64,000 nt of DNA from contig JBFWSN010000004.1 in the NCBI GenBank assembly GCA_050248355.1, forward strand, positions 13,530 to 77,529, read 5' to 3'. Positions 1 to 64,000 of the stretch are shown here, in pieces (positions within the stretch are counted from its first letter, which is position 1; each line of letters opens with the position of its first letter). The notes beneath the pieces are model-generated. The model was given only the letters and a program-made list of their open reading frames with translations, had not been told where the DNA came from and made no database searches. Source of the DNA: Dehalococcoidia bacterium. GTDB lineage: Bacteria; Chloroflexota; Dehalococcoidia; UBA2979. Both the position numbers and the translations under genes were made by a program.

Positions 1-361
1 CTACGAGGGCGCCGGCATCAGCGCCGCTGACCTGGACTTCGAGAACATGTACGACGGCTTCAGCCTCTTCCACGTCTTCCACCTCGAGGGGCTGGGCTTC
101 GCCGGCATCAAGCGCGGCGAGGCGCTGGACTACTTCGCCTCGCAGGACATCAGCATCAACGGCCCCGCACCCATCTCGCCCAGTGGCGGCAACGTAGGTA
201 GCGGGCGCACCCGTTACTGGATGCACACCGACAGCATCCAGCAGATCCAGGGCCGCGCCGGCGAGCGCCAGATCACCGGCAAGCACGATGTCGGTGTCTC
301 CGGCGGCCCGATGCCCGTAGCACTGGCCGATTTCCTGGTCTGGAGCGCCAACCCCGACTAG
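1..361 (+). CDS. Thiolase-like / SCP-x-type lipid-transfer protein, C-terminal fragment (5' end lies outside the window)
   Basis: Frame-3 ORF ends at 361. Its translation (…GFAGIKRGEALDYFASQDISINGPAPISPSGGNVGSG…GKHDVGVSGGPMP) looks like the C-terminal half of a thiolase-fold nonspecific lipid-transfer protein. Confidence 0.55.
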   Translation, partial: YEGAGISAADLDFENMYDGFSLFHVFHLEGLGFAGIKRGEALDYFASQDISINGPAPISPSGGNVGSGRTRYWMHTDSIQQIQGRAGERQITGKHDVGVSGGPMPVALADFLVWSANPD

Positions 362-451
362 CTTCGCCTGCTGGCGACCGCACGAACGCGGAGGAACGGA
401 CGTTCCTCCGCGTTCGCTTTCGTCGCTTTGGATGCGCCCGCGACGCCTCGG

Positions 452-1144
452 CTACCCGCGGACCAGGTCCGGTCTCAGCCGTCCGTCCTCCATCCAGTAC
501 GTCTCGTCCGCGAACTCCAGCACCCGCGTGTCGTGCGTTACCACTACCAGCGCCTGCGCCGCGCCGTCACGCACGAGCCTCGACAGCAGCTGCATCACCC
601 GCTGCCCCGTCCCGGAGTCGAGGTTGGCCGTCGGCTCGTCCGCCAGTACCAGCGCCGGCTCGTTCGCCAGCGCCCGCGCGATCGCGACGCGCTGGCGTTC
701 GCCCGCGCTCAGCTCGCCGGGCTTGCTGCGCAACCGGTGCTCCAGCCCGAGCTCGGAGAGCAATTCGTGCGCCCGCGCCCGCGCCGCCGCATCGCCGCGT
801 CCCGCGAGGTTCATCGGCATGAGCACGTTCTCGAGGGCCGTCAGCGGGTCGAGCAGGTTGAACGTCTGGAACACGAACCCGATGTGGTGCAGTCGCACGG
901 CCGGCAGCGCCCGCTCGGACATCGAGGTCACATCTTCGCCGACGATCCGCACCGTCCCTGCCGTCGGTCGCAGCAGGCATCCTGCGATCGACAGCAACGT
1001 CGTCTTCCCGCTCCCGGACGGGCCGAGCACGACGACTACCCGCCCCTCCGGGACGGTGAGTGTCACCTCGTCGACCGCGATGACCTCGGACGGGGCGCGC
1101 CCGTACACCTTCCGCACGCCGGTCAGCTCGAGTGGCGCTGTCAC
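452..1144 (-). CDS. ABC transporter ATP-binding protein (MacB/LolD/FtsE-like)
   Basis: Walker A GPSGSGKTT, ABC signature LSAGERQRVAIARAL and Walker B LVLADEPT are present. Its stop overlaps the start of the downstream permease gene. Confidence 0.9.
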   Translation of the reverse strand: MTAPLELTGVRKVYGRAPSEVIAVDEVTLTVPEGRVVVVLGPSGSGKTTLLSIAGCLLRPTAGTVRIVGEDVTSMSERALPAVRLHHIGFVFQTFNLLDPLTALENVLMPMNLAGRGDAAARARAHELLSELGLEHRLRSKPGELSAGERQRVAIARALANEPALVLADEPTANLDSGTGQRVMQLLSRLVRDGAAQALVVVTHDTRVLEFADETYWMEDGRLRPDLVRG

Positions 1145-2250
1145 GTCTTGAACACTTCCTTCGGGTCGACGCCAGCGATGCGGTACACCGGTAGCAGCGC
1201 CGCGAGCAGGCTCATCGCGGCCGCCATCCCGAAGACGGCCGCGATGAACGGCGGCCGGTAGGCGATCCCCAGGTCGGGCACGAAGTACTCCACCAGTGGC
1301 TTCACGAGATACCCTGCCCCCAGCCCCACAGCGAACCCGAACAAGGCCACAAGCAACCCCAGCCGCAGGATCACGAGGTACACGTACCGGTTCGATGCCC
1401 CGATCGCCTTCAGCACCCCGAAATCCCGCAAACGCTCCGAAGCCACCGTGTAGATCGTCAGCCCGACTACCATGATCCCCACGAGCACGCCGATGACCGC
1501 CATCACGTTCACCGGCGTGACGAACAGCGCGCTCAGCAGGTCGCGCTCGTTTCGCGAGAACTCTGCTCGCGTCATGACCGACGCGCCCGGTAACGCCGTC
1601 TGCAGCCGCTCCGCCACATCGGCAGCGTTCGCTCCCGCCCCGATCTGGACGAGCAGATAGCTGTAGGCCGCCTCGAGTCCCACGATGCGCGCCGCGGTGT
1701 CGCGAGTGATGAACACCACCTTTCCCGCGAGCGCGTTCGTCCCCGTCGACAGCCCCTCCACCACGAACTTCTGGCCCGCCAGCGTGATCGCATCCCCCGT
1801 GTCGATGCCCGAGCTTCGTGCCAGCGTGGAGTCGACGATGATCCCCTGCTCACCGATGGAGGACGTGCCGTCCGCCATCGCCCACGGCCCGCCCAGGCCG
1901 GCCTCCGGGTCGAACCCCACCAGGCGCACCGCCGACTCCTCGCCGCCGATCCGAGCGACAATGGGCACGCTCACGATGCCGTGCGCCGCCCGTACACCCG
2001 GCACGCCGCGTGCCGCGGTCTCTGCACTCGCCGGAATCACGGACGAGGACAGCGCGAAGTGCTGCACTCCTCCCTGGGCGACGAACACGTCCGCTCCCAC
2101 GCGGTCCACGTACGCTGTCGACTTCGCCACGGTTCCATCGAGGATCCCGCGCAGGACGAGCATGAGCAGGATGGCGAACGCGACCCCGCCCACGGCGATG
2201 AAAAACCGCAGCCGGTCGTAGAGCAACGTCCGCAACGCGAAGTGCACCAT
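1141..2250 (-). CDS. ABC transporter permease, FtsX/MacB-like
   Basis: 369 aa. An N-terminal transmembrane helix is followed by a large periplasmic domain and C-terminal transmembrane helices typical of the FtsX family. The gene is coupled to the upstream ATPase gene. Confidence 0.85.
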   Translation of the reverse strand: MVHFALRTLLYDRLRFFIAVGGVAFAILLMLVLRGILDGTVAKSTAYVDRVGADVFVAQGGVQHFALSSSVIPASAETAARGVPGVRAAHGIVSVPIVARIGGEESAVRLVGFDPEAGLGGPWAMADGTSSIGEQGIIVDSTLARSSGIDTGDAITLAGQKFVVEGLSTGTNALAGKVVFITRDTAARIVGLEAAYSYLLVQIGAGANAADVAERLQTALPGASVMTRAEFSRNERDLLSALFVTPVNVMAVIGVLVGIMVVGLTIYTVASERLRDFGVLKAIGASNRYVYLVILRLGLLVALFGFAVGLGAGYLVKPLVEYFVPDLGIAYRPPFIAAVFGMAAAMSLLAALLPVYRIAGVDPKEVFKT

Positions 2251-2395
2251 GCCCCGAGCCTACTCCGGAGCGGCGTCGTGCGGCGGGGTCTCACGGTCGT
2301 TCCTCCGGGACGAGGTGCCCCCCGCCGCCGGGACGTTCGGCCCTCCTCTCGTCTCCCCTCGGGGCGCACGCTGGGAGTGAATCGGAGGGATTCTC

Positions 2396-2926
2396 ATGCA
2401 CGTTCTCGTCGCCGTTGACGCAAGCGATCAGGCCGAGCGGGTGGTAGCCGCCGCAGCCGCGTTGCTGCGTTCGATCCAGGACCCGCAGATCAGGCTCCTC
2501 ACCGTCGTCGACGATGCCGATATCCACGAGTCGACGGCATCAACCCTGCCGCAGGGTACGCCGACGCCGCTGGGCTCCTGGAGCGGCAGCAGCTACAACA
2601 TCCCCACCCCAACCTCGCCTCAGCTCATGGAGGACCGCAGCCAGGCACTCGCGCGCGTGCACGGCGAACTCGAGGCGCGCGACGCCTCGCTCGCCAGCCA
2701 CCACTTGCCCGGTCTCGCCATCGAGTCGCGCGTCGTCTCCGGGGCCAAGCCGGCTGCCGCCATCCTCGAGGCCGCGAAGGACTACGGGGCGGAGCTCATC
2801 GTCATGGGCACGCGCGGCCGGCGCGGCATCACTCGTATCCTCATGGGCAGCACTGCCGAGGCCATCGTCCGCGAGTCGCCCGTGCCCGTGGTCGTCATCG
2901 GCGACGCCGTCAGGGCCAACGCGTAG
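2396..2926 (+). CDS. Universal stress protein (UspA family)
   Basis: The N-terminus (MHVLVAVDASDQAE) and C-terminus (ELIVMGTRGRRGITRILMGSTAEAIVRESPVPVVVI) carry the UspA ATP-binding motif. Confidence 0.85.
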   Translation: MHVLVAVDASDQAERVVAAAAALLRSIQDPQIRLLTVVDDADIHESTASTLPQGTPTPLGSWSGSSYNIPTPTSPQLMEDRSQALARVHGELEARDASLASHHLPGLAIESRVVSGAKPAAAILEAAKDYGAELIVMGTRGRRGITRILMGSTAEAIVRESPVPVVVIGDAVRANA

Positions 2927-2983
2927 CGCGCATCCGCCCGCGAGGCACGGGAGGGTCCCATCCCACGTCAGGCTGACCGTCCC

Positions 2984-4375
2984 GTGCTTCGCTTCCTGGG
3001 TGCGGCCGGAAACGTCACCGGCTCACGCTTCCTCCTCGAGTCCGGCGGTCGCCGTGTGCTCGTCGAGTGCGGGCTGAACCAGGAGCGCGAGTTCGCGGGC
3101 CGCAACTGGGACCCGTTCCCCGTCGACCCGCGGTCGATCGACGCGGTCATCCTCACCCACGCCCACCTCGATCATTCCGGCTACCTGCCGAGGCTTGTCC
3201 GTGACGGCTTCTCCGGACCCGCCTGGTGCACTCCCGCCACTGCCGACCTCGCTGCGATTGTCCTCGCCGATGCCGCCCGCATCGCCGTCGAAGACGCCGA
3301 CTTCAAGCGCCGCCGTCATCAGCGCGAGGGCCGCCGCGGACCGCATCCCGAAGTGCCTCTGTACACGCCTGTGGACGCCCGGCGCGCCGTGGCCCTCCTC
3401 CGTACCGCGGGGTATCACGCGCCGTGGGAGGTCGTCCCGGGCATCCGCGCCGAGTTCCGCGACGCCGGTCACATCCTCGGCTCAGCTGTGCTGACGCTGC
3501 ATGTCACCACGCCGGCCGGCGAGCGCGTCATCACGTTCTCCGGCGACCTCGGGCGTGGCGCGAACCCGATGCTTCGCGACCCCGAGCCGCCGCCGAGGTC
3601 CGACTACCTCGTCGTCGAGTCCACGTACGGCGACCGTGAGCACCCGGACGAGGATGTCGCCTCCCAGCTCGCCGATGTTATCAACGCCGCCGCCGAGGCG
3701 CGCGGGAACGTCGTCATCCCCGCCTTCGCCATCGGGCGGACCCAGGACGTGTTGTTTCACCTTCGCCATCTCCTGCGGGATCGCCGCATCCCGCGCCTGC
3801 TCGTCTTCGTCGACAGTCCCATGGCCACGTCTGTCACCCAGCTCCATCGCCGGCACCTGGAGGCGCTGGCACCCGCCTTCGCTCAGGAGTTCCGAGGCCG
3901 CAGCTCCCCGTTCGAATTTCCCGGCCTGACCTACATCCGCTCCGTCGAGGCGTCGAAGGCGATCAACCGCGTGGCGGGCACGGCCGTCATCATCGCGGGC
4001 GCCGGCATGTGTAACGGCGGCCGTGTCAAGCACCACCTCGCTGCGAACATCACAAGGCCCGAGAGCACCATCCTTTTCGTTGGCTACCAGGCCCACGGCA
4101 CGCTTGGCCGTCGCATCGTCGATGGCGACGACCCCGTCCGCATCCTGGGGCAGGAGTGGCCCGTCCGCGCGCGGGTCGCCAGCATCGAAGGCTTCTCCGC
4201 CCACGCCGGCAGGCGCGAGCTGCTGCGCTGGGTGCAGTCGGCCCCTGCGCCGGCGCCGCGCGTGCTGGTGGTCCATGGCGAGGACGCGGCATCCGCGGCG
4301 CTCGCGGCCGCGCTCCGAAGGCGGCGCGTCAAGGCGTCCGTCCCCGCGTACGGTGAGCGCGTCACGCTCGCCTGA
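2984..4375 (+). CDS. MBL-fold metallo-hydrolase, RNA-processing beta-CASP / RNase J-like
   Basis: The metallo-beta-lactamase motif HAHLDHSG is followed by a beta-CASP region and the C-terminal …GFSAHAGRREL motif. Confidence 0.8.
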   Translation: MLRFLGAAGNVTGSRFLLESGGRRVLVECGLNQEREFAGRNWDPFPVDPRSIDAVILTHAHLDHSGYLPRLVRDGFSGPAWCTPATADLAAIVLADAARIAVEDADFKRRRHQREGRRGPHPEVPLYTPVDARRAVALLRTAGYHAPWEVVPGIRAEFRDAGHILGSAVLTLHVTTPAGERVITFSGDLGRGANPMLRDPEPPPRSDYLVVESTYGDREHPDEDVASQLADVINAAAEARGNVVIPAFAIGRTQDVLFHLRHLLRDRRIPRLLVFVDSPMATSVTQLHRRHLEALAPAFAQEFRGRSSPFEFPGLTYIRSVEASKAINRVAGTAVIIAGAGMCNGGRVKHHLAANITRPESTILFVGYQAHGTLGRRIVDGDDPVRILGQEWPVRARVASIEGFSAHAGRRELLRWVQSAPAPAPRVLVVHGEDAASAALAAALRRRRVKASVPAYGERVTLA

Positions 4376-4853
4376 CCCACCCGTCCCCTGAGAGGCGCGG
4401 GCGGCCTCATTCGTCCCGGTGAGCCGTCCATCGTGTCGACGAGGTGTCGGCTGCTGCGCCGCGTTCGCGACTACCACGGCCGATCCTGGCACACGGATCG
4501 GGCCGCAGAGGCGAGCGGACGGATGTTCTCGCGCGTGTGGCCCTGACCGAGGCGGCTCCTCGCCAGTTGCGAGCGAGATGCAACGGACGCGACTCCTCCC
4601 TGACGGACATGCGAGTGCCCCGTTCGTAGTTTGGCACTCGGCGTCCGCCGTCGCGCCTCCGTCGCGCGGCGACGCCACAGCCGCCATCCGGCCTGCAAGG
4701 AGGAGCCGTGCACCGCCGCCCGCCAGTTCGCCATCGATGGGCGGGCCCCACCGAGGCCGCCCCGGTGGTCGCAGAGATGTTGCGGACGAGCAACGCTGCT
4801 TCTGCGACCTCCCCTTTGCGCGACCGGCGAGCGGTGCGCCGCGCGGCGCGTTC

Positions 4854-5913
4854 ATGACCTGGCGCGTCGATCTCGCCCGCATCCTGCTCGTCCGGCTGGA
4901 CAACCTGGGTGACGTGGTATTGCTCGCTCCGGCGGTCGCGGCCGTGCGCTCTCGCTATCCGCGCGCCCGGCTCACCCTGCTGGCCTCGCCCGGTGGGGCG
5001 GGTGCGGCGCCCCTGCTTCCCGGCATCGACGAGGTCATCGCGCACCGGCCGGTCTGGCAGGAGCTCACGCCGGGTCGCGAGTCCGCGCCGCCGGAGCACG
5101 CCTTGATCGAGGATCTCCGTGCCCGTCAGTTCGACGCAGCTGTCGTCTTCACCTCGTTCGCGCAGTCAGCGCTCCCCGCGGCGTTCGTGTGTTTTCTCGC
5201 AGGCATCCCGCTCCGCGCCGGGTACGGCGACCGCTTCGCCGGCCGCGTCCTGACAGACGAGGTCGTACCGCCGTCGGCCCCGTTGCACGAGGCCGCAGCT
5301 GGTTCAAGCCATTGGCATCAGTCCGTCCGAGCGCGCGCTGCGCATCGAAGTGCCCGATGCCGCACAGGCGGCGGCCGATGCCGCCCTGGCCTCGCTTTGC
5401 ATGAGTAGACCGTTCGTGCTGCTCGCGCCCGGCGCTTCAGCGCCTGCACGGCGGTACCCCGCCCGCCACTTCGCCGAGGTCGCCCGCGCCACCGCCGAGG
5501 CCGGCCTCAGCGTCCTCGTGACCGGGAGCCAGGGGGAGCGCGGCCTGCTGGAGTCCGTCGTCGACGGCGCCGGCCATCCCGACGCCTGCGGCATCGTCCC
5601 CGCCGACATCCCCATGCTCGCCGGGCTCGTCCGGCGGGCCGGCGCCATCATCGCGAACAACTCGCTCCCGATGCACCTCGCGGACGCCTTCCGGGTGCCG
5701 GCCGTCATCCTCTACGCCGGCACCGACCTCGAGGCGCACTGGCGTCCCCGCTTCGCCGCCGCCCGCCTCCTCTGCCGTCCTGTCGACTGTGCCCCCTGCC
5801 ACGGCATCGAGTGCGCCCACGCCCTCGAATGCCTGGATGTTCCGCCCGCCGGCGTCGTCGCGGCGCTCCACGAGCTGCTGCGCCAGGCGGCGACGCCAGC
5901 GGTGTCCGCATGA
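4854..5913 (+). pseudogene. GT9-family ADP-heptose:acceptor heptosyltransferase interrupted by a frameshift near 5295-5305
   Basis: The N-terminal part (ILLVRLDNLGDVVLLAPAV…) reads in frame 0 from the ATG at 4854. The C-terminal GT9 part (LVQAIGISPSERALRIEVPD…LLAPGASAPARRYP…NNSLPMHLADA) continues in frame +1 and ends at 5913. Comparison with the intact paralog at 10873 shows the junction lies within PLHEAAAG|LVQAIG. Confidence 0.7.
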
Positions 5914-6917
5914 TCGGAGTCGCGCGTCCCGGCAGCGGATCGATGCCCCGCGTGCTGACGTGGCACGTCCACGGCAGTTATCTGTACTACCTCTCCCGGG
6001 CCCGCTGCCAGTTCATCCTCCCGACCCGCCCCGGCCCCGCCGAGGGGTACGGCGGACGCAGCGGCGACTTCGACTGGCCCGACAACGTCATCGAGGTGCC
6101 CGCCGAAGCGGTCCGGGACATGGACTTCGACGTTGTTCTCACCCAGTCGCGTCGCAATTATCTCGAGGACCGCTTCGACCTGCTCACGGTCGACCAGCTC
6201 CGACGCCCGCTCGTGCACCTCGAGCACGACCCGCCCCGCGAGTCACCCGCCGAGACACGCCACTTCGTCGAGGACGAGCGCGCCCTCCTTGTCCACGTCA
6301 CGCCGTTCAACGCTCTGATGTGGGACAGCGGTGCCGTGCCCGCCCGTGTCATCGAGCACGGCGTGGAGGTCCCCGCCCACCTCGCCTTCCGAGGCGACCG
6401 ACCCCGCGCGATCACGGCCGTGAACAACCTCGCGCGGCGGGGACGCCGCCTCGGCCCGGACGTTTTCGACCGAGTCGCGTCCCGCGTCCCGGTCGATCTC
6501 GTGGGGATGAACGCGAAGGACCGCGACGGCATCGAGGGTCTCCGGCGGCGTGCCCTCTTCGCCCTCGAGGTGCGGTACCGCTGCTTCTTCTACCCGGTGC
6601 GCTACACGAGCCTCGGCCTCGCGGTGCTCGAGGCGATGATGCTCGGCCTGCCCGTCGTCGGCCTCGCGACCACCGAGCTGGCTACCGTCATCCAGAACGG
6701 GCGCTCGGGGTACATCGACACGGACATCGACCGCCTGACCGGGCACGTCCGTCGCCTCGTCCACAACCGCGAGGAGGCCGCGCGCCTCGGGGCGGGCGCC
6801 CGCGCCGCCGCGCTCAACCGCTTCTCCATCGAGCGGTTCGCCGACGAGTGGACGACCGTCCTGGAAGACGTCGCGAGTCGGCCGCAGCCAGGCTTGTCCA
6901 GCCGGCGCGTGGCCTGA
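5910..6917 (+). CDS. Glycosyltransferase family 1 (GT-B fold)
   Basis: The start ATG at 5910 overlaps the GT9 stop (ATGA). The C-terminal region carries the GT1 motif …YTSLGLAVLEAMMLGLPVVG…. Confidence 0.7.
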   Translation: MIGVARPGSGSMPRVLTWHVHGSYLYYLSRARCQFILPTRPGPAEGYGGRSGDFDWPDNVIEVPAEAVRDMDFDVVLTQSRRNYLEDRFDLLTVDQLRRPLVHLEHDPPRESPAETRHFVEDERALLVHVTPFNALMWDSGAVPARVIEHGVEVPAHLAFRGDRPRAITAVNNLARRGRRLGPDVFDRVASRVPVDLVGMNAKDRDGIEGLRRRALFALEVRYRCFFYPVRYTSLGLAVLEAMMLGLPVVGLATTELATVIQNGRSGYIDTDIDRLTGHVRRLVHNREEAARLGAGARAAALNRFSIERFADEWTTVLEDVASRPQPGLSSRRVA

Positions 6918-6942
6918 CGCCGCGACGGTAGGAGGAAGCCAG

Positions 6943-8823
6943 ATGTCCGTACGCACCGCGCCTCTCGCCATCGCCATCATCAGCGAACATGCGTCTCCGC
7001 TCGGCCTCGTCGGTGGCGTCGACGCTGGCGGGCAAAACGTCTACGTCGCGCGCATCGCCCGCGCGCTCGCGGCCCGCGGACACCGCGTCGATGTGTTCAC
7101 CCGCCGCGACGCGCCTGACCTGCCGCGCGTCGTCGAGGCCGACGGCTATCGCGTCTTCCACGTCGAGGCCGGTCCGGCCCGCTTCGTCCGCAAGGAGGAC
7201 TTCCTGGACCTGATGCCGGACTTCACCGAGGATGTGGCGCGGCTCGTGACCGAGCACGGCCCCTACGACCTCGTCCACGCGAACTTCTGGCTCTCTGGCG
7301 TGACGGCTGACGAGCTGAAGCGCCGCTTCGGCATCCCGTTCGCGATCACGTTCCACGCCCTGGGAAAAGTGCGGCGGCAGCACCAGGGCGCCGACGACCA
7401 GTTCCCCGACGCTCGCCTCGCGGTCGAGGCGGAACTCGTCCGCGCGGCCGACCGCATCATCGCCGAATGCCCCCAGGACGAGTTCGACCTCGTCACACTG
7501 TACGGCGCCGACCGCCGCCGGCTGATCTTGGTCCCCTGCGGCTACGACCCCGACGAGTGCGCGCCCGTCGACCGCGCCGAGGCGCGCGCGCGCCTCGGTC
7601 TCGATCCGGACGCGCCCATCGTCCTGCAGCTCGGCCGCCTAGTGCCGAGGAAGGGCGTCGATATCGTCGTCCGTGCGACCGCGATCGTCGCCGGCGAGCT
7701 GCCCGATACCCGCCTCGTGGTCGTTGGAGGCGACTCCGACGTCCCCGATCCGGAGGCGACTCCCGAGCTCGGACGCCTCTTCCAGCTTGCCCGCCAGCTC
7801 CGTATCGAGGACCGCTGCCAGTTCGTCGGGCGCCGCCCGCGGTCCGAGATCCGCCACTGGTACTCGGCCGCCGACGTCTTCGCCACGGCGCCCTGGTACG
7901 AGCCGTTCGGCATCACCCCCGTCGAGGCGATGGCATGCGGCACGCCCGTCGTCGGCACCCGTGTCGGCGGCATCCAGTACACCGTCGATCACGAGGGCAC
8001 CGGCCTGCTCGTCCCGCCGCACGACGAGTTCGCGTTCGCTCAGGCCCTGGGCCGCATCCTCGCCGACCGCGGGCTGCGCGACCGTCTCGCCGCGGGCGGG
8101 CGCGAGCGCGTCGCCCGGTTGTTCACGTGGGACCGCGTGGCCCGCGACCTCGAGTCGACGTTCCTCGCCATGGTGGCGCACCGTCCCGGCGCGCCGCCGG
8201 CGCGGCCCGCTGGTTCCCGCGCAGTCGACGCCGGCTTCGATGCCCTGATCGAGACACTGACCAGGGGCCGCCGCGAGCTCGCTCGTGAGGTCAGGGCCGC
8301 GGCGGATGTCGTCACCGCCGGCCTGGCCGAGGGCAGCAAGCTGCTGCTGTGCGGGAACGGAGGCAGCGCCTCGGACGCCGTCCACCTCGCGGGCGAGCTC
8401 GTCGGGCGCTACCGCTCCCCCGACCGCCCGGCCCTCCCTGCCGTCGTCCTGGGCGGCGACCTCGCCTCGCTTACGGCGTGGGCGAACGACGTCTCGTACG
8501 AGTCGGCCTTCGCCCGCCAGGTCGAGGCGTTCGGCCGTGACGGCGACGTGCTCATCGCCTTCAGCACGAGCGGCCGCTCGCCGAGCGTCGTCCAGGCATG
8601 CGAGGCCGCGCGTGCCGCCGGAATGCCGGTCGTCGCCTTTCTGGGCCGCGACGGAGGCCGCGTCGCCGCGCTCGCCGACGCCGCGGTCGTCGTGCGCTCG
8701 CACGACACGCAACGCATCCAGGAGGTGCACGGCCTCCTCCTTCACCTCCTGTGCGACCTCGTCGAGGAAGGTATGGGGTACGGCGTCGACCACGCCGAGG
8801 CTGCCGGGGCTGGCGCAGCATGA
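6943..8823 (+). CDS. gmhA: Fusion protein: N-terminal GT4 glycosyltransferase (MshA/sucrose-phosphate-synthase-like) plus C-terminal D-sedoheptulose-7-phosphate isomerase (GmhA, SIS domain)
   Basis: Residues 1-~420 form a GT4 domain (GGQNVYV…, EPFGITPVEAMACGTPVV). Residues ~430-626 carry the GmhA hallmarks LLCGNGGSASDA, ELVGRY, FSTSGRS and RIQEVH. It is a single uninterrupted ORF. Confidence 0.85.
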   Translation: MSVRTAPLAIAIISEHASPLGLVGGVDAGGQNVYVARIARALAARGHRVDVFTRRDAPDLPRVVEADGYRVFHVEAGPARFVRKEDFLDLMPDFTEDVARLVTEHGPYDLVHANFWLSGVTADELKRRFGIPFAITFHALGKVRRQHQGADDQFPDARLAVEAELVRAADRIIAECPQDEFDLVTLYGADRRRLILVPCGYDPDECAPVDRAEARARLGLDPDAPIVLQLGRLVPRKGVDIVVRATAIVAGELPDTRLVVVGGDSDVPDPEATPELGRLFQLARQLRIEDRCQFVGRRPRSEIRHWYSAADVFATAPWYEPFGITPVEAMACGTPVVGTRVGGIQYTVDHEGTGLLVPPHDEFAFAQALGRILADRGLRDRLAAGGRERVARLFTWDRVARDLESTFLAMVAHRPGAPPARPAGSRAVDAGFDALIETLTRGRRELAREVRAAADVVTAGLAEGSKLLLCGNGGSASDAVHLAGELVGRYRSPDRPALPAVVLGGDLASLTAWANDVSYESAFARQVEAFGRDGDVLIAFSTSGRSPSVVQACEAARAAGMPVVAFLGRDGGRVAALADAAVVVRSHDTQRIQEVHGLLLHLLCDLVEEGMGYGVDHAEAAGAGAA

Positions 8824-9413
8824 CCACGGCCTTCCTCGACAAGGACGGCACTCTTGTGGAGGACGTCCCGTACAACGTCGACCCCGCCCGCATCGAGCTC
8901 GTGGCAGCCGCTCCACGCGCCCTGCGTCTGCTCGGCGACGCAGGCTGCCGCATCGTCGTCGTCACCAACCAGTCTGGCGTCGCCCGCGGGCTCTTCCCCG
9001 AGTCCGCGCTCGAGGCAGTCCGGGAGCGCCTCTCATTGCTGCTCGCCTTACATGGCGCGCGCCTCGATGGCTTCTACTATTGCCCGCATCTCCCGCACGC
9101 CCCCGTCGCGAGGTACGCGCGTGTCTGCCCGTGCCGCAAGCCCGCCGATGGCATGCTCCGCGCCGCCGCCTCCGACCTCTCCATCGACCTGGCGGACGCA
9201 TGGCTCATCGGTGACATCCTCGACGACATCGAGGCCGGCCGCCGCGCAGGTTGCCGCACCGTGCTCGTCGACGCCGGCCACGAGACCGAATGGCACCTGA
9301 GCCCCCGCCGTGTGCCCGAGTTCACCGTCTCCGACCTCGAGCAGGCCGCCGAGACCGTACTCAGCGGGGCCCGCCGCGCTCCTGCAGCTCCCCCGCGGGG
9401 GCCTGCTCGATGA
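8820..9413 (+). CDS. gmhB: D-glycero-D-manno-heptose 1,7-bisphosphate phosphatase (GmhB, HAD family)
   Basis: The HAD motif FLDKDGTL and VVVTNQSGVARG are present, together with the Zn-binding C…CxC region (YYCPHLP…CPCRKP). The ATG at 8820 overlaps the upstream stop (ATGA). Confidence 0.85.
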   Translation: MTTAFLDKDGTLVEDVPYNVDPARIELVAAAPRALRLLGDAGCRIVVVTNQSGVARGLFPESALEAVRERLSLLLALHGARLDGFYYCPHLPHAPVARYARVCPCRKPADGMLRAAASDLSIDLADAWLIGDILDDIEAGRRAGCRTVLVDAGHETEWHLSPRRVPEFTVSDLEQAAETVLSGARRAPAAPPRGPAR

Positions 9414-10876
9414 CCGCCGACTTCACGGGCCTCCTCGATCGGATGTCGTCGCTGAGCGTCCTGGTGGTGGGTGACGCGATCCTCGACTCGTATCTCCATG
9501 GACGCAGCACACGGCTGTCCCGCGAGGCGCCGGCGCCCGTCGTCGACCTCGACGCACGCGTGGACGCCCCCGGCGGCGCCGCCAATGCTGCCGCCAGCGT
9601 GCGCGCCCTCGGCGCCCGCACCATATTGCTGTCCGCCTTTGGCTCCGACGACGGCGGCGATCGCCTCACCGCCGCCCTCGAGGGATGCGGCGTCGACGCC
9701 AACAACTCCCTGCGCATCTCGTCCCGCGCGACCCTCACCAAGCAGCGCGTCGTCGTGCCGCCGCAGGTGCTGGTGCGTCTCGATGCCGGCACGACCGCGC
9801 CCCTGGACGACCTCGCCGAGGCTGAGCTCGTCCGGCGCCTGGAGCGGCTCGTGCCGGCCGTCGATGCCATCGTCGTGTCCGACTATGGGTACGGCGTGCT
9901 CTCGGACCGCGTGATCGCCGCCCTTGCGGCGCTCCAGCGCGCCGCGCCCCGCACCCTCGTCGTCGATGCGAAGGAGCTGCCCCGCTACCGCGACGCGGGA
10001 GTCACGGCAGCGAAACCGAATTACGAGGAGGCGCGCGCGCTCCTTGGGGGCGGGCTCGATGCCGCCCTTCCGCGCATCGAGGCGGTCGTCGAGCGCCGCC
10101 TCGACCTGCTCGAACGTACGGGCGCCGAGCGCCTGGCGGTGACCGCCGATATCGACGGCGCCCTCCTCGTCGAGCGCGATGGCAGCTGGCACCGCACCTA
10201 CGCGCGCCCCGCGCCGAACAGCCGCGCCGCCGGCGCGGGCGATACCTTCGCCGCCGCGCTGACGCTCGGCCTCGCCGCGGGCGCGTCGCCGCCGGTGGCC
10301 ATGGAACTCGCCTCCGCCGCCGCTCAGGTCGTCGTCACGCGTGATGGCACGACGACGTGCTCCCTCGGTGAACTGCGCAGCGCCCTCCACGGCGGCCCCA
10401 AAGTCGTCGAGGGCGAGGACCTCGCTTCCGCCATCGCCGCTCATCGCGCCGCCGGCCGCCGCATCGTGTTCACCAACGGTTGCTTCGACATCGTCCATCG
10501 AGGCCACGTCACCTATCTCAGCCAGGCGAAGGCGGAGGGCGATGTTCTGGTCGTCGGTCTGAACTCAGACGCCAGCACCCGCCGGCTCAAGGGGCCGGGC
10601 CGCCCCGTGAACACGTTCGATGACCGCGCCCAGGTGGTCGCGGCTCTGAGCTGCGTCGACCACGTCGTGGGCTTTGAGGACGACACCCCCGAGCAGCTGC
10701 TCCGCCTGATCGCCCCCGACGTCGTGGTCAAGGGCGGCGACTATACTCGCGAGACGCTGCCGGAGGCCGCGCTCATCGAGTCGCTCGGCGGCGAGGTGCG
10801 CTTCATGCCGTACCTCGACGGTACATCGACCACGCGGCTCATCGAGCAGATCCGCGCCCACGCCGAGGCGTCGTGA
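9410..10876 (+). CDS. hldE: Bifunctional D-beta-D-heptose 7-phosphate kinase / D-beta-D-heptose 1-phosphate adenylyltransferase (HldE/RfaE)
   Basis: The N-terminal half is a pfkB-family sugar kinase. The C-terminal half is cytidylyltransferase-like (FTNGCFDIVHRGHVTYL). The ATG at 9410 overlaps the gmhB stop. Confidence 0.9.
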   Translation: MTADFTGLLDRMSSLSVLVVGDAILDSYLHGRSTRLSREAPAPVVDLDARVDAPGGAANAAASVRALGARTILLSAFGSDDGGDRLTAALEGCGVDANNSLRISSRATLTKQRVVVPPQVLVRLDAGTTAPLDDLAEAELVRRLERLVPAVDAIVVSDYGYGVLSDRVIAALAALQRAAPRTLVVDAKELPRYRDAGVTAAKPNYEEARALLGGGLDAALPRIEAVVERRLDLLERTGAERLAVTADIDGALLVERDGSWHRTYARPAPNSRAAGAGDTFAAALTLGLAAGASPPVAMELASAAAQVVVTRDGTTTCSLGELRSALHGGPKVVEGEDLASAIAAHRAAGRRIVFTNGCFDIVHRGHVTYLSQAKAEGDVLVVGLNSDASTRRLKGPGRPVNTFDDRAQVVAALSCVDHVVGFEDDTPEQLLRLIAPDVVVKGGDYTRETLPEAALIESLGGEVRFMPYLDGTSTTRLIEQIRAHAEAS

Positions 10877-11964
10877 CCCCCGCGGACTGGTCAGCGGCGC
10901 GACGGATCCTCGCCGTCCGCCTGGATGCGGCTGGCGATGTGCTGATGACCTCACCGGCGTTGCGCGCGCTCCACGACGGCGGGCCGCCAGGGACCGAGGT
11001 GACCCTGCTGACCTCGCGGGGCGGCGCGCACGCCGGCCGCCTCATCCCCGAGGTCGCCCGCGTCGTCACGTACGACGCCCCGTGGATGAAGCCGCCCGCT
11101 CCCCTCGACGCGGCGCCGCACCTCGATCTGGTCGAGCGCCTGCGCGCCGCCCGCTACGACGGCGCGGTGATCTTCACCGTGTACAGCCAGAGCACCCTCC
11201 CGGCGGCGCTGCTCTGTTTCCTCGCCGCCATTCCTCTCCGCCTCGCATACGTCCGCGAGAACCCGTACCACCTCCTTACCGACTGGGTGCCCGAGATCGA
11301 ACCCCACGAGGTCGTCCGCCACGAGGTCCGACGCCAGCTCGACCTCGTCGCCACGATCGGCCGCCGACCGCTCGACGAGCATCTCCGTCTGTCCGTCCCG
11401 GCGGAGGCGAGGCGGTGGGCAGACGCGTTCCTCGCGACGCACGGCCTCGGCACTGCGCCATGGTGTGTCCTCCACGTCGGCGCGAGCGCCCCTTCGCGGC
11501 GCTATCCACCCGAGCGCTTCGCCGCGGTGGCCCGTGCCCTGCATGGGCGCGGCTGGCGGCTCGTGTTCACGGGCGGCGAGGAGGAGCGCCCGCTCGTCGA
11601 TGCGGTGCGGGACTTCGCCGCGGTCGACTCGCTGTCGCTGTGCGGCATCCTCGACTTCCCGCGGCTGGCGGCCCTCATCGAGGCCGCCCCGTTATTGATC
11701 TCGAACAACACGGCCCCCGCGCACATCGCCGCGGCCGTCCAGACGCCCGTCGTCGACCTGTACGCGCTGACGAATCCGCAGCACACCCCGTGGCGGGTCC
11801 CCGCTCGCGTGTTGTCGCACGACGTCCCCTGTCGCAATTGCTACCGGAGCGTCTGCCCCCTCGGACACCACCTCTGCCTGGCCGGCGTGCCGCCCGAAGC
11901 GGTCGTCGACGCGGCGCTCGAGCTCGCGTCGGCTGCGGGTTCGGACGGCGCTCCCGCGTCCTAG
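10873..11964 (+). CDS. GT9-family heptosyltransferase (intact paralog)
   Basis: RILAVRLDAAGDVLMTSPALRAL…HVGASAPSRRYP…NNTAPAHIAAAV motifs are present. The GTG start overlaps the hldE stop (GTGA). Confidence 0.85.
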   Translation: MTPADWSAARRILAVRLDAAGDVLMTSPALRALHDGGPPGTEVTLLTSRGGAHAGRLIPEVARVVTYDAPWMKPPAPLDAAPHLDLVERLRAARYDGAVIFTVYSQSTLPAALLCFLAAIPLRLAYVRENPYHLLTDWVPEIEPHEVVRHEVRRQLDLVATIGRRPLDEHLRLSVPAEARRWADAFLATHGLGTAPWCVLHVGASAPSRRYPPERFAAVARALHGRGWRLVFTGGEEERPLVDAVRDFAAVDSLSLCGILDFPRLAALIEAAPLLISNNTAPAHIAAAVQTPVVDLYALTNPQHTPWRVPARVLSHDVPCRNCYRSVCPLGHHLCLAGVPPEAVVDAALELASAAGSDGAPAS

Positions 11965-11980
11965 GCGGCGCTCGCCTCGC

Positions 11981-12715
11981 TTACGGCCAGGACGTCTCGC
12001 CCATCGGCAGCACCGTCAGCTCAGGGATCACCGTGCCCGCAGGCTGCGCGAGCGCAAACGCAATCGTCCTCGCCACGCACTCGGGGTCCTGCAGCACGGC
12101 GGGGTCGAGGTCCGGGAACCGATCGAAGAGGAAGGGCGTGCGCATGCCGCCCGCGACGATCGCGGTTACCTTAACCCCGTACGCTCGCGCCTCGACGTGC
12201 AGCGCGTGGCTCAGCCCCAGCAGCCCCCACTTGCTCGCGTGGTAAGCCGCCGCGTTCGACCAGGCACGCTTCGCAGCCGTCGAGGCGACGTTGACGATGT
12301 GCCCCGAGCCTTGCTCGCGCATGACGGGCAGCACCGCTCGGCTCATCCAGAACGGTCCGTCGAGGTTCACGCCGAGGACCTGTCGCCACTCAGCCGCCGT
12401 CAGCGTCTCGGCCGCCTTCGTCACGTCGACCCCCGCGGCGTTCACGAGCGCGTCCAGACGTCCCTGCAACGCGACGGCGTCGCGCACCGCCTGCTCCGCA
12501 GCCGCCGCCGAGGACACGTCCACCTGGCTCGCCCACGCCTCCCCGCCCGCGCCCCGCACCTCCTGCGCCACCGTCTCCGCTGCGGCCTGCCGCACGTCCG
12601 CCACGATGACGCGCCAACCCTCGCTCGCCAGGAGGCGGCAGGTGGCCGCCCCGAGGCCGCTCGCGCCGCCGGTCACGAGCGCGACCCGGCGCTTCTCGCT
12701 GCTGTCAGCCTGCAT
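11981..12715 (-). CDS. SDR-family oxidoreductase
   Basis: Rossmann motif VALVTGGASGLG and the catalytic YxxxK (AAYHASKWG) are present. The start is placed at the internal ATG (MQADSSEK); an upstream alternative lies at 12796. Confidence 0.8.
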   Translation of the reverse strand: MQADSSEKRRVALVTGGASGLGAATCRLLASEGWRVIVADVRQAAAETVAQEVRGAGGEAWASQVDVSSAAAAEQAVRDAVALQGRLDALVNAAGVDVTKAAETLTAAEWRQVLGVNLDGPFWMSRAVLPVMREQGSGHIVNVASTAAKRAWSNAAAYHASKWGLLGLSHALHVEARAYGVKVTAIVAGGMRTPFLFDRFPDLDPAVLQDPECVARTIAFALAQPAGTVIPELTVLPMGETSWP

Positions 12716-12992
12716 AGCATCGCCTTCCTGAACTTGGCGGCCATCGTGGCGCGCGTATGCCAGCATCGGGGCCGATACATGGAGTCCGCGCATCACCTCG
12801 CGGCCGGGCGCTGCCGATTGGCTTCCATCTCGCCGGCTCCGCTCGACGCGGCTGAGCGTCGGCCGCCCCGAGGCGCCGGTGGCCGCGCCGTCAACCCGAA
12901 CGCCGCCCGATCACGCCTCACGAGAACAGCGTGCTCGAAACCTAACATTCGCAGCACCGCGGGAGATAGAGACATAACTGCGGGGCGGCGGG

Positions 12993-13496
12993 CTAGCTCG
13001 TCGCTGGCCGAGTGAACCCGGGGCTCACGTCCCGCAGGCTCACGAGCGCGCCGAGCGATCCGCCCCAGACGACGTGCGCGCCAATCATCAGCGCGTTCCG
13101 CCGCCACGGATGCAGGTTCGCCGGTGCAAGCAGCTCGAGGGCGGGCAGCAGTCCGAGGTAGCTCACATCCCACACCACAAGGCCGAACAGGGCGCCGTCC
13201 GCGGCCGCGATCGGCGTCCTCTTCGGCAGCGCCGCTGGCGGGCGTATCCCGTAGAGGGCGCCCGTCGCCGCCCCGTACGCGAAGTGGGCCAGGAGCGTCA
13301 CCGCCAGCGTGCGCCCCTCAGAACGGGGCAGTTCCACCCCGCTGCGCTCGCTCGCCCGCTCAGTCACCTGGCGGGGCGGCAGGGGGTACCGGTCCGCCGA
13401 CGGCAACGCCCGGTGCGCAAGCGCCATGAACAGCGTCATGGGCACGGTGGCCGCCGCCCCCGCCGCCGCTCCCCGCACCATGCCTCGTATGTTCAT
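12993..13496 (-). CDS. Hypothetical membrane protein
   Basis: 167-aa ORF with several hydrophobic segments. No recognisable motif. Confidence 0.4.
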   Translation of the reverse strand: MNIRGMVRGAAAGAAATVPMTLFMALAHRALPSADRYPLPPRQVTERASERSGVELPRSEGRTLAVTLLAHFAYGAATGALYGIRPPAALPKRTPIAAADGALFGLVVWDVSYLGLLPALELLAPANLHPWRRNALMIGAHVVWGGSLGALVSLRDVSPGFTRPATS

Positions 13497-14710
13497 CGAG
13501 CTGCCTGCGGTCGGAGGACGACCTTCAGGACGTCCCCCTCCTTCTTCTGGAACGCTTCGTATGCCCGAGGCGCTTGCTCGAGCGGCAGGTGGTGCGTCGC
13601 GAACGTGTCGAGGCCGAGCGGGTCATCGTCAGCGTTCACGTACGGCATGAGATCGTCGATCCAGCGCCGCACGTGCGCCTGTCCCATCCGGACCTGCACA
13701 CCCTTGTCGAAGAGCTGCAGCATCGCCAGCGGGTCGAGCATCCCGCCATACACCCCGATGATCGAGACCGTACCGCCCCGCCGCACCGCATCGAAGCACT
13801 GGCTGAGCACGGACAGGCGGTCGACCCCCAGCCGTCGCATCGCCGGCGCCGCCACGAAGCTCGGCAGCGAGCCCAGGAGGCGCTGCGCGGTCTCGACGAC
13901 CGGCGCGCCATGCGCTTCCATCCCTACCGCATCGATCACCGAGTCCGCACCTCGGCCGGCCGTCGCCTCGCGGATCGCCTCGACCGGGTCCGTCGAGGTG
14001 GCGTCGACCACCTCCATGCCGGCTACCCGCGCCGCTTCGAGGCGCGCGCGTACGCGGTCGACGCCGATCACCCGCGCCCCTCGCTGCAGCGCGATGCGCC
14101 CGCTCATCTGCCCGATCGGCCCGAGCCCGAAGACAGCGAGCATCCCGTCCGCCGGTATGTCGGCGTACTCCACGGCCTGCCACGCCGTCGGCAGCACGTC
14201 CGAGAGGTACAGGTAGCGGTCGTCTGGCAGGCCGTCCGGCACCGGAATCGGTCCGAACTGGGCCTGGGGCACGCGAAGATACTCCGCTTGCCCGCCCGGC
14301 ACTGATCCGTACAGTCGCGTATAACCGAAGAGCGCCGCGCCCGATTGCTGCTCGCGCACCTAGGTCGTCTCGCACTGCGCGTACAGCTCGCGCTCGCACA
14401 TGAAACAGTGCCCGCACGAGATGTTGAACGGCACCACCACCCGGTCGCCTGGGCGGATGTGCGTCACCTCGCTGCCCACCTCTTCGACGATCCCCATCGG
14501 CTCGTGACCGAGGATGTCCCCTGCGTCGAGGAACGGCCCGAGCAGTTCGTACAGGTGCAGGTCCGAACCGCAGATCGCCGTCGACGTGACCCGCACGATC
14601 GCGTCCGTCGCCGCTTCGATTTGCGGGTCAGGTACTTCCTCCACACGCACATCTCGGCGCCCATGCCACACGACAGCCTTCACCGGACACCTCCGCGGTC
14701 GCCCGGCCAC
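13493..14710 (-). pseudogene. Zn-dependent alcohol/formaldehyde dehydrogenase (glutathione-independent FDH-like), interrupted by an in-frame TAG
   Basis: The N-terminal 116 aa (…[12 protein letters not shown]…[18 protein letters not shown]) end at a TAG at 14360-14362 on the minus strand. The same frame then continues (VREQQSGAALFGYTRLYGSVPGGQAEY…) to 13493. Both halves align collinearly to one FDH-type MDR. Confidence 0.75.
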
Positions 14711-14982
14711 GGTGCCACCCGCCCGGTTGCCGCCACCTCAATCCGCCGCGTCGCCCGTTACGGTTCGCGCACGGTCTGCGGCTGCTCCTCCGTGCCCGCG
14801 CGCAGCGGGGACTGCCCCACTCCCGCGCGGCTCACCGCCCGAGGGCCGTCAGGAACGACCGGGTGACCGCGGTCTCGCTCTGCCAGCCGCGCGCCCGCCG
14901 CCTGTTGGCGGTCGCCCCTGTCCCGCGCTACCGTCCCTCCGATCGCCACCCAGGGCCGTCTACCGCGCGAAGGAGTCGAGGC

Positions 14983-16197
14983 ATGGTCGCTCCGCTCGAG
15001 GGCATCCGCGTGATCGAGGTCGCCAACTGGCTCGCCGCCCCCAGTGCCGCCGCGCTCATGGCCGACCTCGGCGCGGACGTGGTCAAGGTCGAGCCCCCCG
15101 GCGGCGATGCCTATCGCGCGTTCAACCTCGGCGCGGACGCGATCGGTACGGGCGGCCCCGCCGTCAACCACGCGTTCGAACTCGACAACCGCGGCAAGCG
15201 CTCCATCACGGTCGCGCTGGGACAGCCCGGCGCGTCCGACCTCGTCCGCCGTCTCGCCGCGACCGCGGACGTCTTCATCACGAACCTGCTCCAGCCTCGG
15301 CGTGAACGCTACGGCCTGACCATCGAGGAGGTGCGCGCCGCCAGCCCGCGCATCGTCTACGTCTCGTTCAGCGGCTACGGCACCGAGGGCCCCGACGCCG
15401 CCCGCGCCGGCTTCGACTACGCTGCCTTCTGGGCCCGCTCGGGCGTCATGAACCTCCTCGGCGAGCCGGACGAGCCGCCGGTCCTCTGCCGGCCCGGACA
15501 GGGCGATCACACCGCCGCCCTCAACCTCCTCGCCTCGACCCTCGCCGCCCTGCGACTCCGCGACCTCACCGGCGAAGGACAGGTCGTCGATGTCACCCTC
15601 GTGGGCACCGGCCTCTGGACCGTGGGCACTGACTTCTCCGGCGCCCTCGCCTCGAGGCGTCAGCCGCCCCGGCACAGCCGCGCCCACCCCCGCAACCCGC
15701 TCTGGAACGCCTACCGCTGCGCGGACGGCCGCTGGCTCCTCCTCGTCATGGTGCAGCCGGACGCCTACTGGCCCGGCTTCTGTGCTGCCCTCGGCCACCC
15801 CGAATGGGAGCGTGACCCCCGCTTCGACACCCTCCAGCATCGCGCCGAGCACACCCAGGACCTCACCGCCCGCATTGCCGCCGCCTTCGCCTCTCGCCCC
15901 TCCGTCGAGTGGCCCGCGGTCCTGGACGCGCACGGTCTGATCTGGGCGCCGGTCGCCGAACTCCCGGAGGTCGCAGCCGACGAGACGGTGCGCGGCCTCG
16001 GGAGCTTCGAGGCGGTGGCGTCGGTTGAGGGCGAAGGCTACGAGACCCTTGCTGCCCCCTTCACCATCCGCGGCGCTGACGTCGCCGTCCGAGGGCCGGC
16101 GCCCGCCCCCGGCGCCGATACCCAGCGTGTCCTCGAGGAGTCGGGGCTCACCTCCGAGGAGATCGCGGGCCTCGCGGCCGGCGGGGTCTTCGGCTGA
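14983..16197 (+). CDS. CoA-transferase family III (CaiB/BaiF) protein
   Basis: N-terminal motif GIRVIEVANWLAAPSAAALMADLGADVVKVEPPGGD. Confidence 0.85.
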   Translation: MVAPLEGIRVIEVANWLAAPSAAALMADLGADVVKVEPPGGDAYRAFNLGADAIGTGGPAVNHAFELDNRGKRSITVALGQPGASDLVRRLAATADVFITNLLQPRRERYGLTIEEVRAASPRIVYVSFSGYGTEGPDAARAGFDYAAFWARSGVMNLLGEPDEPPVLCRPGQGDHTAALNLLASTLAALRLRDLTGEGQVVDVTLVGTGLWTVGTDFSGALASRRQPPRHSRAHPRNPLWNAYRCADGRWLLLVMVQPDAYWPGFCAALGHPEWERDPRFDTLQHRAEHTQDLTARIAAAFASRPSVEWPAVLDAHGLIWAPVAELPEVAADETVRGLGSFEAVASVEGEGYETLAAPFTIRGADVAVRGPAPAPGADTQRVLEESGLTSEEIAGLAAGGVFG

Positions 16198-16209
16198 GGG
16201 TCGTCCGCT

Positions 16210-17111
16210 TCAGTCGACGTCGAGGACGATCTTCCCCTGCACTTGCCGCGCGAACAGCGCGTCGCTCGCCTCGGTGATGCGCATCCACGATCCGCGCCAG
16301 CCGACCTCGATGCGCAGCTCGCCACGCTGCAGCAACCGGAGCAGGTAGTCGAGGTCCGCGCCCGAGCTGCCGCCCTTGGTGAACGCCTCGAGCCGCCGGT
16401 ACATCCCGATCAGCGACGGGAACGACGCGTTCTCCCGCGAAGCGTTGCCGATGCACTGCACGACGCCGCCTTCGCCGAGTAGAGGCCAGATCGCCGCCAG
16501 CTGCGACCCGCCCACGTTGTCGATCACGACGTGGACCGGCCGCTCCACTCCTTCGAGGCCCACTACGACCTCGTCGGCGCCGAGTTCGCGCAGCCCCTCG
16601 CCGCGCGCCTCGGACCCCACGCTCGCGATGACGTGCGCCCCCGCCAGCGCCGCCAACTGCACCGCGAAGTGACCGACACCACCCGACGCCCGGTCACGAG
16701 CACGCGCCGCCCGAGCAGCGCGCCCGAGCGCCGCAACGCCCGCAGCGCGGTCACCCCCGCCACGGGCAGCGTCGCCGCCTCCCCCAGGTCGATGTCGTCC
16801 GGCACCACGGCCAGCTCATCGAAGTCCACGGCGCGCCGCTCCGCCCAGCCGCCCTGCGACAGCATCGTCGTTACGACTCGCGCGCCCGCGGGCGGCGACC
16901 CCTCCACCTCGGCTGCCCGCAGCACGATGCCGGACGCGTCCCAGCCCGGGATGAACCTGTCGGGCCGCGTCCGAGCCCCGTTCAGGTCACCGAAGTTCAG
17001 GCTGAGGTGTCGCACTTCGACCAGCGCCTGGTTCGGCGCGGGGGCAGGTTCCGCCGCCTCGCCGATCCGAAGGCCTCCCGCCGCGTTCGAGTCCACCAGT
17101 ACCGCACGCAC
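16210..17111 (-). pseudogene. Quinone-oxidoreductase-like MDR (zinc-independent) with a 1-nt frameshift near 16680
   Basis: The upstream ORF (16563..17111) ends out of frame at …RVLVTG|RRVVSVTS. The downstream ORF (16210..16662) starts at QLAALAGAHV. Adding one G in the run at ~16684 restores VLVTGASGGVGHFAVQLAALAG. Confidence 0.7.
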
Positions 17112-17247
17112 GGCCCCGCTCCTTCCCGCGCCGTCCCCCGGCGATGCCCGATCCTACGGACGCGCCAACGAGTCGCTCAATCCCCCGTTTGACCAGGCCG
17201 CGTCGCTTCGACTCGCACCATCGTGTGCCATTCGTTCTAATGACCGC

Positions 17248-18324
17248 GTGGACGACCACCTCCCGCTGAACCTGTACGAGTACGAGGACCGCGCCCGCCG
17301 ACGCCTCTCGCCGATGGCCTGGGACTACTACTCCTCGGGCGCCCTCGACGAGATCACGCTCCGCGCCAACCGCGAGGCCTTCGACCGTCTCGAGCTCCGC
17401 TACCGTGTCCTCCGGGGAGCGGCGGGACTCGACGCGTCGACGACGCTCCTCGGCCGCAACCACGAGTGGCCGCTGCTCATCGCACCGATGGCATTCGCCC
17501 GCCTCGCGGACCCGGAGGGCGAACTCGCCGTCGCGCGCGCGGCCGAGGCGAACGGCGTGGCGATGACGCTCTCCACCCTCTCCACCACCGCCCTCGAGGA
17601 GGTCGCCGCCGCCTCGGCTCATCCGAAGTGGTTCCAGCTCTACGTCTTCCGCGACCGCGATCTCACCGCCGAGCTCGTCCGCCGCGCCGAGGCCGCCGGC
17701 TACGAGGCGCTCGTCCTCACGGTCGACGCCCCCCAGCTCGGCCGGCGCGAGCGTGACGCCCGCAACCGCTTCGCCCTCCCGCCCGGCCTCGATGCCGCGA
17801 ATATCGCCGCGCACCTCCCGCCGGTAGACGCCGGCGACGAGGGCTCGGGGCTCGCTCACTTCTTCGCCACGCAGATCGACCCCACGCTCACGTGGTCCGA
17901 TGTCGACTGGCTCCGCTCACTCACCCGGCTCCCGGTGCTTCTGAAGGGTGTCGTCCACCCCGAGGACGCCCGGCTGGCCGTCGCGCATGGCGCCGCCGGC
18001 GTGATCGTCTCGAACCACGGCGGACGCCAGCTTGACACCGCTGTCGCCGCCGTGCGCGCGTTGCCCGATGTCGCCGCCGCCATCGAGGGCCGCGCCGCCG
18101 TTCTGCTCGATGGTGGCGTCCGCCGCGGTACCGACATCGTGAAGGCGCTCGCCCTCGGTGCGGACGCCGTCCTCCTCGGACGCCCCGTCCTCTGGGGCCT
18201 CGCCGTCGAGGGCGAAGCGGGGGTGGATCACGTCCTTCGCCTCCTCCGCGCCGAGTTCGAGCACGCGATGCTCCTGTGCGGCGCAAGCTCGCGCGCCGGC
18301 CTGGATGTCGACCTGCTCCTTTAG
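17248..18324 (+). CDS. FMN-dependent alpha-hydroxy-acid oxidase / L-lactate dehydrogenase (LldD family)
   Basis: Begins …LNLYEYEDRARRRLSPMAWDYY and carries VSNHGGRQLD and the LldD C-terminal region. The likely start is the GTG at 17248. The long upstream extension of the ORF is a shadow of the minus-strand gene. Confidence 0.85.
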   Translation: MDDHLPLNLYEYEDRARRRLSPMAWDYYSSGALDEITLRANREAFDRLELRYRVLRGAAGLDASTTLLGRNHEWPLLIAPMAFARLADPEGELAVARAAEANGVAMTLSTLSTTALEEVAAASAHPKWFQLYVFRDRDLTAELVRRAEAAGYEALVLTVDAPQLGRRERDARNRFALPPGLDAANIAAHLPPVDAGDEGSGLAHFFATQIDPTLTWSDVDWLRSLTRLPVLLKGVVHPEDARLAVAHGAAGVIVSNHGGRQLDTAVAAVRALPDVAAAIEGRAAVLLDGGVRRGTDIVKALALGADAVLLGRPVLWGLAVEGEAGVDHVLRLLRAEFEHAMLLCGASSRAGLDVDLLL

Positions 18325-18390
18325 CCGACGGACTTCCCGCGTCTCACCGGATCTGGCACACTCGCCCGCAATTGCCCTCGAGGAGTGCCT

Positions 18391-19488
18391 GTGCAGTGGG
18401 TCGTACTGATCGCGGTGGTGCTGCTCGCGGCTCTCACGGTGGTGGCGCTCCTCAACATTTACAACCTCATCCTCCAGAACGGTCGCCTGCTCATCCGACT
18501 CGACAACATGGAGGAGGCCCTGTTCCCGCCCCCGGGCCCCGAAGCCCTCGTCGAGGAGTATCTGGCCACGATGCCCCCGGGGCGCGAAGCGCCGCCCTTC
18601 GCGTTGCCCGACCTCAACGGTGTGGTCCGTCGCATCGACGAATGGCGCGGGCAGCGGGTCCTGCTGGTGTTCGTCGACCCTGAGTGCGCCTTCTCCCGGC
18701 GCCTTGTGCCCTGGCTGGTCGGCGCGACGCGCGATGTCGTGCCCGGCCGTCCCCTCCCCGTCATCGTGTCGACCGGAAGCGTCGAGGCCAACCGCGCCCT
18801 GTTCGATGAAGCCGGCTTTACCGGGGCGGTGCTTCTGCAACGCGACACCGAAATCGCCGCCGCCTACCGCGTCGATGGCACGCCGATGAGCTACCTGATC
18901 GAGGCGGATGGGGTCGTTGCCGCAGACGCCGCCATCGGAGTGCAGTCGATCCTGCTTCAGGCCGGCGAGATCGCCGTGGTCGAGGACGCGCTGCCGGGCG
19001 AGCCGGTCGGGCTCCGCGATGACGGATTCGGCGCCCGCCTCGATGCGCCCGCCGCGAGGCAGGACGGCCTCCGGCGCGGTGAGACCGCCCCGCTGTTTCG
19101 TCTCCCGGGTGTCAATGTGCAGGAGGTGTCGCTCCTCGACTTTCGGGGACGCCCCACGGTCGTCGTCTTCACGGACCCGGAGTGTGACGCCTGCGAGCAG
19201 GTTGGCCCCACCCTCGAGGCAGCCCATCGATCACACCCCGAACTGGGCATCGTTCTCGTGAGTCGGGGCGACCCGGTCCTCACGAGAGACCAGGTCGCTG
19301 CTCAGGGCCTGACGTTCCCTGTTGCGGTCCAGCGACACTGGGAAGTCTCGCGCCGCTATGGTATGTTCGCCGCGCCTGTCGCGTTCTTGCTCGACGAATG
19401 GGGCGTCGTGAGCTTGGACATGGCGGTGGGCGCGGCCGGTATCGCCCAGCTCTTGGAGGCGGGAGCTGACCCGGCCGTGAACAACTGA
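18391..19488 (+). CDS. Membrane-anchored protein with two tandem thioredoxin-fold (TlpA/redoxin-like) domains
   Basis: An N-terminal transmembrane helix is followed by two redoxin-like domains. The first has DPECAFS (single Cys); the second has a CxxC motif (DPECDACEQ). GAGGAG lies 7 nt upstream of the GTG at 18391. Confidence 0.7.
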   Translation: MQWVVLIAVVLLAALTVVALLNIYNLILQNGRLLIRLDNMEEALFPPPGPEALVEEYLATMPPGREAPPFALPDLNGVVRRIDEWRGQRVLLVFVDPECAFSRRLVPWLVGATRDVVPGRPLPVIVSTGSVEANRALFDEAGFTGAVLLQRDTEIAAAYRVDGTPMSYLIEADGVVAADAAIGVQSILLQAGEIAVVEDALPGEPVGLRDDGFGARLDAPAARQDGLRRGETAPLFRLPGVNVQEVSLLDFRGRPTVVVFTDPECDACEQVGPTLEAAHRSHPELGIVLVSRGDPVLTRDQVAAQGLTFPVAVQRHWEVSRRYGMFAAPVAFLLDEWGVVSLDMAVGAAGIAQLLEAGADPAVNN

Positions 19489-19535
19489 GAGCAGCGGGGC
19501 ACAGTGCCTCGCTCTCACGCGGAAGGGAGTGACCA

Positions 19536-19763
19536 ATGACTGGGCGCACACGGACGATGGGCAAGGCCCGCAGGAACGTACGCCGCGGGCGGACGCGTCT
19601 CATCGGTGCAGGCGTATTCGGCGTGGTCGCCGCTGCCCTGCCGACCTTCGCGAGTGCCACGGAGTTGTGGGGCCGCGAGAGCTCGCTGTGGTTCGTCAAC
19701 ATCAACGGGCAGAACTTCAACGTCATCCAGCCGCTCTGGCACCTGATCTGTCGCGGCAGCTAG
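19536..19763 (+). CDS. Small secreted peptide precursor, paralog 1 (Tat-like signal plus 34-aa Trp-rich core)
   Basis: RBS AAGGGAG. Leader …RRGRTRLIGAGVFGVVAAALPTFASA, then TELWGRESSLWFVNINGQNFNVIQPLWHLICRGS. Confidence 0.6.
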   Translation: MTGRTRTMGKARRNVRRGRTRLIGAGVFGVVAAALPTFASATELWGRESSLWFVNINGQNFNVIQPLWHLICRGS

Positions 19764-19905
19764 CAGCGCGCGTTCCAGCCCCTCACGAGGGGTGACATCG
19801 GGGCCCGCTGGCCCGGCGCCGCAGGCCCGGGCCGCGAGCAAAGAACAGCAGGGAGCAACGGGGCCGATGGTGCCTCGCGCTCATGCAGAAAGGGAGTTAC
19901 GAAGG

Positions 19906-20112
19906 ATGCAAATGGACAAGGCCCGTAAGCACGTACGCCGCGGGCGGACCCGCCTCGTCGGTGCGGGCGTATTCGGCGTTCTCGCCGCTGCACTGCCGAG
20001 CTTCGCGGGTGCCACGGAGTTGTGGGGTCGCGAAAGCTCGACGTGGTTCGTCCACATCAACGGGCAGGCCTTCAACGTGATCCAGGTGCTCTACCACCGC
20101 TGCGGCGGCTAG
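19906..20112 (+). CDS. Small secreted peptide precursor, paralog 2
   Basis: RBS AAAGGGAG. Leader MQMDKARKHVRRGRTRLVGAGVFGVLAAALPSFAGA, then TELWGRESSTWFVHINGQAFNVIQVLYHRCGG. The upstream region is also duplicated from paralog 1. Confidence 0.6.
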   Translation: MQMDKARKHVRRGRTRLVGAGVFGVLAAALPSFAGATELWGRESSTWFVHINGQAFNVIQVLYHRCGG

Positions 20113-20396
20113 CACGCGCGTCCCACCCCTTACGGTGGGCGAATCAGGGCTCGCGGTCCCGGCGAACCACGCCGGCTCCGCGGGCCTTGAGCTTCCTCGC
20201 TGACCGCGAGCAGCGGGTCGTGCTCGTCGACCCGGTTCCCTCGACTTCATTCACGCAACGGGTGCCCCCGCACGTGGCCCGCAGAACCGGACGTGGGTGC
20301 GCGCACGATTACGATCTTGTGCTATGTTCCTACCGCGTGATGGGTTCGGCAGCGGATCGCGTCGGCAGTCCGATACGAGTCACAGGAGGAGCAGAG

Positions 20397-20669
20397 GTGA
20401 CCGAGAAGTTCGACGACATGAGCAAGCACATGGCCCGCAAGCATTCCCGTCGGGGGCTGATCCGAGCCCTCGGGGCGGGCGTCCTCGGCGCCACCGCGGC
20501 AGCCGCGCTGCCGACCGTGGCGAGCGCGGACTGGGGTGCGTTCCGCCGAGGATCGTACCTCCGCAACACGTACGGTCCGCAGTGGTACACCGTGGACAAT
20601 GGGCAGAACCAGAACGTCATCGGGCAGATCCGGTGGAACCAGTCGCTGCCCAACCCCGGGGCCGACTAG
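20397..20669 (+). CDS. Small secreted peptide precursor, paralog 3
   Basis: RBS AGGAGG before the GTG. Leader …SRRGLIRALGAGVLGATAAAALPTVASA, then DWGAFRRGSYLRNTYGPQWYTVDNGQNQNVIGQIRWNQSLPNPGAD. Confidence 0.6.
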   Translation: MTEKFDDMSKHMARKHSRRGLIRALGAGVLGATAAAALPTVASADWGAFRRGSYLRNTYGPQWYTVDNGQNQNVIGQIRWNQSLPNPGAD

Positions 20670-20757
20670 CATCGTAGGGTGCTGAACCGCGGCCGTCGTC
20701 ATCGTCGGTAGCACGGGCGATCGTCGACGGATGTGTCAGCCTCAGTGAGGAGCGAAA

Positions 20758-21021
20758 GTGACCGAGAAGTTCGACGACATGAGCAAGCACATGGCCCGCA
20801 AGCACTCGCGTCGAGGGCTCATCCGCGCCCTCGGGGCGGGCGTCCTCGGCGCCACCGCGGCAGCCGTGCTGCCGACCGTCGCGAGCGCGGACTGGGGTGC
20901 GTTCCGCCGGGGATCGCAGCTCCGCGACACGTACGGTCCGCAGTGGTACACCGTGGACAATGGCCAGAATCAGAACGTCCTCGGACCGATCCGCTGGAAC
21001 CAGATGCGTACGGAACCGTAG
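20758..21021 (+). CDS. Small secreted peptide precursor, paralog 4
   Basis: Near-identical to paralog 3 (DWGAFRRGSQLRDTYGPQWYTVDNGQNQNVLGPIRWNQMRTEP) and carries the same leader. Confidence 0.6.
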   Translation: MTEKFDDMSKHMARKHSRRGLIRALGAGVLGATAAAVLPTVASADWGAFRRGSQLRDTYGPQWYTVDNGQNQNVLGPIRWNQMRTEP

Positions 21022-21088
21022 TTCGTCAGTGACCGACCAGGGCGGGCCCGAGACTGGCTTTCAGGGCCAGGGCGTCTCGGGCCCGCTC

Positions 21089-21877
21089 GTGTCCGTCGTC
21101 CTCACCACCCGCGATCGCCCTCATCTCTTGCCGATCGCGTTCCGCTGCTTCGAGCTCCAGAGCTACCCCAACCGCGAACTGATCGTCGTGGACGATGGTC
21201 TCGAATATCCAGCTGACGTCTCGTCACTCCCGGCCGACGCCGTCCGCGTCGTCCGCGTCCCGCCCGGAACCCCCCTCGGTGTCAAGCTGAACCACGGCGT
21301 CGATGCTGCCCGTGGCCGCCTCTGCATGAAGATGGACGACGACGACTGGTACGCCCCGGAGTACCTCGCGACATCCGTCGATGCACTCATCGAGAGCGAG
21401 CGCCGGTTCTGCCGTCCGACCCTCGTCTTCCACCTGGGCTTTCTGTTCTTCGAACTGAGGACGTGGCGCATCCACCTGTCCGTGCAGGACAACGCCCCCG
21501 GCGCGACGCTTCTCTTCGCGAAGAGCGACTGGCGCCGCCGCCCCTTCCGTCCGGTCCCCACCGACGAGGACGCCTGGTTCTACCGCGACCAGGTCCTCGC
21601 CGGCGCCCTGCCCCTCCCCATCGACTCGATCGACACGTTCGTCGCCATTCGCCATCGGGGCCATCGAGGGACGTTCGGCCACACGTGGACCTACCAGCTC
21701 GACGGCAGATCGCTGGAGGACTATCTCGCCAGGCGCCCCGTCTACACCCGCACCCCCGAGCAGATGTTCCCCGACTGGGCCCTGCGGACCTACCGCCGCA
21801 TCCACGAAGACCTCGTCGCCCAGGAGCGCGAGGAGGAGCCCGCGGCTCCGATCGATGCGACTCCGGCTCCCGCGTAG
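21089..21877 (+). CDS. Glycosyltransferase family 2 (GT-A fold)
   Basis: N-terminal VSVVLTTRDRPHLL, DxD motif (VVDDG) and acidic MDDDDWY are present. The start is taken as the GTG at 21089; the ORF is open further upstream but would then overlap peptide paralog 4. Confidence 0.65.
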   Translation: MSVVLTTRDRPHLLPIAFRCFELQSYPNRELIVVDDGLEYPADVSSLPADAVRVVRVPPGTPLGVKLNHGVDAARGRLCMKMDDDDWYAPEYLATSVDALIESERRFCRPTLVFHLGFLFFELRTWRIHLSVQDNAPGATLLFAKSDWRRRPFRPVPTDEDAWFYRDQVLAGALPLPIDSIDTFVAIRHRGHRGTFGHTWTYQLDGRSLEDYLARRPVYTRTPEQMFPDWALRTYRRIHEDLVAQEREEEPAAPIDATPAPA

Positions 21878-22649
21878 CCGGCGGCGCTACCCCGAGGAGA
21901 ACGCGCCGCCTCCGCCCCGAGTCCTCATCCTCACCCCGATGAAGGACGCGCGTCGCACGTTGCCCGTCTACTGGTCGCTCCTCCGACGCGTGACGTACCC
22001 GCGCGGCCGCATCTCGCTGGGCTTCCTCGAGAGCGACAGCTCAGACGGCACCTGGGACGAGGTGCAGGCCTGCCTTCCGGTGCTGCAGCGTGAGTTCCGG
22101 CGCGCCCTCGCCTGGAAGCGTGACTTCGGCTACCGCATCCCCCCCGGCCTCCCCCGCTGGGAGGACTCCATCCAGCTCGCCCGCCGCGCCGTCCTCGCGC
22201 GCAGCCGCAACCACCTCCTCTTCCATGCCCTCGACGACGAGGACTGGGTGCTCTGGATGGACGCCGACCTCCTCGACTACCCGCCGGACGTCATCGAGCG
22301 CCTACTCGCTGTCGGTCGCGACGTCGTCCAGCCCCACTGCGTTCTCCAGTACGGCGGGCCGACGTACGACCGGAACGCATGGGTCGATCAGGGACGCTCG
22401 CACATGGACCGTCTCCGCGATCACGACCTCGTGCGGCTCGACTCGGTCGGCGGCACCATGCTCCTCGTGAAGGCCGACCTCCACCGCGACGGGCTCATCT
22501 TCCCGCCCTTCCTCTACGGCCTCGACAACCCCCTCGTGCGACGCGGCCGAGGCGAGATCGAGACGGAGGGCCTCGGCTCGCTCGCCCACGACATGGGCAT
22601 CGAATGCTGGGGCCTCCCGAACCTGGAGGTCCTTCATCACCCCTTCTAG
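21855..22649 (+). CDS. Putative GT-A-like glycosyltransferase (Anp1/Mnn9-like domain?)
   Basis: VLILTPMKDA…ISLGFLESDSSDGT…LWMDADL gives a GT-A-like DxD/acidic pattern. The assignment is tentative. Confidence 0.45.
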   Translation: MRLRLPRSRRRYPEENAPPPPRVLILTPMKDARRTLPVYWSLLRRVTYPRGRISLGFLESDSSDGTWDEVQACLPVLQREFRRALAWKRDFGYRIPPGLPRWEDSIQLARRAVLARSRNHLLFHALDDEDWVLWMDADLLDYPPDVIERLLAVGRDVVQPHCVLQYGGPTYDRNAWVDQGRSHMDRLRDHDLVRLDSVGGTMLLVKADLHRDGLIFPPFLYGLDNPLVRRGRGEIETEGLGSLAHDMGIECWGLPNLEVLHHPF

Positions 22650-22677
22650 TTCACCGCGGGGCACGGCCCCGAGGCTG

Positions 22678-23871
22678 TTGTTCATCACCCCTGCATCCCC
22701 CGCGGCGGGGGGGAACGGCCTCGCGATGCGTGCCGGTATGTGGCTGGAGGCGCTCGCGCAGCGCTACGAGGTCGACCTGCTCGTCGTCCCGGTCTACGGT
22801 GCGGGTCGCCCGGACGCCGACGCGTTCGCGCGCCAGTACTGCCGCTCCGTTACCGTCGTGCCGCGCGAGGCGCTCACACGCGCCCTGGCTGCCGGGATGG
22901 CCGAAGCGGGCGGGCCGCTCGACGTCCTGCGCGCGTTCGAGGCGTCCATTCCCGCCTGCCTCGAGGCCGTGGACACCCTCGATCTCGACATCGACGTCAT
23001 CCACGCCTTTCGGCTCTACACCACCCCCGTCGCCCTCGCGCTCGCAGCGCGCGCCCCGCAAGCGCGCCTCCACGTCGATCTCGACGACATCGAGTCGGTC
23101 ACGCGCTCACGCATCGCTGCCATGCACCGCCTCAACGGCCGGCTCGACCCCGCTCGCGCAGAGGACGCCGAGGCGGGCCGCTTCGCCGAGGCCGAGCGCG
23201 ACCTGCTCCCTCGCTTCCAGCGCCTGTACGTCTGCTCCGACCTCGACGCCGCCCGCCTGCGCGAGCTGCTTCCCGGCCTCACTGCTGAGGTACGCGTCGT
23301 CCCGAACGCCGTCCGGCTTCCCGTGCCGCCCCCCTCCCCGCGCACGACGCACCCCTTCACGTTCCTCTTTGTCGGCACGATGGGCTACGCCCCTAACCTC
23401 GATGCCGTCCGTTGGTTCACGCGCCGCATCTGGCCGCGCGTCCACGCTCGCGCCGGTCGTCCGGTCCTGTTTCGCGTCGTCGGTCCCCCTCCCGAGACGG
23501 ACCTCTCAGCCGTCGCGCGCCTCCCCGGCGTCCGAGTGGCCGGTCCGGTGCCCGACGTAACTCCCGAGTACGGCGACGCTGACGCGGTGGTCGTCCCGCT
23601 GCGCGCCGGCGGCGGCACCCGCATCAAGGCACTCGAGGCGTTCGCGCACGGCCGCCCGGTCGTGAGCACCACTATCGGCGTCGAGGGCATCGAGGCGACT
23701 CCGGGCCGCGATCTCCTCGTCGCCGATGACCCCGATGCCTTCGCTGACGCCTGCCTCCGTCTCATCGACGACCCGGCGCTTGGCGCGGCCATCGCGACGA
23801 GCGCCGCGCGGCTCGTCACCTTGAGGTATTCACAGGACATCGTCGCCCCGCTCATCGGCGGACCGGCATGA
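22678..23871 (+). CDS. Glycosyltransferase family 4 (GT-B)
   Basis: The C-terminal region carries …PLRAGGGTRIKALEAFAHGRPVVST…. Confidence 0.75.
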   Translation: MFITPASPAAGGNGLAMRAGMWLEALAQRYEVDLLVVPVYGAGRPDADAFARQYCRSVTVVPREALTRALAAGMAEAGGPLDVLRAFEASIPACLEAVDTLDLDIDVIHAFRLYTTPVALALAARAPQARLHVDLDDIESVTRSRIAAMHRLNGRLDPARAEDAEAGRFAEAERDLLPRFQRLYVCSDLDAARLRELLPGLTAEVRVVPNAVRLPVPPPSPRTTHPFTFLFVGTMGYAPNLDAVRWFTRRIWPRVHARAGRPVLFRVVGPPPETDLSAVARLPGVRVAGPVPDVTPEYGDADAVVVPLRAGGGTRIKALEAFAHGRPVVSTTIGVEGIEATPGRDLLVADDPDAFADACLRLIDDPALGAAIATSAARLVTLRYSQDIVAPLIGGPA

Positions 23872-24996
23872 CCTCGCACTCCTCGATGATCGCGAGGAGC
23901 CGTCGCGCCGCGTGGTCCCATGTGAACCGCTCGACCATGCGCGCCCGCGCAGAGGCTGCCGGGGCGTCCTCGCCCGCAATCGCCCGCCGCACGTACTCGA
24001 CCGCCTGATCCTCGTCCGGCGCCCACCAGCGCGCGCCGTCGAACAGCTCCGCCGACCACGCGTCCGAGGTCGACACGGCGGCCACCTCGCGTGATTCGAT
24101 CATCGACGCGACCGAGTCGTCCAGGTAGTCGAGGTACGCGCTGTGCCGTGGGGCAATCAGCCGCAGCCCGGACGCCGCCGCCTGCGACATCGGCAGGTCC
24201 CACCCCTCCCCGAACGACAGGCTGATGTAGTGCGTGCCGGCGGCGAACAGCCGCGGCAGGTCGGCGTCCGGCAGCACCAGGTCGACGAACGCGACCGGCG
24301 CCGCCTCACGCAGTCGCTTCCCGACTGCGTCCTCCGCGTCGCGCACCGTCCGCCCGAAGTGCGCGAGCGCGCCGGTCATCGTCGTGCCGCGTTTCACGAC
24401 CAGCACCGCGTCGTCGTCGGCGCGCGTCGCCCGCAGCCAGACTCGCAGCAACCCCTCGAGGTTCTTGCGCCCACTGACCGCCGACACGTTGAGAAACCGC
24501 GTCGCATACGAGCCGATCGGCCGGTCGCTGGCGTCTGCGAGGTCGAGGGAGGGCACGCCTGGTCGGAACAGGTCCGTCCGCACGCCGAGCGGGCACAGCC
24601 GCAGCTTCTCCTCGGGCACGCCGCTATTGATCCACGCGCGACGTGAGTGCTCCGTCGGCAGCACGATGAGGTCCGCCCGCGAGTGCGCGCGCGCCCACGA
24701 TTCGGGGATGCGCGTCGCCTCGAACATCGTGTAGTTGAGGTGGGGCGTCCACGGCGCCGGCCGCACCTGCGTCGGAAACGCGATGTGGAGGTTCGCCCGC
24801 ACCGAGGCCGGACGCCGCAGGCGTTCGAACCACGGCTCTCGCAACTCGTACGGCAGCCCCGCCGGGCCCCACTCCCCGAGCTGTTCCAGCGCGACCTCGA
24901 TGCCCCGCCGGACGAGCGCGCGCGCAAGCTCACGCGTGTGGTAGTCGTACCCCGTCTGCCCGAGATACGGCCCGCGGATGCGCACCCCGGCTGCCA
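23852..24996 (-). CDS. Glycosyltransferase family 4 (GT-B), convergent with the previous gene
   Basis: Begins MAAGVRIRGPYLGQTGYDYHTRELARALVRRGIEV and carries …GEGWDLPMSQAAASGLRLIAP. The longer ORF continuing to 25489 is a shadow of the acdh gene. The start coordinate is uncertain by a few nt. Confidence 0.7.
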
Positions 24997-25126
24997 TCTG
25001 CCGAGTATCGTCGCCCGCGTCGTTCGAGGCCACGCGGCCTTCCGTGCGCTGCCCCCGGTGATACAGTACGTCCGCGCGTACGCACGTAATCGCTCGTGAC
25101 GCGACCACCGACGAGAGGACTTCGAC

Positions 25127-26344
25127 ATGGACTGGAATGACAGCCCCGAGCAGGCCGCCTTCCGCGAAGAGGTGCGGGCGTTTGTCAGGGACCGCCTTCC
25201 CGAGTACTACGACCGCACCCGCATCGAGCGCGGGTTCGTCGAGGAGGCCGAGCGCGACTGGCAGTGGGACATGTTCCACGGCGACGACGAGCGGCGCGGC
25301 GCCGCCGAGGAGTGGGCCGCAGCCCTCGCTGAGCGCGGCTGGGGCGCGCCGCACTGGCCCACCGAGTACGGCGGCGCTGGCCTCTCCAGCATCGAGCAGT
25401 TCATCCTCCGGTGGGAGTTCGCTCTCCTCGACGCGCCGATCATCGGCGGCGGCGGCATTTCCCTCCTCGGTCCCACCCTCCTCGTCCACGGTACCGAGGA
25501 GCAGAAGCAGCGCTTCCTGGAGCCCACCCTTCGAGGCGAGATCCTCTGGGCGCAGGGCTACTCGGAGCCAGGCGCGGGCTCGGACCTCGCCTCCCTTCAG
25601 ACCCGCGCCGTCCGCGACGGTGACGAGTGGGTCATCAACGGCCAGAAGCTATGGACTTCCGCGGGCCACAAGGCCAATTGGGTCTTCATGCTCGTCCGCA
25701 CCGATCCCGACGCGCCCAAGCATCGAGGCATCAGCTTCATGCTCGTCGACATGCGCACGCCTGGCGTCAGCGTCCGCCCCATCATCTCCATGAGCTGGCG
25801 GCACGCCACCAACGAAACCTTCTACGAGGACGTCCGCGTCCCCGCGAACCAGGTCGTCGGCGAGGTCAACCGCGGCTGGTACGTCGGCATGACCCTCCTC
25901 GACTACGAGCGCTCGTCCATCGCCAGCGCCGTCGCGCAGCGCCAGCAGCTCGATGACCTCCTCGAGCACGTCGCCGCGGACCGCAGCCCGCACCGCGCCG
26001 ACCTCATCCGCGGCGAGATGGCCGACCGCCGCATCGAGGCCGAGGTGCTTTTCAACCTCTCCCTCCGCATCGCCTCGATGCAGGCCGCGGGTGTCCTCCC
26101 GAACTACGAGGCCTCTATGGGCAAAGTCTTTTCTACTGAGCTCACCCAGCGCATCGCCCGTACCGGCACCAAGGTCTTCGGCCTCTACGCGAACCTTTGG
26201 TCCACCAGCGAGCCGCTCTCGCCGATGCACGCGCAGTGCACGCAGACCTACGTCGACCGCACGGTCGGCACCGTCACGGGCGGAGCCAGCGAGATCCAGC
26301 GCAACATCATCGCCACGCGCGGCCTCGGACTCCCCCGCGGCTAG
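25127..26344 (+). CDS. Acyl-CoA dehydrogenase family protein
   Basis: The sequence is collinear with ACAD N-terminal, middle and C-terminal domains, e.g. the …QNIIATRGLGLPRG C-terminus. Confidence 0.9.
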   Translation: MDWNDSPEQAAFREEVRAFVRDRLPEYYDRTRIERGFVEEAERDWQWDMFHGDDERRGAAEEWAAALAERGWGAPHWPTEYGGAGLSSIEQFILRWEFALLDAPIIGGGGISLLGPTLLVHGTEEQKQRFLEPTLRGEILWAQGYSEPGAGSDLASLQTRAVRDGDEWVINGQKLWTSAGHKANWVFMLVRTDPDAPKHRGISFMLVDMRTPGVSVRPIISMSWRHATNETFYEDVRVPANQVVGEVNRGWYVGMTLLDYERSSIASAVAQRQQLDDLLEHVAADRSPHRADLIRGEMADRRIEAEVLFNLSLRIASMQAAGVLPNYEASMGKVFSTELTQRIARTGTKVFGLYANLWSTSEPLSPMHAQCTQTYVDRTVGTVTGGASEIQRNIIATRGLGLPRG

Positions 26345-26536
26345 GGTGAACCGACTGCCGGTCGTGCTCCCACGAAGGGAGCACCGACCGGCAATGAGCC
26401 GTCCGTAGCCCGCGCGCCTCCACGCGGCGATCCACTCGTCCGAGCCCGGCTTGGGCTCGCTGCCGTTCGGCCGTGCTCGTGCGTGACGCAGCGCGTCATG
26501 CCCCTCGCATTCCCCGGTAGACCGTTCATCCACACT

Positions 26537-26548
26537 TCACGATCGTGA
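26537..26548. promoter_or_regulatory. Perfect 12-bp palindrome TCACGATCGTGA, with a further GTGAT repeat ~20 bp downstream, in an AT-richer stretch upstream of the SBP gene. Candidate operator.
   Basis: Read directly from the sequence. It lies ~70 bp upstream of the ATG at 26619. Confidence 0.35.
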
Positions 26549-26618
26549 TGTATCATTAACGTGATATGAGGCGCGTCAGCTGCGGCTCGTACGGGGCAGC
26601 GCTCAGAGGGAGTTCGCC

Positions 26619-28415
26619 ATGTCCGCGGAAACCGAGCAACGGAACGCACACCTGGTCTTGGATCGCCGTCTCTTCTTGCGAGGCGGGTCGTTCGCCCTTG
26701 GAGGCATCGCCGCCGCGGCGCTGGTCGGCTGCGGGGGCGACGATGACGACACCGGTGCGCCTGCCGCTACCTCGACCGGAACAGCCACCACCGTCATTCC
26801 CAAGAACCAGAACCCGGCGCAGGTGAAGACGGACCCAAATCTGCCGTTCCCCCTTGGCATCGCTGAACCGGATCGGCCCGCGAAGGATGGCGGAACGCTG
26901 AACGTCGCCGTCAGCTGGGACGTCTCGACGATGGACCCGAGCAAGTCCGCCGCGGGTGGCACCATTACTGTGCCCAACGTTGGCTACGACCGGCTCATTG
27001 GCTTCGTCAGCGGCATTCATTACGACCCGTTGAAGCTCGAACTCAAGCCGGAGCTGGCGACCTCATGGGAACGAAGCCCTGACGGCCTCGTCTATACCTT
27101 CAAGATCCGCTCTGGCACGAAGTGGCAGAACCTCCCGCCCCTGAATGGCCGTGCCTTCGTCGCTGACGACGCCGCATTCGCGCTTGGTCGCTACAAGACC
27201 GAGGGCGTCCATCAATCCATTCACAGCGAGGTCGACCGATTCGAGGCTCCCGACCCCGCCACCCTCAAGATCACGATGAAGAAGCCGCTCGCGGACTACA
27301 TCAACAACCTCGGTGGGCGCTATCAGACGATCTTCCCGAAGGAGCTCGTGGACGATGGCTCTATCGACAGGACCGTCGTCGGCACCGGCCCGATGATCCT
27401 CCGCGAGGCGAAGGCACAGCAGCAGGTCACGTTCGAGAAGAACCCTGATTACTGGCAGGGAAAGATCCACCTCGATGGTCTGATCTTCAAGATCATGCCC
27501 GATAACACCGCACGCACGGCCGCGTTTCGTGCCGGTCAGATCGAGTACGCGTACGCACTTGCCGCCAAGCTCAGCGACGTGAAAAACATCCAGCGGACGA
27601 ACCCGGACGTTCAGGTGTTCATGGCCGGCGGCACCGCCGGCGGCTACGGCTTTGGGATGAACCTTCAGCATTCGAAGTTCCGTGACGAACGCGTACGACG
27701 CGCCATCTCCCTGTCCAACGACCACGAACAGACCGTGGCGCTGCTCTTCGAGAATTACGGCGTGGCCGCTCCCGACCAGCCCTGGTCATTCGTGCTCGAC
27801 CGTCTGCCGGACTACAAGACCGGCGACCAGGGGCAGTGGGTGCAGCCCAATGGCGACCCCACTCAGGCGAAGCAACTCCTCGACGCCGCCGGCGCAGCGA
27901 ACCTCACGATCAACGCCGTCTATTACACGTACGGTCAGTACGATGCTGACCGCCCGCAGGTCCTCACGGACCAGTTCCGCAAGTCCGGCATTACGCTCAA
28001 CGCCCGTCGCGTCGAGTACACCGAGTTCAACTCCCAGTGGGTGCCCGGGAAACTCGAAGAAGCGACGACAAGTGGTTGGTCCGCCGGCGGGTTCGACGCT
28101 GACAACTACTTCTACAATCAGATCTACTCGAAGTCGCCCGGCAACCGTCACCACCTCGAAGACCCACAGGTGGACCAGTGGGCCGATCAGCAGCGCACTG
28201 AACTTGATCCGGCGAAACGCAAGGAAATCCACAGAAAGATCTGGGACCGCATCTGGGTCGATCAGATGTATCGCATTCCGCAGGCGGGCTTCTACGGCTA
28301 CGAGGTCATGCAGCCCTGGCTGAGAGGATGGCGCGGCGCTGGCGGCCCGCTCGGCTCCAGCAGTTACTTCTACGACTGGGGCGAGCAACTCATCGACATC
28401 TGGCTCGACAAGTAG
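26619..28415 (+). CDS. ABC transporter substrate-binding protein, family 5 (peptide/nickel/opine type), Tat-lipoprotein
   Basis: The Tat/lipobox region LDRRLFLRGGSFALGGIAAAALVGCGG is followed by an SBP_bac_5-like body. Confidence 0.85.
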   Translation: MSAETEQRNAHLVLDRRLFLRGGSFALGGIAAAALVGCGGDDDDTGAPAATSTGTATTVIPKNQNPAQVKTDPNLPFPLGIAEPDRPAKDGGTLNVAVSWDVSTMDPSKSAAGGTITVPNVGYDRLIGFVSGIHYDPLKLELKPELATSWERSPDGLVYTFKIRSGTKWQNLPPLNGRAFVADDAAFALGRYKTEGVHQSIHSEVDRFEAPDPATLKITMKKPLADYINNLGGRYQTIFPKELVDDGSIDRTVVGTGPMILREAKAQQQVTFEKNPDYWQGKIHLDGLIFKIMPDNTARTAAFRAGQIEYAYALAAKLSDVKNIQRTNPDVQVFMAGGTAGGYGFGMNLQHSKFRDERVRRAISLSNDHEQTVALLFENYGVAAPDQPWSFVLDRLPDYKTGDQGQWVQPNGDPTQAKQLLDAAGAANLTINAVYYTYGQYDADRPQVLTDQFRKSGITLNARRVEYTEFNSQWVPGKLEEATTSGWSAGGFDADNYFYNQIYSKSPGNRHHLEDPQVDQWADQQRTELDPAKRKEIHRKIWDRIWVDQMYRIPQAGFYGYEVMQPWLRGWRGAGGPLGSSSYFYDWGEQLIDIWLDK

Positions 28416-28440
28416 CGCTCCCCGCCACGGCTCCCTTCCC

Positions 28441-28476
28441 GAATGGCCCTCGGATCCCCCCTTCCGAGGGCCATTC
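28441..28476 (+). terminator. GC-rich hairpin (GAATGGCCCTCGGA…TCCGAGGGCCATTC) immediately after the SBP stop
   Basis: A 14-bp inverted repeat is visible in the sequence. Confidence 0.5.
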
Positions 28477-28593
28477 GTCACCCGGGCTCGCGTCGCTCGC
28501 GCCTTGCCGCATCCGGCCCATCGTGCAGAATGGGGCCACTCGGCTCGCTCCCAGTCCCGAGAACGCACCACCGCTCACCCGTCAGGAGGCTCG

Positions 28594-29232
28594 ATGACCG
28601 CGCACAGAACCACGATCGGACTCGCCCTCGCCGGCGTCCTCATGCTTGCTCTCGGGGTCTTCAATCCCACCGGCGCACTCGCCCAGAACCCGCCCGCCGT
28701 CCTCTATGGCAAGGGCCTCACGCCCGGCCAGACCGTCTCCGCCTGGATCGGCGGCAAGCTCTGCGCCTCGACCGTCGTCGACGGCGCCGGGGAGTGGGCG
28801 ATGCAGATCAGCGACACCAACGCCTGCGGTCCGACCGGCGGCGCGGCCATCGCCTTCCAGCTCGACGGCACGGACGTGACCGCCACGCCGTCCGCCACCT
28901 TCGCCATCGGCGGCGTGCCGTCCAACATCGCGAACGGCTACACCTTCTCGGCCGCTGAGCCGACCGCTACTGCGACGGCGACCGCTACGGCAACCACGAC
29001 CGCGACGGCCACCGCAACGGCGGCCGCGGCCACGCCGACGCCTGCCGGCACCAGCCTGGCGACGACCGCCACGCCGAAGCCCACCGTCGTCCCGTTGCCC
29101 CCGAAGACCGGCGGCGCCGGTCTCCTCGAAGGCTCGCCCGACCGAGGCGCGACCTGGCTGCTGCTGACCGGCGCCCTCGTCGCCGTCGCCGGCGTCGCCG
29201 CCCGCGCTACGTACGCGCGCCGCGCTCCGTAA
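28594..29232 (+). CDS. Secreted protein: signal peptide, ~95-aa domain, Thr/Ala-repeat linker, and a C-terminal LPPKTGG motif followed by a hydrophobic helix and an RR tail
   Basis: AGGAGG lies 5 nt upstream of the ATG at 28594. The signal peptide ends …GALAQNPP. The linker is TATATATATATTTATATATAAAATPTP. The C-terminus reads VVPLPPKTGGAGLLEGSPDRGATWLLLTGALVAVAGVAARATYARRAP. Confidence 0.6.
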   Translation: MTAHRTTIGLALAGVLMLALGVFNPTGALAQNPPAVLYGKGLTPGQTVSAWIGGKLCASTVVDGAGEWAMQISDTNACGPTGGAAIAFQLDGTDVTATPSATFAIGGVPSNIANGYTFSAAEPTATATATATATTTATATATAAAATPTPAGTSLATTATPKPTVVPLPPKTGGAGLLEGSPDRGATWLLLTGALVAVAGVAARATYARRAP

Positions 29233-29255
29233 CGGCGGCACCAGGCTCAAACAAC

Positions 29256-29284
29256 CATCGAGGCGGCCCACGGCCGCCTCGATG
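29256..29284. terminator. Hairpin CATCGAGGCGGCC…GGCCGCCTCGATG between convergent genes
   Basis: Inverted repeat visible in the sequence. Confidence 0.45.
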
Positions 29285-29308
29285 CATCTCTCCCCAGGAG
29301 GATGGACG

Positions 29309-29620
29309 TTACCCGGCTGCTTCCTGCTCCAGCACCGCGTCATACAGGCCGATGACCGGGGGCCCCGCGAGGATCCCCATCAGCGACCCCTGCGCGTGTC
29401 CGCGCCGGAACGCCTCGCTGTTCGTCCAGTCCACGAACGCATCCCGCGACGCCCACGTTGAGTGCGACACGTACTCACCGCCGTCGCCGCGCAGCAGAGC
29501 GAACCGCACGAACCCGGGCACGCCGTCGAGGTACGTCTCGCGCTCTCGCCAGATTCGCTCGAACTCGTCGCCCTGGCCCGGCACGACCTGGAACCGGTTC
29601 ATCGCGATGAACATCGACAT
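29309..29620 (-). CDS. Antibiotic-biosynthesis-monooxygenase (ABM) domain protein
   Basis: MSMFIAMNRFQVVPGQGDEFERIWRERE…FVRFALLRG is typical of the ABM/ActVA-Orf6 fold. Confidence 0.65.
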   Translation of the reverse strand: MSMFIAMNRFQVVPGQGDEFERIWRERETYLDGVPGFVRFALLRGDGGEYVSHSTWASRDAFVDWTNSEAFRRGHAQGSLMGILAGPPVIGLYDAVLEQEAAG

Positions 29621-29650
29621 CCCTCTCCACCGCATCGAGGCGGCTGTCCG

Positions 29651-30559
29651 CTAGTTGCCCTCGCGCTCGTGCGCCGTACGGTAGTCCCCGAACTGCGCGT
29701 CGCGCTGCTGCAGCGCCTCGGTCAGCCGCGCGCCGCCCGCCGTCCGCCCGATGAACTCAGCCATCGTCGCCGTGTGGATCCCGAGGGTGCACAGCTCAGT
29801 CCCCGCCCGGATCCCGTTGCGGAACCCCATGATCTCCATCTGCCGGTGGACGGTTCGTTTGTTCAGCTGCAGCACGTCCTGGGGCATCTTCGCGATTCGC
29901 TCCGCGATCTCGAGGACGCTCGCTTCGAGATCCGCTGCCGGGAACGCCCGCGTCGCCCAGCCGCGCTTCTCCGCCTCGATCCCGTCGATCGAGTCGCCGG
30001 TGAGCATCATCTCCATGCCCTTGCGCATACCCACGAGCCACGCGTGGAAGTGCATGTCCGGTACTCCGAAGCGCACCGCCGGATAGCCCATCTGCGCGTC
30101 CTCGGCCATGTACACGAGGTCGCAGCCCGTCGCGAGCTCGCTCCCGCCCGCGAGGCAGTACCCGTGCACCTGCGCGATCACCGGCTTCGCGAGGTCCCAG
30201 ATGCTCATCCAGCTCTCGGTTACATGCCGCGGCCACTGCCCGTCGCCCGCGGCAGTGAAGAACGGGTAGTCCAGCCCCTCGTTCCCCCCGCCGAGGTCAT
30301 ACCCCGCCGAGAACGAGGTGCCCGCGCCGCGCAGGATCTGCACGTGCACGTCCGGGTCCATGTCCCCCGTCCGCAACGCGTGCAGTACCTCGCCGCGCAG
30401 CGCGTGGTTGAGTGCGTTTCGCTTTTCCGGCCGGTTCATCGTCACCCGCCGCACGTGCGGCGCCGGCATGTCCACCAGCACCACCGTGTACCCCGTGTCG
30501 CCCCGTAGGTAGTCCGGCCGAGGCGCCCCGTTGGCCTGCATCTCGCGTCCCGTCGTCAT
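29651..30559 (-). CDS. Enoyl-CoA hydratase/isomerase (crotonase) family protein
   Basis: Crotonase fold (…FSAGYDLGG…). The oxyanion-hole region GYCLAGGSELATGCDL is present. Confidence 0.85.
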   Translation of the reverse strand: MTTGREMQANGAPRPDYLRGDTGYTVVLVDMPAPHVRRVTMNRPEKRNALNHALRGEVLHALRTGDMDPDVHVQILRGAGTSFSAGYDLGGGNEGLDYPFFTAAGDGQWPRHVTESWMSIWDLAKPVIAQVHGYCLAGGSELATGCDLVYMAEDAQMGYPAVRFGVPDMHFHAWLVGMRKGMEMMLTGDSIDGIEAEKRGWATRAFPAADLEASVLEIAERIAKMPQDVLQLNKRTVHRQMEIMGFRNGIRAGTELCTLGIHTATMAEFIGRTAGGARLTEALQQRDAQFGDYRTAHEREGN

Positions 30560-30783
30560 CTCGTGGGTCCCCTTCCTGCTCGGTCTTGGCTTCCGGAGTA
30601 TGAGGCTGTGGACGCCGGTCGTCCCGAGCGCGCCAGCTCCATCCGCTCCTGCAGCGAGAACCTCCCAATTCTATGAACGTCCGATCTGTGAGCCCGCTGC
30701 AAGAAGGAGCACCGGGGACGCCGTCGCGCCTGTGTGCCCCGAACCGATTCCCTCGATGAGGGATACGAAAGCAGGGGTACACC

Positions 30784-32589
30784 ATGTCTGACTTCAACAT
30801 CGACCGCTTCCGCGAGTTCCGCCTCGGACGCCGGGCCGCGCTGCGAGGCGGCGCACTGGCCCTCGGTGGCGTCTCGCTTGCCGCCCTCGTGGGCTGCGGC
30901 GGCGACGAGGACGGCGGCGACGACCCCGTCCCCGGCGTCCGAGGTGAGACGACGGCCGTCGCGACGGTCGCGCCCGGCGTCGACCAGAACCCGGCTCAGC
31001 TCGTACAGCAGGAGGGGCTGCCGTACCCGTTCGGCTACCCCGAGCCATCGACGACGCCGAAGGACGGCGGCACCGCCACCGTCGCCGTGAGCTGGGACAT
31101 CTCCACGATGGACCCGACACGGTCCGCCGCCGGTGGCACGATCACCGTGCCCAATACCTCGTACGACCGCCTCATCGGCTTTGTGAGCGGCATCCACTAC
31201 CACCCCTTGAACCTCGAGCTGAAGCCCGAGCTGGCCGAGTCGTGGGAGCGCAGCCCGGACGGCCTCATGCTCACCTTCAAGCTGCGTCCCGGCGTCCAGT
31301 GGCACAACGTGGCTCCGCTCAACGGCCGCCCCTTCGTTGCCGAGGACGTCGTATCGGCCTACCGGCGCTACCAGTCGGAAGGCGTGCACCAGTCGATCTG
31401 GATCGAGGTCGACAACATCGAGGCGCCGGACGACGCCACCGTCCGCATCACGCTGAAGACGCCGCTCGCCGACTTCATCAACAACCTGGCCGGCCGTTAC
31501 CAGACCATCTTCCCCAGGGAGCTGGTCGACGACGGCTCGATTGAACGCACGGTCGTCGGCACCGGGCCGCTCATCTTCCGTGACGCACAGCAGACGCAGG
31601 CGGTGAACTTCGACCGCAACCCCGACTACTGGGGCGGCCCGATCCACGTCGACAGCTTCGTGTACCGCATCATCCCGGACCTCAACGCCCGCACGGCCGC
31701 GTTCCGCGCCGGCCAGGTCGAGTACGCCTATGCCATCGCCGGCCGCGCCAGTGAGGTCGAGGTGATTCGAGGCACGAACCCGGACGTGAACGTGCACATG
31801 ACCGGCGGCACCGCCGGCGGCTACGGCTTCGGCATGAACCTGCAGAACCCGAAGTTCGCGGACGAGCGCGTCCGCCGCGCCATCTCCCTGGCGAACGACC
31901 ATCGCACGACCATCGCGCTCCTCTACGAGAACTACGGCCTTGCCGCGCCGGACATGCCTTGGCCCTTCCTCTACCAGGACGCTCCAGACCTGCAGAGCGG
32001 CGTGCTCGGCGAATGGGTCAGGCCCTCCGGCGACCCCGAGCAGGCGCGCCAGCTCCTCGAGGCTGCCGGCGCTGGCGGCCTCACGATCAATGCCTCCTAC
32101 TACACGTACGGCCCCTACGACGCGACGCGTCCCGAGCTGCTGGCCGACCAGTTCCGGCGGGCGGGGATCACGCTCAACGCCCGCCGCGCGGACTACACCG
32201 AGTTCAACTCGCAGTGGGTGCCCGGCAACCTCGAGGAGGCCACCACCAGCGGCTGGGCAGCCCCCGGCTTCGACGCCGATAGCTACTTCTACAACCAGGT
32301 GCACTCCGCCTCGCCGGGGAACCGCCACAAGCTCCAGGACTCGCAGATCGACGCCTGGGCCGAACGGCAGCGCGTCCAGCTCGATCCCGCCGCGAGGGCC
32401 GAGCTCCAGCAACAGATCTGGGATCGCATCTGGCTCGACCAGATGTACCGCATCCCCCAGGCCGGCGGGTACTCCTACGAGATCCACCAGCCATGGTTCC
32501 GGGGCTTCCGCAGCGGCGGCCCGCTCGGCACCAGCAGCTACTTCTACGACTGGGGCGAGCAGATTCCGGACATTTGGCTGGACCGCTGA
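30784..32589 (+). CDS. ABC transporter substrate-binding protein, family 5 (paralog of 26619..28415), Tat-lipoprotein
   Basis: The LGRRAALRGGALALGGVSLAALVGCGG leader is present. The mature sequence is collinear with the first SBP at roughly 60-70% identity. Confidence 0.85.
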   Translation: MSDFNIDRFREFRLGRRAALRGGALALGGVSLAALVGCGGDEDGGDDPVPGVRGETTAVATVAPGVDQNPAQLVQQEGLPYPFGYPEPSTTPKDGGTATVAVSWDISTMDPTRSAAGGTITVPNTSYDRLIGFVSGIHYHPLNLELKPELAESWERSPDGLMLTFKLRPGVQWHNVAPLNGRPFVAEDVVSAYRRYQSEGVHQSIWIEVDNIEAPDDATVRITLKTPLADFINNLAGRYQTIFPRELVDDGSIERTVVGTGPLIFRDAQQTQAVNFDRNPDYWGGPIHVDSFVYRIIPDLNARTAAFRAGQVEYAYAIAGRASEVEVIRGTNPDVNVHMTGGTAGGYGFGMNLQNPKFADERVRRAISLANDHRTTIALLYENYGLAAPDMPWPFLYQDAPDLQSGVLGEWVRPSGDPEQARQLLEAAGAGGLTINASYYTYGPYDATRPELLADQFRRAGITLNARRADYTEFNSQWVPGNLEEATTSGWAAPGFDADSYFYNQVHSASPGNRHKLQDSQIDAWAERQRVQLDPAARAELQQQIWDRIWLDQMYRIPQAGGYSYEIHQPWFRGFRSGGPLGTSSYFYDWGEQIPDIWLDR

Positions 32590-32611
32590 CGACCGTCCGT
32601 GCCCTCCGAAC

Positions 32612-32637
32612 GGGGACGGCCCACGCGGGCCGTCCCC
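32612..32637 (+). terminator. Hairpin GGGGACGGCC…GGCCGTCCCC after the SBP stop
   Basis: Inverted repeat visible in the sequence. Confidence 0.45.
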
Positions 32638-32715
32638 GCTTCGTGCCCACCTGAGGTGCGCGCCACAAGCCGTCCCGGCGTGGCTGGCTCCTCGGCGCCG
32701 GGCTCGCGCGACCGG

Positions 32716-33618
32716 CTACTCGCGTTCGCGCGCTGTGCGGGATGTCAAGCGCGCCGTCGGCTCAGGACCGTTGAGCAACTCCCAGGCCGATCGCAGGTCG
32801 TCGCCCGGCGGCGGCTTGGCGCGACGATCGGGTGTACGCAGCGTGAGTGCCCACGCCTCGAAGTCCGAGCGTGGATCGTGAAGCCCCTCGAGCGCGCGCA
32901 CGAGCGACATTAGCTCGGCATCCTCGACGGGGAGGATCATCGCGCCGGCGCCGGCCGCCGCGGCCAGAGCGACATACACCATGCGCAGCGGCCGGCGCCG
33001 CTCACGGGCGGCCCCATGCCCCAGATTGCCGACCGCCACGAGCGGCTCGATCCTCGCCGGCCCCGATTCCCGCAGCGCGGCCACCCACCGTAAGGAACGG
33101 CGACAGCGTTCGAGGTTCGTCGCTGGCGGATAGGTGAGGCAGTCGAGGTAGGCCGGGCCGGTCCCGTCAGAGCCAGCCATCATGTCCGCCGCCGTCTGCG
33201 CCGCCTCGAGAATCGCCCCGTCGTCGTCGCTTCGGTCGGCACGCCGAGGAGAGAACACCACGCCCGCCCCGGCGCTGGCCGACGCCTCGATCAACGCTGG
33301 GTCCGCCGCGGGGACGGGAATGGCGTTGACGACGATCGGCCCGTGGATCGAAGGCGCCGCCTCGACAAGTGCGTCGTGGTCACTGCAGTCGAGAAAGAGC
33401 GTCACCTCCGGCAGTACGGCCCGCAGCGCGCTCGCCGCCCACACGAGGTCTGCAACAAGCCCGGGACGCCCTATCGCCCCAAAGTTCACGTCGAGGGCCG
33501 CGGCACCTGCATCCACCTGCTTCCTGCCGCGCGCGACCAGCGGCGCCGCGTCGCGTCGGGCGACGGCATCCGCGAGTGGCGGGCGCCAGCACTCGATCGA
33601 CTGTCCGATGACGAGCAT
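32716..33618 (-). CDS. Pterin-binding / dihydropteroate-synthase-like domain protein (MtrH/AcsE-like methyltransferase fold), tentative
   Basis: MLVIGQSIE…LDVNFG…VVNAI motifs recall the pterin-binding TIM barrel. The longer ORF to 34035 is a shadow of the ABC exporter gene. Confidence 0.45.
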   Translation of the reverse strand: MLVIGQSIECWRPPLADAVARRDAAPLVARGRKQVDAGAAALDVNFGAIGRPGLVADLVWAASALRAVLPEVTLFLDCSDHDALVEAAPSIHGPIVVNAIPVPAADPALIEASASAGAGVVFSPRRADRSDDDGAILEAAQTAADMMAGSDGTGPAYLDCLTYPPATNLERCRRSLRWVAALRESGPARIEPLVAVGNLGHGAARERRRPLRMVYVALAAAAGAGAMILPVEDAELMSLVRALEGLHDPRSDFEAWALTLRTPDRRAKPPPGDDLRSAWELLNGPEPTARLTSRTARERE

Positions 33619-33699
33619 CCCGGCCCCCACATCCGTCGCCTGCGAAGCGTAGCATCGAGGTATGACCACACCTGTTCCGAGGGGTGCCCGCCCGTGACC

Positions 33700-35508
33700 A
33701 TGGGCCGCCCGATGCGCCACCAGCGCCCCCAGACCTCCTCGCGCGTTCTTGCGAGGCGCGCCGTCGGCCTCTTCCGCCCCTACCGCGCCGCCTTCGCGCT
33801 GCTCTTCACCCTCCTCGTCGCCAGCACCGCGCTCGACCTCATTGGCGTCCGCCTGCTTGGCGCGATGGTCGACGAGATGACGGCAGACGGCGACCGAAGC
33901 GTCCTCAACCGTCTGCTCGCAATCTTCGTGGTCCTCGTGCTCACCTCGGCCTTGCTCGGCGTCGGCCAGTCCTACGTGAACCAGGTCATCGGCCAGGGCG
34001 TCATGCTCCGCCTGCGCACCGCGCTGCACGACCACCTACAGCGCCTCTCCCTCCGCTTCTACACGCAGACCCGCACCGGCGAGATCCTTTCGAGGATCTC
34101 CACCGACGTGAACGCCGTGCAGCAGGCCGTCACCGGCACCTTCACCGAGTTTCTGCAGAACGTCCTCACGCTCGCCATCGCCTTCGGCATCATGTTCACG
34201 ATCGAGTGGCGGCTCGCCCTCGCGACGCTCCTTGTGCTGCCGCTCTGGGTCTACCCGACGATGCGCGTCGGCCGCCACATGCGAGACCTCATGCGCGCCT
34301 GGCACCAGGAAACCGCCTCGATGTCCTCGCACCTCGAGGAGACGCTGTCCGTCTCCGGCTCCATGGTCGTCCGCTCCTTTGGCCGCGAGTCCCTCGAACG
34401 CGACCGCTTCGAGGCGTCCAACCAGGAGCTCTACCGCCTCTCGATCCGGCGCATGATGGCCGGCCGCTGGTTCAACATGGGCACCGGCCTCTTTGGCGCC
34501 CTCATTCCCGGCCTCGTCTACTGGTATGGCGGGCGGGCCGTCATCGGCCAGTCGCTCTCGCCCGGCGACGTGGTCGCCTTCGCAATGCTGGTGCAGCGCG
34601 TCTTCGGCCCCTTCGCCTCCATCGCCCGCATCAACACCACGCTGCTCTCCTCACTCGCCGTCTTCGAGCGCATCTTCGAGTACCTCGACATGCCCGTGGA
34701 GGTCGAGGAACGCCTCGGCGCCCGCCGCCTCGAGCGCGTCCGCGGCGCCATCGAGTTCGACCATGTCTCCTTCGGCTACGCCGGCCCTGACCGCCTCGCC
34801 CTAAACCATGTCACCTTCGAGGCGGCCCCCGGCACGATGGTCGCGCTCGTCGGCCCCTCGGGCGCCGGCAAGACGACGATGACCTACCTCCTCCAGCGCT
34901 TCTACGACCCGCTCGCCGGCGCAGTCCGCATCGACGGTCACGACCTGCGCGACCTCACGCTCGACTCCATCAGCGACGCCGTCGGCGCCGTCATGCAGAG
35001 CACGCACCTGTTCCACGCATCGCTCGCCGATAACATTCGCTACGGGCGCCTCGCCGCCACCGACGCCGAGGTGCGCGCCGCCGCGGCCGCCGCCGGCCTC
35101 GACGAGATGATCGCCCGCCTCCCCGAGGGCCTCGACACCCTCGTCGGCGAGCGCGGCTATCGCCTCTCCGGCGGCGAGCAGCAGCGCGTCGCCATCGCCC
35201 GCGCCGTGCTGAAGGACGCCCCCATCCTCGTCCTCGACGAGGCTACCGCCTCCCTCGACTCCCGACTCGAGCGCGAGATCCGCGAGGCCACCGCCCGCCT
35301 CTCCGAGGGCCGCACCACCGTCGTCATCGCCCACCGCCTCTCCACCGTCGTCGCAGCCGACCTCATCCTCGTCTTTGACCACGGCCGCGTGGTCGAGCGC
35401 GGCCGCCACGAGGACCTGCTCCGCCACGAAGGCCTCTACGCCCTCCTCTACCGTGAGCAGTTCCGTGAGGGGGCTCACGCGGATGACGCCCGCGTCTCGC
35501 TCGCGTGA
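33700..35508 (+). CDS. ABC exporter, fused transmembrane domain and ATPase (MsbA/multidrug-type)
   Basis: Six transmembrane helices are followed by Walker A GPSGAGKTT, signature LSGGEQQRVAIARA and Walker B ILVLDEATASLD. Confidence 0.85.
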   Translation: MGRPMRHQRPQTSSRVLARRAVGLFRPYRAAFALLFTLLVASTALDLIGVRLLGAMVDEMTADGDRSVLNRLLAIFVVLVLTSALLGVGQSYVNQVIGQGVMLRLRTALHDHLQRLSLRFYTQTRTGEILSRISTDVNAVQQAVTGTFTEFLQNVLTLAIAFGIMFTIEWRLALATLLVLPLWVYPTMRVGRHMRDLMRAWHQETASMSSHLEETLSVSGSMVVRSFGRESLERDRFEASNQELYRLSIRRMMAGRWFNMGTGLFGALIPGLVYWYGGRAVIGQSLSPGDVVAFAMLVQRVFGPFASIARINTTLLSSLAVFERIFEYLDMPVEVEERLGARRLERVRGAIEFDHVSFGYAGPDRLALNHVTFEAAPGTMVALVGPSGAGKTTMTYLLQRFYDPLAGAVRIDGHDLRDLTLDSISDAVGAVMQSTHLFHASLADNIRYGRLAATDAEVRAAAAAAGLDEMIARLPEGLDTLVGERGYRLSGGEQQRVAIARAVLKDAPILVLDEATASLDSRLEREIREATARLSEGRTTVVIAHRLSTVVAADLILVFDHGRVVERGRHEDLLRHEGLYALLYREQFREGAHADDARVSLA

Positions 35509-35535
35509 CTGCCGGAGATCGAGGAGAGAACGCAC

Positions 35536-36228
35536 ATGGCTGACCCGCGCACCGTGATCGTCACCGGGGCGGCCGGCGCGCTCGGAGGCGCCGTCCTTGC
35601 CGCCCTCCAGGGCGCCGGCTGGAGCGTCGTCGCCTTCGCCCGCGAAGGGTCACTGGGCGGCCTCGCTCCCGCCACGCACGTCGTCGCGCTCCCCGTCGAT
35701 CTCCTCGACGCCGAAGCCGTCCGGGCCGCCACCGCCGAGGCAGCCTCCGGCACGGGCCGCATCGATGCCCTTGTCTGCCTCACCGGTGGCTACTTCGGCG
35801 GAGTGCCTCTCGCCGAAACGCCCCCCGAGCGTCTGCAGCAGCAGCTCTCGCTCAACCTCGTGACGGCCTTCAACGCCGTGCGCGCCGCCCTCCCGCACCT
35901 CGTCGCGGGCGGAGGCGGCTCCATCGTCGGCGTCAGCTCCCGCCCCGCCCTCGAGGCCGGCGCCGGCGCCGCCGCATACGCGATCGCCAAGCTCGGCGTG
36001 GTCAAGCTGATGCAGGAAGTCGCCGCGGAGTATCGCGACGAAGGCGTCCGCGCCAACGTCGTCGTCCCCTCGACCATCGATACGCCCGCGAACCGCGCCG
36101 GCATGCCCGCCGCGCGCACCGACCGCTGGGTGCGCCCGGAAGCGATCGCAGCCGTCGTCCGCTTCCTCGTGAGCGACGACGCCTCCGTCATCTCTGGCGC
36201 TACGATTCCGGTCTACGGGCGGGCGTGA
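35536..36228 (+). CDS. SDR-family oxidoreductase
   Basis: Rossmann motif VIVTGAAGALGGAV and catalytic YAIAK are present. Confidence 0.8.
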   Translation: MADPRTVIVTGAAGALGGAVLAALQGAGWSVVAFAREGSLGGLAPATHVVALPVDLLDAEAVRAATAEAASGTGRIDALVCLTGGYFGGVPLAETPPERLQQQLSLNLVTAFNAVRAALPHLVAGGGGSIVGVSSRPALEAGAGAAAYAIAKLGVVKLMQEVAAEYRDEGVRANVVVPSTIDTPANRAGMPAARTDRWVRPEAIAAVVRFLVSDDASVISGATIPVYGRA

Positions 36229-36261
36229 GCGCCGGCCGCTCCCAGCCCAGCCCGTCGAGGT

Positions 36262-37347
36262 CTACCGCGGGCCCGCCTCGACTTCCCCCTCCGCATGGTC
36301 CTCGACCTGCGCCTGCCGCGCCGGCACGAGCGCTTCCATGAGCAGCGTGTGCAGGATCACGGCCAGCGGCAGCGCCACCAGCGCCCCGAGCACGCCCATC
36401 AGCGCTCCTCCCGTGAGGACTGCGATCAGGATGAGCAGCTCCGGCATCCCCGTGCCCTGCCGGTGGAACACCGGCACGACCACGTAGCTCTCGACCTGCT
36501 GCACGCCCAGGTACAGCACCGACACCAGCAGCGCCGTCTGCCACCCTTCCGTCAGGGCGATCGCCAGTGCCGGGATGAAGGCGAGCCACGGCCCGAGGAT
36601 CGGCAGGATCTCGAGGGCGAACGCGATCGCTGCCAGCACGAACGCGTACGGCACCCCGATGATGCTCAGCCCGATGTACGTGATCACCCCGATCGCCACC
36701 ATCCCCGCGAGTTCCGCCAGCAGGTAGTGCCGCAGCCGCCGCCCGAGCAGCTCGAGGATCTGATGGGTCTGCGCGTGGTAGCGGACATCGACGAGCGAGA
36801 GGAACAACGCGCTCGCCGGGCCTCGCGAGACCGTCCAGAACAGCCCCACGACGAACACCGTGAGCGTGTACACGATGCTCGTCGCGACGGTCCCCGCCTG
36901 CGCCGCGAGCGCCGCCGCCACCGAGTCCAGCCGTCCTTCGATCCACGGCTGGATCTCGTCCCACTCCGGGAGCAACGCTCTGTCGCCGATCTCCTCGTAG
37001 TCCGCACGAAACTCGTCCATGCGGTCGCCCAGCTCCGACACCTCGTTCGCCAGTTGTGGAATGGCATAGGCGAGAAAGGCCGCGATGGTCCCCGCCACCA
37101 CGAGGTACACCGCCAGCCCTGACAGGATGCGAGGCACGTGATATCGAGCGAGCGCGTCCACCTGCGGCCCGAGCGTCGTCCCCACTACGATTCCCAGTAG
37201 CACCACCGCGATCAGCTGCCGCAGCAGGAAGGCGAGCCACAGCAGCGCGACCGCCCCGACCAGTGTCAGCGCGCCGATTACCGCCGCACGCGCGAGGTCC
37301 GTGCCGGTCGGCGGTGGAGGCTGTGGTGCTCGCACTGCGGTCATCGG
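36262..37347 (-). CDS. AI-2E family transporter (PerM/YdiK-like)
   Basis: Eight predicted transmembrane helices with the typical AI-2E layout. Confidence 0.8.
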   Translation of the reverse strand, partial: PMTAVRAPQPPPPTGTDLARAAVIGALTLVGAVALLWLAFLLRQLIAVVLLGIVVGTTLGPQVDALARYHVPRILSGLAVYLVVAGTIAAFLAYAIPQLANEVSELGDRMDEFRADYEEIGDRALLPEWDEIQPWIEGRLDSVAAALAAQAGTVATSIVYTLTVFVVGLFWTVSRGPASALFLSLVDVRYHAQTHQILELLGRRLRHYLLAELAGMVAIGVITYIGLSIIGVPYAFVLAAIAFALEILPILGPWLAFIPALAIALTEGWQTALLVSVLYLGVQQVESYVVVPVFHRQGTGMPELLILIAVLTGGALMGVLGALVALPLAVILHTLLMEALVPARQAQVEDHAEGEVEAGPR

Positions 37348-37526
37348 CATCCGCTCGTCGCAGTTGGAGCGTATCACCGCCTCCTCGCGCCACCGGCCCG
37401 AAGTCCGCGTGTCTCTGTAACCGCGCTGCGAGGTGAGGTGCTCCCTCGTAACCGTCCCGGATGGTGTCCATCACTAGCGTGGATGACAGGCATAGGACAC
37501 AGGACGTGTCAGAAGGGCGGCCAACG

Positions 37527-38858
37527 ATGGATGACGCCAGGCACGACGCCGCGGAGGCGGGAGCTGGAGCGGGCCGCCCTGCCCTCCCGCGCCTGAGCCG
37601 GCGACGGCTGATGACCTCGGCCGCCACGCTGGCCGGGCTCTACGCCTTCCAGCGCACCGTGGGCACCACCTTCGCGCAGAGTGACACCGGCAGTCCCGGC
37701 TGCCCGCTCCCCGGCCTCGAGGTGAACGTCCCCGACGACCCCACGAAGGAGCAGGGCCTCCGCTTCACGGAGGTCGGGATCCGCTCTCCCTTTGTGAACG
37801 ACCTCCAGCGCCGTTGGAGCGACGGCGGTCCGAATACCGCAGGCTCCAGCTGGACGCCCCACCAGGATCTCGACGGCATCATCACCCCCGCCGACCTGCA
37901 CTTTCAGCGCAATCACGCGGGCACTGCCATCATCGACCCCAGCAGGCACCGGCTGGTCATCCATGGCATGGTCGACCGTCCCAAGGTCTATACGGTCGAA
38001 GACATTCAGCGCTTCCCACGCGAGAGCCACATCTATTTCGTCGAGTGCTCGGGCAACAGCGGCAGCGGCTACGGCGGCGCCGCCGATGACGCCACCGCGC
38101 AGTCCATCCACGGCCTCACCAGCACGAGCGAATGGGTGGGCGTCCCCGTGCGCACCCTCCTGGAGGACGTCGGGGCCCAGTCCGACGCCTCATGGGCCCT
38201 CTTCGAGGGCTCGGACGCCGCCGTCATGGACCGCAGCGTCCCGGTCGAGAAGCTGATGGACGACGCGCTCATCGCCTACATGCAGAACGGCGAGCCGATC
38301 CGGCCGGAGCAGGGCTACCCCATGCGCCTCGTCCTCCCCGGCTGGGAGGGCAACGCCCAGATCAAATGGCTCCGCCGCATCGAGCTGGGCTCCGCCCCAT
38401 TCCAGACCAAGGAGGAGACGAGGCACTACACCGACTCGATGCCGGATGGGACTTCCCGTCAGTTCACCTTCGTCATGGAGGCGAAGTCGATCATCACCTG
38501 GCCCTCCGGCGGCCAGCGCATCGCCGGCCCCGGCTTCTGGGAAATCAAGGGCATCGCGTGGAGCGGCCGCGGCCGCATCCGCGCCGTCGAGGTCAGCACC
38601 GACAACGGCTCCACCTGGAACGAGGCGCGCCTCGACACCGTCTTCCCGATCGCCCACACCCGGTTCCGCTATCCCTGGCAATGGGACGGCGAGCGGACCA
38701 CCATCATGAGCCGCGCCATCGATGAGACCGGGTACGTACAGCCGACCCGCGAGGAACTCGTCAACGTCCGCGGCACCGACTACGTCTATCACTTCAACGG
38801 GATCCAACCATGGGTCGTCGCGAACGATGGGAGCGTGACCAATGGCCTCACTGCGTGA
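37527..38858 (+). CDS. Molybdopterin-dependent oxidoreductase of the sulfite-oxidase family (SorA-like sulfite dehydrogenase catalytic subunit), Tat-exported
   Basis: Tat signal LSRRRLMTSAATLAGL, Mo-ligating cysteine motif FVECSGNSGSG and a C-terminal dimerisation domain are present. Confidence 0.8.
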   Translation: MDDARHDAAEAGAGAGRPALPRLSRRRLMTSAATLAGLYAFQRTVGTTFAQSDTGSPGCPLPGLEVNVPDDPTKEQGLRFTEVGIRSPFVNDLQRRWSDGGPNTAGSSWTPHQDLDGIITPADLHFQRNHAGTAIIDPSRHRLVIHGMVDRPKVYTVEDIQRFPRESHIYFVECSGNSGSGYGGAADDATAQSIHGLTSTSEWVGVPVRTLLEDVGAQSDASWALFEGSDAAVMDRSVPVEKLMDDALIAYMQNGEPIRPEQGYPMRLVLPGWEGNAQIKWLRRIELGSAPFQTKEETRHYTDSMPDGTSRQFTFVMEAKSIITWPSGGQRIAGPGFWEIKGIAWSGRGRIRAVEVSTDNGSTWNEARLDTVFPIAHTRFRYPWQWDGERTTIMSRAIDETGYVQPTREELVNVRGTDYVYHFNGIQPWVVANDGSVTNGLTA

Positions 38859-39528
38859 CGTTCCCTGGTACTGGCTCTCGGTCGGGGTCCTCGCGGCGCT
38901 CGTCCTCACCGCCGCCTGCTCCGACGATGACGGCGACTCCTCCACCTCAACCAGTACCCCGACGACTTCGAGGACTGCGACGTCTGGTGACGGTGGATCT
39001 GGTGGCGACTCCCCGGGCGGAGGCACGCCGAGCGCCGCTGTCCGCATGGCGCTCGATCAGGACATTGGCAGCGAGGCCGCCGAGAGTGACATCCAGCCGA
39101 TCGACATCGACGTGCACCCCGACGGTGAAGGGCTCCCGGATGGCAGTGGTACCGTCTCCCGCGGCGCCGATGTGTATGCCGCTCGCTGCGCGGCCTGTCA
39201 CGGCCAGGACGGCCGCAACCCCACCGTCGGGCCGCAGCTCGTGAGCGAACCCGGCCCCTGGCAGCCCGGCATGCCGAAAACCATCGGCTCCTACTGGCCC
39301 TACGCCACCACCCTGTATGACTACATCCACCGCGCGATGCCGTTCAACGAACCGGGCTCCCTCTCCGCGGACGAGGTCTACGCGGTCGTCGCCTGGCTCC
39401 TGAACCAGAACCAGATCGTCCCCGACGACGCCGAGATGAACCGCGACACGCTGCCCGCCGTTGAGATGCCCAACCGCGACAACTTCGAAGCCTGCTGGCC
39501 CGACGCCTGTCGCCCAGACGTCGAGTAG
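38842..39528 (+). CDS. Monoheme cytochrome c (SorB-like partner of the Mo-enzyme)
   Basis: CAACHG heme-binding motif. A signal/anchor helix is followed by a Ser/Thr-rich linker. The start overlaps the end of the sorA-like gene. Confidence 0.75.
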   Translation: MASLRDVPWYWLSVGVLAALVLTAACSDDDGDSSTSTSTPTTSRTATSGDGGSGGDSPGGGTPSAAVRMALDQDIGSEAAESDIQPIDIDVHPDGEGLPDGSGTVSRGADVYAARCAACHGQDGRNPTVGPQLVSEPGPWQPGMPKTIGSYWPYATTLYDYIHRAMPFNEPGSLSADEVYAVVAWLLNQNQIVPDDAEMNRDTLPAVEMPNRDNFEACWPDACRPDVE

Positions 39529-39544
39529 CCCGAAAGGCCCCTTC

Positions 39545-40078
39545 ATGAAGTCCCTGTTGCTTGCGCTCGTTCTGCTCCTGCCGCTCGCAGTGGTCGCCTG
39601 TGGCGATGACGACGATGGCGATACGAACGGTGGTGGCGATGCGACGTCGACCGTTACGCGCGTCGTGACTCAGACCGCGACCCCCACTCGCACCGCTACC
39701 GCGACGGCCACCGCGACACGCACCGCCACCGCCGCCCCCGGCGGGGCGGGCGACATCGATGTCACCGAAGACGAGTTCACGATCGACCTGAGTGACGACA
39801 CCGCCGACGCTGGCGAGGTGACCTTCTCCATCGAGAACGAAGGCGCCATCGTCCACAACTTCGTCATCATCGACACCGACGAGGCGGCTGACGCCCTGCC
39901 GCTCGATGGAGCCCAGGTGAACCTCGACGACCTGACGGTCGTCGAGCGTACCGAGGACATCCCCGCTGGCGAGTCCGCCGACCTCACCGCCGACCTCTCG
40001 CCCGGACGCTACGTCCTGATCTGCAATGTCATCGGCCACTACCAGGCCGGCATGCACACAGAGTTCGAGGTCGAGTAG
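39545..40078 (+). CDS. Cupredoxin-like (type-1 copper) lipoprotein
   Basis: Lipobox LAVVAC, a Thr/Ala-repeat linker and the copper ligands H…C…H…M in HNFV…CNVIGHYQAGMH. Confidence 0.7.
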   Translation: MKSLLLALVLLLPLAVVACGDDDDGDTNGGGDATSTVTRVVTQTATPTRTATATATATRTATAAPGGAGDIDVTEDEFTIDLSDDTADAGEVTFSIENEGAIVHNFVIIDTDEAADALPLDGAQVNLDDLTVVERTEDIPAGESADLTADLSPGRYVLICNVIGHYQAGMHTEFEVE

Positions 40079-40120
40079 CGGCCGATCCTCGGGTTCGGCG
40101 AGCACCAGGACGCGCGACGG

Positions 40121-41056
40121 CTACTGCACCGTCGCGCGTTCGCGTCCCCGCAGCAGCACCGTCCACGCCTCCTGCACGATTAGGATCCCCACGCTGACGA
40201 GGACGACGCCCGCGATCACCTCGGAGTGCAGCTCCTCCCCCAGCACCACCCAGCTGCTGAGGATGCCGAACAGCGGCTGGCTGCTGTACACCACCGAGAT
40301 GCGCGACGGCGGGTACGTCTTCAACAGCCACGCGTTCGCGATGAACGCGAAGCCGCCGATGAGCACACCCTGGTACAGCAACGACCATAGCAACGGCCAC
40401 GCCAGCTCGTAGTCCGTCCCCTCGATGGGCACGCTCACGAGGAAGAGCAGGACGCCCGCGGTGAACGCCTGCGTCAGCACGATCTTCGCCAGCTCGATCC
40501 GCTGCGAGAGGATCGAGATCAACACCTGGCTCCCGCCGAGCAGGAACGAGGACACGAAGATGAGCGCATCCCCTTGCAACATGCTCCCGCCCGCGCTGAG
40601 CCCCGGTCCGAACGTCACCACCACGCCCGCGTAGCTCACCACGATCCCCGCCACCTGCGCCCGTCCGATGCGGTCGCCGCTCACGAACAGGTGCGACAGG
40701 ATCGCCGTCCAGATCGGGAAGGTCGTCAGGATGACCACCGTGTGCGCGACGCTCGTGCGCTCCTGACCGAGGTTGGTCGTGGCGATCGTCGCCACGAACA
40801 GGACCGCGAGCATCCCGAGTGGCGCGAGCTCACTGCGGACGGGCAAGATGCGCCGCTTCGACAACAGCGCCCACGCCAGCAGCGCGCACCCCGCGAGGAG
40901 GAAACGCGCCGAACCGATCTGCAACGGCTCCAGATAGCGCAGCCCGAACTTGATCGCCGTCGGGTTCGCCCCGAAGAGCACTGACAGCCCGAGCGTGAAC
41001 AGCGCGGCGCCCGCCGTCACCGGCCGCCGCTCGAGGGGTGCTGGTCGAGAGGTCAT
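40121..41056 (-). CDS. EamA/DMT-family transporter
   Basis: Ten transmembrane helices with a duplicated EamA domain architecture. Confidence 0.85.
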   Translation of the reverse strand: MTSRPAPLERRPVTAGAALFTLGLSVLFGANPTAIKFGLRYLEPLQIGSARFLLAGCALLAWALLSKRRILPVRSELAPLGMLAVLFVATIATTNLGQERTSVAHTVVILTTFPIWTAILSHLFVSGDRIGRAQVAGIVVSYAGVVVTFGPGLSAGGSMLQGDALIFVSSFLLGGSQVLISILSQRIELAKIVLTQAFTAGVLLFLVSVPIEGTDYELAWPLLWSLLYQGVLIGGFAFIANAWLLKTYPPSRISVVYSSQPLFGILSSWVVLGEELHSEVIAGVVLVSVGILIVQEAWTVLLRGRERATVQ

Positions 41057-41065
41057 CCGAGGAGT

Positions 41066-42064
41066 CTATGCGCTCGCTGCCGCCAGATCTGTCGCTCCCG
41101 TGCTCGCCCCCGCCTCGAACGTCTCGAAGATCGCCCGCGCCTCGCCAATCGACGTGGCCCCGAAGATCCGCCCTCGGATTGGCCCCGCCCCCACACGCCC
41201 CGTCGTATAGAGCGACAGCTGCCGCCGCGTGTGCACCAGCGCCTCGCGAGGCGGCAGGCTCGCTTCGATCAGTTCGAGGTGGGTCGCGATCACTCGCGCC
41301 TCGTGCGCCCGCCGCGCCTCGTGCGTCCGCCGCTCATGCTCCGCGTCGAACATCCACGGCCGCCCGAGCGCTCCGCGCCCTACCATCACCCCGAGGCAGC
41401 CCGTGGCGTCCATCATTCGGCGCGCCTCCGCGAGCGAACGCACGTCGCCGTTCCCCGTCACCGGGATGTCCACCGCCTGCACGACGTCCGCGATGACGTC
41501 CCATGGCGCACGCCCCGCGTACTGCTGCGACCGCGTCCGAGGGTGTACCGTGATCGCGTCGACGCCCACGTCCTGCGCCATCCGCGCCACCTCGACCGCG
41601 TTGATGCAGGTGTCGTCCCACCCACCGCGGATCTTGATCGTCAGCGGCACGTCGACCGCCGTCAGCTCCCGCCGCAATGCTTCGAGGATGCGCGCCGTCC
41701 GCGGGATGTCTCGCATCAGCGCCGCGCCCTTCCCCTTCGTCACGGCCTTCTTCGCCGGGCACCCCATGTTGAGGTCGATCACGCTCGCCCCCGCCTCGAC
41801 CAGGCGCCCCGCCGCCGGCACCAGCGTCTCTTCCGAGGCGCCCAGCAGCTGCATCGCAACCGGCCCCTCGCGCTGGTCGACCGCCGTCCATACCGCGGCC
41901 TTGCGCGGCCCCATCCCGAGCAGCGCCGCCGCGTCGATCTCCTCGTTCGTCGAGAACCCCGCCCCGCACTCCCGCGCCACCAGCCGGTACGGCGCGTTCG
42001 TGTAACTCGCCATCGGCGCCAGCCGCACCGGCCCCGCCGCAATCAACTCGCGCATTGACAGCAT
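41066..42064 (-). CDS. tRNA-dihydrouridine synthase (Dus family)
   Basis: APMASYTNAPYRLVARECGAG…DLNMGCP…TVHPRTR. The catalytic Cys and the FMN-binding barrel are recognisable. The 1368-aa ORF on this strand beyond 42064 is a shadow of gdh. Confidence 0.85.
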   Translation of the reverse strand: MLSMRELIAAGPVRLAPMASYTNAPYRLVARECGAGFSTNEEIDAAALLGMGPRKAAVWTAVDQREGPVAMQLLGASEETLVPAAGRLVEAGASVIDLNMGCPAKKAVTKGKGAALMRDIPRTARILEALRRELTAVDVPLTIKIRGGWDDTCINAVEVARMAQDVGVDAITVHPRTRSQQYAGRAPWDVIADVVQAVDIPVTGNGDVRSLAEARRMMDATGCLGVMVGRGALGRPWMFDAEHERRTHEARRAHEARVIATHLELIEASLPPREALVHTRRQLSLYTTGRVGAGPIRGRIFGATSIGEARAIFETFEAGASTGATDLAAASA

Positions 42065-42199
42065 CGGACGAGTATCGGCGCTGTGCTGGCGCCGCACGAG
42101 TGGTCTCGCTCGCCTCGTTTCGTTGCCCGGCTCGTTAACACGCACTGAACAACTGAGAGGCAACGTTCGCCGTGCGAAACCTGAAGGGAGCCTGCCGGC

Positions 42200-45100
42200 A
42201 TGGTCTCGTCCACGCCCACCGTTACGCCTGAGTCCACGGAGCAGCATCGCCGCCGCGTCATTCTCGATCGGCTGGCGGACCACATCGCCACGCGGCTCCC
42301 CCAGTCGGAGGCCGAGCTGTTGCAGCGCTTCGCGCGCGTCTACTACGCGCGCGTCCCTATCGAGGACCTCGAGGGCACCGACATCGTGGATCAGTTCGGT
42401 GCGGCTCTCTCGCACTGGACGTTCGGGCAGCGCCGCGAACCCGGGGCCGCTCGCGTCCGCGCGTTCACGCCCGACCCCGAGCGGTCTGGCTGGCGCAGCC
42501 ACCACGATGTCGTCGAGATCGTGGTCGACGACATGCCGTTCATCATCGATTCGGTCACGGGCGTGCTGCAACGGCGGGGGCTCGATGTTCACCTCGTGAT
42601 CTCCCCGACGCTCGCCGTGGTCCGCGACGCCGACGGGATCGCCACCGCCGTGACCGACGACCGCGCCGACGAAGCCGGCCACCGCGAGACCTTCATCCAC
42701 GTCGAGTTGGATCGCGTTCCCCTTCCCGAGGCGCTCCGCGAGATCGAGCAGGACCTGACGGCGGCGATTGAGGATGTGGCCGCCGCGGTCGGCGACTGGG
42801 CGGCGATGCGCGCGCGTGTCGGCGACATCGCGGCAAGCCTCGAAGGAGAGGCGCTCGCCTTCGTCGAATGGCTCCTTGGCGACCACTTCACCCTGCTCGG
42901 ATGCGCCCGCTTCGACACACCGGCGGCCGAGGAGCCCGCGCAGCCCGTCGCCGGCACCGCGCTTGGCATCCTCCGCCGTCCCGGCCGGCTGGACCGCATC
43001 GAGCCCCCGGCTGATACCGCTGAGGAACTCCACGTCTCCAAGGGCCGCGAACGGTCGTCCGTCTCGCGGCCCGTCCACCTCGATGAAATATGGGTGCCCC
43101 GCCGTGACGCGCCGTCCGGCGCCCAGGGGTGGGATCTGGTCACCGGTCTCTTCGGCGCGGCGGCCTACACCGGCAGCGTCACTGCCGTGCCACTCCTCCG
43201 CCAGAAGGTAGCCGCCGTCCTCGATCGCTCGGGCGCCGCTCCAGGCGGGCACGCGTACAACCGGCTGCAGACCGCGCTCGAGCAGTACCCCCGCGACGAG
43301 GTATTCCAGTCTTCCGTCGACCTCCTCGAGGTGCACGCCGCCGCCATCACCGAGCTCCGCGACGCAAGCCGCGTGCGAGTCCTGGTCAGACAGGACGGGC
43401 GCGGACGCTACTACTCGTGCCTCGTGTTCCTCCCGCGCGACCAGTACACCACCGAGCTCAGGTTGCGCGTCCAGGCCATCCTTGCCGAGGAGTTCGGCAC
43501 CGACGACTTCGAGTACACCGCGCTGGTATCTGAGTCGCCGCACGCCCGGCTCCACTACGTACTCCACGGTCCCGATCCCGCCCTGACGCCGACGCGCGCC
43601 GTGCTCGAGGAGCGCATCCGCCTGGTCGCCCGCGACTGGTCGGTCGCCCTTCGTGGCGAGCTGATCGAGGTCGATGGTGAAGCTCGCGGCATCGAGGAGT
43701 TCGCCGTCTTCGCGCGCGCGTTCTCCCGCGGCTACCGCGAGCAGTACTCCGCGCGCACCGCCGTCGTCGACATCAAGCGCGTGCTCGCCCTCCCTGCCGA
43801 CGACGGGATGGCCGTCCAGTTGCGGCAGCGCCCCGAGGATCCGCCGGACCTGCGCCGCTTCAAGCTCTACGCCACCGGCGCCGAGATCTCGCTCTCGCGG
43901 GTCATGCCAATCCTGCAGAACCTGGGTGTCGACGTCCTCGACGAGCGTCCCCATCGCGTCGAGCCTGCGGACCGCGCGCCCGTGTGGATCTACGACTTCA
44001 CGTTGCGGCTCCCCGCCCTCGCGCTGGCGAGGGAGGACGACACCGCGCACGATCGGTTCGAGGAGGCCTTCTCCGCGGTCTGGCGAGGCGAGGCCGACGA
44101 CGACCCGCTCAACCGGCTCATCGTCGTCGCGGGCTTCCGCAACCGCGAGGTCGTCCTGATGCGCGCGTTCGTGCATTACCTCCGCCAGATCGGCCTCCGC
44201 TTCAGCGACGATTACATCGCCGAGATGCTGGTCGAGCACGTCCCGGTCACGGCCGCGCTCATCCGCCTGTTCGAGCGCAGGCACCACCCCGAGCACGGCG
44301 ACGCATCGCTCGACCTCGCCGCCGACATCCTCGCCCACATCGCCGAGGTCGAGAGCCTCGAGCACGACCGCCTGCTGCGCGCCCTCCTCTCCGTCATCAT
44401 GGCGTCCGTCCGCACGAACTACTTTCAACGCGGTTCGGACGGCAGCGCGCGCGAGGTCATCGCTTTCAAGCTCGCGTCGCGCTCCATTCCGGAAGCGCCC
44501 GAGCCCCGCCCGCTCTTCGAGGTGTTCGTCTTCGCCAGCCGTGTCGAGGGCGTCCACCTGCGCTCCGGACCGGTCAGCCGGGGTGGCATCCGCTGGTCGG
44601 ATCGCCGCGAGGACTTCCGTACCGAGATCCTCGGGCTCATGCATACGCAGACGGCGAAGAACGCCTTCATTGTCCCCACCGGCGCCAAGGGCGGCTTCAT
44701 CGTGCGTCGCCCGCCCGCAGACCGCCCCGCCTTCCTGCAGGAGGGCGGGGCCTGCTACCGCATGCTCATCAACGCGCTGCTCGACATAACCGACAACATC
44801 GTGGCGGGAAAGGTGATCGCGCCGCCCCACACCATCCGCTACGACGGCGACGACCCGTACCTCGTGGTCGCAGCCGACAAGGGGACGGCCTCCTTCTCCG
44901 ATATCGCCGATGAGATCAGCGTCCAGCGCGGATTCTGGCTGGGTGACGCCTTCGCCTCCGGTGGCTCCGTCGGATACGACCACAAGGCGATGGGCATCAC
45001 TGCTCGCGGCGCCTGGGAATCGGTCCAGCGCCACTTCCGCGAGCTCGGCGTCGACGTGCAGACCGAGCCGATCACCGCCGTCGGCGTTGGCGACATGTCC

Positions 45101-46996
45101 GGCGACGTCTTCGGCAACGGGATGCTCCTCTCGCGCAGCCTGAAGCTCATCGCCGCGTTCGACCACCGCCACATCTTCGTGGACCCCGACCCGGATGCCG
45201 CTGTGTCATTCGAGGAGCGGACTCGACTCTTCGCGCTGCCCGCTTCGTCGTGGGCGGACTACAACGCCGCTCTCATTTCGCCCGGGGGCCTCGTGGTTCC
45301 GCGCAACGCGAAGTCCGTGATCCTGTCGCCCGAGGCCCGGCGGGCGCTCGACGTCGCCGGCGAGGAGGTCACGCCGGACGAACTCATCACGGCGATCCTC
45401 AAGGCGCCCGTCGACCTGCTCTGGAACGGCGGCATCGGCACCTTCGTCAAGTCGAGGTTCGAGGCGCATGCGGACACCGGAGACCGCTCCAACGATGCCA
45501 TTCGCGTCGACGCCGATGCGCTCCGCTGCCGGGTCGTCGGGGAAGGCGGCAACCTCGGCTTCACCCAGGCCGCTCGCATCGAGTACGCCCTTGCGGGCGG
45601 GCGCATCTACACGGACTTCATCGACAACTCCGGTGGTGTCGACACCTCGGACCGTGAGGTCAACATCAAGATCGTTCTCGACCGCGCCGTCGCCGAGGGC
45701 GACCTCACCGAGAAGCAGCGTGTCGACCTCCTGCGCGCCATGACCGATGAGATCGCGGCAGCCGTCGTCCTCGACAACTACGCCCAGACCGGAGCGCTCA
45801 CGAACGCGTTCTCGCAGGCGCACCTGATGGTCGATGTACACGCGCGGCAGCTCGCTCGCCTCGAGTCGCAGATCGGCCTCAACCGCGCCCTCGAGGGTCT
45901 CCCCCCGGACGATGTCCTCGCCGACCGCCGCGCTGCCGGGAAGGGACTCCAGCTCCCTGAGCTCTCCGTGTTGCTCGCCTACACCAAGCTATTCGTTCGC
46001 GGTGCGCTCATCGACTCCGAACTCACGGACGACCCCTGGTTCGCCGAGGAGATCGCAGGTTACTTCCCCTCGCTGCTCCGCGAGCGCTTCCCGCGCCAGA
46101 TCGCCGACCACCCGCTGCGCCGAGAACTGGTCGCCGCGCAGGCCGCCAACCACGTCGTGAACTACGCGGGCATCTCGATGGTGCACCGCATGATCGATGA
46201 GACATCGGCCACGGTCGCCGACATCGTGCGCGCGCACTACGCCGCATGGCACCTCTTCGACATGGCGCCGCTGTGGGACGAGATCGCTGCGCTCGACCTC
46301 CGTGTGCCCGCGCGCGTCCAGACCGAGATGTTCCTCGAATGCCGCCGCCTCGCCGAGCGGAGCACGCGCTGGCTTCTCCGGCACCGCCGTTCGCCGCTCG
46401 AGGTAGCGCCGACCATCGAGACCTTTCGCCCGACGGCCCGCGCCGTCCGGGAGGCGCTCCCCACGCTGCTTCAAGGCTCTGCCGCCGAGAAGCGCGTCGG
46501 CCTGATCGCCTCGCTCGTCGCCGAAGGGGTTCCCGAAGCCACCGCGACGCGAGTCGGCGACCTGGGCGAGATCGTCGCGGTGCTCGACATCGTTGATCAG
46601 GCACTCCGCACCGACACGCCTCCCGAGCGGGTCGCCGAGGTGTACTTCGTGCTCGAAACCCGCCTCGGGTTCGCATGGCTCGTCGAGCGGATCAACGCGC
46701 TTCCGCGGGACGACCGCTGGCAGTCGCTCGCCCGCTCGGCGCTGCGCGACGACCTGCTCGCCGAGCTCGCGCGTGTCACCGGCGATGTAGCGACCGCGCG
46801 GTCATCCGAGGAGTCGGCGGAGATGGTCTACGAGCGCTGGGCGACGCACAACGCGGAACCCAGGGCGCGCGCGCAGCTGGTGCTCGACGCCGTTCGCGGC
46901 CTCGGCCATGCCGGGCTCGCCCCGCTCAACGTCGCTCTGCTCGAAGTGCGAAACCTCCTCCACCAGTCGTCCCTGCCAGCTGCGGGCGGCTCCTGA
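42200..46996 (+). CDS. gdh: NAD-specific glutamate dehydrogenase, large (~180 kDa) class
   Basis: 1598 aa, with the Bac_GDH-type catalytic core (…GPVSRGGIRWSDRREDFRTEILGLMHTQTAKNAFIVPTGAKGGF…) embedded in long N- and C-terminal regions. Confidence 0.9.
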   Translation: MVSSTPTVTPESTEQHRRRVILDRLADHIATRLPQSEAELLQRFARVYYARVPIEDLEGTDIVDQFGAALSHWTFGQRREPGAARVRAFTPDPERSGWRSHHDVVEIVVDDMPFIIDSVTGVLQRRGLDVHLVISPTLAVVRDADGIATAVTDDRADEAGHRETFIHVELDRVPLPEALREIEQDLTAAIEDVAAAVGDWAAMRARVGDIAASLEGEALAFVEWLLGDHFTLLGCARFDTPAAEEPAQPVAGTALGILRRPGRLDRIEPPADTAEELHVSKGRERSSVSRPVHLDEIWVPRRDAPSGAQGWDLVTGLFGAAAYTGSVTAVPLLRQKVAAVLDRSGAAPGGHAYNRLQTALEQYPRDEVFQSSVDLLEVHAAAITELRDASRVRVLVRQDGRGRYYSCLVFLPRDQYTTELRLRVQAILAEEFGTDDFEYTALVSESPHARLHYVLHGPDPALTPTRAVLEERIRLVARDWSVALRGELIEVDGEARGIEEFAVFARAFSRGYREQYSARTAVVDIKRVLALPADDGMAVQLRQRPEDPPDLRRFKLYATGAEISLSRVMPILQNLGVDVLDERPHRVEPADRAPVWIYDFTLRLPALALAREDDTAHDRFEEAFSAVWRGEADDDPLNRLIVVAGFRNREVVLMRAFVHYLRQIGLRFSDDYIAEMLVEHVPVTAALIRLFERRHHPEHGDASLDLAADILAHIAEVESLEHDRLLRALLSVIMASVRTNYFQRGSDGSAREVIAFKLASRSIPEAPEPRPLFEVFVFASRVEGVHLRSGPVSRGGIRWSDRREDFRTEILGLMHTQTAKNAFIVPTGAKGGFIVRRPPADRPAFLQEGGACYRMLINALLDITDNIVAGKVIAPPHTIRYDGDDPYLVVAADKGTASFSDIADEISVQRGFWLGDAFASGGSVGYDHKAMGITARGAWESVQRHFRELGVDVQTEPITAVGVGDMSGDVFGNGMLLSRSLKLIAAFDHRHIFVDPDPDAAVSFEERTRLFALPASSWADYNAALISPGGLVVPRNAKSVILSPEARRALDVAGEEVTPDELITAILKAPVDLLWNGGIGTFVKSRFEAHADTGDRSNDAIRVDADALRCRVVGEGGNLGFTQAARIEYALAGGRIYTDFIDNSGGVDTSDREVNIKIVLDRAVAEGDLTEKQRVDLLRAMTDEIAAAVVLDNYAQTGALTNAFSQAHLMVDVHARQLARLESQIGLNRALEGLPPDDVLADRRAAGKGLQLPELSVLLAYTKLFVRGALIDSELTDDPWFAEEIAGYFPSLLRERFPRQIADHPLRRELVAAQAANHVVNYAGISMVHRMIDETSATVADIVRAHYAAWHLFDMAPLWDEIAALDLRVPARVQTEMFLECRRLAERSTRWLLRHRRSPLEVAPTIETFRPTARAVREALPTLLQGSAAEKRVGLIASLVAEGVPEATATRVGDLGEIVAVLDIVDQALRTDTPPERVAEVYFVLETRLGFAWLVERINALPRDDRWQSLARSALRDDLLAELARVTGDVATARSSEESAEMVYERWATHNAEPRARAQLVLDAVRGLGHAGLAPLNVALLEVRNLLHQSSLPAAGGS

Positions 46997-47000
46997 GGCT

Positions 47001-47035
47001 CACAGGGGGCACCGTCGCGCGACGGTGCCCCTGTG
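47001..47035 (+). terminator. Strong GC hairpin (CACAGGGGGCACCGTCG-CG-CGACGGTGCCCCTGTG) 5 nt after the gdh stop
   Basis: A ~16-bp inverted repeat read from the sequence. Confidence 0.55.
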
Positions 47036-47051
47036 AAACACCCCGCGTAGA

Positions 47052-47432
47052 ATGACGGACGTGTTCGTCGACAGGGAGGAGTGGGGCATGACGCTGTACA
47101 TCGGCTTCTACACGATCGACCCGCATTTCCAGCGGGAGTCCGGCGAGCGCGCTCGGTCGGGCGATAACACGATGGATGAGCGGTTCGGGCGCAAGGTCGT
47201 CGAGCTTCGCGATCGGCTGCCTGCCTCGCTGAAGCTCCTCGGCTCCTACGCCACCCAGAGCGCAGAGCGCCCGAACATCTGGCTCTGCGAGACGGACAAC
47301 CAGGCCGACCTGCAGTTCGTGAGTAACTACTACGAGGGCTACCTGCGCTTCGACTGGGTCCCGGCGACTGTCATTGGCGCTAACGCCGCCGAGACCGAAG
47401 CGCGTCGACAGGCCTCTGCCGCCAACCGCTGA
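47052..47432 (+). CDS. Hypothetical protein
   Basis: 126-aa ORF with no recognisable motif. The internal start MTLYIGFY (47091) is also possible. Confidence 0.35.
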   Translation: MTDVFVDREEWGMTLYIGFYTIDPHFQRESGERARSGDNTMDERFGRKVVELRDRLPASLKLLGSYATQSAERPNIWLCETDNQADLQFVSNYYEGYLRFDWVPATVIGANAAETEARRQASAANR

Positions 47433-47524
47433 GGCGGCCGGCCCGGCTCGAGACGCGCAACAACGAGGCGGCCGGTGACAGCCGGCCGCCTCTTCCGAGC
47501 ATCGATATCGCGGCGCTCGAGACG

Positions 47525-48232
47525 CTACTCGGTCAGCGCCTGTCGCGCCCGCAGGATCGAGTCGCGCTCCTCCAGCAGCAGCGCGCGCTGCCGCAGGTCC
47601 CACAGCGTCGTCCACTTCGCCTGCTCGTGCGACGGGTGCGAGGTGTTCACCACCTGGTCGCTCAGCACCGGCGCCCGCGCGTCCAGCCGCGAGATCTCTG
47701 AGTCCACGTCCGCGAGCCGCTCGAGGAGCCATCGCTCCTCTGCCGACTCGGGTTCGGCCTCGGCCTCGGTCGTGATCTCGCCCTCCGGCGTGATCTCCCA
47801 CGCCTCCTGGATGCGGATCATGAACACCGGGCATGGCGCCGTCATCAGCACCTTCAGCGCCACGCTCCCGAGGGCGTACCGCCCGCTCGCACCCAGACCG
47901 TGCGTGCTCATCACGATCACATCGCTGTTCTGCTCGGTCGCCCGCTCGACGACACGTTCCGCAGTGTCCCCGCTCTCGATGACCTCCGCCTCGACGTTGA
48001 CGCCCTTCGCGCGCAACGCCTCGACTTCCTTCTCCAGGTACTCCCGCGCCCGCTGCGGGCGCTGCGCCTGCAGCCGGCCGATCGCGTCGGTCGCCTCGCC
48101 GGGCGGCGGCGCATGCACCACCGTCAGCAGCGTCAGCACCCCCCCGTCGGGGTCCAGCACGCTCTGGGCGTACGAAAGCGCACGCTCCGAGTAGGACGAT
48201 TCATCGAGCGGCACCAGGACACGCTTGAACAT
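47525..48232 (-). CDS. Universal stress protein (UspA domain) with an acidic/coiled C-terminal extension
   Basis: MFKRVLVPLDESSYSERAL…VIVMSTHGLGASGRYALGSVALKVLMTAPCPVFMIR. Confidence 0.75.
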   Translation of the reverse strand: MFKRVLVPLDESSYSERALSYAQSVLDPDGGVLTLLTVVHAPPPGEATDAIGRLQAQRPQRAREYLEKEVEALRAKGVNVEAEVIESGDTAERVVERATEQNSDVIVMSTHGLGASGRYALGSVALKVLMTAPCPVFMIRIQEAWEITPEGEITTEAEAEPESAEERWLLERLADVDSEISRLDARAPVLSDQVVNTSHPSHEQAKWTTLWDLRQRALLLEERDSILRARQALTE

Positions 48233-48374
48233 GGCAACTCCTCAATTCGTCAGTGGTCGGCGCCCGCAGTCTGCCAGACCCACCCTGCCGCTTCAATGAC
48301 CAATGGCCCTCGCCGCAAGGGCCCTTCGGCCACCGTAGTCCCCATCCGCGCCCCGCACCCGCCTCCCGAGGCGA

Positions 48375-49790
48375 TCACTCGCCGAGCGCATCCCGAAACT
48401 CGTAGTAGCTCAGCACCTTCCGCATCGCCGTCGCCGCCCGCTCGTACGTCGGGTAGGCCGCCACGCCGATCTCACGCAGCCGCGCGTCGAGGTCCGCGAC
48501 CGCCGGCCCGTCCTCGAGCGGCGTCGAGGAGGAGACGAGCGCCGCCACTGGCTTCCCGCTCCGCTCGCGCAGCCGCGCGAGCGCCGCCAGCTGCCCGTCG
48601 AGCCGCTCCTGGTCCGCCGCGTCCCCCGACCACGGCCGCACCTGCATCACCAGTGAGTCGATCGCCGGGTCCTCCGCCAGCACGTCGAGGATCGTGTCCA
48701 TCTCGCTCCGGTTCGACCCCATGTCCACCGGGTTGTTGAAGCTCGCCCCCACGAGGCTGAACCAGCTCGCGAGGCGCTCCCGCGACGCCTCCGACAGCGC
48801 CGGCACCCGCATCCCCGCCCGCGAGAACACGTCCGCCATCGCCACAGACTGCCCGCCCGAGCCGCCCGTCAGCCCCACCCCGTTGCCGCTGAAGCGCGGC
48901 CACAACCGCAGCCCCTTCAGCACGTCCACCATCTCCAGCACCGAGGTCACCGGGATCGCCCCCGTCTGCCGGAACACCGCGTCCCACACCTCGGCCGCCC
49001 CCGCCAGCGACGCCGTGTGTGACGAGGTGGCCCGCCCGCCCGCGTCCGTCAGCCCGCCCTTCCACAGCACCACCGGCTTCCGCCGCGCCGCCTCCCGCAG
49101 CGCCGCGAAGAACCGAGGCCCGTCGCGCAGCCCCTCCACGTACATCGCGATGTACCGCGTCGCCTCGTCCGCCCCGAAGTACTCGAGGTAGTCCGCGTTC
49201 TCGAGGATGACCCCGTTCCCGAAGCTGATCGCCATTCGCACCGGCACCCCTGAGGCGTGCGCCGCCATCGAGAAGTCCACTGCGTGCCCGCCGCTCTGCG
49301 AGAGGAACGTGACGTCCCCCTCGAACCCCGCCGGCTGGTTCTCCATGAACCGCACTCCGAGGCCGGGGTGGTACAGCCCCATGCAGTTCGGCCCGATCAG
49401 CGGCAGCCGCGCCTCGCGCGCCATCTCCGTGATCCGCTGCTGCTGCGCCCGCCCCTCATCGGTGTCCGTCTCCGCGAACCCCGAGGTGAACATCCCCACC
49501 CCGCCCACGCCCTTGGCGATGCAGTCGCGCAGCACCACCGCCGCCGCAACCCGCGGCACCGCCACCAGCGCGTAGTCGATCTCGTCCGGCACATCGAGGA
49601 GGCTCGTGTAGTTCGGCACCCCCAGCTCCTCGATCCCCGGAATCTCCTTCGGATCGATCTGCACCGAATACACCTTGCCCGTGAACGTGCTCAACGACCG
49701 GATCCACCGGTAGTTCCGCACCTTCGCATCCCCGATCACCGCCACCGTCCGAGGATGCAGCATCCGCTCGAGGTCATACCCCACCGCCAT
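48375..49790 (-). CDS. CoA-binding-domain protein of the NDP-forming acyl-CoA synthetase / succinyl-CoA synthetase-alpha family
   Basis: VAVIGDAKV…GPNCMGL… CoA-binding motifs plus the ligase-CoA domain. Confidence 0.75.
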   Translation of the reverse strand: MAVGYDLERMLHPRTVAVIGDAKVRNYRWIRSLSTFTGKVYSVQIDPKEIPGIEELGVPNYTSLLDVPDEIDYALVAVPRVAAAVVLRDCIAKGVGGVGMFTSGFAETDTDEGRAQQQRITEMAREARLPLIGPNCMGLYHPGLGVRFMENQPAGFEGDVTFLSQSGGHAVDFSMAAHASGVPVRMAISFGNGVILENADYLEYFGADEATRYIAMYVEGLRDGPRFFAALREAARRKPVVLWKGGLTDAGGRATSSHTASLAGAAEVWDAVFRQTGAIPVTSVLEMVDVLKGLRLWPRFSGNGVGLTGGSGGQSVAMADVFSRAGMRVPALSEASRERLASWFSLVGASFNNPVDMGSNRSEMDTILDVLAEDPAIDSLVMQVRPWSGDAADQERLDGQLAALARLRERSGKPVAALVSSSTPLEDGPAVADLDARLREIGVAAYPTYERAATAMRKVLSYYEFRDALGE

Positions 49791-49856
49791 CGCACCCCTC
49801 CCTCACGCCTTCGCACGCGGCTCGCGAGCGGATGATACGTCGAGGTATCACGATTG
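49719..49856. repeat. Direct repeat copy A (~140 bp) spanning the 5' end of the CoA-binding gene; its partner is at 50863..51005
   Basis: About 85 bp have only 3 mismatches (CACCTTCGC[AG]TCCCCGATCACCGCCACCGTCCGAGGATGCA…CATCGCACCCCTCC). A second shared block is GCGGATGATACGTC. Confidence 0.7.
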
Positions 49857-49969
49857 GCCTAGAGAAGACGGAAGCCGATCGATTCACCTCCGGCGTCTTC
49901 CGATCCCTCCCCCGTTCCGGGCGGAGGGTGAGGGTGGGGGTTCCCTCCGGCGTCCGTCCGTGCGCCTTC

Positions 49970-50851
49970 TCAGCCCCCGGCGGCGACCACCAGCGCCGCC
50001 CGCCGCTCCGCCGCCAGCTGCCGCGAGTCATACACCGAGGTCGCCCGCGTCACCATCCCGTCCGCGTCGAGCTCCAGCGCCGTGATCCCGACGAGCCCGT
50101 CCGCGGCCGTCCACTCGAACCCGCCGCCCGAGGCGCCCCCCACCACGTGCCGCAGCCGGCTGCCCGCGCCGTACGGCGCACCGCCCAGCACCCGCCCGAG
50201 GTATCGCGTTGCCTCCGCGCGCCCGACCAGCTGCGCCCGCAACGCCATGTCCTCGAACAGCACATCCGGATGCAGCAACGCCGCCACCGCCGCCGCGTCC
50301 CCCGCTGCGAGGCCCCGCTGCATCGTCGTCGCGATCTCGACCAGCTCCGCCGCAGCCTGCGAGGGCACCCGCGACTCCTTCAGGTCGCGCGGGAACGACT
50401 CCTCAGGCGTCCGCATCGACTCGTACGCCGCCGTGTCGAAGAAGAAGCTGTCCCAGTAGTCCACCCACCGCACGATCTTCCCGTCGACGAAGTCGACCGC
50501 GCCGAGGATGCGCAGCTCCCCGCCGAACAGCTCCGGCGTGTCCACCATCCGCACCAGCGCGCTCGACTCCCCCGCGAGCACCCCCGTCTGATACGACCGC
50601 GCCGTCGGCGGCCACGTCGGCATGTACTGCGCGAACAACCCCCGCAACGCCTCGAACCCATCGAGGCCCCACCCCAGCGTCGCGTCCGTATACGTCACCA
50701 GCCCCGAGGAGAAGAACCCCATCGTCCCCTCAACATCCGCCGCGCTCTTGACGCGAAAGAACCGCTCAAACGTCTCGATCAGCGGTGATGACGCGGCTTC
50801 CGAGTCCGAAGTCATCGAGCCGTTGCACAATCCCGCGCCGTCGCCCGCCAC
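49970..50851 (-). CDS. Tandem NTF2-like / SnoaL-like domain protein
   Basis: Two repeats of an NTF2-like fold (…IVRWVDYWD… / …LLHPDVLFED…). The start may be the internal MTSDSE at 50815. Confidence 0.5.
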   Translation of the reverse strand: MAGDGAGLCNGSMTSDSEAASSPLIETFERFFRVKSAADVEGTMGFFSSGLVTYTDATLGWGLDGFEALRGLFAQYMPTWPPTARSYQTGVLAGESSALVRMVDTPELFGGELRILGAVDFVDGKIVRWVDYWDSFFFDTAAYESMRTPEESFPRDLKESRVPSQAAAELVEIATTMQRGLAAGDAAAVAALLHPDVLFEDMALRAQLVGRAEATRYLGRVLGGAPYGAGSRLRHVVGGASGGGFEWTAADGLVGITALELDADGMVTRATSVYDSRQLAAERRAALVVAAGG

Positions 50852-50862
50852 GCCGTATCAAC

Positions 50863-51005
50863 CACCTTCGCGTCCCCGATCACCGCCACCGTCCGAGGAT
50901 GCACCATCCACTCGAGGTCATACCCCACCGCCATCGCACCCCTCCATCCCACCCACGACGCCACGCCACCCGCGCGGATGATACGTCTCCGCCCCATCAC
51001 AATCG
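50863..51005. repeat. Direct repeat copy B. It contains a decayed copy of the CoA-binding gene start (MAVGYDLEWMVHPRTVAVIGDAKV) and borders the low-GC island.
   Basis: See copy A. The 62-aa ORF 50812..51000 is this duplicated pseudo-5' end. Confidence 0.7.
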
Positions 51006-51030
51006 CGTGGAGAGGCCGAGGTTCGGATCG

Positions 51031-52773
51031 CTAGTCGAACCGGAAACCAAACAATCCCCCCTCCTCCGTCTCGTCCGTCAGGACGACCGGCAGACGGTAA
51101 TCATCTATGGAGAAGCTCCGGCTGAAATCCGCAATGGGAACGTCGTCGGAGTTCATCGTGACGATGTACTGGAAATCGAATTCCTCCGCACGCGCCGCAG
51201 CCAACTCCAGAGCAGTCGCGACTTGCCGGTCGTCAACACCATCAAACAAGTGTGAGTCATGAATCAAGAACCCCGGCCCTAAGTTGCGTCGAGCGAGGAG
51301 AACTGCGATCATCATATCGAACGTAAAGATTTGCATGTTGTTGATCCCGCGACTCTGACTTCCAGGGGCCTCAACCCGCACCTCGAGACCGTTCGCCGTC
51401 GCGTCGATAGTGAGGTTCCCCGAACGCTCTGAGAGTGCCGAGGAGATTTCTTCGAACGTAACAATTGCCTCGTTCACTACACCGCGACGTTCCTCTATGT
51501 CCTGCTGTTGTCTGAGTTGTAGCCTGGCTCGATCCACGCCTAGCTCGACTCGGTTGTTGTCCAGCTGCTGGACTGACGCTAACCGTTGCCGTAAACTCTC
51601 CGCTTGCGCCTCGAGCCGTGATATCTCCTGCTGCAACATAAGGAATTGGTCAAGAGCGCCACGTGAGCGCAAGATTGACCAGAGTTCTCGACGTCGTCGA
51701 TCCAGCTCGGCCATCCGCATCTCTCTTGCTGCGATGCGTCGGAGTGCTGCCTGCTCCTCGGCCGCGAGATATGATCTCCTGTTCTGAAGAATCGCACTAT
51801 GAAATTCGGCTGCCTCTTCAAAACGACGACGCACACTCCCGGGCAGGGAAATGCCTACTTCACCGTATAGTTCGGTTAGACGATCAACTCCCGGTGCCTG
51901 CTCTCCTTCTGATCCAAGATCGCCCGCGAGATCGGAGAGCAACTGCCTGTCGATTGTGTTTTCATCCGATAGGAAGGCGATTTCGCGTGTGACAAAGGAC
52001 GCCTCTTCCTCCCGTTCCCGGTACTCTGGAAGAACCTCAAAAGCCGCAGCGCGTCCATGTGCTAAGCGCACGCGTTCCTCCGCAAGCGCTAGCTGCGAAC
52101 GCAGTTCAGCAGCACTGCCTAGAGCATCGCCGATTACGCCACGGGAGGTCGCACGGCGAAGAGCGGCGAGTTCCTTCTCCTTGTCCCGGATCGAATCAAG
52201 CTCGGCTGGAATAGTCCAATCGAGACCGAGCAAGAATGCCAGCGCGACCTGCTGGTCACCAGTAGATTGCTGTGAGTTCTGCTTCACTGGGGTGGCGAAT
52301 GCGCCCGATTGAACGCGACGCGCCGCGTACGAAAAGAGCTGCCTAAACGTAGGTGCATGGGGAACCTGGTCATCCGGATTGACTCCGTAGAACTGAGTCC
52401 CTAGCAACGTCCGCCATCGGGGAATTGAGTACCGCTCCTCGGTGTGGCGTTGCGCATCGATGAAAGAATCCCGGCTTACAATGACGGTCCCGAAGTCCGT
52501 CCCAGACCTGCTGGCCACCAGTGACCCGTCGGGCAGGTCGAAGTCAGCGGAGAACGTGTACGGTGCCAGAACGGGATTTCGTAGAAAGTGATCTGTCCGT
52601 GCGTCCGCGCCGAAGAGAAAGTGAATGACCTCGACAAGACTCGATTTTCCAGCGGCGTTGCGGGTTTGCCGATCCGACGACTCCGGGAGACGTTCTGCTG
52701 TAAGGAGGTTCAGCCCTGCATGCAACTCGATGGTCTTGAATGACGAAAGAGAGCTGTAGATTCGACGAATCAT
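51031..52773 (-). CDS. SMC/RecF-like ABC ATPase with a long coiled-coil insert; candidate ATPase of an ABC-three-component (ABC-3C)-type system, DUF2326-like
   Basis: N-terminal ABC head: ELHAGLNLLTAERLPESSDRQTRNAAGKSSLVEVIHFLFG (Walker A). The central ~250 aa are Arg/Glu/Leu/Gln-rich coiled coil. The C-terminal head has GSQSRGINNMQIF (signature-like) and GFLIHDSHLFDGVDDRQV (Walker B / D-loop). GC is lower than the flanks. Confidence 0.65.
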   Translation of the reverse strand: MIRRIYSSLSSFKTIELHAGLNLLTAERLPESSDRQTRNAAGKSSLVEVIHFLFGADARTDHFLRNPVLAPYTFSADFDLPDGSLVASRSGTDFGTVIVSRDSFIDAQRHTEERYSIPRWRTLLGTQFYGVNPDDQVPHAPTFRQLFSYAARRVQSGAFATPVKQNSQQSTGDQQVALAFLLGLDWTIPAELDSIRDKEKELAALRRATSRGVIGDALGSAAELRSQLALAEERVRLAHGRAAAFEVLPEYREREEEASFVTREIAFLSDENTIDRQLLSDLAGDLGSEGEQAPGVDRLTELYGEVGISLPGSVRRRFEEAAEFHSAILQNRRSYLAAEEQAALRRIAAREMRMAELDRRRRELWSILRSRGALDQFLMLQQEISRLEAQAESLRQRLASVQQLDNNRVELGVDRARLQLRQQQDIEERRGVVNEAIVTFEEISSALSERSGNLTIDATANGLEVRVEAPGSQSRGINNMQIFTFDMMIAVLLARRNLGPGFLIHDSHLFDGVDDRQVATALELAAARAEEFDFQYIVTMNSDDVPIADFSRSFSIDDYRLPVVLTDETEEGGLFGFRFD

Positions 52774-53042
52774 GGTGACGTACGTGCCAACAGTCCGTCT
52801 GTCAGGATGACGGAGCCGATGATAAAGAGGAAGTCGAGGGCCAGGATAAACCAGTCATAACTGATTCGCCGGGTGGCATCTTCCCCCATTCGGAGACGGG
52901 TGTCCTCCCACAACCGAGAAACGGTCTTAGGAACGTCAAGGTGGGACAGCAGTTCTCCACCCACGAAGATCAGCGATCGATTCGCCGGGAGATGTTTAGT
53001 TGGCAGCAACACCGCTTGCCGCCTCGGACTCGAATATGTCAC
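52770..53042 (-). CDS. Small ORF (90 aa from a GTG start, or shorter) with a C-terminal hydrophobic helix; candidate middle component. Translationally coupled to the ATPase.
   Basis: Its TGA overlaps the ATPase ATG (ATGA at 52770-52773). Its 5' end overlaps the 3' end of the upstream 309-aa gene. No motif match. Confidence 0.3.
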   Translation of the reverse strand: MTYSSPRRQAVLLPTKHLPANRSLIFVGGELLSHLDVPKTVSRLWEDTRLRMGEDATRRISYDWFILALDFLFIIGSVILTDGLLARTSP

Positions 53043-53925
53043 ACCGTTCGAACAGGTAGGCCACGATGGCTAGCGCGGCGTGTAGGTCGGCGGGTTTTGC
53101 CGAGCTTCCCCCAGCAAATTCGACCAGGGATCCAAAAATACTGTCAGGGCTTTGGCGTTCACTGCGGAGCGCGCGATATTGGTCTGTGAATGAGCGCGCG
53201 ACATCGTCGCCGTAGGTGGGATCGGCGACGCGGCCGAGGTAGTGAGCGACGACATCGGACTTCTGCATCCCCATTCGAAGGAATTCGCTCACCGCGTCGG
53301 AAAGCTGGTTAATGGCGATCTTGTCCGCTGGCGGCGGTCGCAGCTGACTGGCGACGGTGCCCGCACTCGAACGCAATACCTCGAGGAGCGGCGCGATTTC
53401 ACTGGCGGAAACGGTACGCATCCCCGACGGCGTCGGCGGCAGCCCAAAGATCGCCTCTAGATCGCCCGCAGACAACTCCAGAGTAACGGTTAGCAGCTCC
53501 TCAAAGCCCCAGGACCGGACGAGTAGCGGCGGATTCTGCTTCTCGAGTCGGAGGAGCCGGTCGACGACTTGATACGATAAGCCAGTGCGGTCGTTGTGCA
53601 CAAAAACCCAAGTGTCGAAGTACTCGCTCCAGTAGGGCAAGCACCCGGCGAAGTCTTTATTGATCTTCCCCACCGCGGCGGCGGCACGCATCTCCCGGGG
53701 AGCATACACTTGGAAGAGGCGACGTTCGGATCGCAAATACCCGTCGCTCTTGCGGTCGCCGATGGCTCCCCAGGGGCGCATGCGGATGAAGTCCTCCCGG
53801 TGGCGTCGCGACATCAGATCCGCGAAGAGATCTTGAAAGGCCTCGCCGTGTCTTCGGGCGAAAGCGACCTCGAGTTTCATTTCGTACCACGACCGCGTTG
53901 GCTCGGGGTGTTGCGGACTAGCCAT
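52996..53925 (-). CDS. Hypothetical 309-aa protein, first gene of the island operon (candidate effector/partner component)
   Basis: MASPQHPEPTRSWYEMKLEVAFARRHGEAFQDLFADLM…PWGAIGDRKSDGYL… No confident domain call. It is co-oriented and overlapping with the next two genes. Confidence 0.5.
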   Translation of the reverse strand: MASPQHPEPTRSWYEMKLEVAFARRHGEAFQDLFADLMSRRHREDFIRMRPWGAIGDRKSDGYLRSERRLFQVYAPREMRAAAAVGKINKDFAGCLPYWSEYFDTWVFVHNDRTGLSYQVVDRLLRLEKQNPPLLVRSWGFEELLTVTLELSAGDLEAIFGLPPTPSGMRTVSASEIAPLLEVLRSSAGTVASQLRPPPADKIAINQLSDAVSEFLRMGMQKSDVVAHYLGRVADPTYGDDVARSFTDQYRALRSERQSPDSIFGSLVEFAGGSSAKPADLHAALAIVAYLFERCDIFESEAASGVAAN

Positions 53926-54088
53926 ATCTCGCCGATCAATCGCGGAGACAGCCTAACAGAATACAATTGGAGTAGGTAGGCACCAATCGGCTCGGAGGTC
54001 GGGCGTTCGGCACATCGGGCGTTGGCGAGCAGTGCGCAGCGTGAGGCCACCCGCGCGCGCTATGCAGGCCGCTGAGGGTGTAAGGGGT

Positions 54089-54163
54089 TGGTAGCAGGGG
54101 GCGGATTTGAACCGCCGACCAAGGGCTTATGAGTCCCCTGCTCTACCACTGAGCTACCCTGCC
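54089..54163 (-). tRNA. tRNA-Met (anticodon CAT; could alternatively be tRNA-Ile2/lysidine type), CCA encoded
   Basis: Reverse complement: GGCAGGGTAGCTCAGTGGTAGAGCAGGGGACTCATAAGCCCTTGGTCGGCGGTTCAAATCCGCCCCCTGCTACCA. The acceptor, D, anticodon (loop CTCATAA) and T (GGCGG/TTCAAAT/CCGCC) arms fold correctly. Confidence 0.85.
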
Positions 54164-54258
54164 ACGTCCTCCGATTCTACCGCCGCCCCACTTCCCGGGC
54201 GAGTCCGCCGAGGCCTCCCCACCCCATGGAGGCCGCCCCGCTGTGCTACCGTAACCCC

Positions 54259-54480
54259 ATGTGCCGCAGCATCCAGACCCTCAGACGACCCGACGCCCCC
54301 GCCACCGACGACGAAGTCCGCGCCGCTGCCCTCCAGTACGTCCGCAAGCTCAGCGGCTACCGCGCCCCCTCGCGCGCCAACGCCGAGGCCTTCGAGGCCG
54401 CCGTCGACGAAGTCGCCGCCGCCACCCGCCGCATGCTCGACTCGCTCGCGCCCGCCGGGACACGCAAAGCCGCCGGCTAG
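54259..54480 (+). CDS. DUF2277-like small conserved protein
   Basis: MCRSIQTLRRPDAPATDDEVRAAALQYVRKLSGY. The MCR(S/N)I(K/Q)TL start is characteristic of DUF2277. Confidence 0.5.
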   Translation: MCRSIQTLRRPDAPATDDEVRAAALQYVRKLSGYRAPSRANAEAFEAAVDEVAAATRRMLDSLAPAGTRKAAG

Positions 54481-54488
54481 CCCCGGAC

Positions 54489-55601
54489 CTACCGAGGCGT
54501 CAGCCCCACCTCGAACCCCGCCGCGCCCAGCGGAGTGACCAGCGCGCTCAGCGCCTCCGCATCCGAGGCCCGCACCGTCACGTGCCCCAGCTTCCGCCCC
54601 TCGCGTGGCGTCTTCCCGTACAGGTGCGCGTGCGCGTCCGGCATCCGGTACACCGCGTCGAGGTCGGGGAGCGACCCGATCAGGTTCAGCATCGCGGAGC
54701 ACCCCACCGCCGCCGTCGATCCGAGCGGCATCCCGAGGACCGCGCGCAGGTGGTTCTCGAACTGGCTCGTCGCCGCCCCCTCGATCGTCCAGTGCCCCGA
54801 GTTGTGCACCCGCGGCGCCATCTCGTTCGCCAGCAGCCGCCCGCCCTCCACGAAGAACTCGATCGCCAGCACCCCCACGTACTCCAGCGCCTCCAGCACC
54901 GCCCGCGCGTGCCCCTCCGCCTCCGCCTGCAAGCCCGCATCGAGGTGCGGGCCGGGCGCCACCGACAGCCGCAGGATGCCCTCGCGGTGCCGGTTCTCCA
55001 CCAGTGGGTAGCACGCCACGTCCCCGTCGCGTCCCCGCACCGCGAGGATCGATGCCTCCCGCTCGAATGGCACGAACCGCTCGAGGATCGACGGCGCGCC
55101 GCCGACCGCCTCCCACGCCCCCTCGAGGTCTCCCGCCGCGCGCAGCACCACCTGCCCCTTGCCGTCGTACCCGAAGCGCCGCGTCTTCAGCACCGCCGGC
55201 ACCCCGAGGCGTGCCGCCGCCTCGCGCAGCTCCGCCTCCGAGCTCACCGCCGCGGACGGCGGGCACGGTACCCCCTGCGCCTCGAGGAACGTCTTCTCCT
55301 GCAGCCGGTCCTGCGCCACCGCGAGCGCCCCTACCGGCGGATACACGTGCGGCACGAGCGTCCCGAGGAACTCGACCGCCGCCACCGGCACGTTCTCGAA
55401 CTCGTACGTCACCACGTCGAGCCCGTCGGCGAACCGCGCCAGCGCAACGAGGTCGTCGTACTCCGCCCGCACCCGCTCGCCGATGCCGTCGACGCAGGAG
55501 TCCTCGGCCGGCTCGAAGAAGCGGAACCGCAGCCCGAGCGGGATGCCCGCCAGCGCGAGCATCTGCCCCAGCTGCCCCCCACCGAGGACGCCGACGATCA
55601 T
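54489..55601 (-). CDS. purK: N5-carboxyaminoimidazole ribonucleotide synthase (PurK)
   Basis: [16 protein letters not shown]… ATP-grasp fold. It is collinear with PurK and follows purE with an overlap. Confidence 0.9.
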
Positions 55602-56095
55602 CCCTCGACCCGCGGGTCCGGCTGCTCCAGCACGCTCTGCGTCTGCTGCGCCCGGTACTTGTGCAGCGCCAGCTTGATATCCGGATACGAGTTCCCGAGG
55701 ATCGCGGCCGCCAGCAGGGCCGCGTTCACCGCCCCCGCCCGCCCGATCGCCAGCGTCGCCACCGGGATCCCCGCCGGCATCTGCACGATCGAAAGCAGCG
55801 AGTCCATCCCCTTGAGCGCGCGCGACTCCACCGGCACGCCGAGGACCGGCAGCGTCGTCTTGGCCGCCGTCATCCCCGGCAGGTGCGCCGCGCCTCCCGC
55901 CCCCGCGATGATCACCCGCAGCCCCCGCCCCTCCGCCGAGGCCGCGTACTCGAACAGCAGGTCCGGAGTGCGGTGCGCCGACACCACGCGCACCTCGTAC
56001 GGCACGGCGAGGGTGTCCAGCGTCTCCGCCGCGTGCGACATCGTCTCCCAGTCCGACTTCGACCCCATGATGATGCCGGCCAGGGGTTGCTCCAT
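55598..56095 (-). CDS. purE: N5-CAIR mutase (PurE)
   Basis: [20 protein letters not shown]…[29 protein letters not shown] is diagnostic of PurE. Confidence 0.9.
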
Positions 56096-56256
56096 GCCGC
56101 CTCCACGCCTCGATCCACCGTCCGCGCCGAGGCCCCATCTTACCGAGGCGCGCCCCTCCGTGCCCCCGTCCGCCACCCGTCCCGCCCCATTGACGCGCCC
56201 GCGCTCCGCCGGGTGAAATGCCGGGGTAACAACGTTTCGAGGGGAGAGAGATACAT

Positions 56257-57396
56257 ATGCCCGATACCGCATACGCATGGCAGGACGGCTGGGAGTCCGC
56301 CTGGCAGCCGCTCATGGATCTCGTCGGCGAGGACTTCTCCGAGGGCGAGACCCAGCCCGCCATCGATGTCGTCGAGAAGACCTCCATCCGCCGCTACCTC
56401 GAGCCGCTCGAGTTCGGCTGCCCGCTCCACTTCGATGAGGCTGCCGCGAAGGCGAACGGCTACAGGAACATCCTCGCGCCCTACAGCGGCATCTCGCAGA
56501 CCTGGACCGACCAGGGCCAGTGGAACCCCGGCGACCCCACCAACTACCCGAACGCCGACCCGAACTTCAACAGCGTCCGCCGTCAGGCCGCCTCCGCCGG
56601 CCGTCCCGTCCCCCAGCCCGACACCACCGCGGGCTTCGCCACCGACATCGAGATCGAGTACTTCGAGCCCGTTTGCGTCGGCGACCACCTCACCTACAGC
56701 GGCCGCAAGCTCATCTCCGTCGTCCCGCGCGAGACGAGCGTCGGCCGCGGCGCCTTCACCGTCTGGCAGCGCGAGGTCCACAACCAGCGAGGCGAACTCG
56801 TGGCCCAGCTCCGCAACGGCGGCTACGGCTACGTCCCGAAGCCCCGTGACGGCAGCGCGGCCGCCTCGACGAGCGCGCCGGCCGCCGCCGGCCCCTCCGG
56901 CCCGATCATGGATCCAGCCCCGGCCCCGCACGCCGCCGGCATCGCCAGCCGCGAGGTCGACTGGAGCCAGCAGCGCTACTGGGAGGACGTCAATGAGGGC
57001 GACGAGGTGCCCCCCGTCGTCTTCACGATGACCGTCTTCCGCCTCGTCGTGGAGGCCGGCGCCAACCGCGACTTCAACCAGATCCACCACAACACGCCGG
57101 TCACCCAGGCCCAGGGCGCACCGGACATGTACGCCAACAACGTCTTCATCCAGGGCATGTGGGAGCGCACCGTCCGCGAGTACATCGGACTCCAGGGCCG
57201 CTTCAAGAAGACCGGCCCCTTCCGCATGAAGATCTTCAACAACGTCGGCGAGACCGTCGTCACGAAGGGCACCGTGAAGCGCAAGTGGGTCGAGGGCGGC
57301 GAGCACCTCGTCGAGCTCGAGATCATCTCCGAGCACTCGCGCGGCATCTCCGTCGGCCCCGGCCCCGTCGTCGTGACCCTGCCGTCGCGCGGCTGA
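56257..57396 (+). CDS. Double hot-dog fold protein (N-terminal FAS1-like dehydratase domain plus C-terminal MaoC-like (R)-hydratase domain)
   Basis: Two hot-dog halves are separated by an Ala/Pro-rich linker. The C-terminal MaoC motif is …[14 protein letters not shown]…. Confidence 0.7.
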
Positions 57397-57614
57397 TTCC
57401 GCGCACGCGCCGCCAGCCATAGGGAGAGGCGGGCCGTCAGGCCCGCCTCTCCTCATTCCCCCCGCCCTCGACTCCTCTCGGCCTCGACTCGTCCGGCATC
57501 GAGGTGGTTCGCCACACCTCGCCCGTTACACCGTGCTGAATAGTTCAGTGAGGCGTATATTCTACGTACGCCGTGCGCGGATGCTCGCGCGCAAGTCGGC
57601 CATATCGAGGCAGC

Positions 57615-59048
57615 ATGAGCACCAACCGCTACATCCTCTTCGGCGTCGTCAGCCTCGGGATGCTCCTTGCCTCTATGCAGGGCTCGATGATCGGCGTCGC
57701 CTTCGCCGATATCGGCGAGGGCCTCAACGCCCCGGACCGCTGGGTCGGCTGGGTGATCGCCATTTTCACGCTCGCCCAGGCCGTCTCGATGCCCACCGCC
57801 GGCAAGCTCAGCGACGAGCTCGGGCGCCGCACCGTCTTCGTCGGGGGCGTCTGCATCTTCCTCGCCGCCTCCGTCGTCTGCGCAGCCGCCCCGAACGTCT
57901 ACGTCCTCATCGCCGCGAGGGCGGTGCAGGGCCTCGCCGGCGGCAGCCTCCTCCCCTCCGCCTACGGCGTCCTCGGCGATGCGTTCGACGCGGAGAGCCG
58001 CGCCCGCGCCATCGGCATGCTTTCCTCGGTCTTCCCCATCGGCGGCATCCTCGGCCCCAACGTGGGCGGCTTCATCGTCGAGCACCTCGGGTGGCGCTGG
58101 ACGTTCCTCGTCAACCTGCCGCTCGGCATCGTCGTCGTCGTGGCGGCGCTCGTGCTCATGCCCGCCGCCACGAACCGCCAGCGCCGCCCGATCGACTTCA
58201 TGGGCGTCGCATTCCTTTCCCTCGCGGTCACCGGCGTGGTGTACGCCCTCACCGAGCTCTCGCAGCCCAGCGGCGGCGCTCACCCCGTCGTCGTGATCTC
58301 CGCGTTCGCCGTCGCCCTCCTGGCAGGCGTGCTGTTCCTCCGCCATGAGTCGAGGACACCCGAGCCGATCCTCGAGCTGCAACTTCTGCGCCGCCGTGAG
58401 TTCGCCTTCATGAACGCGCTCAACTTCTTCTACGGCTTCGTCATCTTCGGCCTCTTCTCGTTCATCCCCCTCTACGCCCAGACCGCCTACGAGATGTCGA
58501 GGAGTACGAGCGGCGTCCTCCTCACCCCCCGCGCCATCGCGATGATCGTCGCGTCCTCCCTGGGCGCTTTCCTGCTGCCGAAGACCGGCTATCGCAAGCC
58601 GATCATGGTCGGCATGGTCGGCATGGGCGCGACCCTCATCGTCATGTCCCGCGGCATCCACGATCCCGTGATCGCCGGCGTCGAGGTCTCCAACTTCACC
58701 TACCTCGGCACGCTCGCCGCCCTCTCAGGCTTCTTCTTCGGCGTCTCCGGCCCCGCCGCCAACAACGCCGCCATCGAACTCGCACCGGACCGCATCGCCG
58801 CCATCACAGGCCTCCGAGGCATGTTCCGCTCCGTTGGCGGCTCCATCGGCACGTCGCTCGTCGTCCTCGTCATGAGCCATGCCGCCACCCGCGAAGAGGG
58901 ACTCGAGCAGGCGTTCCTCGGTCTCGCCGTCGCAGCGGTGCTCGTCTCGTTCCTCGTCCTCGGTATCCCAGACCGCGCTGTACAGCGCTCCTCCGCCCGC
59001 GCCCCGTCTGCCGGCGCCGCTTCCCCCGGCGCCGCCGGCGACGGCTGA
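57615..59048 (+). CDS. MFS transporter, DHA2-like (14 transmembrane helices) drug/proton antiporter
   Basis: MFS motif GKLSDELGRR and 14 hydrophobic segments. Confidence 0.85.
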   Translation: MSTNRYILFGVVSLGMLLASMQGSMIGVAFADIGEGLNAPDRWVGWVIAIFTLAQAVSMPTAGKLSDELGRRTVFVGGVCIFLAASVVCAAAPNVYVLIAARAVQGLAGGSLLPSAYGVLGDAFDAESRARAIGMLSSVFPIGGILGPNVGGFIVEHLGWRWTFLVNLPLGIVVVVAALVLMPAATNRQRRPIDFMGVAFLSLAVTGVVYALTELSQPSGGAHPVVVISAFAVALLAGVLFLRHESRTPEPILELQLLRRREFAFMNALNFFYGFVIFGLFSFIPLYAQTAYEMSRSTSGVLLTPRAIAMIVASSLGAFLLPKTGYRKPIMVGMVGMGATLIVMSRGIHDPVIAGVEVSNFTYLGTLAALSGFFFGVSGPAANNAAIELAPDRIAAITGLRGMFRSVGGSIGTSLVVLVMSHAATREEGLEQAFLGLAVAAVLVSFLVLGIPDRAVQRSSARAPSAGAASPGAAGDG

Positions 59049-59152
59049 CCCCGACCGCTCCCCCGGGGTTACGAGGGGTCGCGGGCACAACGAAGGAGGG
59101 GGGCCACTGGCCCCCCTCCTTCGTTTGCTCGAGCAGTATGCGGGTCGCGGGC

Positions 59153-59680
59153 TTACTTGCCCGGGACCTGCCACTCCGGACCCTCGGACGGCTCGTCCGA
59201 GAGCTCCCACTCAGGGAAGCCGTAGCCGTCCCCGAGGTCCATCATGTGCAGCTTCACGCGCTTGTTGATCGCCACCTTGTCGGGGTCCTCGAACGAGCCG
59301 TCTGCCTTCACGATGTTGCCGACTAGGCGCAGCGCGCGCAGCTCCTGCGGCTGGATGCTGTCGAAGGCCATGCCCTCGCCACGCTGCTCGTCCAGCTCGA
59401 TCAGTGCGATCGCCGTGTCCGGGTGCGGGTGGAACGCCGGGTGGATCGGCTCGGACAGGATGAAGTACGAGTAGATGCGGCCCTTGCCGGATACCGTCTT
59501 GTACTCGATGTTCGTGCTCCGGCACTCCGGGCACATCGTCCGGATCGGGTAGTGCATCAGGTTGCAGTCCTGGCAGTGCGGCAGCCGCAGCCCCTCACCC
59601 TTGCCCTGCTCCTCGAAGTACCGCCGGTTCTGGTGGTCGTTCTCGGGAATCACCACCTGGGCGTTCAGCCAGCTTGGCAT
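59153..59680 (-). CDS. Zn-ribbon-containing OB-fold protein (DUF35 family), partner of the thiolase-like protein
   Basis: CxxC…CxxC ribbon (CQDCNLMHYPIRTMCPEC) followed by an OB fold. It lies directly downstream of the thiolase-like gene. Confidence 0.8.
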   Translation of the reverse strand: MPSWLNAQVVIPENDHQNRRYFEEQGKGEGLRLPHCQDCNLMHYPIRTMCPECRSTNIEYKTVSGKGRIYSYFILSEPIHPAFHPHPDTAIALIELDEQRGEGMAFDSIQPQELRALRLVGNIVKADGSFEDPDKVAINKRVKLHMMDLGDGYGFPEWELSDEPSEGPEWQVPGK

Positions 59681-59711
59681 CGAACTTCCTTTCCTTCTCG
59701 TTCCGGCGCCG

Positions 59712-60971
59712 CTAGATGTCGTTCGTCAGAATCATGGCGGAAGCGGTCGCAGGCTGCGCCCAGCCCATGTTCATCGTGTGCACGGGGTTCTTCAGCGCCC
59801 GGCACTTGCCCTCCGAGTAGTCGTGGCTGTGCTCCCCGTTCTGCCAGCCGGGGCAGTAGTCGTCCACCTCGCCGCGCAGCTGGCGCACGTTCTCCGTGAC
59901 CATGTTCATCCCGTGCGTGTACGTCTCGCACAGGTGCCCGCCCGACGTGTTGTTCGGCCGCTTACCGCCGAGGAAGATCGTGCCGTCGGAGATGTAGTCC
60001 CCGCCCTCGCCGAACTTGCAGAACCCGAAGCCCTCGAGCTGCAGCATCGCCGTGAACGTGAACGCGTCGTACGAACCCGTCGCGTCGATGTCCTCCGGGC
60101 CGATGCCCGCGTTCGCGAACACAATCGGGCCTGCGTAGATGCCGCCCGACCGCGGCACGGGGCCGTGGTTCCAGTGGTAGTCAGGCGCCCAGCGGTGCGA
60201 GCGGCCGGCGTTCCCCTTGATCGCCACCGGCTTGTGCTTTAGCGACTTCGCCCGCTCGGTGTCGGTGATGACCACCGCCACGGCGTTGTCGGTCTCTACG
60301 CAGCAGTCGAGGAGGTGGAACGGCCGCGCGATGTACCGGCTGTTCATCACGTCGTCCACGGTCAGACGCTGCTTGTAGTACGCCTTCGGGTTGTTCGACG
60401 CGTGGTAGCTGTGCGCCACTTTCACGTGCGCCAGCTGCTCGCTCGTGGTCCCGTACTCGTGCATGTGCCGCACCGCCGCCAGCGAGAACATGTTCAGCGG
60501 GCTCGCGATGCCGTACATCTGCATCGAGTTGACGTTGCCGCCCTGCATCGCCACCCACGGCGCCAGCTCGCGCACACCGGTCGGCGGGTTGCCGCCCATG
60601 CGCAGACCGGTCCGGCCGTTCATCGTCCGGTACAGGATCATCGCGTCGACCGCGCCGCTCTCGAGGACGCCCAGCGCGACCGCGATCAGCGTCTCCGTGG
60701 ACGAACCGCCGCCCATGGTGTCCGCCTGCCAGTCGAGCCGGATCCCGACGTCAGCGGCAATCGTCTCCGAACCCGCCGCGTCGCCACCAGCCGCGTAGCA
60801 GGTGATGCCCCAGCTCGTGTTCGCGTAGTCGAGGCCCGAGTCGTCGATCGCCTTCTTGATCGCCTCGCTGCCCATCGCACGCGTCGTGCGTCCCGAGTTC
60901 CGCGAGAACTCGGTCTCGCCGATCCCGACGATCGAGTACTTGTTGCGGAGCAGTCCAGAACCTTTGGTCAT
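59712..60971 (-). CDS. Thiolase-like / SCP-x-type lipid-transfer protein (thiolase fold, non-canonical)
   Basis: Thiolase N- and C-domains (…GGGSSTETLIAVALGVLESGAVDAMIL… / …GGHLCETYTHGMN…). Confidence 0.8.
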   Translation of the reverse strand: MTKGSGLLRNKYSIVGIGETEFSRNSGRTTRAMGSEAIKKAIDDSGLDYANTSWGITCYAAGGDAAGSETIAADVGIRLDWQADTMGGGSSTETLIAVALGVLESGAVDAMILYRTMNGRTGLRMGGNPPTGVRELAPWVAMQGGNVNSMQMYGIASPLNMFSLAAVRHMHEYGTTSEQLAHVKVAHSYHASNNPKAYYKQRLTVDDVMNSRYIARPFHLLDCCVETDNAVAVVITDTERAKSLKHKPVAIKGNAGRSHRWAPDYHWNHGPVPRSGGIYAGPIVFANAGIGPEDIDATGSYDAFTFTAMLQLEGFGFCKFGEGGDYISDGTIFLGGKRPNNTSGGHLCETYTHGMNMVTENVRQLRGEVDDYCPGWQNGEHSHDYSEGKCRALKNPVHTMNMGWAQPATASAMILTNDI

Positions 60972-61182
60972 GATCCACCCTTCTACTGGCTCAACCCACG
61001 AGCCCTGCCATCAGACCGTCTTTGGCTGCGCCGCATCATACCCACCGCTCAGGTGCTGATGTCTAGGGGCGAGCGGCTACAACGATCGTGGACGCATCGG
61101 CTGCTCCCGCACCTGGCTGCAGGCATGAAGAAGAGCCGGCCCGCAGGCCGGCTCTCCGGGATACCTCATCCCAGGGACGCGA

Positions 61183-61338
61183 TCAGTACCAGCCGCGTCC
61201 GCGTCCGCCGTACACACCTCCACCCAGCGCCAGCACCAGCACCACCACCAGCAGGATGAAGAACAGCGGGCTCACCGAGACCCCGAGCACCCCGAACAGC
61301 AGCAGCAACAGCACCGCGAGTAGCAACAGACCCAGCAT
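61183..61338 (-). CDS. Small (51-aa) highly hydrophobic membrane peptide with a Gly/Arg C-terminal tail
   Basis: GGAGAGGAG RBS, then ATG: MLGLLLLAVLLLLLFGVLGVSVSPLFFILLVVVLVLALGGGVYGGRGRGWY. It may be a low-complexity chance ORF. Confidence 0.3.
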   Translation of the reverse strand: MLGLLLLAVLLLLLFGVLGVSVSPLFFILLVVVLVLALGGGVYGGRGRGWY

Positions 61339-61628
61339 CCTCGATCTCCTCTCCCGGCCACCCTCCCTCGGCGGCTTCCACGCACCATCCCACGTCGGAG
61401 GCCCCGCGCCGCTAACGCCCACGCCGTCGGTATCACGCCAGGCTTGCGACTTGCTCGCCGGCCGCGAGGTGTAACGAATCCGCGATGAGAGGTCTTCTGT
61501 GTAGAACGGGCCGCGACGCGGTAGGAACCGCGGCCACGACCGCGGAGTTGGGCGCCAGGTCTCCGAGGCGCACGAAACGGGCCCCCGGCACTGCCGGGGG
61601 CCCGTTCCTGGGTGCCGTTTCAGCCCTC

Positions 61629-62378
61629 TTAGCCGATGAACATGCCGCCGTTCACGTCGATCACTGCGCCCGTCATGTACGTCCCCTCGCACACGATGAA
61701 CCGCACGACCGCCGCGATCTCCTGCGCGTTCCCGAGCCGCCCGATCAGCGTCTCACCCTCGAGGCGCTTCCGCGCCTCCTCGTCGAGGCTGCTGATCATG
61801 TCCGTGTCGATGAAGCCCGGTGCGATCGCGTTGACCTGGATCTTCGTCCGCGCGCCTTCGCGTGCCGCCGCCCGGGTGAACCCGATCGCCGCCGCCTTCG
61901 ACGTACCGTAGTTCACCAGCCCGACGCGGCCCGTCTGACCGACGATCGAGGACAGGTTCACCACGTGACCGCCGCCCGCCTCGCCCATCGAGCGCCACAC
62001 GCTGCTCGTCATGTTGTAGAGGCTGTCCACGTTCGTCGCGATCGGCTTCCGCCACTCTTCGGGCGTCATCCGCGCGAGCGTCCGGTCGGCCGTCGCGCCG
62101 GCGTTGTTGACCAGGATCCGCACCGGCCCGAGGTCAGCGATGATCTGCTCGACCATCGCCTTCGACTGGTCGTAGTCGGAGACGTCCGCCTGGTACGCCT
62201 TCGCCTTCCCCCCGGCCGCCTCGATCTCGCTCACCACCGCGTTCGCGGCGTCCGCGTTCGAGTGGTAGTTCACGGCCACCGTCGCGCCCTGCTTCGCCAG
62301 CTCGATCGAAATCGCCCGGCCGATGCCGCGCGACCCGCCGGTCACAATCGCCACCGGCCCGTCCAGCACCCCGGCCAC
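61629..62378 (-). CDS. 3-oxoacyl-ACP reductase-like SDR (FabG family)
   Basis: GGAGGGAGG RBS then GTG. VAIVTGGSRGIGRAI…NAG…YGTSKAA. Upstream ORF sequence beyond 62378 is shadow. Confidence 0.85.
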   Translation of the reverse strand: MAGVLDGPVAIVTGGSRGIGRAISIELAKQGATVAVNYHSNADAANAVVSEIEAAGGKAKAYQADVSDYDQSKAMVEQIIADLGPVRILVNNAGATADRTLARMTPEEWRKPIATNVDSLYNMTSSVWRSMGEAGGGHVVNLSSIVGQTGRVGLVNYGTSKAAAIGFTRAAAREGARTKIQVNAIAPGFIDTDMISSLDEEARKRLEGETLIGRLGNAQEIAAVVRFIVCEGTYMTGAVIDVNGGMFIG

Positions 62379-62506
62379 TCTTGTCCTCCCTCCGTGCGTT
62401 TCGACTGTCCGCTCGCCCGGTACACGCGGGCGACGGCATACACGGCGCTTACGGTACCGTCGGCGCGCTCCTCTGTACCGGAGCGCGCCGGCGCCGTTCG
62501 AGGCGA

Positions 62507-63313
62507 TTATCGGCCCTTGAAGTTCGGCTTCCGTTTCTCCATGAACGCCTTGGGTCCCTCGACCGCGTCCTCGCTCCCGAAGGCGCGCGTCGCGAGGACG
62601 GACTCCAGCGCGAAGCCCTGCTCCCACGACATCCCCATCGAGGCGCGCACCGCGATCTCCTTCGCCGTGCGGACCGCGAGCGGCCCGTTGTCGCAGATCA
62701 TGTCCGCAAACCGCTCCGTCTCCGCCATCAGCTGGTCTGGCGCCACCACTCGGTTCACCAGCCCGCAGTTGTACGCCTGCTGCGCCGTGATTCGCTGCCC
62801 CGTCATCAGCAGCTCCATCGCCCACGCCCACGGGATCTGCCGCGGCAGCCGCACGTGCGACCCGCCCGAGGGCACGATGCCCCAGCGCACCTCGCCGAGG
62901 CCGAACGTCGCGTTCTCCGAAGCAATGCGGATGTCCATCCCCTGCATCATCTCGAGCCCGCCCGCGATGCAGAACCCGTTCACCGCCGCCAGGATCGGCT
63001 TGAACACCCGGTCGAACGACCGGTGCTCGTTCACCTGCAGCGGCTCCGACCGCGCATTGGCCGTCGCGTTCGGGATCGTGCTGCCGAGGTCCGCGCCCGC
63101 ACAGAACGCGCGCTCCCCTGCGCCCGTGAAGATGACGATCCACATCTCCGGGTCGTTGTTGAAGTCCTCCATGGCCTCGCTGATGCCACGGTTCATTTCC
63201 ATGCTGATCGCGTTCATCCGCTCCGGCCGGTTGAACGTGATGTACGCTCGCTTCTTCTCCGCGTCCTTCTCATAGATCAGGTGGTCCGTCGACAGCGTGA
63301 CCTGCGTCCGCAC
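62507..63313 (-). CDS. Enoyl-CoA hydratase/isomerase (crotonase) family protein
   Basis: …FCAGADLG…GFCIAGGLEMMQGMDIRIAS…. Confidence 0.85.
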   Translation of the reverse strand: MRTQVTLSTDHLIYEKDAEKKRAYITFNRPERMNAISMEMNRGISEAMEDFNNDPEMWIVIFTGAGERAFCAGADLGSTIPNATANARSEPLQVNEHRSFDRVFKPILAAVNGFCIAGGLEMMQGMDIRIASENATFGLGEVRWGIVPSGGSHVRLPRQIPWAWAMELLMTGQRITAQQAYNCGLVNRVVAPDQLMAETERFADMICDNGPLAVRTAKEIAVRASMGMSWEQGFALESVLATRAFGSEDAVEGPKAFMEKRKPNFKGR

Positions 63314-63457
63314 GTGCTCGCTCCTTCTATGCCCCGTCGAGGTGAGTTGCGCGGGAGTATGCCACGTCCCAACGCCGTCGCGGCGCTCACGCGCGTACGA
63401 GGCAAACGACGAGGGCGGCCCCGGGCCGCCCTCGCGCCGGTCACACCCGTCCGGGCG

Positions 63458-64000
63458 CTACGCGACCGCCCCCACAGCCCGCAGCGACGCCACCTGCTCC
63501 GCCCCCAGCCCGAGTTCGCCGAGGACCTCGTCGCTGTGCCGCCCCAGCACCGGCGCCGGCAGCGGCGACCCCGTCGGGTTGTTGCGAGCCAGCACCACGG
63601 GCCCGACGTTCAGCTCCGGCCCTGTGGCCTCGTGCTCCAGCTCGAACATGTACCCCATCGCCTGCACCTGCGGGTCGTCCGGCAGGTCCTCCGGCAGGCT
63701 GACCTTCGAGATCGGCGCGCCTTCCTGATCGAACAGCGCCACCCACTCGTCCATCGTCTTCGTCAGCATGATCTGCCGAATTCGCTCGCCCATCGCCTCC
63801 ACCTGCCGGATGGACTCCGGGTCGAGGGCGTTGAAGTTCGGGTCGGCGCTCGGGTCGTCCGTGATCCCCATCGCCCGCCGCATCTGTTCCTGGTTCGCCG
63901 GCGTCAGCGCGCCGAGGATCACCGCGCCGTCCTTGACCCGGTACCCGTTGTAGTAGAGCCGGAACGCCTGCCCCGTTGCCGAGTTGCTCCCGTTCCGGAT
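63458..64000 (-). CDS. CoA-transferase family III (CaiB/BaiF) protein, C-terminal part (the start lies beyond the window end)
   Basis: The ORF is open to the window edge. Its C-terminal region is collinear with family-III CoA transferases (compare the paralog at 14983). Confidence 0.7.
   Translation of the reverse strand: MRNGSNSATGQAFRLYYNGYRVKDGAVILGALTPANQEQMRRAMGITDDPSADPNFNALDPESIRQVEAMGERIRQIMLTKTMDEWVALFDQEGAPISKVSLPEDLPDDPQVQAMGYMFELEHEATGPELNVGPVVLARNNPTGSPLPAPVLGRHSDEVLGELGLGAEQVASLRAVGAVA

Follow-up and report, generated by a model that had tools for sequence, protein, structure and literature searches.

A conserved heptose gene cassette with a GT4::GmhA fusion in a Dehalococcoidia bacterium and its proposed cytoplasmic product

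Gene content of the cassette

The DNA studied here, below called the window, is a stretch of 64 kb from a MAG. That the host is a Dehalococcoidia (Chloroflexota) bacterium is strongly supported: the window's proteins match those of an NCBI MAG bearing the label Dehalococcoidia bacterium at 100% identity. Contamination is possible in a MAG, but a chimeric contig is disfavoured because two related assemblies are syntenic with it.

Positions 4854-11964 of the forward strand code, in this order, for GT9A, GT1s, a GT4::GmhA fusion, GmhB, a bifunctional HldE and GT9B. The features of the region are:

4494..4853, forward strand: conserved non-coding region upstream of GT9A, ~87% identical to the related locus L038
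4854..5408, forward strand: GT9A N-terminal fragment (NCBIfam heptosyltransferase I/II N-terminal matches; NCBI CDS MGE0227725.1, 184 aa)
5295..5296, forward strand: site of an 11-bp deletion in GT9A (three-way DNA alignment with L038 and L039)
5296..5913, forward strand: GT9A C-terminal fragment (Pfam Glyco_transf_9, 72.9 bits; NCBI CDS MGE0227724.1, 187 aa)
5910..6917, forward strand: GT1s, a small GT4-fold retaining-type glycosyltransferase, 335 aa (Pfam Glycos_transf_1)
6930-6935, forward strand: Shine-Dalgarno AGGAGG, 7 nt 5' of the fusion ATG (sequence reading)
6943..8823, forward strand: GT4::GmhA fusion, 626 aa (Pfam/NCBIfam Glyco_transf_4/Glycos_transf_1 and SIS_2/GmhA)
8820..9413, forward strand: GmhB, heptose-1,7-bisphosphate 7-phosphatase (HAD-IIIA, DKDGT motif)
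9410..10876, forward strand: HldE, heptose-7-P kinase (PfkB type) and heptose-1-P adenylyltransferase (PRK11316, E 6e-114)
10873..11964, forward strand: GT9B, intact GT9 glycosyltransferase, 363 aa (Pfam GT9, 108.8 bits)
11981..12715, reverse strand: classical SDR oxidoreductase, 244 aa, convergent with GT9B (Pfam adh_short)

Pfam and NCBIfam bear out the gene content and outer coordinates given in a preliminary description of this DNA. The same description had every junction overlapping. Read from the sequence, four of the five junctions are overlaps: ATGA at 5910-5913 (GT9A stop and GT1s start), at 8820-8823 (fusion and GmhB) and at 9410-9413 (GmhB and HldE), and GTGA at 10873-10876 (HldE and GT9B). 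The exception lies between GT1s and the fusion, where a 25-nt spacer carries the AGGAGG. No TM segments or signal peptides were seen in the cassette proteins.

The non-coding region in front of GT9A contains a GTTGC-N9-GCAAC palindrome around 4566-4584, and a block at about 4551-4660 is kept also in the more distant L039. Judged by this sequence conservation, the region is probably a candidate promoter or operator site. It has no match in an Rfam search, and its RNA fold z-score is -0.6.

Disruption of GT9A

The first gene of the cassette is broken. Where the window has the 11-bp deletion, L038 carries ACCGCAACCTG in the three-way alignment. Compared with the orthologues in L038 and L039, which are intact at 356 and 355 aa, the deletion takes out a conserved D-R-N-L and shifts the frame. 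The homologous part of the N-terminal fragment covers 4854-5295, and the shifted frame then runs to a stop at 5408. The Pfam and NCBIfam GT9 call lies on 5254-5913; within the C-terminal fragment the earliest possible start codon is the GTG at 5350, and the GT9 alignment reveals a C-x2-C-x4-C-x5-C motif. The deletion junction is also present, 100% identical across it, in contigs L046 and L047, which are Logan assemblies of two separate sequencing runs (SRR27751816, SRR27751815).

The dN/dS of the C-terminal fragment versus L038 is 0.16, which indicates that the loss of GT9A is recent. Further, the deletion probably uncouples the translation of GT1s. Of the two GT9 genes described earlier only one is thus intact, as the deletion splits GT9A into two NCBI CDS.

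Synthesis of activated heptose

GmhB matches the NCBIfam model PRK08942 with E 1e-41, under its cut-off, and HAD-SF-IIIA over the cut-off. HldE joins a PfkB kinase domain to a cytidylyltransferase-like one; the motifs GAGD, HRGH and YLDGTSTT are present in it, and the domain II model TIGR02199 scores 198.9, exceeding its cut-off of 181.5. HldE as an STTR5 enzyme was ruled out. Together with the GmhA part of the fusion, these proteins provide the same four activities as the E. coli ADP-L-glycero-beta-D-manno-heptose pathway (GmhA, HldE kinase, GmhB and HldE adenylyltransferase), with motifs intact.

In contrast to the E. coli pathway, GmhA is fused to a GT4 and the HldD epimerase is absent from the cassette. 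Without HldD only the D-glycero-D-manno form is predicted, and not the L,D-epimer, so that the product earlier given as ADP-L/D-heptose is narrowed to one form. Of the complete pathway with two GT9s that had been proposed, GmhA, GmhB and HldE are present, while GT9A is broken and HldD is missing.

The fusion protein and its putative acceptor

Residues 1 to about 412 of the fusion form an SPS/MshA-like GT4, and residues from about 428 to 611 a sedoheptulose-7-P isomerase (SIS_2). The GmhA part has its catalytic motif residues H481/E485/Q593/E594/H601, and the metal and catalytic residues are invariant in 30 homologues. The closest solved relatives of the GT4 are the cyanobacterial sucrose-phosphate synthase TeSPS (PDB 6kih, E 5e-82, 41% identity) and MshA (1e-62); GmhA structures match at about 1e-44. 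Among the NCBIfam models MshA is the top match, at 303 bits and under its cut-off of 462.5, while the SPS model scores far under its own (110 vs 576).

Nearly all catalytic and acceptor-phosphate residues of TeSPS are kept. Taking the substrate and acceptor positions from PMC7264703, the counterparts of Q51, R105 (as K84), H158, R178, R249, R253, E331, P332 and E339 are invariant in the 30 homologues; A48 corresponds to A28 in the window fusion and is not invariant across the family. As in MshA, the residue matching the acceptor-phosphate Lys and the Arg are kept, but the motif reads GGQN, the TeSPS form, where MshA has GGMN. MshA (mycothiol) and BshA (bacillithiol) are likewise retaining GT4s acting on small acceptors; unlike their systems, the cassette is not accompanied by deacetylase, ligase or inositol-phosphate synthase genes.

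The likeness to enzymes that glycosylate small phosphorylated acceptors indicates a soluble cytoplasmic glycoside. Further, the kept acceptor-phosphate residues suggest that a ketose or heptose phosphate is probably glycosylated: by homology and analogy, the acceptor of the GT4 domain is probably fructose-6-P, sedoheptulose-7-P or the neighbouring heptose-7-P. This assignment draws on the homology of one domain (~41% identity) and on the analogy with SPS/SPP logic.

GT1s, GT9B and the SDR

The Pfam match of GT1s covers only its C-terminal third, and the N-terminal domain is divergent, yet the family is strongly conserved, with a mean column identity of 59-68%. In T. elongatus the SPS gene adjoins a small sucrose-elongating GT4 (PMC9909042), the pair being known as SPS/glucosylsucrose synthase (tll1590/tll1591). 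The cassette resembles this pair in having a small GT4 adjacent, in its HAD phosphatases and in being cytoplasmic and soluble. It differs in that its SPS-like GT4 is fused to GmhA and lies within an NDP-heptose/GT9 cassette with an SDR. The best Foldseek matches of the GT1s AF2 model (pLDDT 89.9) are ManT, BshA, TeGSS (the sucrose-elongating GT4), TeSPS and MshA. They all lie near E 1e-11, as do the lipid-linked or protein-directed GT4s PglA and SdgB, so the matches do not discriminate and GT1s is not specifically nearest to TeGSS.

In GT9B the catalytic Asp of the 'GD' motif is present, as in WaaC and WaaF, and C320/C323/C328/C335 and H332 are invariant in the family alignment. Its AF2 model (pLDDT 91.3) matches 3tov, WaaF and WaaC at TM 0.67-0.80 and TibC at about 0.5. 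Unlike WaaC and WaaF, the cassette GT9s carry a Cys4 cluster, and both score under every NCBIfam WaaC/WaaF/WaaQ equivalog cut-off. It is strongly supported that GT9B, and GT9A where intact, have the canonical GT9 fold and would transfer the heptose of the cassette. In some cassettes elsewhere GT9B is fused to a beta-PGM-type HAD phosphatase.

The PDB matches of the SDR are only generic. Orthologues with 55-62% identity sit inside the operon in L001-3, L010, L011, L041 and L043, in other phyla between the fusion gene and GmhB, and we therefore count the convergent gene as a member of the cassette on the basis of sequence and gene order.

Conservation of the cassette

A literature search found no paper on this cassette. 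We examined 11 loci from 4 phyla with a full or near-full set of genes. The cassette is syntenic in Dehalococcoidia and, at 45-60% identity, in other Chloroflexota (Chloroflexia), Deinococcus, Nannocystis and filamentous cyanobacteria of the Leptolyngbya type. The gene order elsewhere is GT9 - GT1s - GT4::GmhA - SDR - GmhB - HldE - GT9. The SDR is outside the run, either convergent or farther downstream, in loci of the Dehalococcoidia type (the window, L038, L039 and L045). The Ktedonobacterales loci have GT4 and GmhA unfused, yet in one cluster. The dN/dS of all cassette genes versus the sister genome is 0.06-0.27. It is strongly supported that the genes have stayed together as a set in several phyla and that purifying selection acts on them.

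No conserved exporter, lipid-carrier enzyme, target-protein or aglycone gene was found among the 11 loci; nor do their gene tables hold any conserved membrane, flippase, polyprenyl-P transferase, Epimerase/HldD or lipid A/Kdo gene. The glycoprotein, S-layer glycan or secondary metabolite suggested in the preliminary description thus receives no specific support.

Possible fates of the heptose

A non-LPS role of the cassette is well supported, as had been supposed from the start. One alternative is ordinary LPS/LOS inner-core synthesis, in which WaaC and WaaF would have their equivalents in GT9A and GT9B and the Kdo-lipid A genes would lie elsewhere in the genome. WaaF and WaaC are indeed among the best solved GT9 relatives, and many homologues carry the name 'lipopolysaccharide heptosyltransferase II' in pipeline annotation. 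The cassette is also found in two LPS-bearing groups, Nannocystis and cyanobacteria. Against this, all the equivalog scores are under cut-off, HldD is absent, and the genes accompanying the cassette are SPS-like and GT4 enzymes, not waa genes. Pfam scans of the probable coding ORFs in the 64 kb detected no lipid A or Kdo genes, confirming the earlier remark on lipid A, and no related locus has one either. Moreover, Chloroflexota are classed with the monoderms that have no LPS outer membrane (PMC10608941), and the cassette is found in Deinococcus, while the outer membrane of D. radiodurans is without LPS (PMC9388160). We regard LPS synthesis as extremely improbable.

It is unlikely, but clearly less so, that the heptose enters a cell-wall glycopolymer or glycolipid built on a lipid carrier or membrane lipid, with initiation and export genes elsewhere. 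GT4 and GT9 enzymes often use lipid-linked acceptors at the membrane surface, PglA and PimB' are among the structural matches of GT1s, and a second glycosyltransferase cluster lies in the window at 20.9-25.6 kb. The heptosyltransferases of LPS synthesis, too, are soluble or peripheral enzymes of the cytoplasm, so the lack of membrane proteins in the cassette is compatible with a lipid-anchored acceptor made elsewhere. However, in the loci examined the cassette has no conserved neighbour coding for a polyprenyl-phosphate transferase, flippase, polymerase or ABC exporter, the accessory GT2 of the cassette has no homologue in the window, and the nearest relatives of the fusion GT4 use soluble phosphorylated acceptors, with the phosphate-binding residues invariant. 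Slightly less probable still is O-heptosylation of proteins in the cytoplasm, as by TibC/AAH, or glycosylation of a protein of the S-layer or another part of the envelope ahead of its export. TibC is a precedent for ADP-heptose use outside LPS; its donor is ADP-D,D-heptose (PMC4358343), which fits the lack of HldD, and the pathway here is entirely cytoplasmic. The conserved C-lobe Cys4 cluster of GT9A and GT9B is loosely like the four-cysteine iron finger of TibC, but the spacing is C-x2-C-x4-C-x6-C versus 339/342/358/370, where TibC has a long insertion. TibC is a dodecamer with an N-terminal beta-barrel that GT9B lacks, and the GT9B model is closer to canonical GT9s (TM 0.7-0.8). Neither an autotransporter nor any other candidate substrate is kept beside the cassette in any phylum, and a phosphate-binding SPS/MshA-like GT4 and the SDR would be left without a role.

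Heptose is known from other monoderms. The GDP-heptose S-layer glycan pathway of Aneurinibacillus is a precedent, and the septacidin and hygromycin B pathways of actinomycetes are another, as far as commentaries on them describe. These pathways use other transferases or GDP-alpha-heptose (HddA/HddC), their clusters have aglycone or S-layer glycan assembly genes alongside, unlike the cassette, and none combines GT9 enzymes with an SPS-like fusion. Tailoring of a septacidin- or hygromycin B-like secondary metabolite is very unlikely. In its favour, actinomycete natural-product clusters use ADP-heptose genes, according to the commentaries on Tang et al. 2024; GmhA adjoins a GT4 in the Streptomyces loci L014-L021, and one Deinococcus copy is on a replicon labelled plasmid by NCBI. 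But the Streptomyces loci are arranged differently, with a GT4 identity of only about 26%, and the cassette has no constant companion among aglycone, NRPS/PKS, aminotransferase, resistance or export genes. Its enzymes are 50-68% identical across phyla, unusual in specialised metabolism.

Proposed pathway

The reading that we prefer, and to which we give an even chance, is a self-contained cytoplasmic pathway that starts from a sugar-phosphate primer and leads to a soluble oligosaccharide bearing heptose, the nature of the acceptor being inferred. The GT4 domain of the fusion would glycosylate a small sugar phosphate as primer, GT1s would lengthen the primed product and the GT9s would put on heptose. 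The SDR may modify one residue of the oligosaccharide, and a HAD phosphatase would take the phosphate off. These steps would yield a soluble and possibly non-reducing oligosaccharide decorated with heptose, whose role would resemble that of a compatible solute or protectant.

In the sister genome the cassette is flanked by a sensor kinase and a response regulator, both of which the window copy lacks. With these genes gone and GT9A split, the window copy would make at most a truncated product. For the family in general, this widespread and uncharacterised cassette would, if the reading, which is about as likely to be right as wrong, holds as a whole, both make its own nucleotide-activated heptose and use it in the cytoplasm.

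Organization of the cassette

The heptose cassette consists of an operon on the forward strand (4854-11964) and a convergent SDR gene. The window has a G+C content of about 70%, and third-position G+C indicates a single coding frame for each gene between 4.85 and 11.96 kb, all on the + strand.

Genes of the heptose cassette
4854-5913, +, GT9A: GT9 glycosyltransferase, in two frames according to domain searches
5910-6917, +, GT1s: small GT4-fold glycosyltransferase, 335 aa, with a Glycos_transf_1 match confined to the C-terminal third
6943-8823, +, GT4::GmhA (the fusion): 626 aa, a complete GT4 enzyme joined to a SIS_2/GmhA domain
8820-9413, +, GmhB: HAD-IIIA phosphatase of GmhB type
9410-10876, +, HldE: bifunctional HldE
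10873-11964, +, GT9B: second GT9
11981-12715, -, SDR: classical adh_short, convergent with GT9B

The preliminary description had every junction overlapping. This applies to four of them (ATGA, ATGA, ATGA and GTGA), but GT1s and the fusion are separated by a 25-nt spacer, inside which an AGGAGG lies seven bases 5' of the fusion ATG. No signal peptide or transmembrane segment is found in the cassette proteins; their hydrophobic maxima are elements of Rossmann cores.

A non-coding block 5' of GT9A, at about 4551-4660, is conserved even in a more distant related assembly (L039, 78% identical) and contains the palindrome GTTGC-N9-GCAAC. It is possibly the operator for a response regulator that has been lost from the genome of the window. 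A riboswitch or leader RNA upstream of the cassette is rejected, as Rfam gives no match in this region and the RNA fold is no better than that of shuffled sequences. A scan for promoters and terminators gave nothing exceeding chance. Further upstream, at 2984-4375, there is a beta-CASP/MBL RNase that is kept in the sister genomes. Its best NCBIfam match is the type VII CRISPR 'Cas14' (398 bits, cut-off 800), and it also matches archaeal aCPSF1; since the 'Cas14' score is under the threshold, the gene probably encodes no more than an ordinary RNase J/CPSF-like enzyme.

Heptose nucleotide synthesis and the host of the cassette

The cassette proteins, including GT9B and the fusion, are 100% identical to MGE0227718-726.1, from a 350-kb contig of an NCBI MAG named 'Dehalococcoidia bacterium', a taxonomy that is the submitter's label. 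A sister MAG (GCA_050181135.1, L038) is syntenic with the window at about 87% DNA identity. Chloroflexota are counted with the monoderm groups that have no LPS outer membrane (PMC10608941). Across the whole 64-kb window, the probable coding ORFs have no Pfam match to lipid A, Kdo or LPS-core genes, as had been stated from the sequence for the neighborhood of the operon, and the gene tables of related cassette loci contain no Kdo or lipid A (waa/lpx/kdt) genes either.

A complete pathway to ADP-L/D-heptose had been proposed. GmhA, GmhB and HldE are indeed present with intact motifs, but the HldD 6-epimerase (extended-SDR/Epimerase) is absent from the cassette and from every related locus table. 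The GmhA domain scores 93 bits against SIS_2 and matches PDB structures of GmhA at about 1e-44; 30 homologues all share its metal and catalytic residues H481, E485, Q593, E594 and H601. GmhB has its nucleophile motif DxDxT as DKDGT at residues 7-11 and passes the HAD-SF-IIIA cut-off (109.6, cut-off 44.6). HldE matches PRK11316 at E 6e-114, passes TIGR02199 (198.9, cut-off 181.5) and contains GAGD (the GxGD of PfkB-type kinases), HRGH (HxGH) and YLDGTSTT (GxSTT). The NCBIfam equivalog cut-offs are missed by GmhA (174 vs 209), GmhB (142 vs 178), HldE (381 vs 521) and the HldE kinase domain (233 vs 345); these scores are those of divergent orthologues, or effects of a domain lying in a fusion.

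A PfkB-type HldE kinase, as opposed to the GHMP-type HddA, gives the beta-anomer and thereby ADP-linked heptose. The kinase domain of this HldE is PfkB-type and not GHMP-type, and the heptose is therefore predicted to be ADP-linked. Taken with the absence of HldD, ADP-D,D-heptose is well supported as the donor of the cassette. HldE was also considered as an NTP-promiscuous STTR5 enzyme; according to a commentary the motif (F/L)XXGRSTT marks enzymes that use CTP or UTP. This was rejected, as the motif in the window is YLDGTSTT, with T at position 5 where STTR5 has its arginine.

The GT9 enzymes

The GT9s of the window retain the catalytic Asp of the N-terminal 'GD' motif. GT9B belongs to PF01075 (108.8 bits), and its Asp, D22, is invariant. 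Its predicted structure (pLDDT 91) adopts the canonical GT9 fold. In Foldseek the model is closest to a Veillonella GT9 (3tov), followed by WaaF and WaaC, with 3tov, 1psw and 2h1h at TM 0.67-0.80. Still, GT9B is below every heptosyltransferase equivalog cut-off (II, 112.2 vs 134.6; III, 107 vs 170.2; I, 62.4 vs 185.3), and the fragments of GT9A score lower than GT9B. The label 'LPS heptosyltransferase II' is misleading for this family.

Each cassette locus has 2-5 GT9 genes, of three types that can be distinguished by alignment.

GT9 types of the cassettes
Type B: C-x2-C-x4-C-x6-C, with four Cys and one His invariant in 40 sequences
Type A/3: C-x2-C-x4-C-x5-C, the type disrupted in the window
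Short type: no Cys motif, missing from the lineage of the window

A Cys4 cluster is also found in the protein heptosyltransferases TibC and AAH (BAHT), which have an N-terminal beta-barrel, a beta-hairpin thumb, an iron finger (Cys339/342/358/370) and an adjacent autotransporter substrate. In contrast, the model of GT9B has no beta-barrel, its Cys4 spacing is different and its TM to TibC (4rap) is about 0.5; no autotransporter gene is found near the cassette. The Cys4 cluster was therefore rejected as a sign of a TibC-like enzyme, since Foldseek groups GT9B with canonical GT9s, although the resemblance remains.

Two variants of the GT9 architecture occur at other loci. Several phyla encode a separate protein of some 150 aa, here called half-GT9, which corresponds to the N-terminal (acceptor-side) domain of a GT9 without the catalytic GD motif and has no Pfam match. 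In cassettes of Deinococcus, Nannocystis and cyanobacteria it is located as follows.

Half-GT9 genes at four cassette loci
L041, 8582-9034
L043, 8518-9039
L010, 5649-6101
L002, 8416-8856

In some Chloroflexota-type cassettes GT9B is joined at its C-terminus to a beta-phosphoglucomutase-like (beta-PGM-type) HAD phosphatase, as in the proteins P0199 (locus L045, 10001-11824) and P0160; L045 additionally contains two further GT9 genes, an SDR and a GT2.

Among the top structural matches of GT9B (model md827c772eb8a), between WaaF and WaaC, is PnsB1, a chloroplast NDH subunit of plants (9grx_1, 7wff_a and 7f9o_6; TM 0.65-0.70). In PnsB1 a GT9-fold protein has been recruited to a structural role within a photosynthetic complex.

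The fusion protein, GT1s and SDR

The GT4 domain of the fusion tells the most about mechanism. Its nearest solved relative is the sucrose-phosphate synthase Tll1590 of Thermosynechococcus (TeSPS; E 5e-82, 41% identity), followed by the mycothiol glycosyltransferase MshA. Both of these enzymes glycosylate small phosphorylated acceptors. The fusion reaches the cut-off neither of TIGR02472, the NCBIfam glycosyltransferase domain of SPS (109.8, cut-off 576), nor of TIGR03449 for MshA (303.3, cut-off 462.5), and none of the mycothiol genes mshB/C/D adjoins the cassette. PMC7264703 lists the residues with which TeSPS contacts the hydroxyls of fructose, the phosphates of acceptor and UDP, and the glucose. 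Their equivalents in the fusion are Q31, K84 (for R105), H138, R158, R232, R236, E320, P321 and E328; none of these varies among 30 diverse fusion proteins, while A28, which in the window equals A48 of TeSPS, is variable in the fusion family.

In T. elongatus the SPS gene adjoins tll1591, a small GT4 that extends sucrose to glucosylsucrose (PMC9909042), and GT1s is similarly a small GT4-fold enzyme beside an SPS-like domain. Tll1591 is among the top structural matches of GT1s, but ManT, BshA, PglA and MshA are equally so, with the same E-values. The assignment of GT1s as a specific glucosylsucrose synthase orthologue was therefore reduced to a lead, as profile and fold searches give this synthase as one of many equal GT4 matches. 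For the specificity of SDR only generic SDR matches were found. A role in anti-phage defence, prompted by a Pfam 'GT4-conflict' match, was rejected, as PADLOC gives no match.

The cassette in other phyla

Searching with the fusion gives 7,974 database proteins at E <= 1e-20, the best 120 of which are all full-length GT4+SIS fusions; each of the three cassette enzymes searched has thousands of database relatives. Fusions are carried by Dehalococcoidia, Anaerolineales, Deinococcus (one copy on a replicon labelled a plasmid by NCBI), Nannocystis, an Actinomycetota MAG and others, and a genome scan adds the filamentous cyanobacteria Oculatella, Pantanalinema and Leptolyngbyaceae. In Ktedonobacterales GT4 and GmhA are separate genes, yet clustered, indicating that their association is functional and not an accident of fusion.

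The loci with fusions share the order GT9 - (half-GT9) - GT1s - GT4::GmhA - SDR - GmhB - HldE - GT9 - (GT2) - GT9, with 45-62% identity to the proteins of the window. As SDR sits within the operon at other loci, it is a member of the cassette. Recurring extra genes are PucR-type regulators, a protein of the endonuclease/exonuclease/phosphatase family and beta-PGM-type HAD phosphatases. In the tables of related loci, which are automated gene calls, none of the following is conserved: transporters, flippases, polyprenyl-phosphate transferases, HldD-type epimerases and lipid A/Kdo genes. Taken together, the cassette is well supported as a self-contained cytoplasmic module making ADP-D,D-heptose, which is transferred by dedicated GT9s, in an organism and in phyla without LPS.

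Decay of the copy in the window

Two GT9 heptosyltransferases had been described in the operon, and both are GT9 by family, but GT9A is split: its N-terminal 147 and C-terminal 206 residues are in separate frames. Alignment with the intact orthologues of L038 (356 aa) and L039 (355 aa) places a single 11-bp deletion at 5295/5296, which costs GT9A its conserved D-R-N-L. In the NCBI annotation each piece is a CDS of its own, with 184 and 187 aa. Over the deletion junction the window is matched at 100% identity by two Logan assemblies, built from the separate runs SRR27751815 and SRR27751816; the deletion is therefore a real allele, as opposed to an error of a single assembly. The dN/dS of GT9A against L038 is 0.16, within the range of neighboring genes (0.06-0.27), which indicates that the loss is recent.

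The shifted frame ends at a stop at 5408, about 500 nt ahead of the start of GT1s, where the sequence contains no Shine-Dalgarno of its own. As ribosomes would halt at 5408, the translation of GT1s is probably impaired. In contrast, the fusion has its own AGGAGG, and it and the genes coupled to it are expected to be unaffected.

Compared with L038, three blocks are missing from the window, at 4376-4493, 12830-13008 and about 14890. The one at 4376-4493 is 4.5 kb directly 5' of the cassette and encodes a PAS/GAF histidine kinase plus a response regulator. Of the two downstream, one contains a gene for a pyridine-nucleotide-disulfide oxidoreductase, following SDR, and the other an SDR+TspO pair. 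These absences, along with the GT9A deletion, suggest continuing gene loss around the cassette. The copy of the pathway in the window is degraded, having lost GT9A and the sensor pair and possibly the expression of GT1s.

Other features of the window

A second glycosyltransferase cluster is located at 20897-25489.

Genes of the second glycosyltransferase cluster
20897-21877, GT2
21855-22649, Anp1-like protein (PF03452, 164 bits)
22678-23871, GT4
23852-25489, -, GT4-like gene

PF03452 is a family of fungal Golgi mannan synthesis. The accessory GT2 of the heptose cassettes has no homologue in this cluster, and a link between the two was therefore rejected.

At 42200-46996 there is an NAD-specific glutamate dehydrogenase of the large bacterial type (1598 aa) with all ACT and helical-motif domains. 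An island of low G+C (59-63% vs about 70%) at about 50800-54163 abuts tRNA-Met(CAT) at 54089-54163 (-) and looks like a defence island integrated at a tRNA gene.

Conflict-system genes of the low-G+C island
51031-52773, -, ABC-3C ORF with the conflict-system domains DUF2326 and CTD10
52996-53925, -, ABC-3C ORF with the conflict-system domain CTD10

Possible products of the cassette

What the heptose is attached to can be approached through the partners of the pathway. If the homology of one domain is a guide, the SPS/MshA-like GT4 could prime a product on fructose-6-P, on sedoheptulose-7-P or on the heptose-7-P that the fused GmhA releases. GT1s might then lengthen the primed product, the GT9s would attach heptose and SDR could oxidise or reduce one residue. 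By analogy with the two-step schemes SPS/SPP, TPS/TPP and GPGS/GPGP, an HAD phosphatase may strip the phosphate, and the end product would be a soluble heptose-bearing oligosaccharide.

Tentatively, the cassette may make a new class of soluble, non-reducing, heptose-decorated oligosaccharide, primed on a ketose or heptose phosphate by the GmhA-fused SPS-like GT4 and heptosylated by GT9s with a Cys4 metal site. In several phyla, bacteria that live in soil or mats or are exposed to desiccation would use this oligosaccharide as a stress protectant or carbon store. We regard this as possible rather than probable. It is a speculation that a role in stress protection fits both the distribution (Deinococcus, soil and hot-spring Chloroflexota, terrestrial filamentous cyanobacteria, Nannocystis and Ktedonobacteria) and the flanking sensory regulators.

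Other destinations of the heptose have to be weighed against such an oligosaccharide. A lipid-linked wall polymer or glycolipid is unlikely: its initiation and export genes could be elsewhere in the genome, but none is conserved near the cassette. Protein heptosylation would match both the D,D-heptose donor and the Cys4 site; the lack of a substrate gene and of the BAHT architecture, and an SPS-like domain left without a role, make it quite unlikely. The conservation across phyla and the missing aglycone genes render a secondary metabolite improbable. Ordinary LPS core synthesis is very improbable, as the taxon, the carriers in Deinococcus, the sub-threshold GT9 scores and the gene context are all contrary to it.

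Discussion

It is known that heptose nucleotide synthesis is spread far past Gram-negative bacteria (PMC11573728). The authors of that survey consider the use of heptose beyond LPS and a small number of glycoproteins and antibiotics to be still open, and expect conserved gene neighbors to give hints (PMC11573728). The cassette is such a hint: a fixed set of partners, found in phyla without LPS, in which two GT4-fold enzymes and an SDR go with 2-5 GT9s per locus that fall into three types by sequence. In the full-text literature we found no paper that deals with the cassette, with GT4::GmhA fusions or with heptose in Chloroflexota, Deinococcus or cyanobacteria. Each of the parts is of a known kind, while their arrangement (an SPS-like::GmhA fusion, Cys4 GT9 subfamilies, SDR and hosts without LPS) appears to be undescribed; the copy in the window is a partly decayed member.

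Deinococcus and Nannocystis are culturable carriers that permit a genetic test of how the heptose is used. ADP-heptose is an agonist of innate immunity, and bacteria without LPS can thus be among its producers. The cassette would also broaden the acceptor range of family GT9. If the proposed oligosaccharide is indeed the product, it would give ADP-heptose and the GT9 enzymes their first physiological role in bacteria that lack LPS, and would be the first case of a GT9 acting on an acceptor that is neither lipid nor protein.

Follow-up and report, generated by a model that had tools for sequence, protein, structure and literature searches.

Why would a glycosyltransferase and a sedoheptulose-7-phosphate isomerase be joined in one polypeptide? 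The question is raised by a locus of a Dehalococcoidia bacterium, which lies in the 64,000-nucleotide stretch of contig JBFWSN010000004.1 analysed here and called the window. A sequence-only reading of this DNA had described a single 626-aa ORF that joins a complete GT4 domain to a complete GmhA domain with all catalytic motifs. GmhA is usually a standalone protein of ~190 aa that serves as the subunit of a tetramer. The fusion gene consists of the following features.

6931..6936, + strand: ribosome-binding site GGAGGA, read off the sequence, 6 nt 5' of the fusion ATG
6943..8823, + strand: GT4::GmhA fusion ORF, with an ATG start and 626 aa, uninterrupted in the ORF listing
6943..8169, + strand: GT4 retaining GT-B glycosyltransferase domain (CwgG-like), residues 1-409, from Pfam, a PDB sequence match and Foldseek
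8170..8235, + strand: linker between the two domains (residues 410-431), of variable sequence and length in the family alignment and predicted to be disordered
8236..8778, + strand: GmhA-type SIS domain (CwgH-like sedoheptulose-7-phosphate isomerase), residues 432-612, from SIS_2, TIGR00441 and 2xbl

One reading frame with two conserved domains

In Pfam, Glyco_transf_4 / Glyco_trans_4_4 (residues 29-204) and Glycos_transf_1 (residues 210-389, 139 bits) fall in the GT4 half (residues ~1-409), and SIS_2 falls beyond the variable linker (~410-431) in the GmhA-type half (~432-612); all are far above their gathering scores. The reading frame is unbroken across the 8150-8300 junction, GC3 is 0.84-0.96 over the entire ORF, and the two alternative frames at the junction hold stops at 8246, 8258 and 8286. 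A homologue in an independent Dehalococcoidia MAG (locus L005) is 91% identical and exactly as long. Between the two genes there are 140 synonymous and 55 nonsynonymous codon differences, with nonsynonymous change per codon of 0.083 and 0.077 in the two halves and 0.318 in the linker. As read from these codons, purifying selection acts on both halves. Uninterrupted fused ORFs were found in 11 independent loci that were checked (L001-L009, L029 and L048), including a complete Deinococcus metallilatus plasmid. Conservation was counted in an alignment of 28 fused homologues; the position of the linker is conserved across it, and the catalytic residues of both halves are invariant (28/28).

The single ORF and its two complete domains therefore stand as first described, and the missed stop or frameshift that had been considered at the junction is excluded by the equal-length homologue, the low nonsynonymous rate and the 11 intact loci. 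That an error of assembly or sequencing merged two genes into the long ORF might be argued from the cultured actinomycetes, which keep GT4 and gmhA as separate genes only 50-230 bp apart, and from a GT9 neighbour in the window that is itself frameshifted, but this reading has next to no chance of being right, being already refuted by the same architecture in the independent MAG, by intact fused ORFs elsewhere (complete isolate genomes among them), by the continuous codon-position GC signal and by the stops in the other frames.

The AF2 monomer model predicts two well-folded domains and a disordered tether, with pLDDT <50 at residues 416-422 of the linker. The inter-domain orientation is not trustworthy (pTM 0.67), so no channelling geometry was drawn from the model.

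Relatives of the two halves

The GT4 half has the two Rossmann-like domains (PF13439/PF13579 and PF00534) and the EX7E motif (E320 and E328, both invariant) of a GT-B enzyme of family GT4. By sequence comparison with the PDB it matches TeSPS (6kih) with 279 bits and 39% identity, MshA (3c48) with 215 bits and 33% identity, and WaaG weakly with 48 bits. Foldseek gave a TM of 0.93 to 6kih, and the AF2 model of this half superposes on TeSPS and MshA with TM 0.91-0.93. By both sequence and fold, the GT4 half is nearer to sucrose-phosphate synthase than to MshA. The label MshA-like in the sequence-only reading was thus imprecise, and the half also scores only 303.3 bits against the cut-off of 462.5 for the MshA equivalog TIGR03449. 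A true sucrose-phosphate synthase was rejected as well, since the score for that family, TIGR02472, is 109.8 bits against a cut-off of 576.

Individual residues give a similar picture. K84, H138, R158, E320 and E328 are invariant in all 28 fused proteins. In MshA the phosphate of inositol phosphate is reportedly liganded by K78, Y110, T134 and R154. The fusion keeps K78 and R154 as K84 and R158; Y110 is replaced by F115 and T134 by A139, each in 27 of the 28 sequences. Because two of the four acceptor-phosphate ligands are replaced, something other than a phosphate ester may serve as acceptor. An MshA or mycothiol enzyme was rejected on the score, on these two replacements and on a gene context that is wrong for it. 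The family of the fusion also occurs in phyla that are not known to make mycothiol. In TeSPS the catalytic residues are H158 and E331, and phosphate is bound by R105, R178, R249 and R253 (PMC7264703). These are matched in the fusion by H138 and E320 and by K84 (Arg to Lys), R158, R232 and R236. The residue match shows that the mechanism is common to both and that the acceptor is anionic; it does not identify the fusion as a sucrose-phosphate synthase.

The C-terminal half matches SIS_2 (PF13580) at residues 433-567 with 93.4 bits against a cut-off of 27, and it matches B. pseudomallei GmhA (2xbl) over the whole domain with 160 bits. Its conserved elements are GNGGS at 471-475, H481, E485, R489, S541-T542-S543-G544, Q593 and H601. 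The Zn/catalytic tetrad of GmhA, H64, E68, Q175 and H183 in B. pseudomallei numbering, is completely conserved among orthologues (PMC5705639). It aligns with H481, E485, Q593 and H601 of the fusion, invariant in 28/28. In a SIS-only search of 50%-identity representatives, fused and standalone GmhAs were not split into distinct score classes. GmhA occurs in further fusions, including a triple fusion CwgF::CwgG::CwgH.

Could the SIS domain be a module that senses sugar phosphates or acts as a scaffold, regulating or oligomerising the glycosyltransferase instead of working as an isomerase? Such a module would have parallels in DiaA and in SIS domains of the RpiR and GlmS types. Consistent with such a role, the protein scores below the GmhA equivalog cut-offs (174.4 against 209.45 bits for TIGR00441 and 182.2 against 276 for NF010546), DiaA models also match it (129 bits) and DiaA structures are among the PDB matches. 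However, the GmhA models are the best-scoring SIS families on the fusion and outscore DiaA. The domain is ~45-52% identical to ordinary standalone GmhAs, all 28 sequences keep the tetrad, GNGGS and the STSG phosphate loop unchanged, and in the fused loci this domain is the only gmhA beside hldE and gmhB. A sensing or scaffolding role in place of isomerase activity is very improbable.

The operon, the Streptomyces cwg locus and the spread of the fusion

The fusion lies in an operon with the order GT9, GT, GT4::GmhA, GmhB-like HAD, HldE, GT9, with an SDR gene downstream. Its neighbours in the window are listed below.

4854..5913, + strand: CwgE-like gene for a GT9 heptosyltransferase, broken near 5295 by an 11-bp deletion; PF01075 on the fragment 5350-5913 and alignment with L005
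5943..6917, + strand: divergent GT-B glycosyltransferase-like protein of 324 aa (CwgF-like, GTs); Pfam Glycos_transf_1 in the C-terminal part only
8820..9413, + strand: GmhB-like HAD-IIIA phosphatase (CwgD-like); NF006506 142 bits, E. coli GmhB 3l8e 111 bits
9410..10876, + strand: bifunctional HldE, heptose-7-P kinase / heptose-1-P adenylyltransferase (CwgI-like); NF008454 381 bits over the full length, PfkB and CTP_transf_like
10873..11964, + strand: GT9 heptosyltransferase (GT9b); PF01075 109 bits, heptosyltransferase II/III models 107-112 bits
11981..12715, - strand: classical short-chain dehydrogenase (SDR), convergent; NCBIfam SDR models and synteny, with the start adjusted to the Met of a 244-aa protein, the length in L005

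The HAD start overlaps the fusion stop (ATGA), the HldE start overlaps the HAD stop (ATGA) and the GT9b start overlaps the HldE stop (GTGA); judged from the gene arrangement, the operon is translationally coupled. A GmhB-like HAD gene and hldE thus lie directly downstream of the GmhA domain, and they are likewise associated with it in related loci. The first GT9 gene is intact in L005 (356 aa), and alignment shows an 11-bp gap in the window copy, where the frame passes from ORF 4419..5408 to ORF 5350..5913. The GTs gene is kept beside the GT4 gene in most loci, and the first Glu of its EX7E motif is Thr in 38 of 41 homologues. In most other loci the SDR gene follows the GT4(::SIS) gene and precedes the HAD gene. 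The conserved core of the cluster includes no lipid-carrier transferase, flippase or ligase, and the core proteins show no convincing membrane segment, so the cell wall is at most a putative destination.

A similar set of genes is known from Streptomyces. The cwg operon of S. coelicolor, named for a 'putative cell wall glycan', has been on record since 2002 as a locus that vancomycin and sigma-E induce. In it the transferase gene cwgG and the phosphoheptose isomerase gene cwgH are neighbours but separate. The product of the operon is still uncharacterised in the literature consulted, even in Streptomyces. The comparison was made with the chromosomal cwg-type locus L090, which was tentatively equated with S. 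coelicolor sco6179-6190 by gene order and published gene descriptions, with SCO6185/SCO6186 as the putative orthologues of its GT4 and SIS genes; its order fits the descriptions of cwgA-J. Among the matches listed for an S. rimosus GT4 query there were at least 120 Streptomyces clusters at 71-100% identity, and none of those matches was labelled S. coelicolor. By way of L090, the cwg gene content and order (GT9, GT, GT4, GmhA, HldE and GT9, plus the HAD) were found in the window, and the order is shared in two blocks, GT9-GTs-GT4-SIS and HldE-GT9. The window core proteins are 37-45% identical to their L090 counterparts. Over 415 aa the GT4 half shares 45% identity with the CwgG-like protein. 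The GTs protein has 37% with its CwgF-like counterpart, the HAD 45% with the CwgD-like one, HldE 39% with the CwgI-like one and the SDR 45% with the SDR that adjoins the Streptomyces cluster; blastp gave 36-39% for the CwgE-like GT9.

The sequence-only reading had known of no description of the fused architecture. Its novelty was not borne out: the best 120 protein-database matches (50-91% identity) come from six phyla and all have the GT4::GmhA architecture, and cultured Deinococcus and Nannocystis are among them with RefSeq/UniRef entries. The deposited names are 'glycosyltransferase', 'phosphoheptose isomerase' and 'D-inositol-3-phosphate glycosyltransferase'. The GT4::GmhA fusion is a common protein type that is already deposited in related taxa. 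In a literature search no described GT4-GmhA fusion was found, nor any account of the cluster outside Streptomyces. Among the loci compared, the fused-type cluster occurs in Deinococcus, Nannocystis, Chloroflexota, Actinomycetota, Bacteroidota and Cyanobacteria, and the cluster lacks its own gmhA in Proteobacteria, Planctomycetes and Elusimicrobiota. A fused protein in cultured actinomycetes was rejected, as a frame check shows separate adjacent ORFs. Fuller versions of the cluster add a carbamoyltransferase, and in Deinococcus, Burkholderia and S. rimosus the cluster is found on plasmids or secondary replicons. A neighbour-joining tree, which has no support values, gives no more than a hint that fusion or fission happened repeatedly.

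Proposed function and comparison with known systems

To the ORF, domains, conserved catalytic residues, synteny and cwg homology observed here can be added a putative pathway, whose two enzyme activities, donor and acceptor identities, product and cellular destination we infer. There is a good likelihood that the fusion is a genuine bifunctional protein, formed from two adjacent genes of a widespread accessory heptose-glycan cluster. The product of the GmhA half would be carried to ADP-heptose by the coupled downstream HldE and GmhB-like HAD, and ADP-heptose would be the donor for the two GT9 heptosyltransferases of the operon. The N-terminal half, as a retaining GT4 of the sucrose-phosphate-synthase/MshA group, would take a hexose or HexNAc from an NDP-sugar and pass it to an acceptor that is small, anionic and probably phosphorylated. 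The product may be a primer that the other transferases lengthen to a heptose-containing oligosaccharide. The fusion itself would ensure that two enzymes of one pathway are made in a 1:1 ratio and stay in the same place. The coupling of heptose synthesis to glycosyl transfer, proposed from the sequence alone, is plausible because the fusion lies in an ADP-heptose context, and the protein is probably bifunctional. Against this stands the finding that both halves fall short of their NCBIfam equivalog cut-offs (GmhA 174 against 209 bits, MshA 303 against 462 bits).

A closer link between the two halves is conceivable, though we consider it unlikely. The GT4 half might have as its acceptor either the heptose-7-phosphate that the GmhA half of the same protein produces or sedoheptulose-7-phosphate. 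It is about equally doubtful that the GmhB-like HAD would then strip the 7-phosphate from the glycosyl-heptose phosphate, in a synthase/phosphatase pair whose proposed analogy with SPS/SPP or MshA/MshA2 is no more probable. The fused activities would be consecutive steps and the glycan primer a heptoside extended by the GT9 enzymes, which is likewise a tentative suggestion. The nearest characterised GT4 relatives do use small anionic acceptors (TeSPS F6P, MshA Ins-1-P, GlgM Glc-1-P and BshA malate), and the basic acceptor-phosphate ligands are invariant (K84, which is TeSPS R105 and MshA K78, and R158, which is R178 and R154). The GT4 gene is the one repeatedly fused with gmhA. Furthermore, in nearly all versions of the cluster that have neither gmhA nor hldE, for example in Paraburkholderia, Cupriavidus, Massilia and Aromatoleum, the HAD gene is kept directly downstream of the GT4 gene, which suggests that the HAD has a role connected with the GT4 besides the supply of ADP-heptose. 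However, the changes of MshA Y110 to F and T134 to A take away two phosphate contacts, and the full canonical GmhA-HldE-GmhB set with the GT9 enzymes accounts for every gene without an extra step. Adjacency alone can lead neighbouring genes to fuse, and the inter-domain geometry is not confidently predicted.

Since the architecture is common and already deposited, it is of modest importance in itself. The useful result is the link, of the 'Rosetta stone' kind, between the GT4 CwgG and heptose metabolism. Streptomyces cwg is one version of a cluster that is present in Chloroflexota, Deinococcota, Myxococcota, Cyanobacteria, Bacteroidota, Planctomycetota, Elusimicrobiota and Proteobacteria. If the two fused activities were consecutive steps, this would at last define chemically the cwg 'cell wall glycan', so long uncharacterised, and the pathway would be a mobile glycan module, related to the envelope or to stress, that extends over at least eight phyla. 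The production of ADP-heptose by monoderm bacteria also bears on its role as an innate-immune agonist. For work on the first steps of the pathway, the fused enzymes of cultured Deinococcus or Nannocystis would make convenient reagents, each a single polypeptide.

Among known systems, the solved structure that best matches the GT4 half is TeSPS of Thermosynechococcus elongatus (6kih). The fusion keeps the counterparts of H158, E331, E339, R249 and R253 and of the acceptor-phosphate ligand R178, and the change of R105 to Lys is conservative. In contrast to a sucrose system, the window has no SPP-type phosphatase or sucrose context, the adjoining phosphatase being a GmhB-type HAD-IIIA, and fructose-6-phosphate is very unlikely as the acceptor. 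C. glutamicum MshA (3c48/3c4q) shares the GT4 fold and conserved K78 and R154, but the fusion sits among heptose genes and not mycothiol genes. The SIS half resembles GmhA (B. pseudomallei 2xbl/2x3y and E. coli 2i22) in the SIS_2 fold, the four Zn/catalytic ligands, the phosphate-binding motifs and an operon shared with a GmhB-like HAD and HldE. It differs in being the C-terminal domain of a 626-aa protein, with scores below the NCBIfam equivalog cut-offs.

LPS inner-core assembly (WaaC/WaaF GT9 and WaaG GT4) likewise combines ADP-heptose synthesis with at least two GT9 enzymes and one GT4, and in Pseudomonas it includes a carbamoyltransferase, as do the fuller versions of this cluster. However, the cluster is present in monoderm Chloroflexota and Actinomycetota, which lack lipid A/Kdo, and its GT9s score below all LPS heptosyltransferase cut-offs; identity as an LPS inner-core operon was rejected for these reasons.

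The closest comparison is with cwg. The common core comprises cwgE (GT9), cwgF (GTs), cwgG (GT4), cwgH (GmhA), cwgI (HldE), cwgJ (GT9) and cwgD (HAD), and in both loci the GT4 coding region directly precedes gmhA, and hldE and a GT9 gene follow. The two genes cwgG and cwgH of Streptomyces are one ORF in the window, the HAD gene is downstream of the fusion instead of upstream, and equivalents of cwgA-C (NDP-sugar dehydratase, carbamoyltransferase and GT2) are absent from the window. Regulation by sigma-E is known from Streptomyces. The organism of the window is a Chloroflexota relative. On the best reading, with L090 tied to S. coelicolor by gene order and gene descriptions, the fusion would correspond to CwgG::CwgH.

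Reading frame and domains of the fusion

The fused protein is encoded by one reading frame with the following features.

6931-6936, + strand, GGAGGA ribosome-binding site of the fusion
6943..8823, + strand, fusion ORF, 626 codons, ATG start

The sequence-only reading had described a single 626-aa GT4::GmhA ORF, and this was confirmed by Pfam, by frame checks and by the orthologue in L005, an independent Dehalococcoidia MAG. Residues ~29-389 form a two-lobed GT4 glycosyltransferase and residues 433-567 a SIS_2 domain, both well over the Pfam gathering scores. Third-position GC is 0.84-0.96 over the entire ORF, junction included, the remaining two frames carry stops at 8246, 8258 and 8286, and the L005 orthologue (91% identity) has the identical length; all agree that no stop or frameshift is hidden at 8150-8300. 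The two genes differ by 140 synonymous and 55 nonsynonymous codon differences. Nonsynonymous changes are equally low in the two halves (0.083 and 0.077 per codon) and are raised only in the 22-residue linker (0.318 per codon). An AlphaFold model (pLDDT 88) has two folded domains, with pLDDT <50 at linker residues 416-422. Among NCBIfam families, the N-half scores best against MshA (303 bits) and the C-half against GmhA (TIGR00441, 174 bits; NF010546, 182 bits); all these scores are under the curated equivalog cut-offs.

The N-half had been called MshA-like, a label that is imprecise. Its closest solved structure is the sucrose-phosphate synthase of Thermosynechococcus elongatus (TeSPS, 6kih) with 279 bits versus 215 bits for MshA, and superposition of the modelled N-half gives TM 0.93 for TeSPS and TM 0.91 for MshA. 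Y110 and T134 are reportedly further phosphate ligands in MshA, but the whole family carries F115 and A139 in their place. Given these differences and the score below the equivalog cut-off, MshA was rejected as the identity of the N-half; SPS was also rejected, although TeSPS is the best solved relative. All of the nearest characterised relatives of the N-half use small anionic molecules as acceptors. In TeSPS, H158 and E331 are essential, the UDP phosphate is bound by R249 and R253, and the acceptor phosphate by R105 and R178 (PMC7264703). Their counterparts in the fusion, H138, E320, R232, R236, K84 and R158, are all invariant or near-invariant among 28 fused proteins. The retention of these catalytic and phosphate-binding residues argues for a retaining GT4 that is predicted to be catalytically competent.

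GmhA structures align with the C-half over its full length, the best being B. pseudomallei GmhA (2xbl, 160 bits). Zinc binding and catalysis in this GmhA involve H64, E68, Q175 and H183, which are reported to be completely conserved among GmhA orthologues (PMC5705639). Their counterparts H481, E485, Q593 and H601 are invariant or near-invariant in the 28 fused proteins, as are the GNGGS motif (471-475), R489 and the phosphate loop S541-T542-S543-G544, so the earlier description of a complete GmhA domain with its catalytic motifs stands. In an exhaustive search with the SIS half only, ordinary GmhAs of ~190 aa (45-52% identity) directly follow the fused proteins without a score gap. This and the conserved residues argue that the C-half is an ordinary GmhA rather than a divergent paralogue.

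Distribution of the architecture and its gene cluster

The sequence-only reading was not aware of any description of this architecture. A literature search found no published description of GT4::GmhA, but the best 120 matches to the fusion in a collection of 5.8 billion proteins all combine GT4 and SIS_2 (620-975 aa, 50-91% identity). Their sources include Dehalococcoidia, Anaerolineales, other Chloroflexota, Deinococcus (a D. metallilatus plasmid, D. carri, D. phoenicis and others), Nannocystis exedens, N. pusilla and Actinomycetota MAGs. They are named 'glycosyltransferase', 'phosphoheptose isomerase' or 'D-inositol-3-phosphate glycosyltransferase'. In 11 loci, frame checks on the DNA showed the fused ORF to be unbroken; these loci represent six phyla (Chloroflexota, Deinococcota, Myxococcota, Actinomycetota, Bacteroidota and Cyanobacteria). 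Other fusions exist: a triple CwgF-like::GT4::GmhA protein (P0092, Myxococcota, 975 aa) and, from the SIS-half search, GmhA::heptose kinase with a PfkB domain (P0158), GmhB-like HAD::GmhA (P0208) and tandem SIS-SIS proteins (P0121, P0134). With this spread, the architecture is common and already present in the databases. The fusion is genuine but unremarkable in its architecture, and it adds one more member to an already-deposited protein family.

The fusion lies in a compact operon, among these genes.

4854-5913, + strand, GT9 heptosyltransferase, frameshifted in the window
5943-6917, + strand, divergent GT-B protein (GTs), 324 aa
8820-9413, + strand, GmhB-like HAD phosphatase
9410-10876, + strand, HldE
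10873-11964, + strand, second GT9 (GT9b)
11981-12715, convergent, short-chain dehydrogenase (SDR)

ATGA or GTGA overlaps join the last four + strand genes, fusion to GT9b. Judged against the intact 356-aa GT9 gene of L005, the first GT9 gene is split by an 11-bp deletion near 5295 into ORFs 4419..5408 and 5350..5913, which makes it a pseudogene unless the assembly is in error here. In GTs the first EX7E glutamate is Thr (T222) in 38 of 41 homologues from loci L001-L048, and the second, E230, is invariant; GTs may act beside GT4 as a partner that is non-canonical or non-catalytic. L005 carries a 1318-aa PAS/GAF sensor and a response regulator between its beta-CASP and GT9 genes (3047-7359); both are absent from the equivalent interval of the window, only ~480 bp long (4375-4854). 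Farther along, a 597-aa ORF (16531-18324, + strand) has an FMN-dependent dehydrogenase domain limited to residues 255-594; its N-terminal extension of ~250 residues has no Pfam match, and the start codon may be over-extended.

The core around the fused gene recurs in Deinococcus, Nannocystis, Anaerolineales, Chloroflexia, one Actinomycetota MAG and one cyanobacterium, usually with the SDR between fusion and HAD. The cluster is found in three states: fused, with GT4 and gmhA adjacent but separate, and with GT4 without gmhA. Separate ORFs in the same order occur in Goekera, Geodermatophilus, Nocardiopsis, Saccharopolyspora, Streptosporangium, Sphaerisporangium, Actinomadura, Nonomuraea and Streptomyces. 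The gmhA-less state (GT4 orthologue 47-56% identical, mostly no hldE, HAD nearly always kept) occurs in Paraburkholderia, Burkholderia, Cupriavidus, Massilia, Aromatoleum, Azoarcus, Pigmentiphaga, planctomycetes, Chitinophaga and Elusimicrobiota. In Proteobacteria, ADP-heptose for LPS is normally made from genes located elsewhere in the genome, so a simple reading is that the cluster brings its own gmhA and hldE where a housekeeping supply is absent. A neighbour-joining tree built on the GT4 domain carries no support values; in it, fused forms are scattered among unfused ones, and the Conexibacteraceae fused gene nests in the adjacent-separate clade. This pattern suggests that fusion or fission happened more than once.

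Fuller clusters also encode a NodU/CmcH-type carbamoyltransferase, a GT2, an NDP-sugar epimerase/dehydratase or UXS and a third GT9; in some, a pyruvyl transferase or a PIG-L deacetylase is present as well, or an ABC exporter lies nearby. PucR-type regulators (GGDEF_2 + HTH_30) flank the cluster in L001 (Deinococcus), L006 (Actinomycetota) and L007 (Anaerolineales). In Burkholderia multivorans (L088) the GT4 orthologue is on a secondary replicon with UXS and a PIG-L deacetylase, beside stress-type genes (BON, DUF892, DUF4142, CBS, sigma-54 regulators). An Azoarcus MAG (L030) has a radical-SAM/SPASM protein (15555-16604) inside the cluster, between the carbamoyltransferase and GT9/GTs genes.

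Proposed pathway and the Streptomyces cwg operon

It is probable that both halves are active, with GmhA feeding an ADP-heptose route and GT4 acting on the acceptor side. The GmhA half would begin ADP-heptose synthesis, HldE and HAD would finish it, and the GT9 enzymes would take the product as donor. The GT4 half would make the acceptor or work early on it, by transferring sugar from an NDP-hexose or NDP-HexNAc to a small anionic acceptor, and the fusion would give stoichiometric co-production of GT4 and GmhA. No convincing transmembrane segment was found in the core proteins, and the cluster has no conserved lipid-carrier enzyme, which points to early steps that would be cytoplasmic. It could also be proposed that GT4 glycosylates the heptose-7-phosphate from its own GmhA domain, with the GmhB-like HAD as the matching product phosphatase, as in SPS/SPP. 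GT4 is related to phospho-acceptor transferases, its K84 and R158 are invariant, and the HAD stays beside GT4 even in clusters without gmhA and hldE; these points are in favour of the proposal, yet we consider such channelling unlikely.

Among known systems, the nearest counterpart of the gene cluster is the putative cell wall glycan (cwg) operon of Streptomyces. As related in PMC6767563, which cites the 2002 work, cwg is one of the two targets that were first known for sigma-E, the envelope-stress sigma factor. In S. coelicolor, cwgG (SCO6185) and cwgJ (SCO6188) are described as transferases, cwgH (SCO6186) as a phosphoheptose isomerase, cwgI (SCO6187) as a bifunctional synthase/transferase and cwgE as a putative heptosyl transferase; the cwg product is still putative in papers up to 2026. 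A chromosomal Streptomyces locus (L090) has the order dehydratase, carbamoyltransferase, GT2, HAD, GT9, GTs, GT4, SIS, HldE, GT9, with a deacetylase upstream. Gene for gene, this order agrees with what has been published on cwgA-J, an equivalence based on gene order and published gene descriptions. The blastp matches to L090 are as follows.

Window proteins compared with proteins of the Streptomyces locus (blastp)
Fusion residues 8-415, CwgG-like GT4: 45% identity, 274 bits
Fusion residues 434-605, CwgH-like SIS: 44% identity, 124 bits
GTs, CwgF-like: 37% identity
HAD, CwgD-like: 45% identity
HldE, CwgI-like: 39% identity
GT9b, CwgE-like: 39% identity
SDR, SDR neighbouring the cluster: 45% identity

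On these matches the fusion is best described as a putative CwgG::CwgH, whose operon is a compact Chloroflexota form of the cwg type. It joins into one ORF a gene pair that has carried its names since 2002, and it is useful mainly because it points to a putative heptose-glycan pathway with a wide distribution.

Follow-up and report, generated by a model that had tools for sequence, protein, structure and literature searches.

Among the described systems closest to the locus analysed here are the glycocins, whose gene clusters combine a ribosomal peptide with a GT2 glycosyltransferase (GT) and a thioredoxin-type oxidoreductase, and which are defined by a double-glycine-type leader that is cleaved by an in-cluster C39-peptidase ABC transporter (PCAT) (PMC12457901). 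A second point of comparison is provided by thiol-redox systems, including MauD, which has a role in disulfide formation (bioRxiv 10.64898/2026.03.05.709764). The MauD/MauA system, which matures the small subunit of methylamine dehydrogenase, and the ResA/CcmG/StoA systems resemble the present locus in pairing a TM-anchored CxxC thioredoxin with a small Cys-rich client that bears a long RR-type leader. Glycosylation is represented by the cytoplasmic HMW1C/NGT-type (GT41) systems, in which soluble nucleotide-sugar GTs modify Asn before export and other soluble GTs extend the product, and by the yeast mannan polymerase proteins Mnn9/Anp1 (GT62), which extend N-linked glycans. Finally, the functional-amyloid chaplins of Streptomyces are small secreted multi-paralogue peptides with a short beta-hairpin-like motif that is superficially like the peptide cores described below.

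The window examined in the current study is the whole 64,000-nt stretch of a Dehalococcoidia bacterium (GCA_050248355.1 JBFWSN010000004.1:13530-77529), with positions counted from its first letter (Table 1). A sequence-only reading of this DNA had described four tandem paralogous, leader-bearing small genes, each with its own RBS, that form two near-duplicate pairs with duplicated upstream DNA and a single Cys in one pair, placed between a membrane-anchored double thioredoxin with a CxxC in its second domain and four GTs directly downstream. This anatomy was confirmed, apart from the strand of one GT. All four small genes lie on the + strand, each preceded by a GGAG-type Shine-Dalgarno sequence; the tandem duplicates cover 257 nt at 92% identity and 187 nt at 87% identity, and a third duplicated block of 24 nt, located upstream, contains the RBS. 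The lone Cys of pep1 and of pep2 lies near the C-terminal end, and pep3 and pep4 have none. The upstream protein (hereafter the redoxin) has a single N-terminal TM segment (residues 1-31) and two AhpC/TSA domains with the active sites CAFS (monothiol) in domain 1 and CDAC in domain 2; its alternative start at 18391 agrees with the annotation of the related locus L001. Three of the four GTs follow on the + strand as described, but the fourth is convergent.

Table 1. Features of the redoxin, peptide and glycosyltransferase cassette in the window
Feature	Position	Strand	Description
Membrane-tethered double-thioredoxin (ResA/MauD-like) redoxin	18385..19488	+	367 aa; Pfam AhpC-TSA twice, plus Redoxin
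pep1	19536..19763	+	75 aa; RRG leader ending …FASA; 34-aa core TELWGRESSLWFVNINGQNFNVIQPLWHLICRGS, one Cys
pep2	19906..20112	+	68 aa; pep1 paralogue (87% nt identity); core end …VLYHRCGG
Conserved stable RNA stem-loop	20144..20190	+	between the pep1/2 and pep3/4 pairs
pep3	20397..20669	+	90 aa, GTG start; leader MTEKFDDMSKHMARKHSRRGLIRALGAGVLGATAAAALPTVASA; 46-aa Cys-free core DWGAFRRGSYLRNTYGPQWYTVDNGQNQNVIGQIRWNQSLPNPGAD
pep4	20758..21021	+	87 aa, GTG start; pep3 paralogue (92% nt identity)
Soluble GT2, DDDD (DxD) motif	21029..21877	+	282 aa; Pfam Glycos_transf_2 1e-11
Soluble Anp1/Mnn9-like (GT62-type) GT	21855..22649	+	264 aa; Pfam Anp1 6.2e-48
Soluble GT4	22678..23871	+	397 aa, TTG start; Pfam Glyco_trans_1_4 1.6e-27
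Convergent GT4-like	23852..24997	-	381 aa; Glyco_transf_4, GT4-conflict weak in Pfam

The genes pep1 to pep4 are genuine. Spurious ORFs are abundant in high-GC genomes, and such small ORFs might be non-coding or annotation artefacts in a GC-rich spacer; missing conservation or codon bias had been named in advance as grounds for doubt. Both conservation and bias were found: GC3 of the pep genes is 0.84-0.90 (0.87 in pep1) versus 0.49-0.57 at codon position 2, and dN/dS is 0.13-0.49 among the paralogues and against their L001 orthologues (0.34 for pep1 and 0.13 for pep3 against L001). There are 17 homologues, kept in independent assemblies, all in or near Dehalococcoidia MAGs and with the same arrangement of the array. 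Together with the RBSs, this coding-type evidence refutes the spacer-artefact explanation, to which we give practically no credence. A leader HMM matches pep1 (E=1.4e-13) and pep3 (8e-24), as well as pep2 and pep4. In the databases, pep1 is identical to P0012, a hypothetical protein from a Dehalococcoidia MAG, pep3 is identical in sequence to P0001, and pep2 is annotated by NCBI as a 66-aa form (P0016) starting at 19912. Between the two pairs, the region 20113-20210 folds with an MFE of -58.8 kcal/mol (z=-5.5; 0/200 shuffles equally stable), and the stem sequence is almost unchanged in L001. This stem-loop, for which neither a T-run nor a terminator call was obtained, may serve in transcript processing, attenuation or stabilisation.

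The cassette order is double thioredoxin, one to four leader peptides, GT2, Mnn9/Anp1-like GT, GT4 and GT4-like GT. This cassette is undescribed and occurs in soil Chloroflexota and Acidobacteriota; a search of other genomes, as the sequence-only reading had proposed, recovered it in Dehalococcoidia and at least one acidobacterium, with differing flanks. Identical gene order with unrelated flanks was seen in L001, L009, L011, L013 and JGI 3300048101, and conservation between loci is restricted to the cassette genes. Among the 80 metagenome loci retrieved by redoxin anchor, one of which is assignable to Acidobacteriota, a leader ORF adjoins the redoxin in 56, and a cassette GT follows the peptide within 3.5 kb in 22 of the 25 non-duplicate redoxin-anchored loci that have at least 1.5 kb of downstream sequence. 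Overall, the redoxin gene is conserved immediately 5' of leader peptides in approximately 90 loci. The GT complement varies: in L033 it is enlarged by a GT25, a GT10 fucosyltransferase and methyltransferases, while L047, L077 and L084 have the redoxin and leader peptide and lack GTs, which indicates that the redoxin-peptide pair can stand alone. No protease, ABC exporter, flippase or oligosaccharyltransferase (OST) is conserved with the cassette across loci. L009 and JGI 3300048101 have, approximately 4 kb upstream, a PMT_2 (GT-C) gene that is absent from the other loci. Near the window cassette no OST, flippase or initiating transferase was found; the multi-TM ORFs examined in the window were ABC, MFS, EamA and AI-2E transporters, and the sole ABC exporter (33343-35508) lies 12 kb away and has no C39 domain.

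The leaders are conserved and the cores hypervariable. When 1.84e9 proteins were searched with a profile, all hits were small proteins that share positions 1-46 and carry unrelated cores, and these positions are common to approximately 90 such peptides. The leader consensus is M-x-E-K-F-D-E-x-S-K-x-L-A-x-K-H-S-R-R-G…A-x-A, with RRG unvaried in 18/18 family members. With RiPP loci in general the cassette shares a conserved leader, a hypervariable core and neighbouring genes for putative modifying enzymes (GTs, redoxin). The earlier proposal of a Tat-type leader held for the RR motif and AxA, as seen in HSRRGLIRALGAGVLGATAAA..VASA (S/T-R-R-x-F-L-K-like, with a weakly hydrophobic h-region), and for the window peptides the Tat assignment is made by motif alone; the curated model TIGR01409 (cut-off 16.7 bits) gave 11.7 bits for pep3, 12.5 for pep4 and no match for pep1 and pep2. 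These scores below the cut-off weaken the Tat assignment, which the relative P0034 supports with 17.7, above the cut-off; the relative P0043 scores 14.3. P0041 carries a window-type core after a non-RR signal. Similar RR signals occur on three other window proteins, a Mo-oxidoreductase and two SBP lipoproteins, and in L084 the identical leader type is found on two secreted-type proteins of ordinary size, which favours a specialised export signal over a RiPP leader only. In Acidobacteriota, which are diderm, Tat export reaches only as far as the periplasm, which counts against a secreted toxin in those hosts.

The leader and whole cassette are far more widely spread than the window-type cores. 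The proposed Trp-rich NGQN core is real insofar as W-[FY]-x-x-[VID]-N-G-Q-x-x-N is unvaried across 18 family members, but it is not a general feature of the wider family. As had been suspected, the mature cores match no family in Pfam or NCBIfam, and the four peptides have zero Pfam matches at E≤1. Most cores of the relatives are Cys-rich and some are N-x-T repeats; in many distant relatives the core has a CxxxC…Cx6C pattern compatible with a helical hairpin stapled by disulfides, whose loop could bear the sugar. Many Dehalococcoidia cores are rich in N-x-S/T, with repeats spaced by Pro. In the protein set, N-x-S/T was observed 77 times versus 27.9 expected; in locus-derived cores it was observed 45 times versus 25±4.2 expected, and hydrophobic-N-G 39 times versus 5.0±2.3 expected. 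A single Asn column is unvaried across aligned window-type, sequon-type and Cys-rich cores. Two positions after the conserved Asn, the residue is frequently not S/T but Q, I, L, V or G, in the window peptides as well. Since N-x-S/T occurs once in pep3 and not at all in pep1, pep2 and pep4, the sequon argument derives from relatives. The window peptides belong to an atypical Cys-poor, sequon-poor branch, and what is general to the family is the conserved leader with a hydrophobic-Asn-Gly/Ser element. AlphaFold predicts a beta-hairpin at YTVD-NG-QNQN with low confidence (pLDDT 50); Asn-Gly is a classic type I' beta-turn, and its conservation may therefore be purely structural.

The redoxin falls within the MauD/ResA superfamily as a member of neither family: against NCBIfam it matches ResA (NF002854; 1.3e-22, 80.5 bits versus a cut-off of 170) and MauD (TIGR02661; 3.8e-14, 52.6 bits versus 188.6), both under cut-off, and the leaders show a weak NCBIfam match to the MauA leader. 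It differs from both types in having two tandem thioredoxin domains; PDB matches to ResA and StoA span both halves. In contrast to the Mau system, the cassette has no MauE, DsbB or VKOR partner and its clients are not TTQ enzymes. The predicted orientation also differs from that of ResA/CcmG: K/R residues number 0 before the TM segment in 18/20 sequences and 2-4 after it in 20/20, from which the domains are predicted to face the cytoplasm. The domain 2 CxxC is unvaried across loci. Domain 1 co-varies with how much Cys the cores contain: it is CxxS in 5/5 Cys-poor loci and CxxC in 29/33 Cys-rich loci, among them L013 from the same clade (Fisher p=2.5e-4, a value that takes no account of phylogeny). 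All five Cys-poor loci may go back to one evolutionary event.

All four GTs lack TM segments. The GT2, a candidate for the peptide-priming enzyme, starts 8 nt past the pep4 stop, and its orthologues in other loci (1e-72 to 1e-171) typically start 20-160 nt past the peptide. A profile of 22 cassette GT2s searched against all PDB sequences matched only heparosan and chondroitin synthases (GT-A halves), PglI, GalT1 and SpsA; SunS and ThuS, whose structures are deposited in the PDB, were absent from the matches at E≤1e-3. This resemblance to polysaccharide and lipid-linked-glycan GT2s rather than to SunS/ThuS counts against glycosylation of the peptides, and no GT2 is known to glycosylate peptides at Asn. 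By sequence, the second GT is clearly homologous to Mnn9/Anp1 (PF03452, 164 bits versus a cut-off of 28.8; PDB Mnn9 3zf8, E=3.9e-20) with a DxD motif, but it is soluble and bacterial, whereas the yeast proteins have a type II membrane anchor; its L033 counterpart scores 178.6 bits against the Anp1 family, and it is fused with the GT2 in L042, L044, L048, L049, L067 and L078. The GT4, conserved within the cassette, matches the NCBIfam stp1-like family at 1.2e-46, under cut-off. The convergent GT4-like gene is the best-conserved cassette member (orthologues 1e-113 to 1e-174); its profile matches the PDB GT-B enzymes 2r60 and 7qsg, and in L022 and L030 it is either a neighbour of the GT2 or joined to it in one protein.

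The favoured interpretation, to which we give a probability of roughly 0.5, is that the peptides are exported by a Tat-type route and glycosylated by the adjacent cytoplasmic GTs, a system glycocin-like in logic. There are several other potential explanations. Two modules could simply travel together, a redoxin with client peptides (MauD/MauA-like) and a four-GT envelope-polysaccharide or glycolipid operon, leaving the peptides unglycosylated. The GT-free redoxin and leader loci, the polysaccharide-synthase- and PglI-like GT2 profile, the exopolysaccharide-type stp1 affinity of the GT4, the lack of sequons in the window cores and the fact that redoxin/core-Cys co-variation needs no GTs are all in line with this. 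However, in almost every locus of the two phyla, and despite rearrangements, the GT2 stays within 20-160 nt of the stop codon of the peptide gene, a priming phosphoglycosyltransferase, a flippase, a polymerase and an exporter are all missing from the cassette, and hydrophobic-Asn-Gly and N-x-S/T are strongly over-represented in the cores; moreover, the Cys-free, sequon-repeat cores of P0042-P0044 and P0033 have no obvious redoxin need, yet the whole cassette is kept. We consider this explanation unlikely, though credible. It is also conceivable that the soluble GTs build, at the cytoplasmic side of the membrane, a lipid-linked oligosaccharide that is flipped and moved en bloc to N-x-S/T after export, the OST being encoded elsewhere. 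The Pro-spaced sequon repeats, the match to PglI, an enzyme working on a lipid-linked N-glycan, and the upstream PMT_2 genes of L009 and JGI 3300048101 would fit, but the lack of a conserved or nearby OST, flippase or initiating transferase, the frequent non-S/T residue at +2 and the restriction of PMT_2 to those two loci make it quite improbable.

The small, secreted peptides in tandem paralogous arrays, with their low-confidence predicted hairpin, could alternatively be unmodified chaplin-like surface or structural peptides, the N/Q-rich NG hairpin driving assembly and the paralogues co-assembling; by eye, VNINGQNFNVIQPL is like VNVCGNTVSVIGLL, which we take to be a chaplin segment. Chaplins, however, have Sec signals, a conserved Cys pair, Actinomycetota hosts and no linked GTs or redoxin, homology is not detectable (zero Pfam Chaplin matches, even at E≤1), the hairpin is one among many core types behind the common leader and cassette, and the linked GTs and redoxin would go unexplained, so that little probability attaches to this view. 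Membership in a bona fide glycocin cluster of the sublancin or glycocin F type has even less. Like the glycocins (sublancin SunA/SunS/BdbA/BdbB/SunT, glycocin F and thermoglycocin), the cassette places a precursor beside a GT2 and a thiol-disulfide oxidoreductase, here the double AhpC/TSA-thioredoxin protein with its CxxC, and the CxxxC…Cx6C relatives and the terminal Cys of pep1 and pep2 are reminiscent of them. In contrast, the cassette has a twin-arginine AxA leader of signal-peptide type and no C39-ABC transporter, four GTs including a Mnn9-like one rather than a single SunS-like GT, and Asn as candidate acceptor instead of Ser, Thr or Cys; glycocins have two nested disulfides (at least four Cys) in a helix-loop-helix, whereas the window cores have 0-1 Cys; and the cassette is found in Chloroflexota and Acidobacteriota rather than in Bacillota. 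Leader and transporter, GT2 and Cys content alike disfavour glycocin membership.

The recurrent cassette and the redoxin/core-Cys co-variation favour the original suggestion of secreted, possibly redox-processed or glycosylated peptides. For the glycopeptide interpretation, we infer glycosylation from gene linkage and motif statistics, and propose that the 44-aa leader, with its amphipathic n-region (EKFDxxSKxxA), twin-arginine SRRGxΦ[RK], Gly/Ala-rich h-region and A-x-A, would act as a Tat-type export signal cleaved by general signal peptidase, the cassette itself encoding neither a dedicated exporter nor a protease. While the peptide is still in the cytoplasm, the four soluble GTs would assemble a short glycan on the core, probably primed by the GT2. 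Among potential acceptors, the conserved Asn of the hydrophobic-Asn-Gly/Ser/x-Thr element is the strongest candidate; in the window peptides this residue would occupy the tip of the beta-hairpin predicted for WΦxxΦ-NG-QNxNΦ. This proposed logic is like that of HMW1C/NGT, but those enzymes belong to GT41 and use a strict N-x-S/T context, while the putative cassette primer is a GT2 whose substrates would be 30-90-aa peptides with Tat-like leaders and a hydrophobic-N-G/S/x-T context. In Cys-rich relatives, the redoxin would make or shuffle the core disulfides, and in the Cys-poor lineage its first active site has degenerated to CxxS. The pathway would yield exported glycopeptides of 32-46 residues, which, speculatively, could serve as antimicrobials, signals or envelope components.

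The sequence-only reading placed four small leader-peptide genes (pep1-pep4), each with its own ribosome-binding site and together forming two near-duplicate pairs, between a membrane-anchored double-thioredoxin protein (the redoxin) and four glycosyltransferases (GTs). This description stands in its genes, ribosome-binding sites, duplicate pairs and redoxin anatomy; the strand of the fourth GT, which is convergent and encoded on the minus strand, had to be revised. All four small genes are preceded by a GGAG-type ribosome-binding site, in a genome of approximately 70% GC, and the array is made up of two tandem duplications of 257 nt (92% identity) and 187 nt (87%), with a 24-nt upstream block, ribosome-binding site included, likewise duplicated. 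The pep1-pep4 frames are coding genes: the codon bias proposed as a check on them is of the coding type (GC3 of 0.84-0.90 versus 0.49-0.57 at codon position 2), and dN/dS falls in the range 0.13-0.49, whether paralogues are compared with one another or with their orthologues in another genome. A leader HMM run on the 64-kb window matched the four known peptides and nothing else, and a scan of 18.0-25.6 kb for promoter and terminator consensus sequences found none. The 285-nt spacer between the two gene pairs (20113-20396) is 85% identical to that of L001, the locus in a second Dehalococcoidia genome. It contains a very stable hairpin at approximately 20144-20190 (-58.8 kcal/mol, z=-5.5) and, about 90 nt 5' of pep3, a conserved, more AT-rich block (CACGATCTTGTG.TAT.TTCC); the spacer might serve for processing or attenuation and also hold an internal promoter.

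Coordinates of the cassette genes and of two conflict-system genes in the window
Feature	Position	Strand	Description
Redoxin gene	18385-19488	+	367 aa; one N-terminal TM segment, two AhpC/TSA-thioredoxin domains
pep1	19536-19763	+	75 aa
pep2	19906-20112	+	68 aa; annotated form 66 aa
pep3	20397-20669	+	90 aa; GTG start
pep4	20758-21021	+	87 aa; GTG start
GT2	21029-21877	+	
Anp1-like GT	21855-22649	+	
GT4	22678-23871	+	
GT4-like gene	23852-24997	-	convergent
DUF2326+CTD10 (ABC-3C)	51031-52773	-	
CTD10 (ABC-3C)	52996-53925	-	

Elsewhere in the window, a low-GC island (51000-54163; 0.56-0.61 versus approximately 0.70) that adjoins a tRNA-Met gene (54089-54163, minus strand) encodes two ABC-three-component (ABC-3C) conflict-system proteins and is probably an integrated defence island. 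An ordinary but conspicuous NAD-specific glutamate dehydrogenase of the large bacterial type (1598 aa, with all ACT and helical domains) is found at 42200-46996.

Three of the peptides, pep1, pep2 (as annotated, 66 aa) and pep3, have exact counterparts in the "hypothetical proteins" AB7I38_06885, AB7I38_06890 and AB7I38_06895, which sit on a Dehalococcoidia MAG contig of 350 kb. Word-indexed searches returned only 17 homologues, and only four full-length members emerged when 1.84 billion representatives were scanned in full with an HMM, indicating that the family with the NGQN core is very narrow. NGQN-core relatives again form tandem arrays at the related loci L003, L004 and L007, and the L001 version of the locus encodes three peptides; the L001 genome was the only one, among the matches listed, in a genome-contig search with the peptide alignment, the second pattern of which (AG[VMA][LF]G..AAA) proved promiscuous. 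Two profile-search hits, P0019 (1860 aa) and P0020 (404 aa, SLLWYTTAVAQAFSIIQ repeats), were set aside as low-complexity or off-frame artefacts. The core motif had initially not been recognised as any described family, and this agrees with Pfam and NCBIfam, which recognised no mature core in the four peptides or in eight relatives and gave only weak leader matches (Tat, MauA-leader and formate_TAT).

The leader is the conserved part of the family. The same HMM scan yielded approximately 25 further small proteins (57-141 aa) whose match is confined to profile positions 1-46 (consensus M-x-E-K-F-D-E-F-S-K-H-L-A-x-K-H-S-R-R-G-x-F-K-L-F-G-A-G…A-x-A) and whose mature parts are unrelated. Leaders contain an SRRGxΦ[RK] motif, an h-region rich in Gly and Ala and an AxA site; the window peptides fall short of the curated Tat cut-off, which the relative P0034 passes. 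At L084 (740-3699), a locus with the FDELAK…RRG leader, two ordinary-sized proteins, one Cys-free and TolB/PD40-like by eye (about 358 aa) and one BNR/sialidase-like by eye (about 510 aa), bear this leader along with one small Cys-rich peptide; therefore, the leader is not restricted to small peptides. In the metagenome protein P0041 (57 aa, no locus), a Lys-type signal that lacks the RR motif precedes a window-type core (GQFTPSEGSWYTTVNGQNFNVFTLWRR), so a window-type core can pair with a different export signal. Taking the signals of P0041, the L084 proteins and other window proteins together, the leader is best read, from sequence, as a specialised export signal, and its unusually conserved n-region may also be recognised by cassette proteins. 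Two family-5 solute-binding lipoproteins and a sulfite-oxidase-like molybdoenzyme in the window (26619-28415, 30784-32589 and 37461-38858) have RR-type signals (…RR.(F/A)LRGG…LVGCGG on both lipoproteins and LSRRRL on the molybdoenzyme), which indicates heavy use of Tat in this organism.

Among loci with enough DNA available, the gene order of redoxin, peptide(s), GT2, Anp1-like GT, usually GT4, and then a convergent GT4-like gene is shared by L009 + L010 (another Dehalococcoidia MAG), L011 + L012, L013-L015, L008 and JGI 3300048101, while the genes flanking the cassette vary. A metagenome scan anchored on the redoxin alone gave 108 relatives, from which 80 loci on JGI metagenome contigs were kept; their redoxins are 33-50% identical to that of the window, and 56 of the 80 have a small ORF with a leader HMM match beside the redoxin. 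The GT2 and Anp1-like GT are fused in six loci (L042, L044, L048, L049, L067 and L078), a GT4-like enzyme is fused or adjacent to GT2 in L022 and L030, and the order is rearranged in some loci, with the GT4-like gene directly after the peptide. The expanded cassette of L033 (12894-20771) contains a 795-aa HEAT-repeat protein, a GT25, a GT10 fucosyltransferase and two methyltransferases among the core GTs, insertions that suggest lineage-specific glycan elaboration. Among the redoxin-anchored peptides, SPF34292.1 comes from Candidatus Sulfopaludibacter sp. SbA4 (Acidobacteriota), where it is labelled an "exported hypothetical protein"; the cassette thus spans at least two phyla. The named cassette members are all annotated as hypothetical, and full-text literature searches found no description of the cassette. 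A nearby FMN-dependent dehydrogenase, a CoA-transferase and an acyl-CoA dehydrogenase were dismissed as partners because they are not conserved beside the cassette elsewhere.

The mature cores are diverse. In the leader-profile protein set, Asn makes up 10% of core residues and N-x-S/T occurs 77 times versus 27.9 expected from shuffling; many cores consist of Pro-spaced [FIL]-N-x-[TS]-x-P repeats (e.g., P0042-P0044 and P0033), and others are Cys-rich (e.g., P0024, P0030 and P0037). In the wider family Cys-rich cores are the majority; one example, ICVDLCRAQGLTGSDFGKCVSASAHCPPGECALCINGDDCVCVPV, is at times duplicated. The 62 unique cores contain 39 hydrophobic-Asn-Gly motifs compared to 5.0±2.3 in shuffles and 45 N-x-S/T compared to 25±4.2, and among the other cores Φ-N-S or Φ-N-T is present in most. 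A sub-family (P0057-P0062, L045 and L080) with the leader MGKQFDDLAKALARGESRRQALRKF has short, knottin-like cores (CKPxGxxCxxxSQCCSGxC…[LT]N[ST]G…C), with a redoxin-GT2 context in at least L045 and L080. The window sequences WFVNI-NG-QNFNVIQP and WYTVD-NG-QNQNVIG align on the Asn of the hydrophobic-Asn-Gly motif and look like the C-terminal ALCI-NG-DDCVCVPV hairpin of Cys-rich cores minus the Cys-stapled part; the window peptides are thus a derived, Cys-poor and sequon-poor branch. An AlphaFold model of pep4 from an 18-sequence alignment (pLDDT ~50) suggests only a leader helix and a beta-hairpin at 64-73, with strands 64-67 and 70-73 flanking the NG.

The second redoxin domain has an invariant CxxC (CDAC in the window). 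The first is CxxS at every one of the five Cys-poor loci, namely L001, L003, L009, L011 and the window (where it reads CAFS), and CxxC in 29 of 33 Cys-rich loci; Fisher's test gives p = 2.5e-4, uncorrected for phylogeny. Among those with CxxC is L013, which has an 8-Cys core yet belongs to the same Dehalococcoidia-type clade. The co-variation supports the idea of a redoxin acting on core cysteines, with that role partly relaxed in the window. In the redoxin N-termini examined (e.g., window 18385-18520 and the metagenome loci L016-L095), the protein starts almost directly with the TM helix, with no Lys or Arg ahead of it in 18 of 20 sequences, and a near-invariant R-QNGR[IL]L-x-R-[LI]-E-x-L-E segment with 2-4 Lys/Arg follows. 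By the positive-inside rule, this bias predicts an N-out, C-in orientation with the thioredoxin domains facing the cytoplasm, a prediction that depends on start-codon choice. Such domains would differ from those of ResA and CcmG and be unusual among ResA/MauD-like proteins. The redoxin-client pair also recalls MauD/MauA.

Of the GTs, the second is a clear Anp1/Mnn9 homologue (Pfam 164 bits; 3zf8 at 3.9e-20). The GT2 profile gave generic GT-A matches (heparosan and chondroitin synthases, PglI and GalT1), and the GT4-like profile gave only distant GT-B enzymes. Since none of the four has a TM segment, any peptide glycosylation by them would have to precede export. The most economical model, put at about even odds (roughly 0.5), is a self-contained glycosylation-folding-Tat-type-export cassette, rated among ribosomal glycopeptide or protein-glycosylation cassettes. 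The four soluble GTs would glycosylate the leader-bearing peptides, with the Asn of the Φ-N-G/S/x-T element as candidate acceptor, and the redoxin would fold the core oxidatively where Cys is present; the peptide would then leave by a Tat-type route and the leader be trimmed by general signal peptidase.

There are several alternatives to this model. The redoxin-peptide module and a polysaccharide module could be independent, which is considered unlikely: at L084 all three leader genes lie 5' of a redoxin and GTs are absent, but of the 25 non-duplicate loci that extend at least 1.5 kb past the peptide, 22 have a cassette GT at most 3.5 kb away, and GT2 typically begins 20-160 nt beyond the stop codon of the peptide gene. 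A lipid-linked glycan with an unlinked oligosaccharyltransferase is an improbable explanation. All-against-all clustering of the loci found only the cassette genes to be conserved, and no protease, ABC exporter, flippase, priming transferase or oligosaccharyltransferase conserved with them; a pair of related Dehalococcoidia loci (L009 4289-5968 and JGI 3300048101) have genes for a PMT_2 (GT-C) glycosyltransferase, an EutA-like protein and a methyltransferase immediately 5' of the cassette, and the window, L001 and L011 lack these genes. Unmodified, self-assembling peptides are decidedly improbable, and a chaplin identity was rejected in view of no profile match of any sort. In its logic the cassette comes closest, among known systems, to the glycocin cluster, which comprises a precursor, a GT2, thioredoxins and a PCAT (PMC12457901). 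However, the glycocin features tested (leader and PCAT, SunS-like GT, nested disulfides) were not found at the window locus, no glycocin-type GT was among the GT2 profile matches, and the cassette, on the preferred model, would differ in its export route (Tat-type leader and general signal peptidase), its multi-enzyme glycan and possibly its Asn linkage; a true glycocin is very improbable. The finding itself is real, reproducible across genomes and more general than could be seen from the window alone, and the chance of an artefact is negligible.

A stronger version of the preferred cassette model, a truly new class of N-linked, cytoplasm-matured, Tat-exported ribosomal glycopeptides, is quite unlikely. 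The core would be matured wholly on the cytoplasmic side, with a dedicated GT2 placing a sugar on Asn, the Mnn9-like and GT4 enzymes lengthening the glycan, and, in Cys-rich members, the membrane-tethered, cytoplasm-facing thioredoxin folding the core oxidatively, before the folded, glycosylated peptide is exported through Tat by its family-specific leader. If true, this would be, to our knowledge, the first N-linked glycopeptide natural-product family in nature, and a natural case of glycosylation followed by Tat export. One published system, PMC7174548, was considered as an earlier example of proteins glycosylated in the cytoplasm and exported by Tat, and was set aside because PglB was used there.

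The cassette is small and self-contained and is therefore directly testable by heterologous expression. If the cassette model is true, it would provide a GT2 newly shown to glycosylate peptides, bacterial relatives of yeast Mnn9/Anp1 mannan polymerase whose peptide substrate is defined, and a two-domain membrane-tethered oxidoreductase of a new type, and the natural display of hypervariable cores behind one leader would be attractive for glyco-engineering. It would also mean that a compact six-gene exported-glycopeptide cassette is widespread in uncultured Dehalococcoidia and soil Acidobacteriota, so far unannotated, with every member called a "hypothetical protein".
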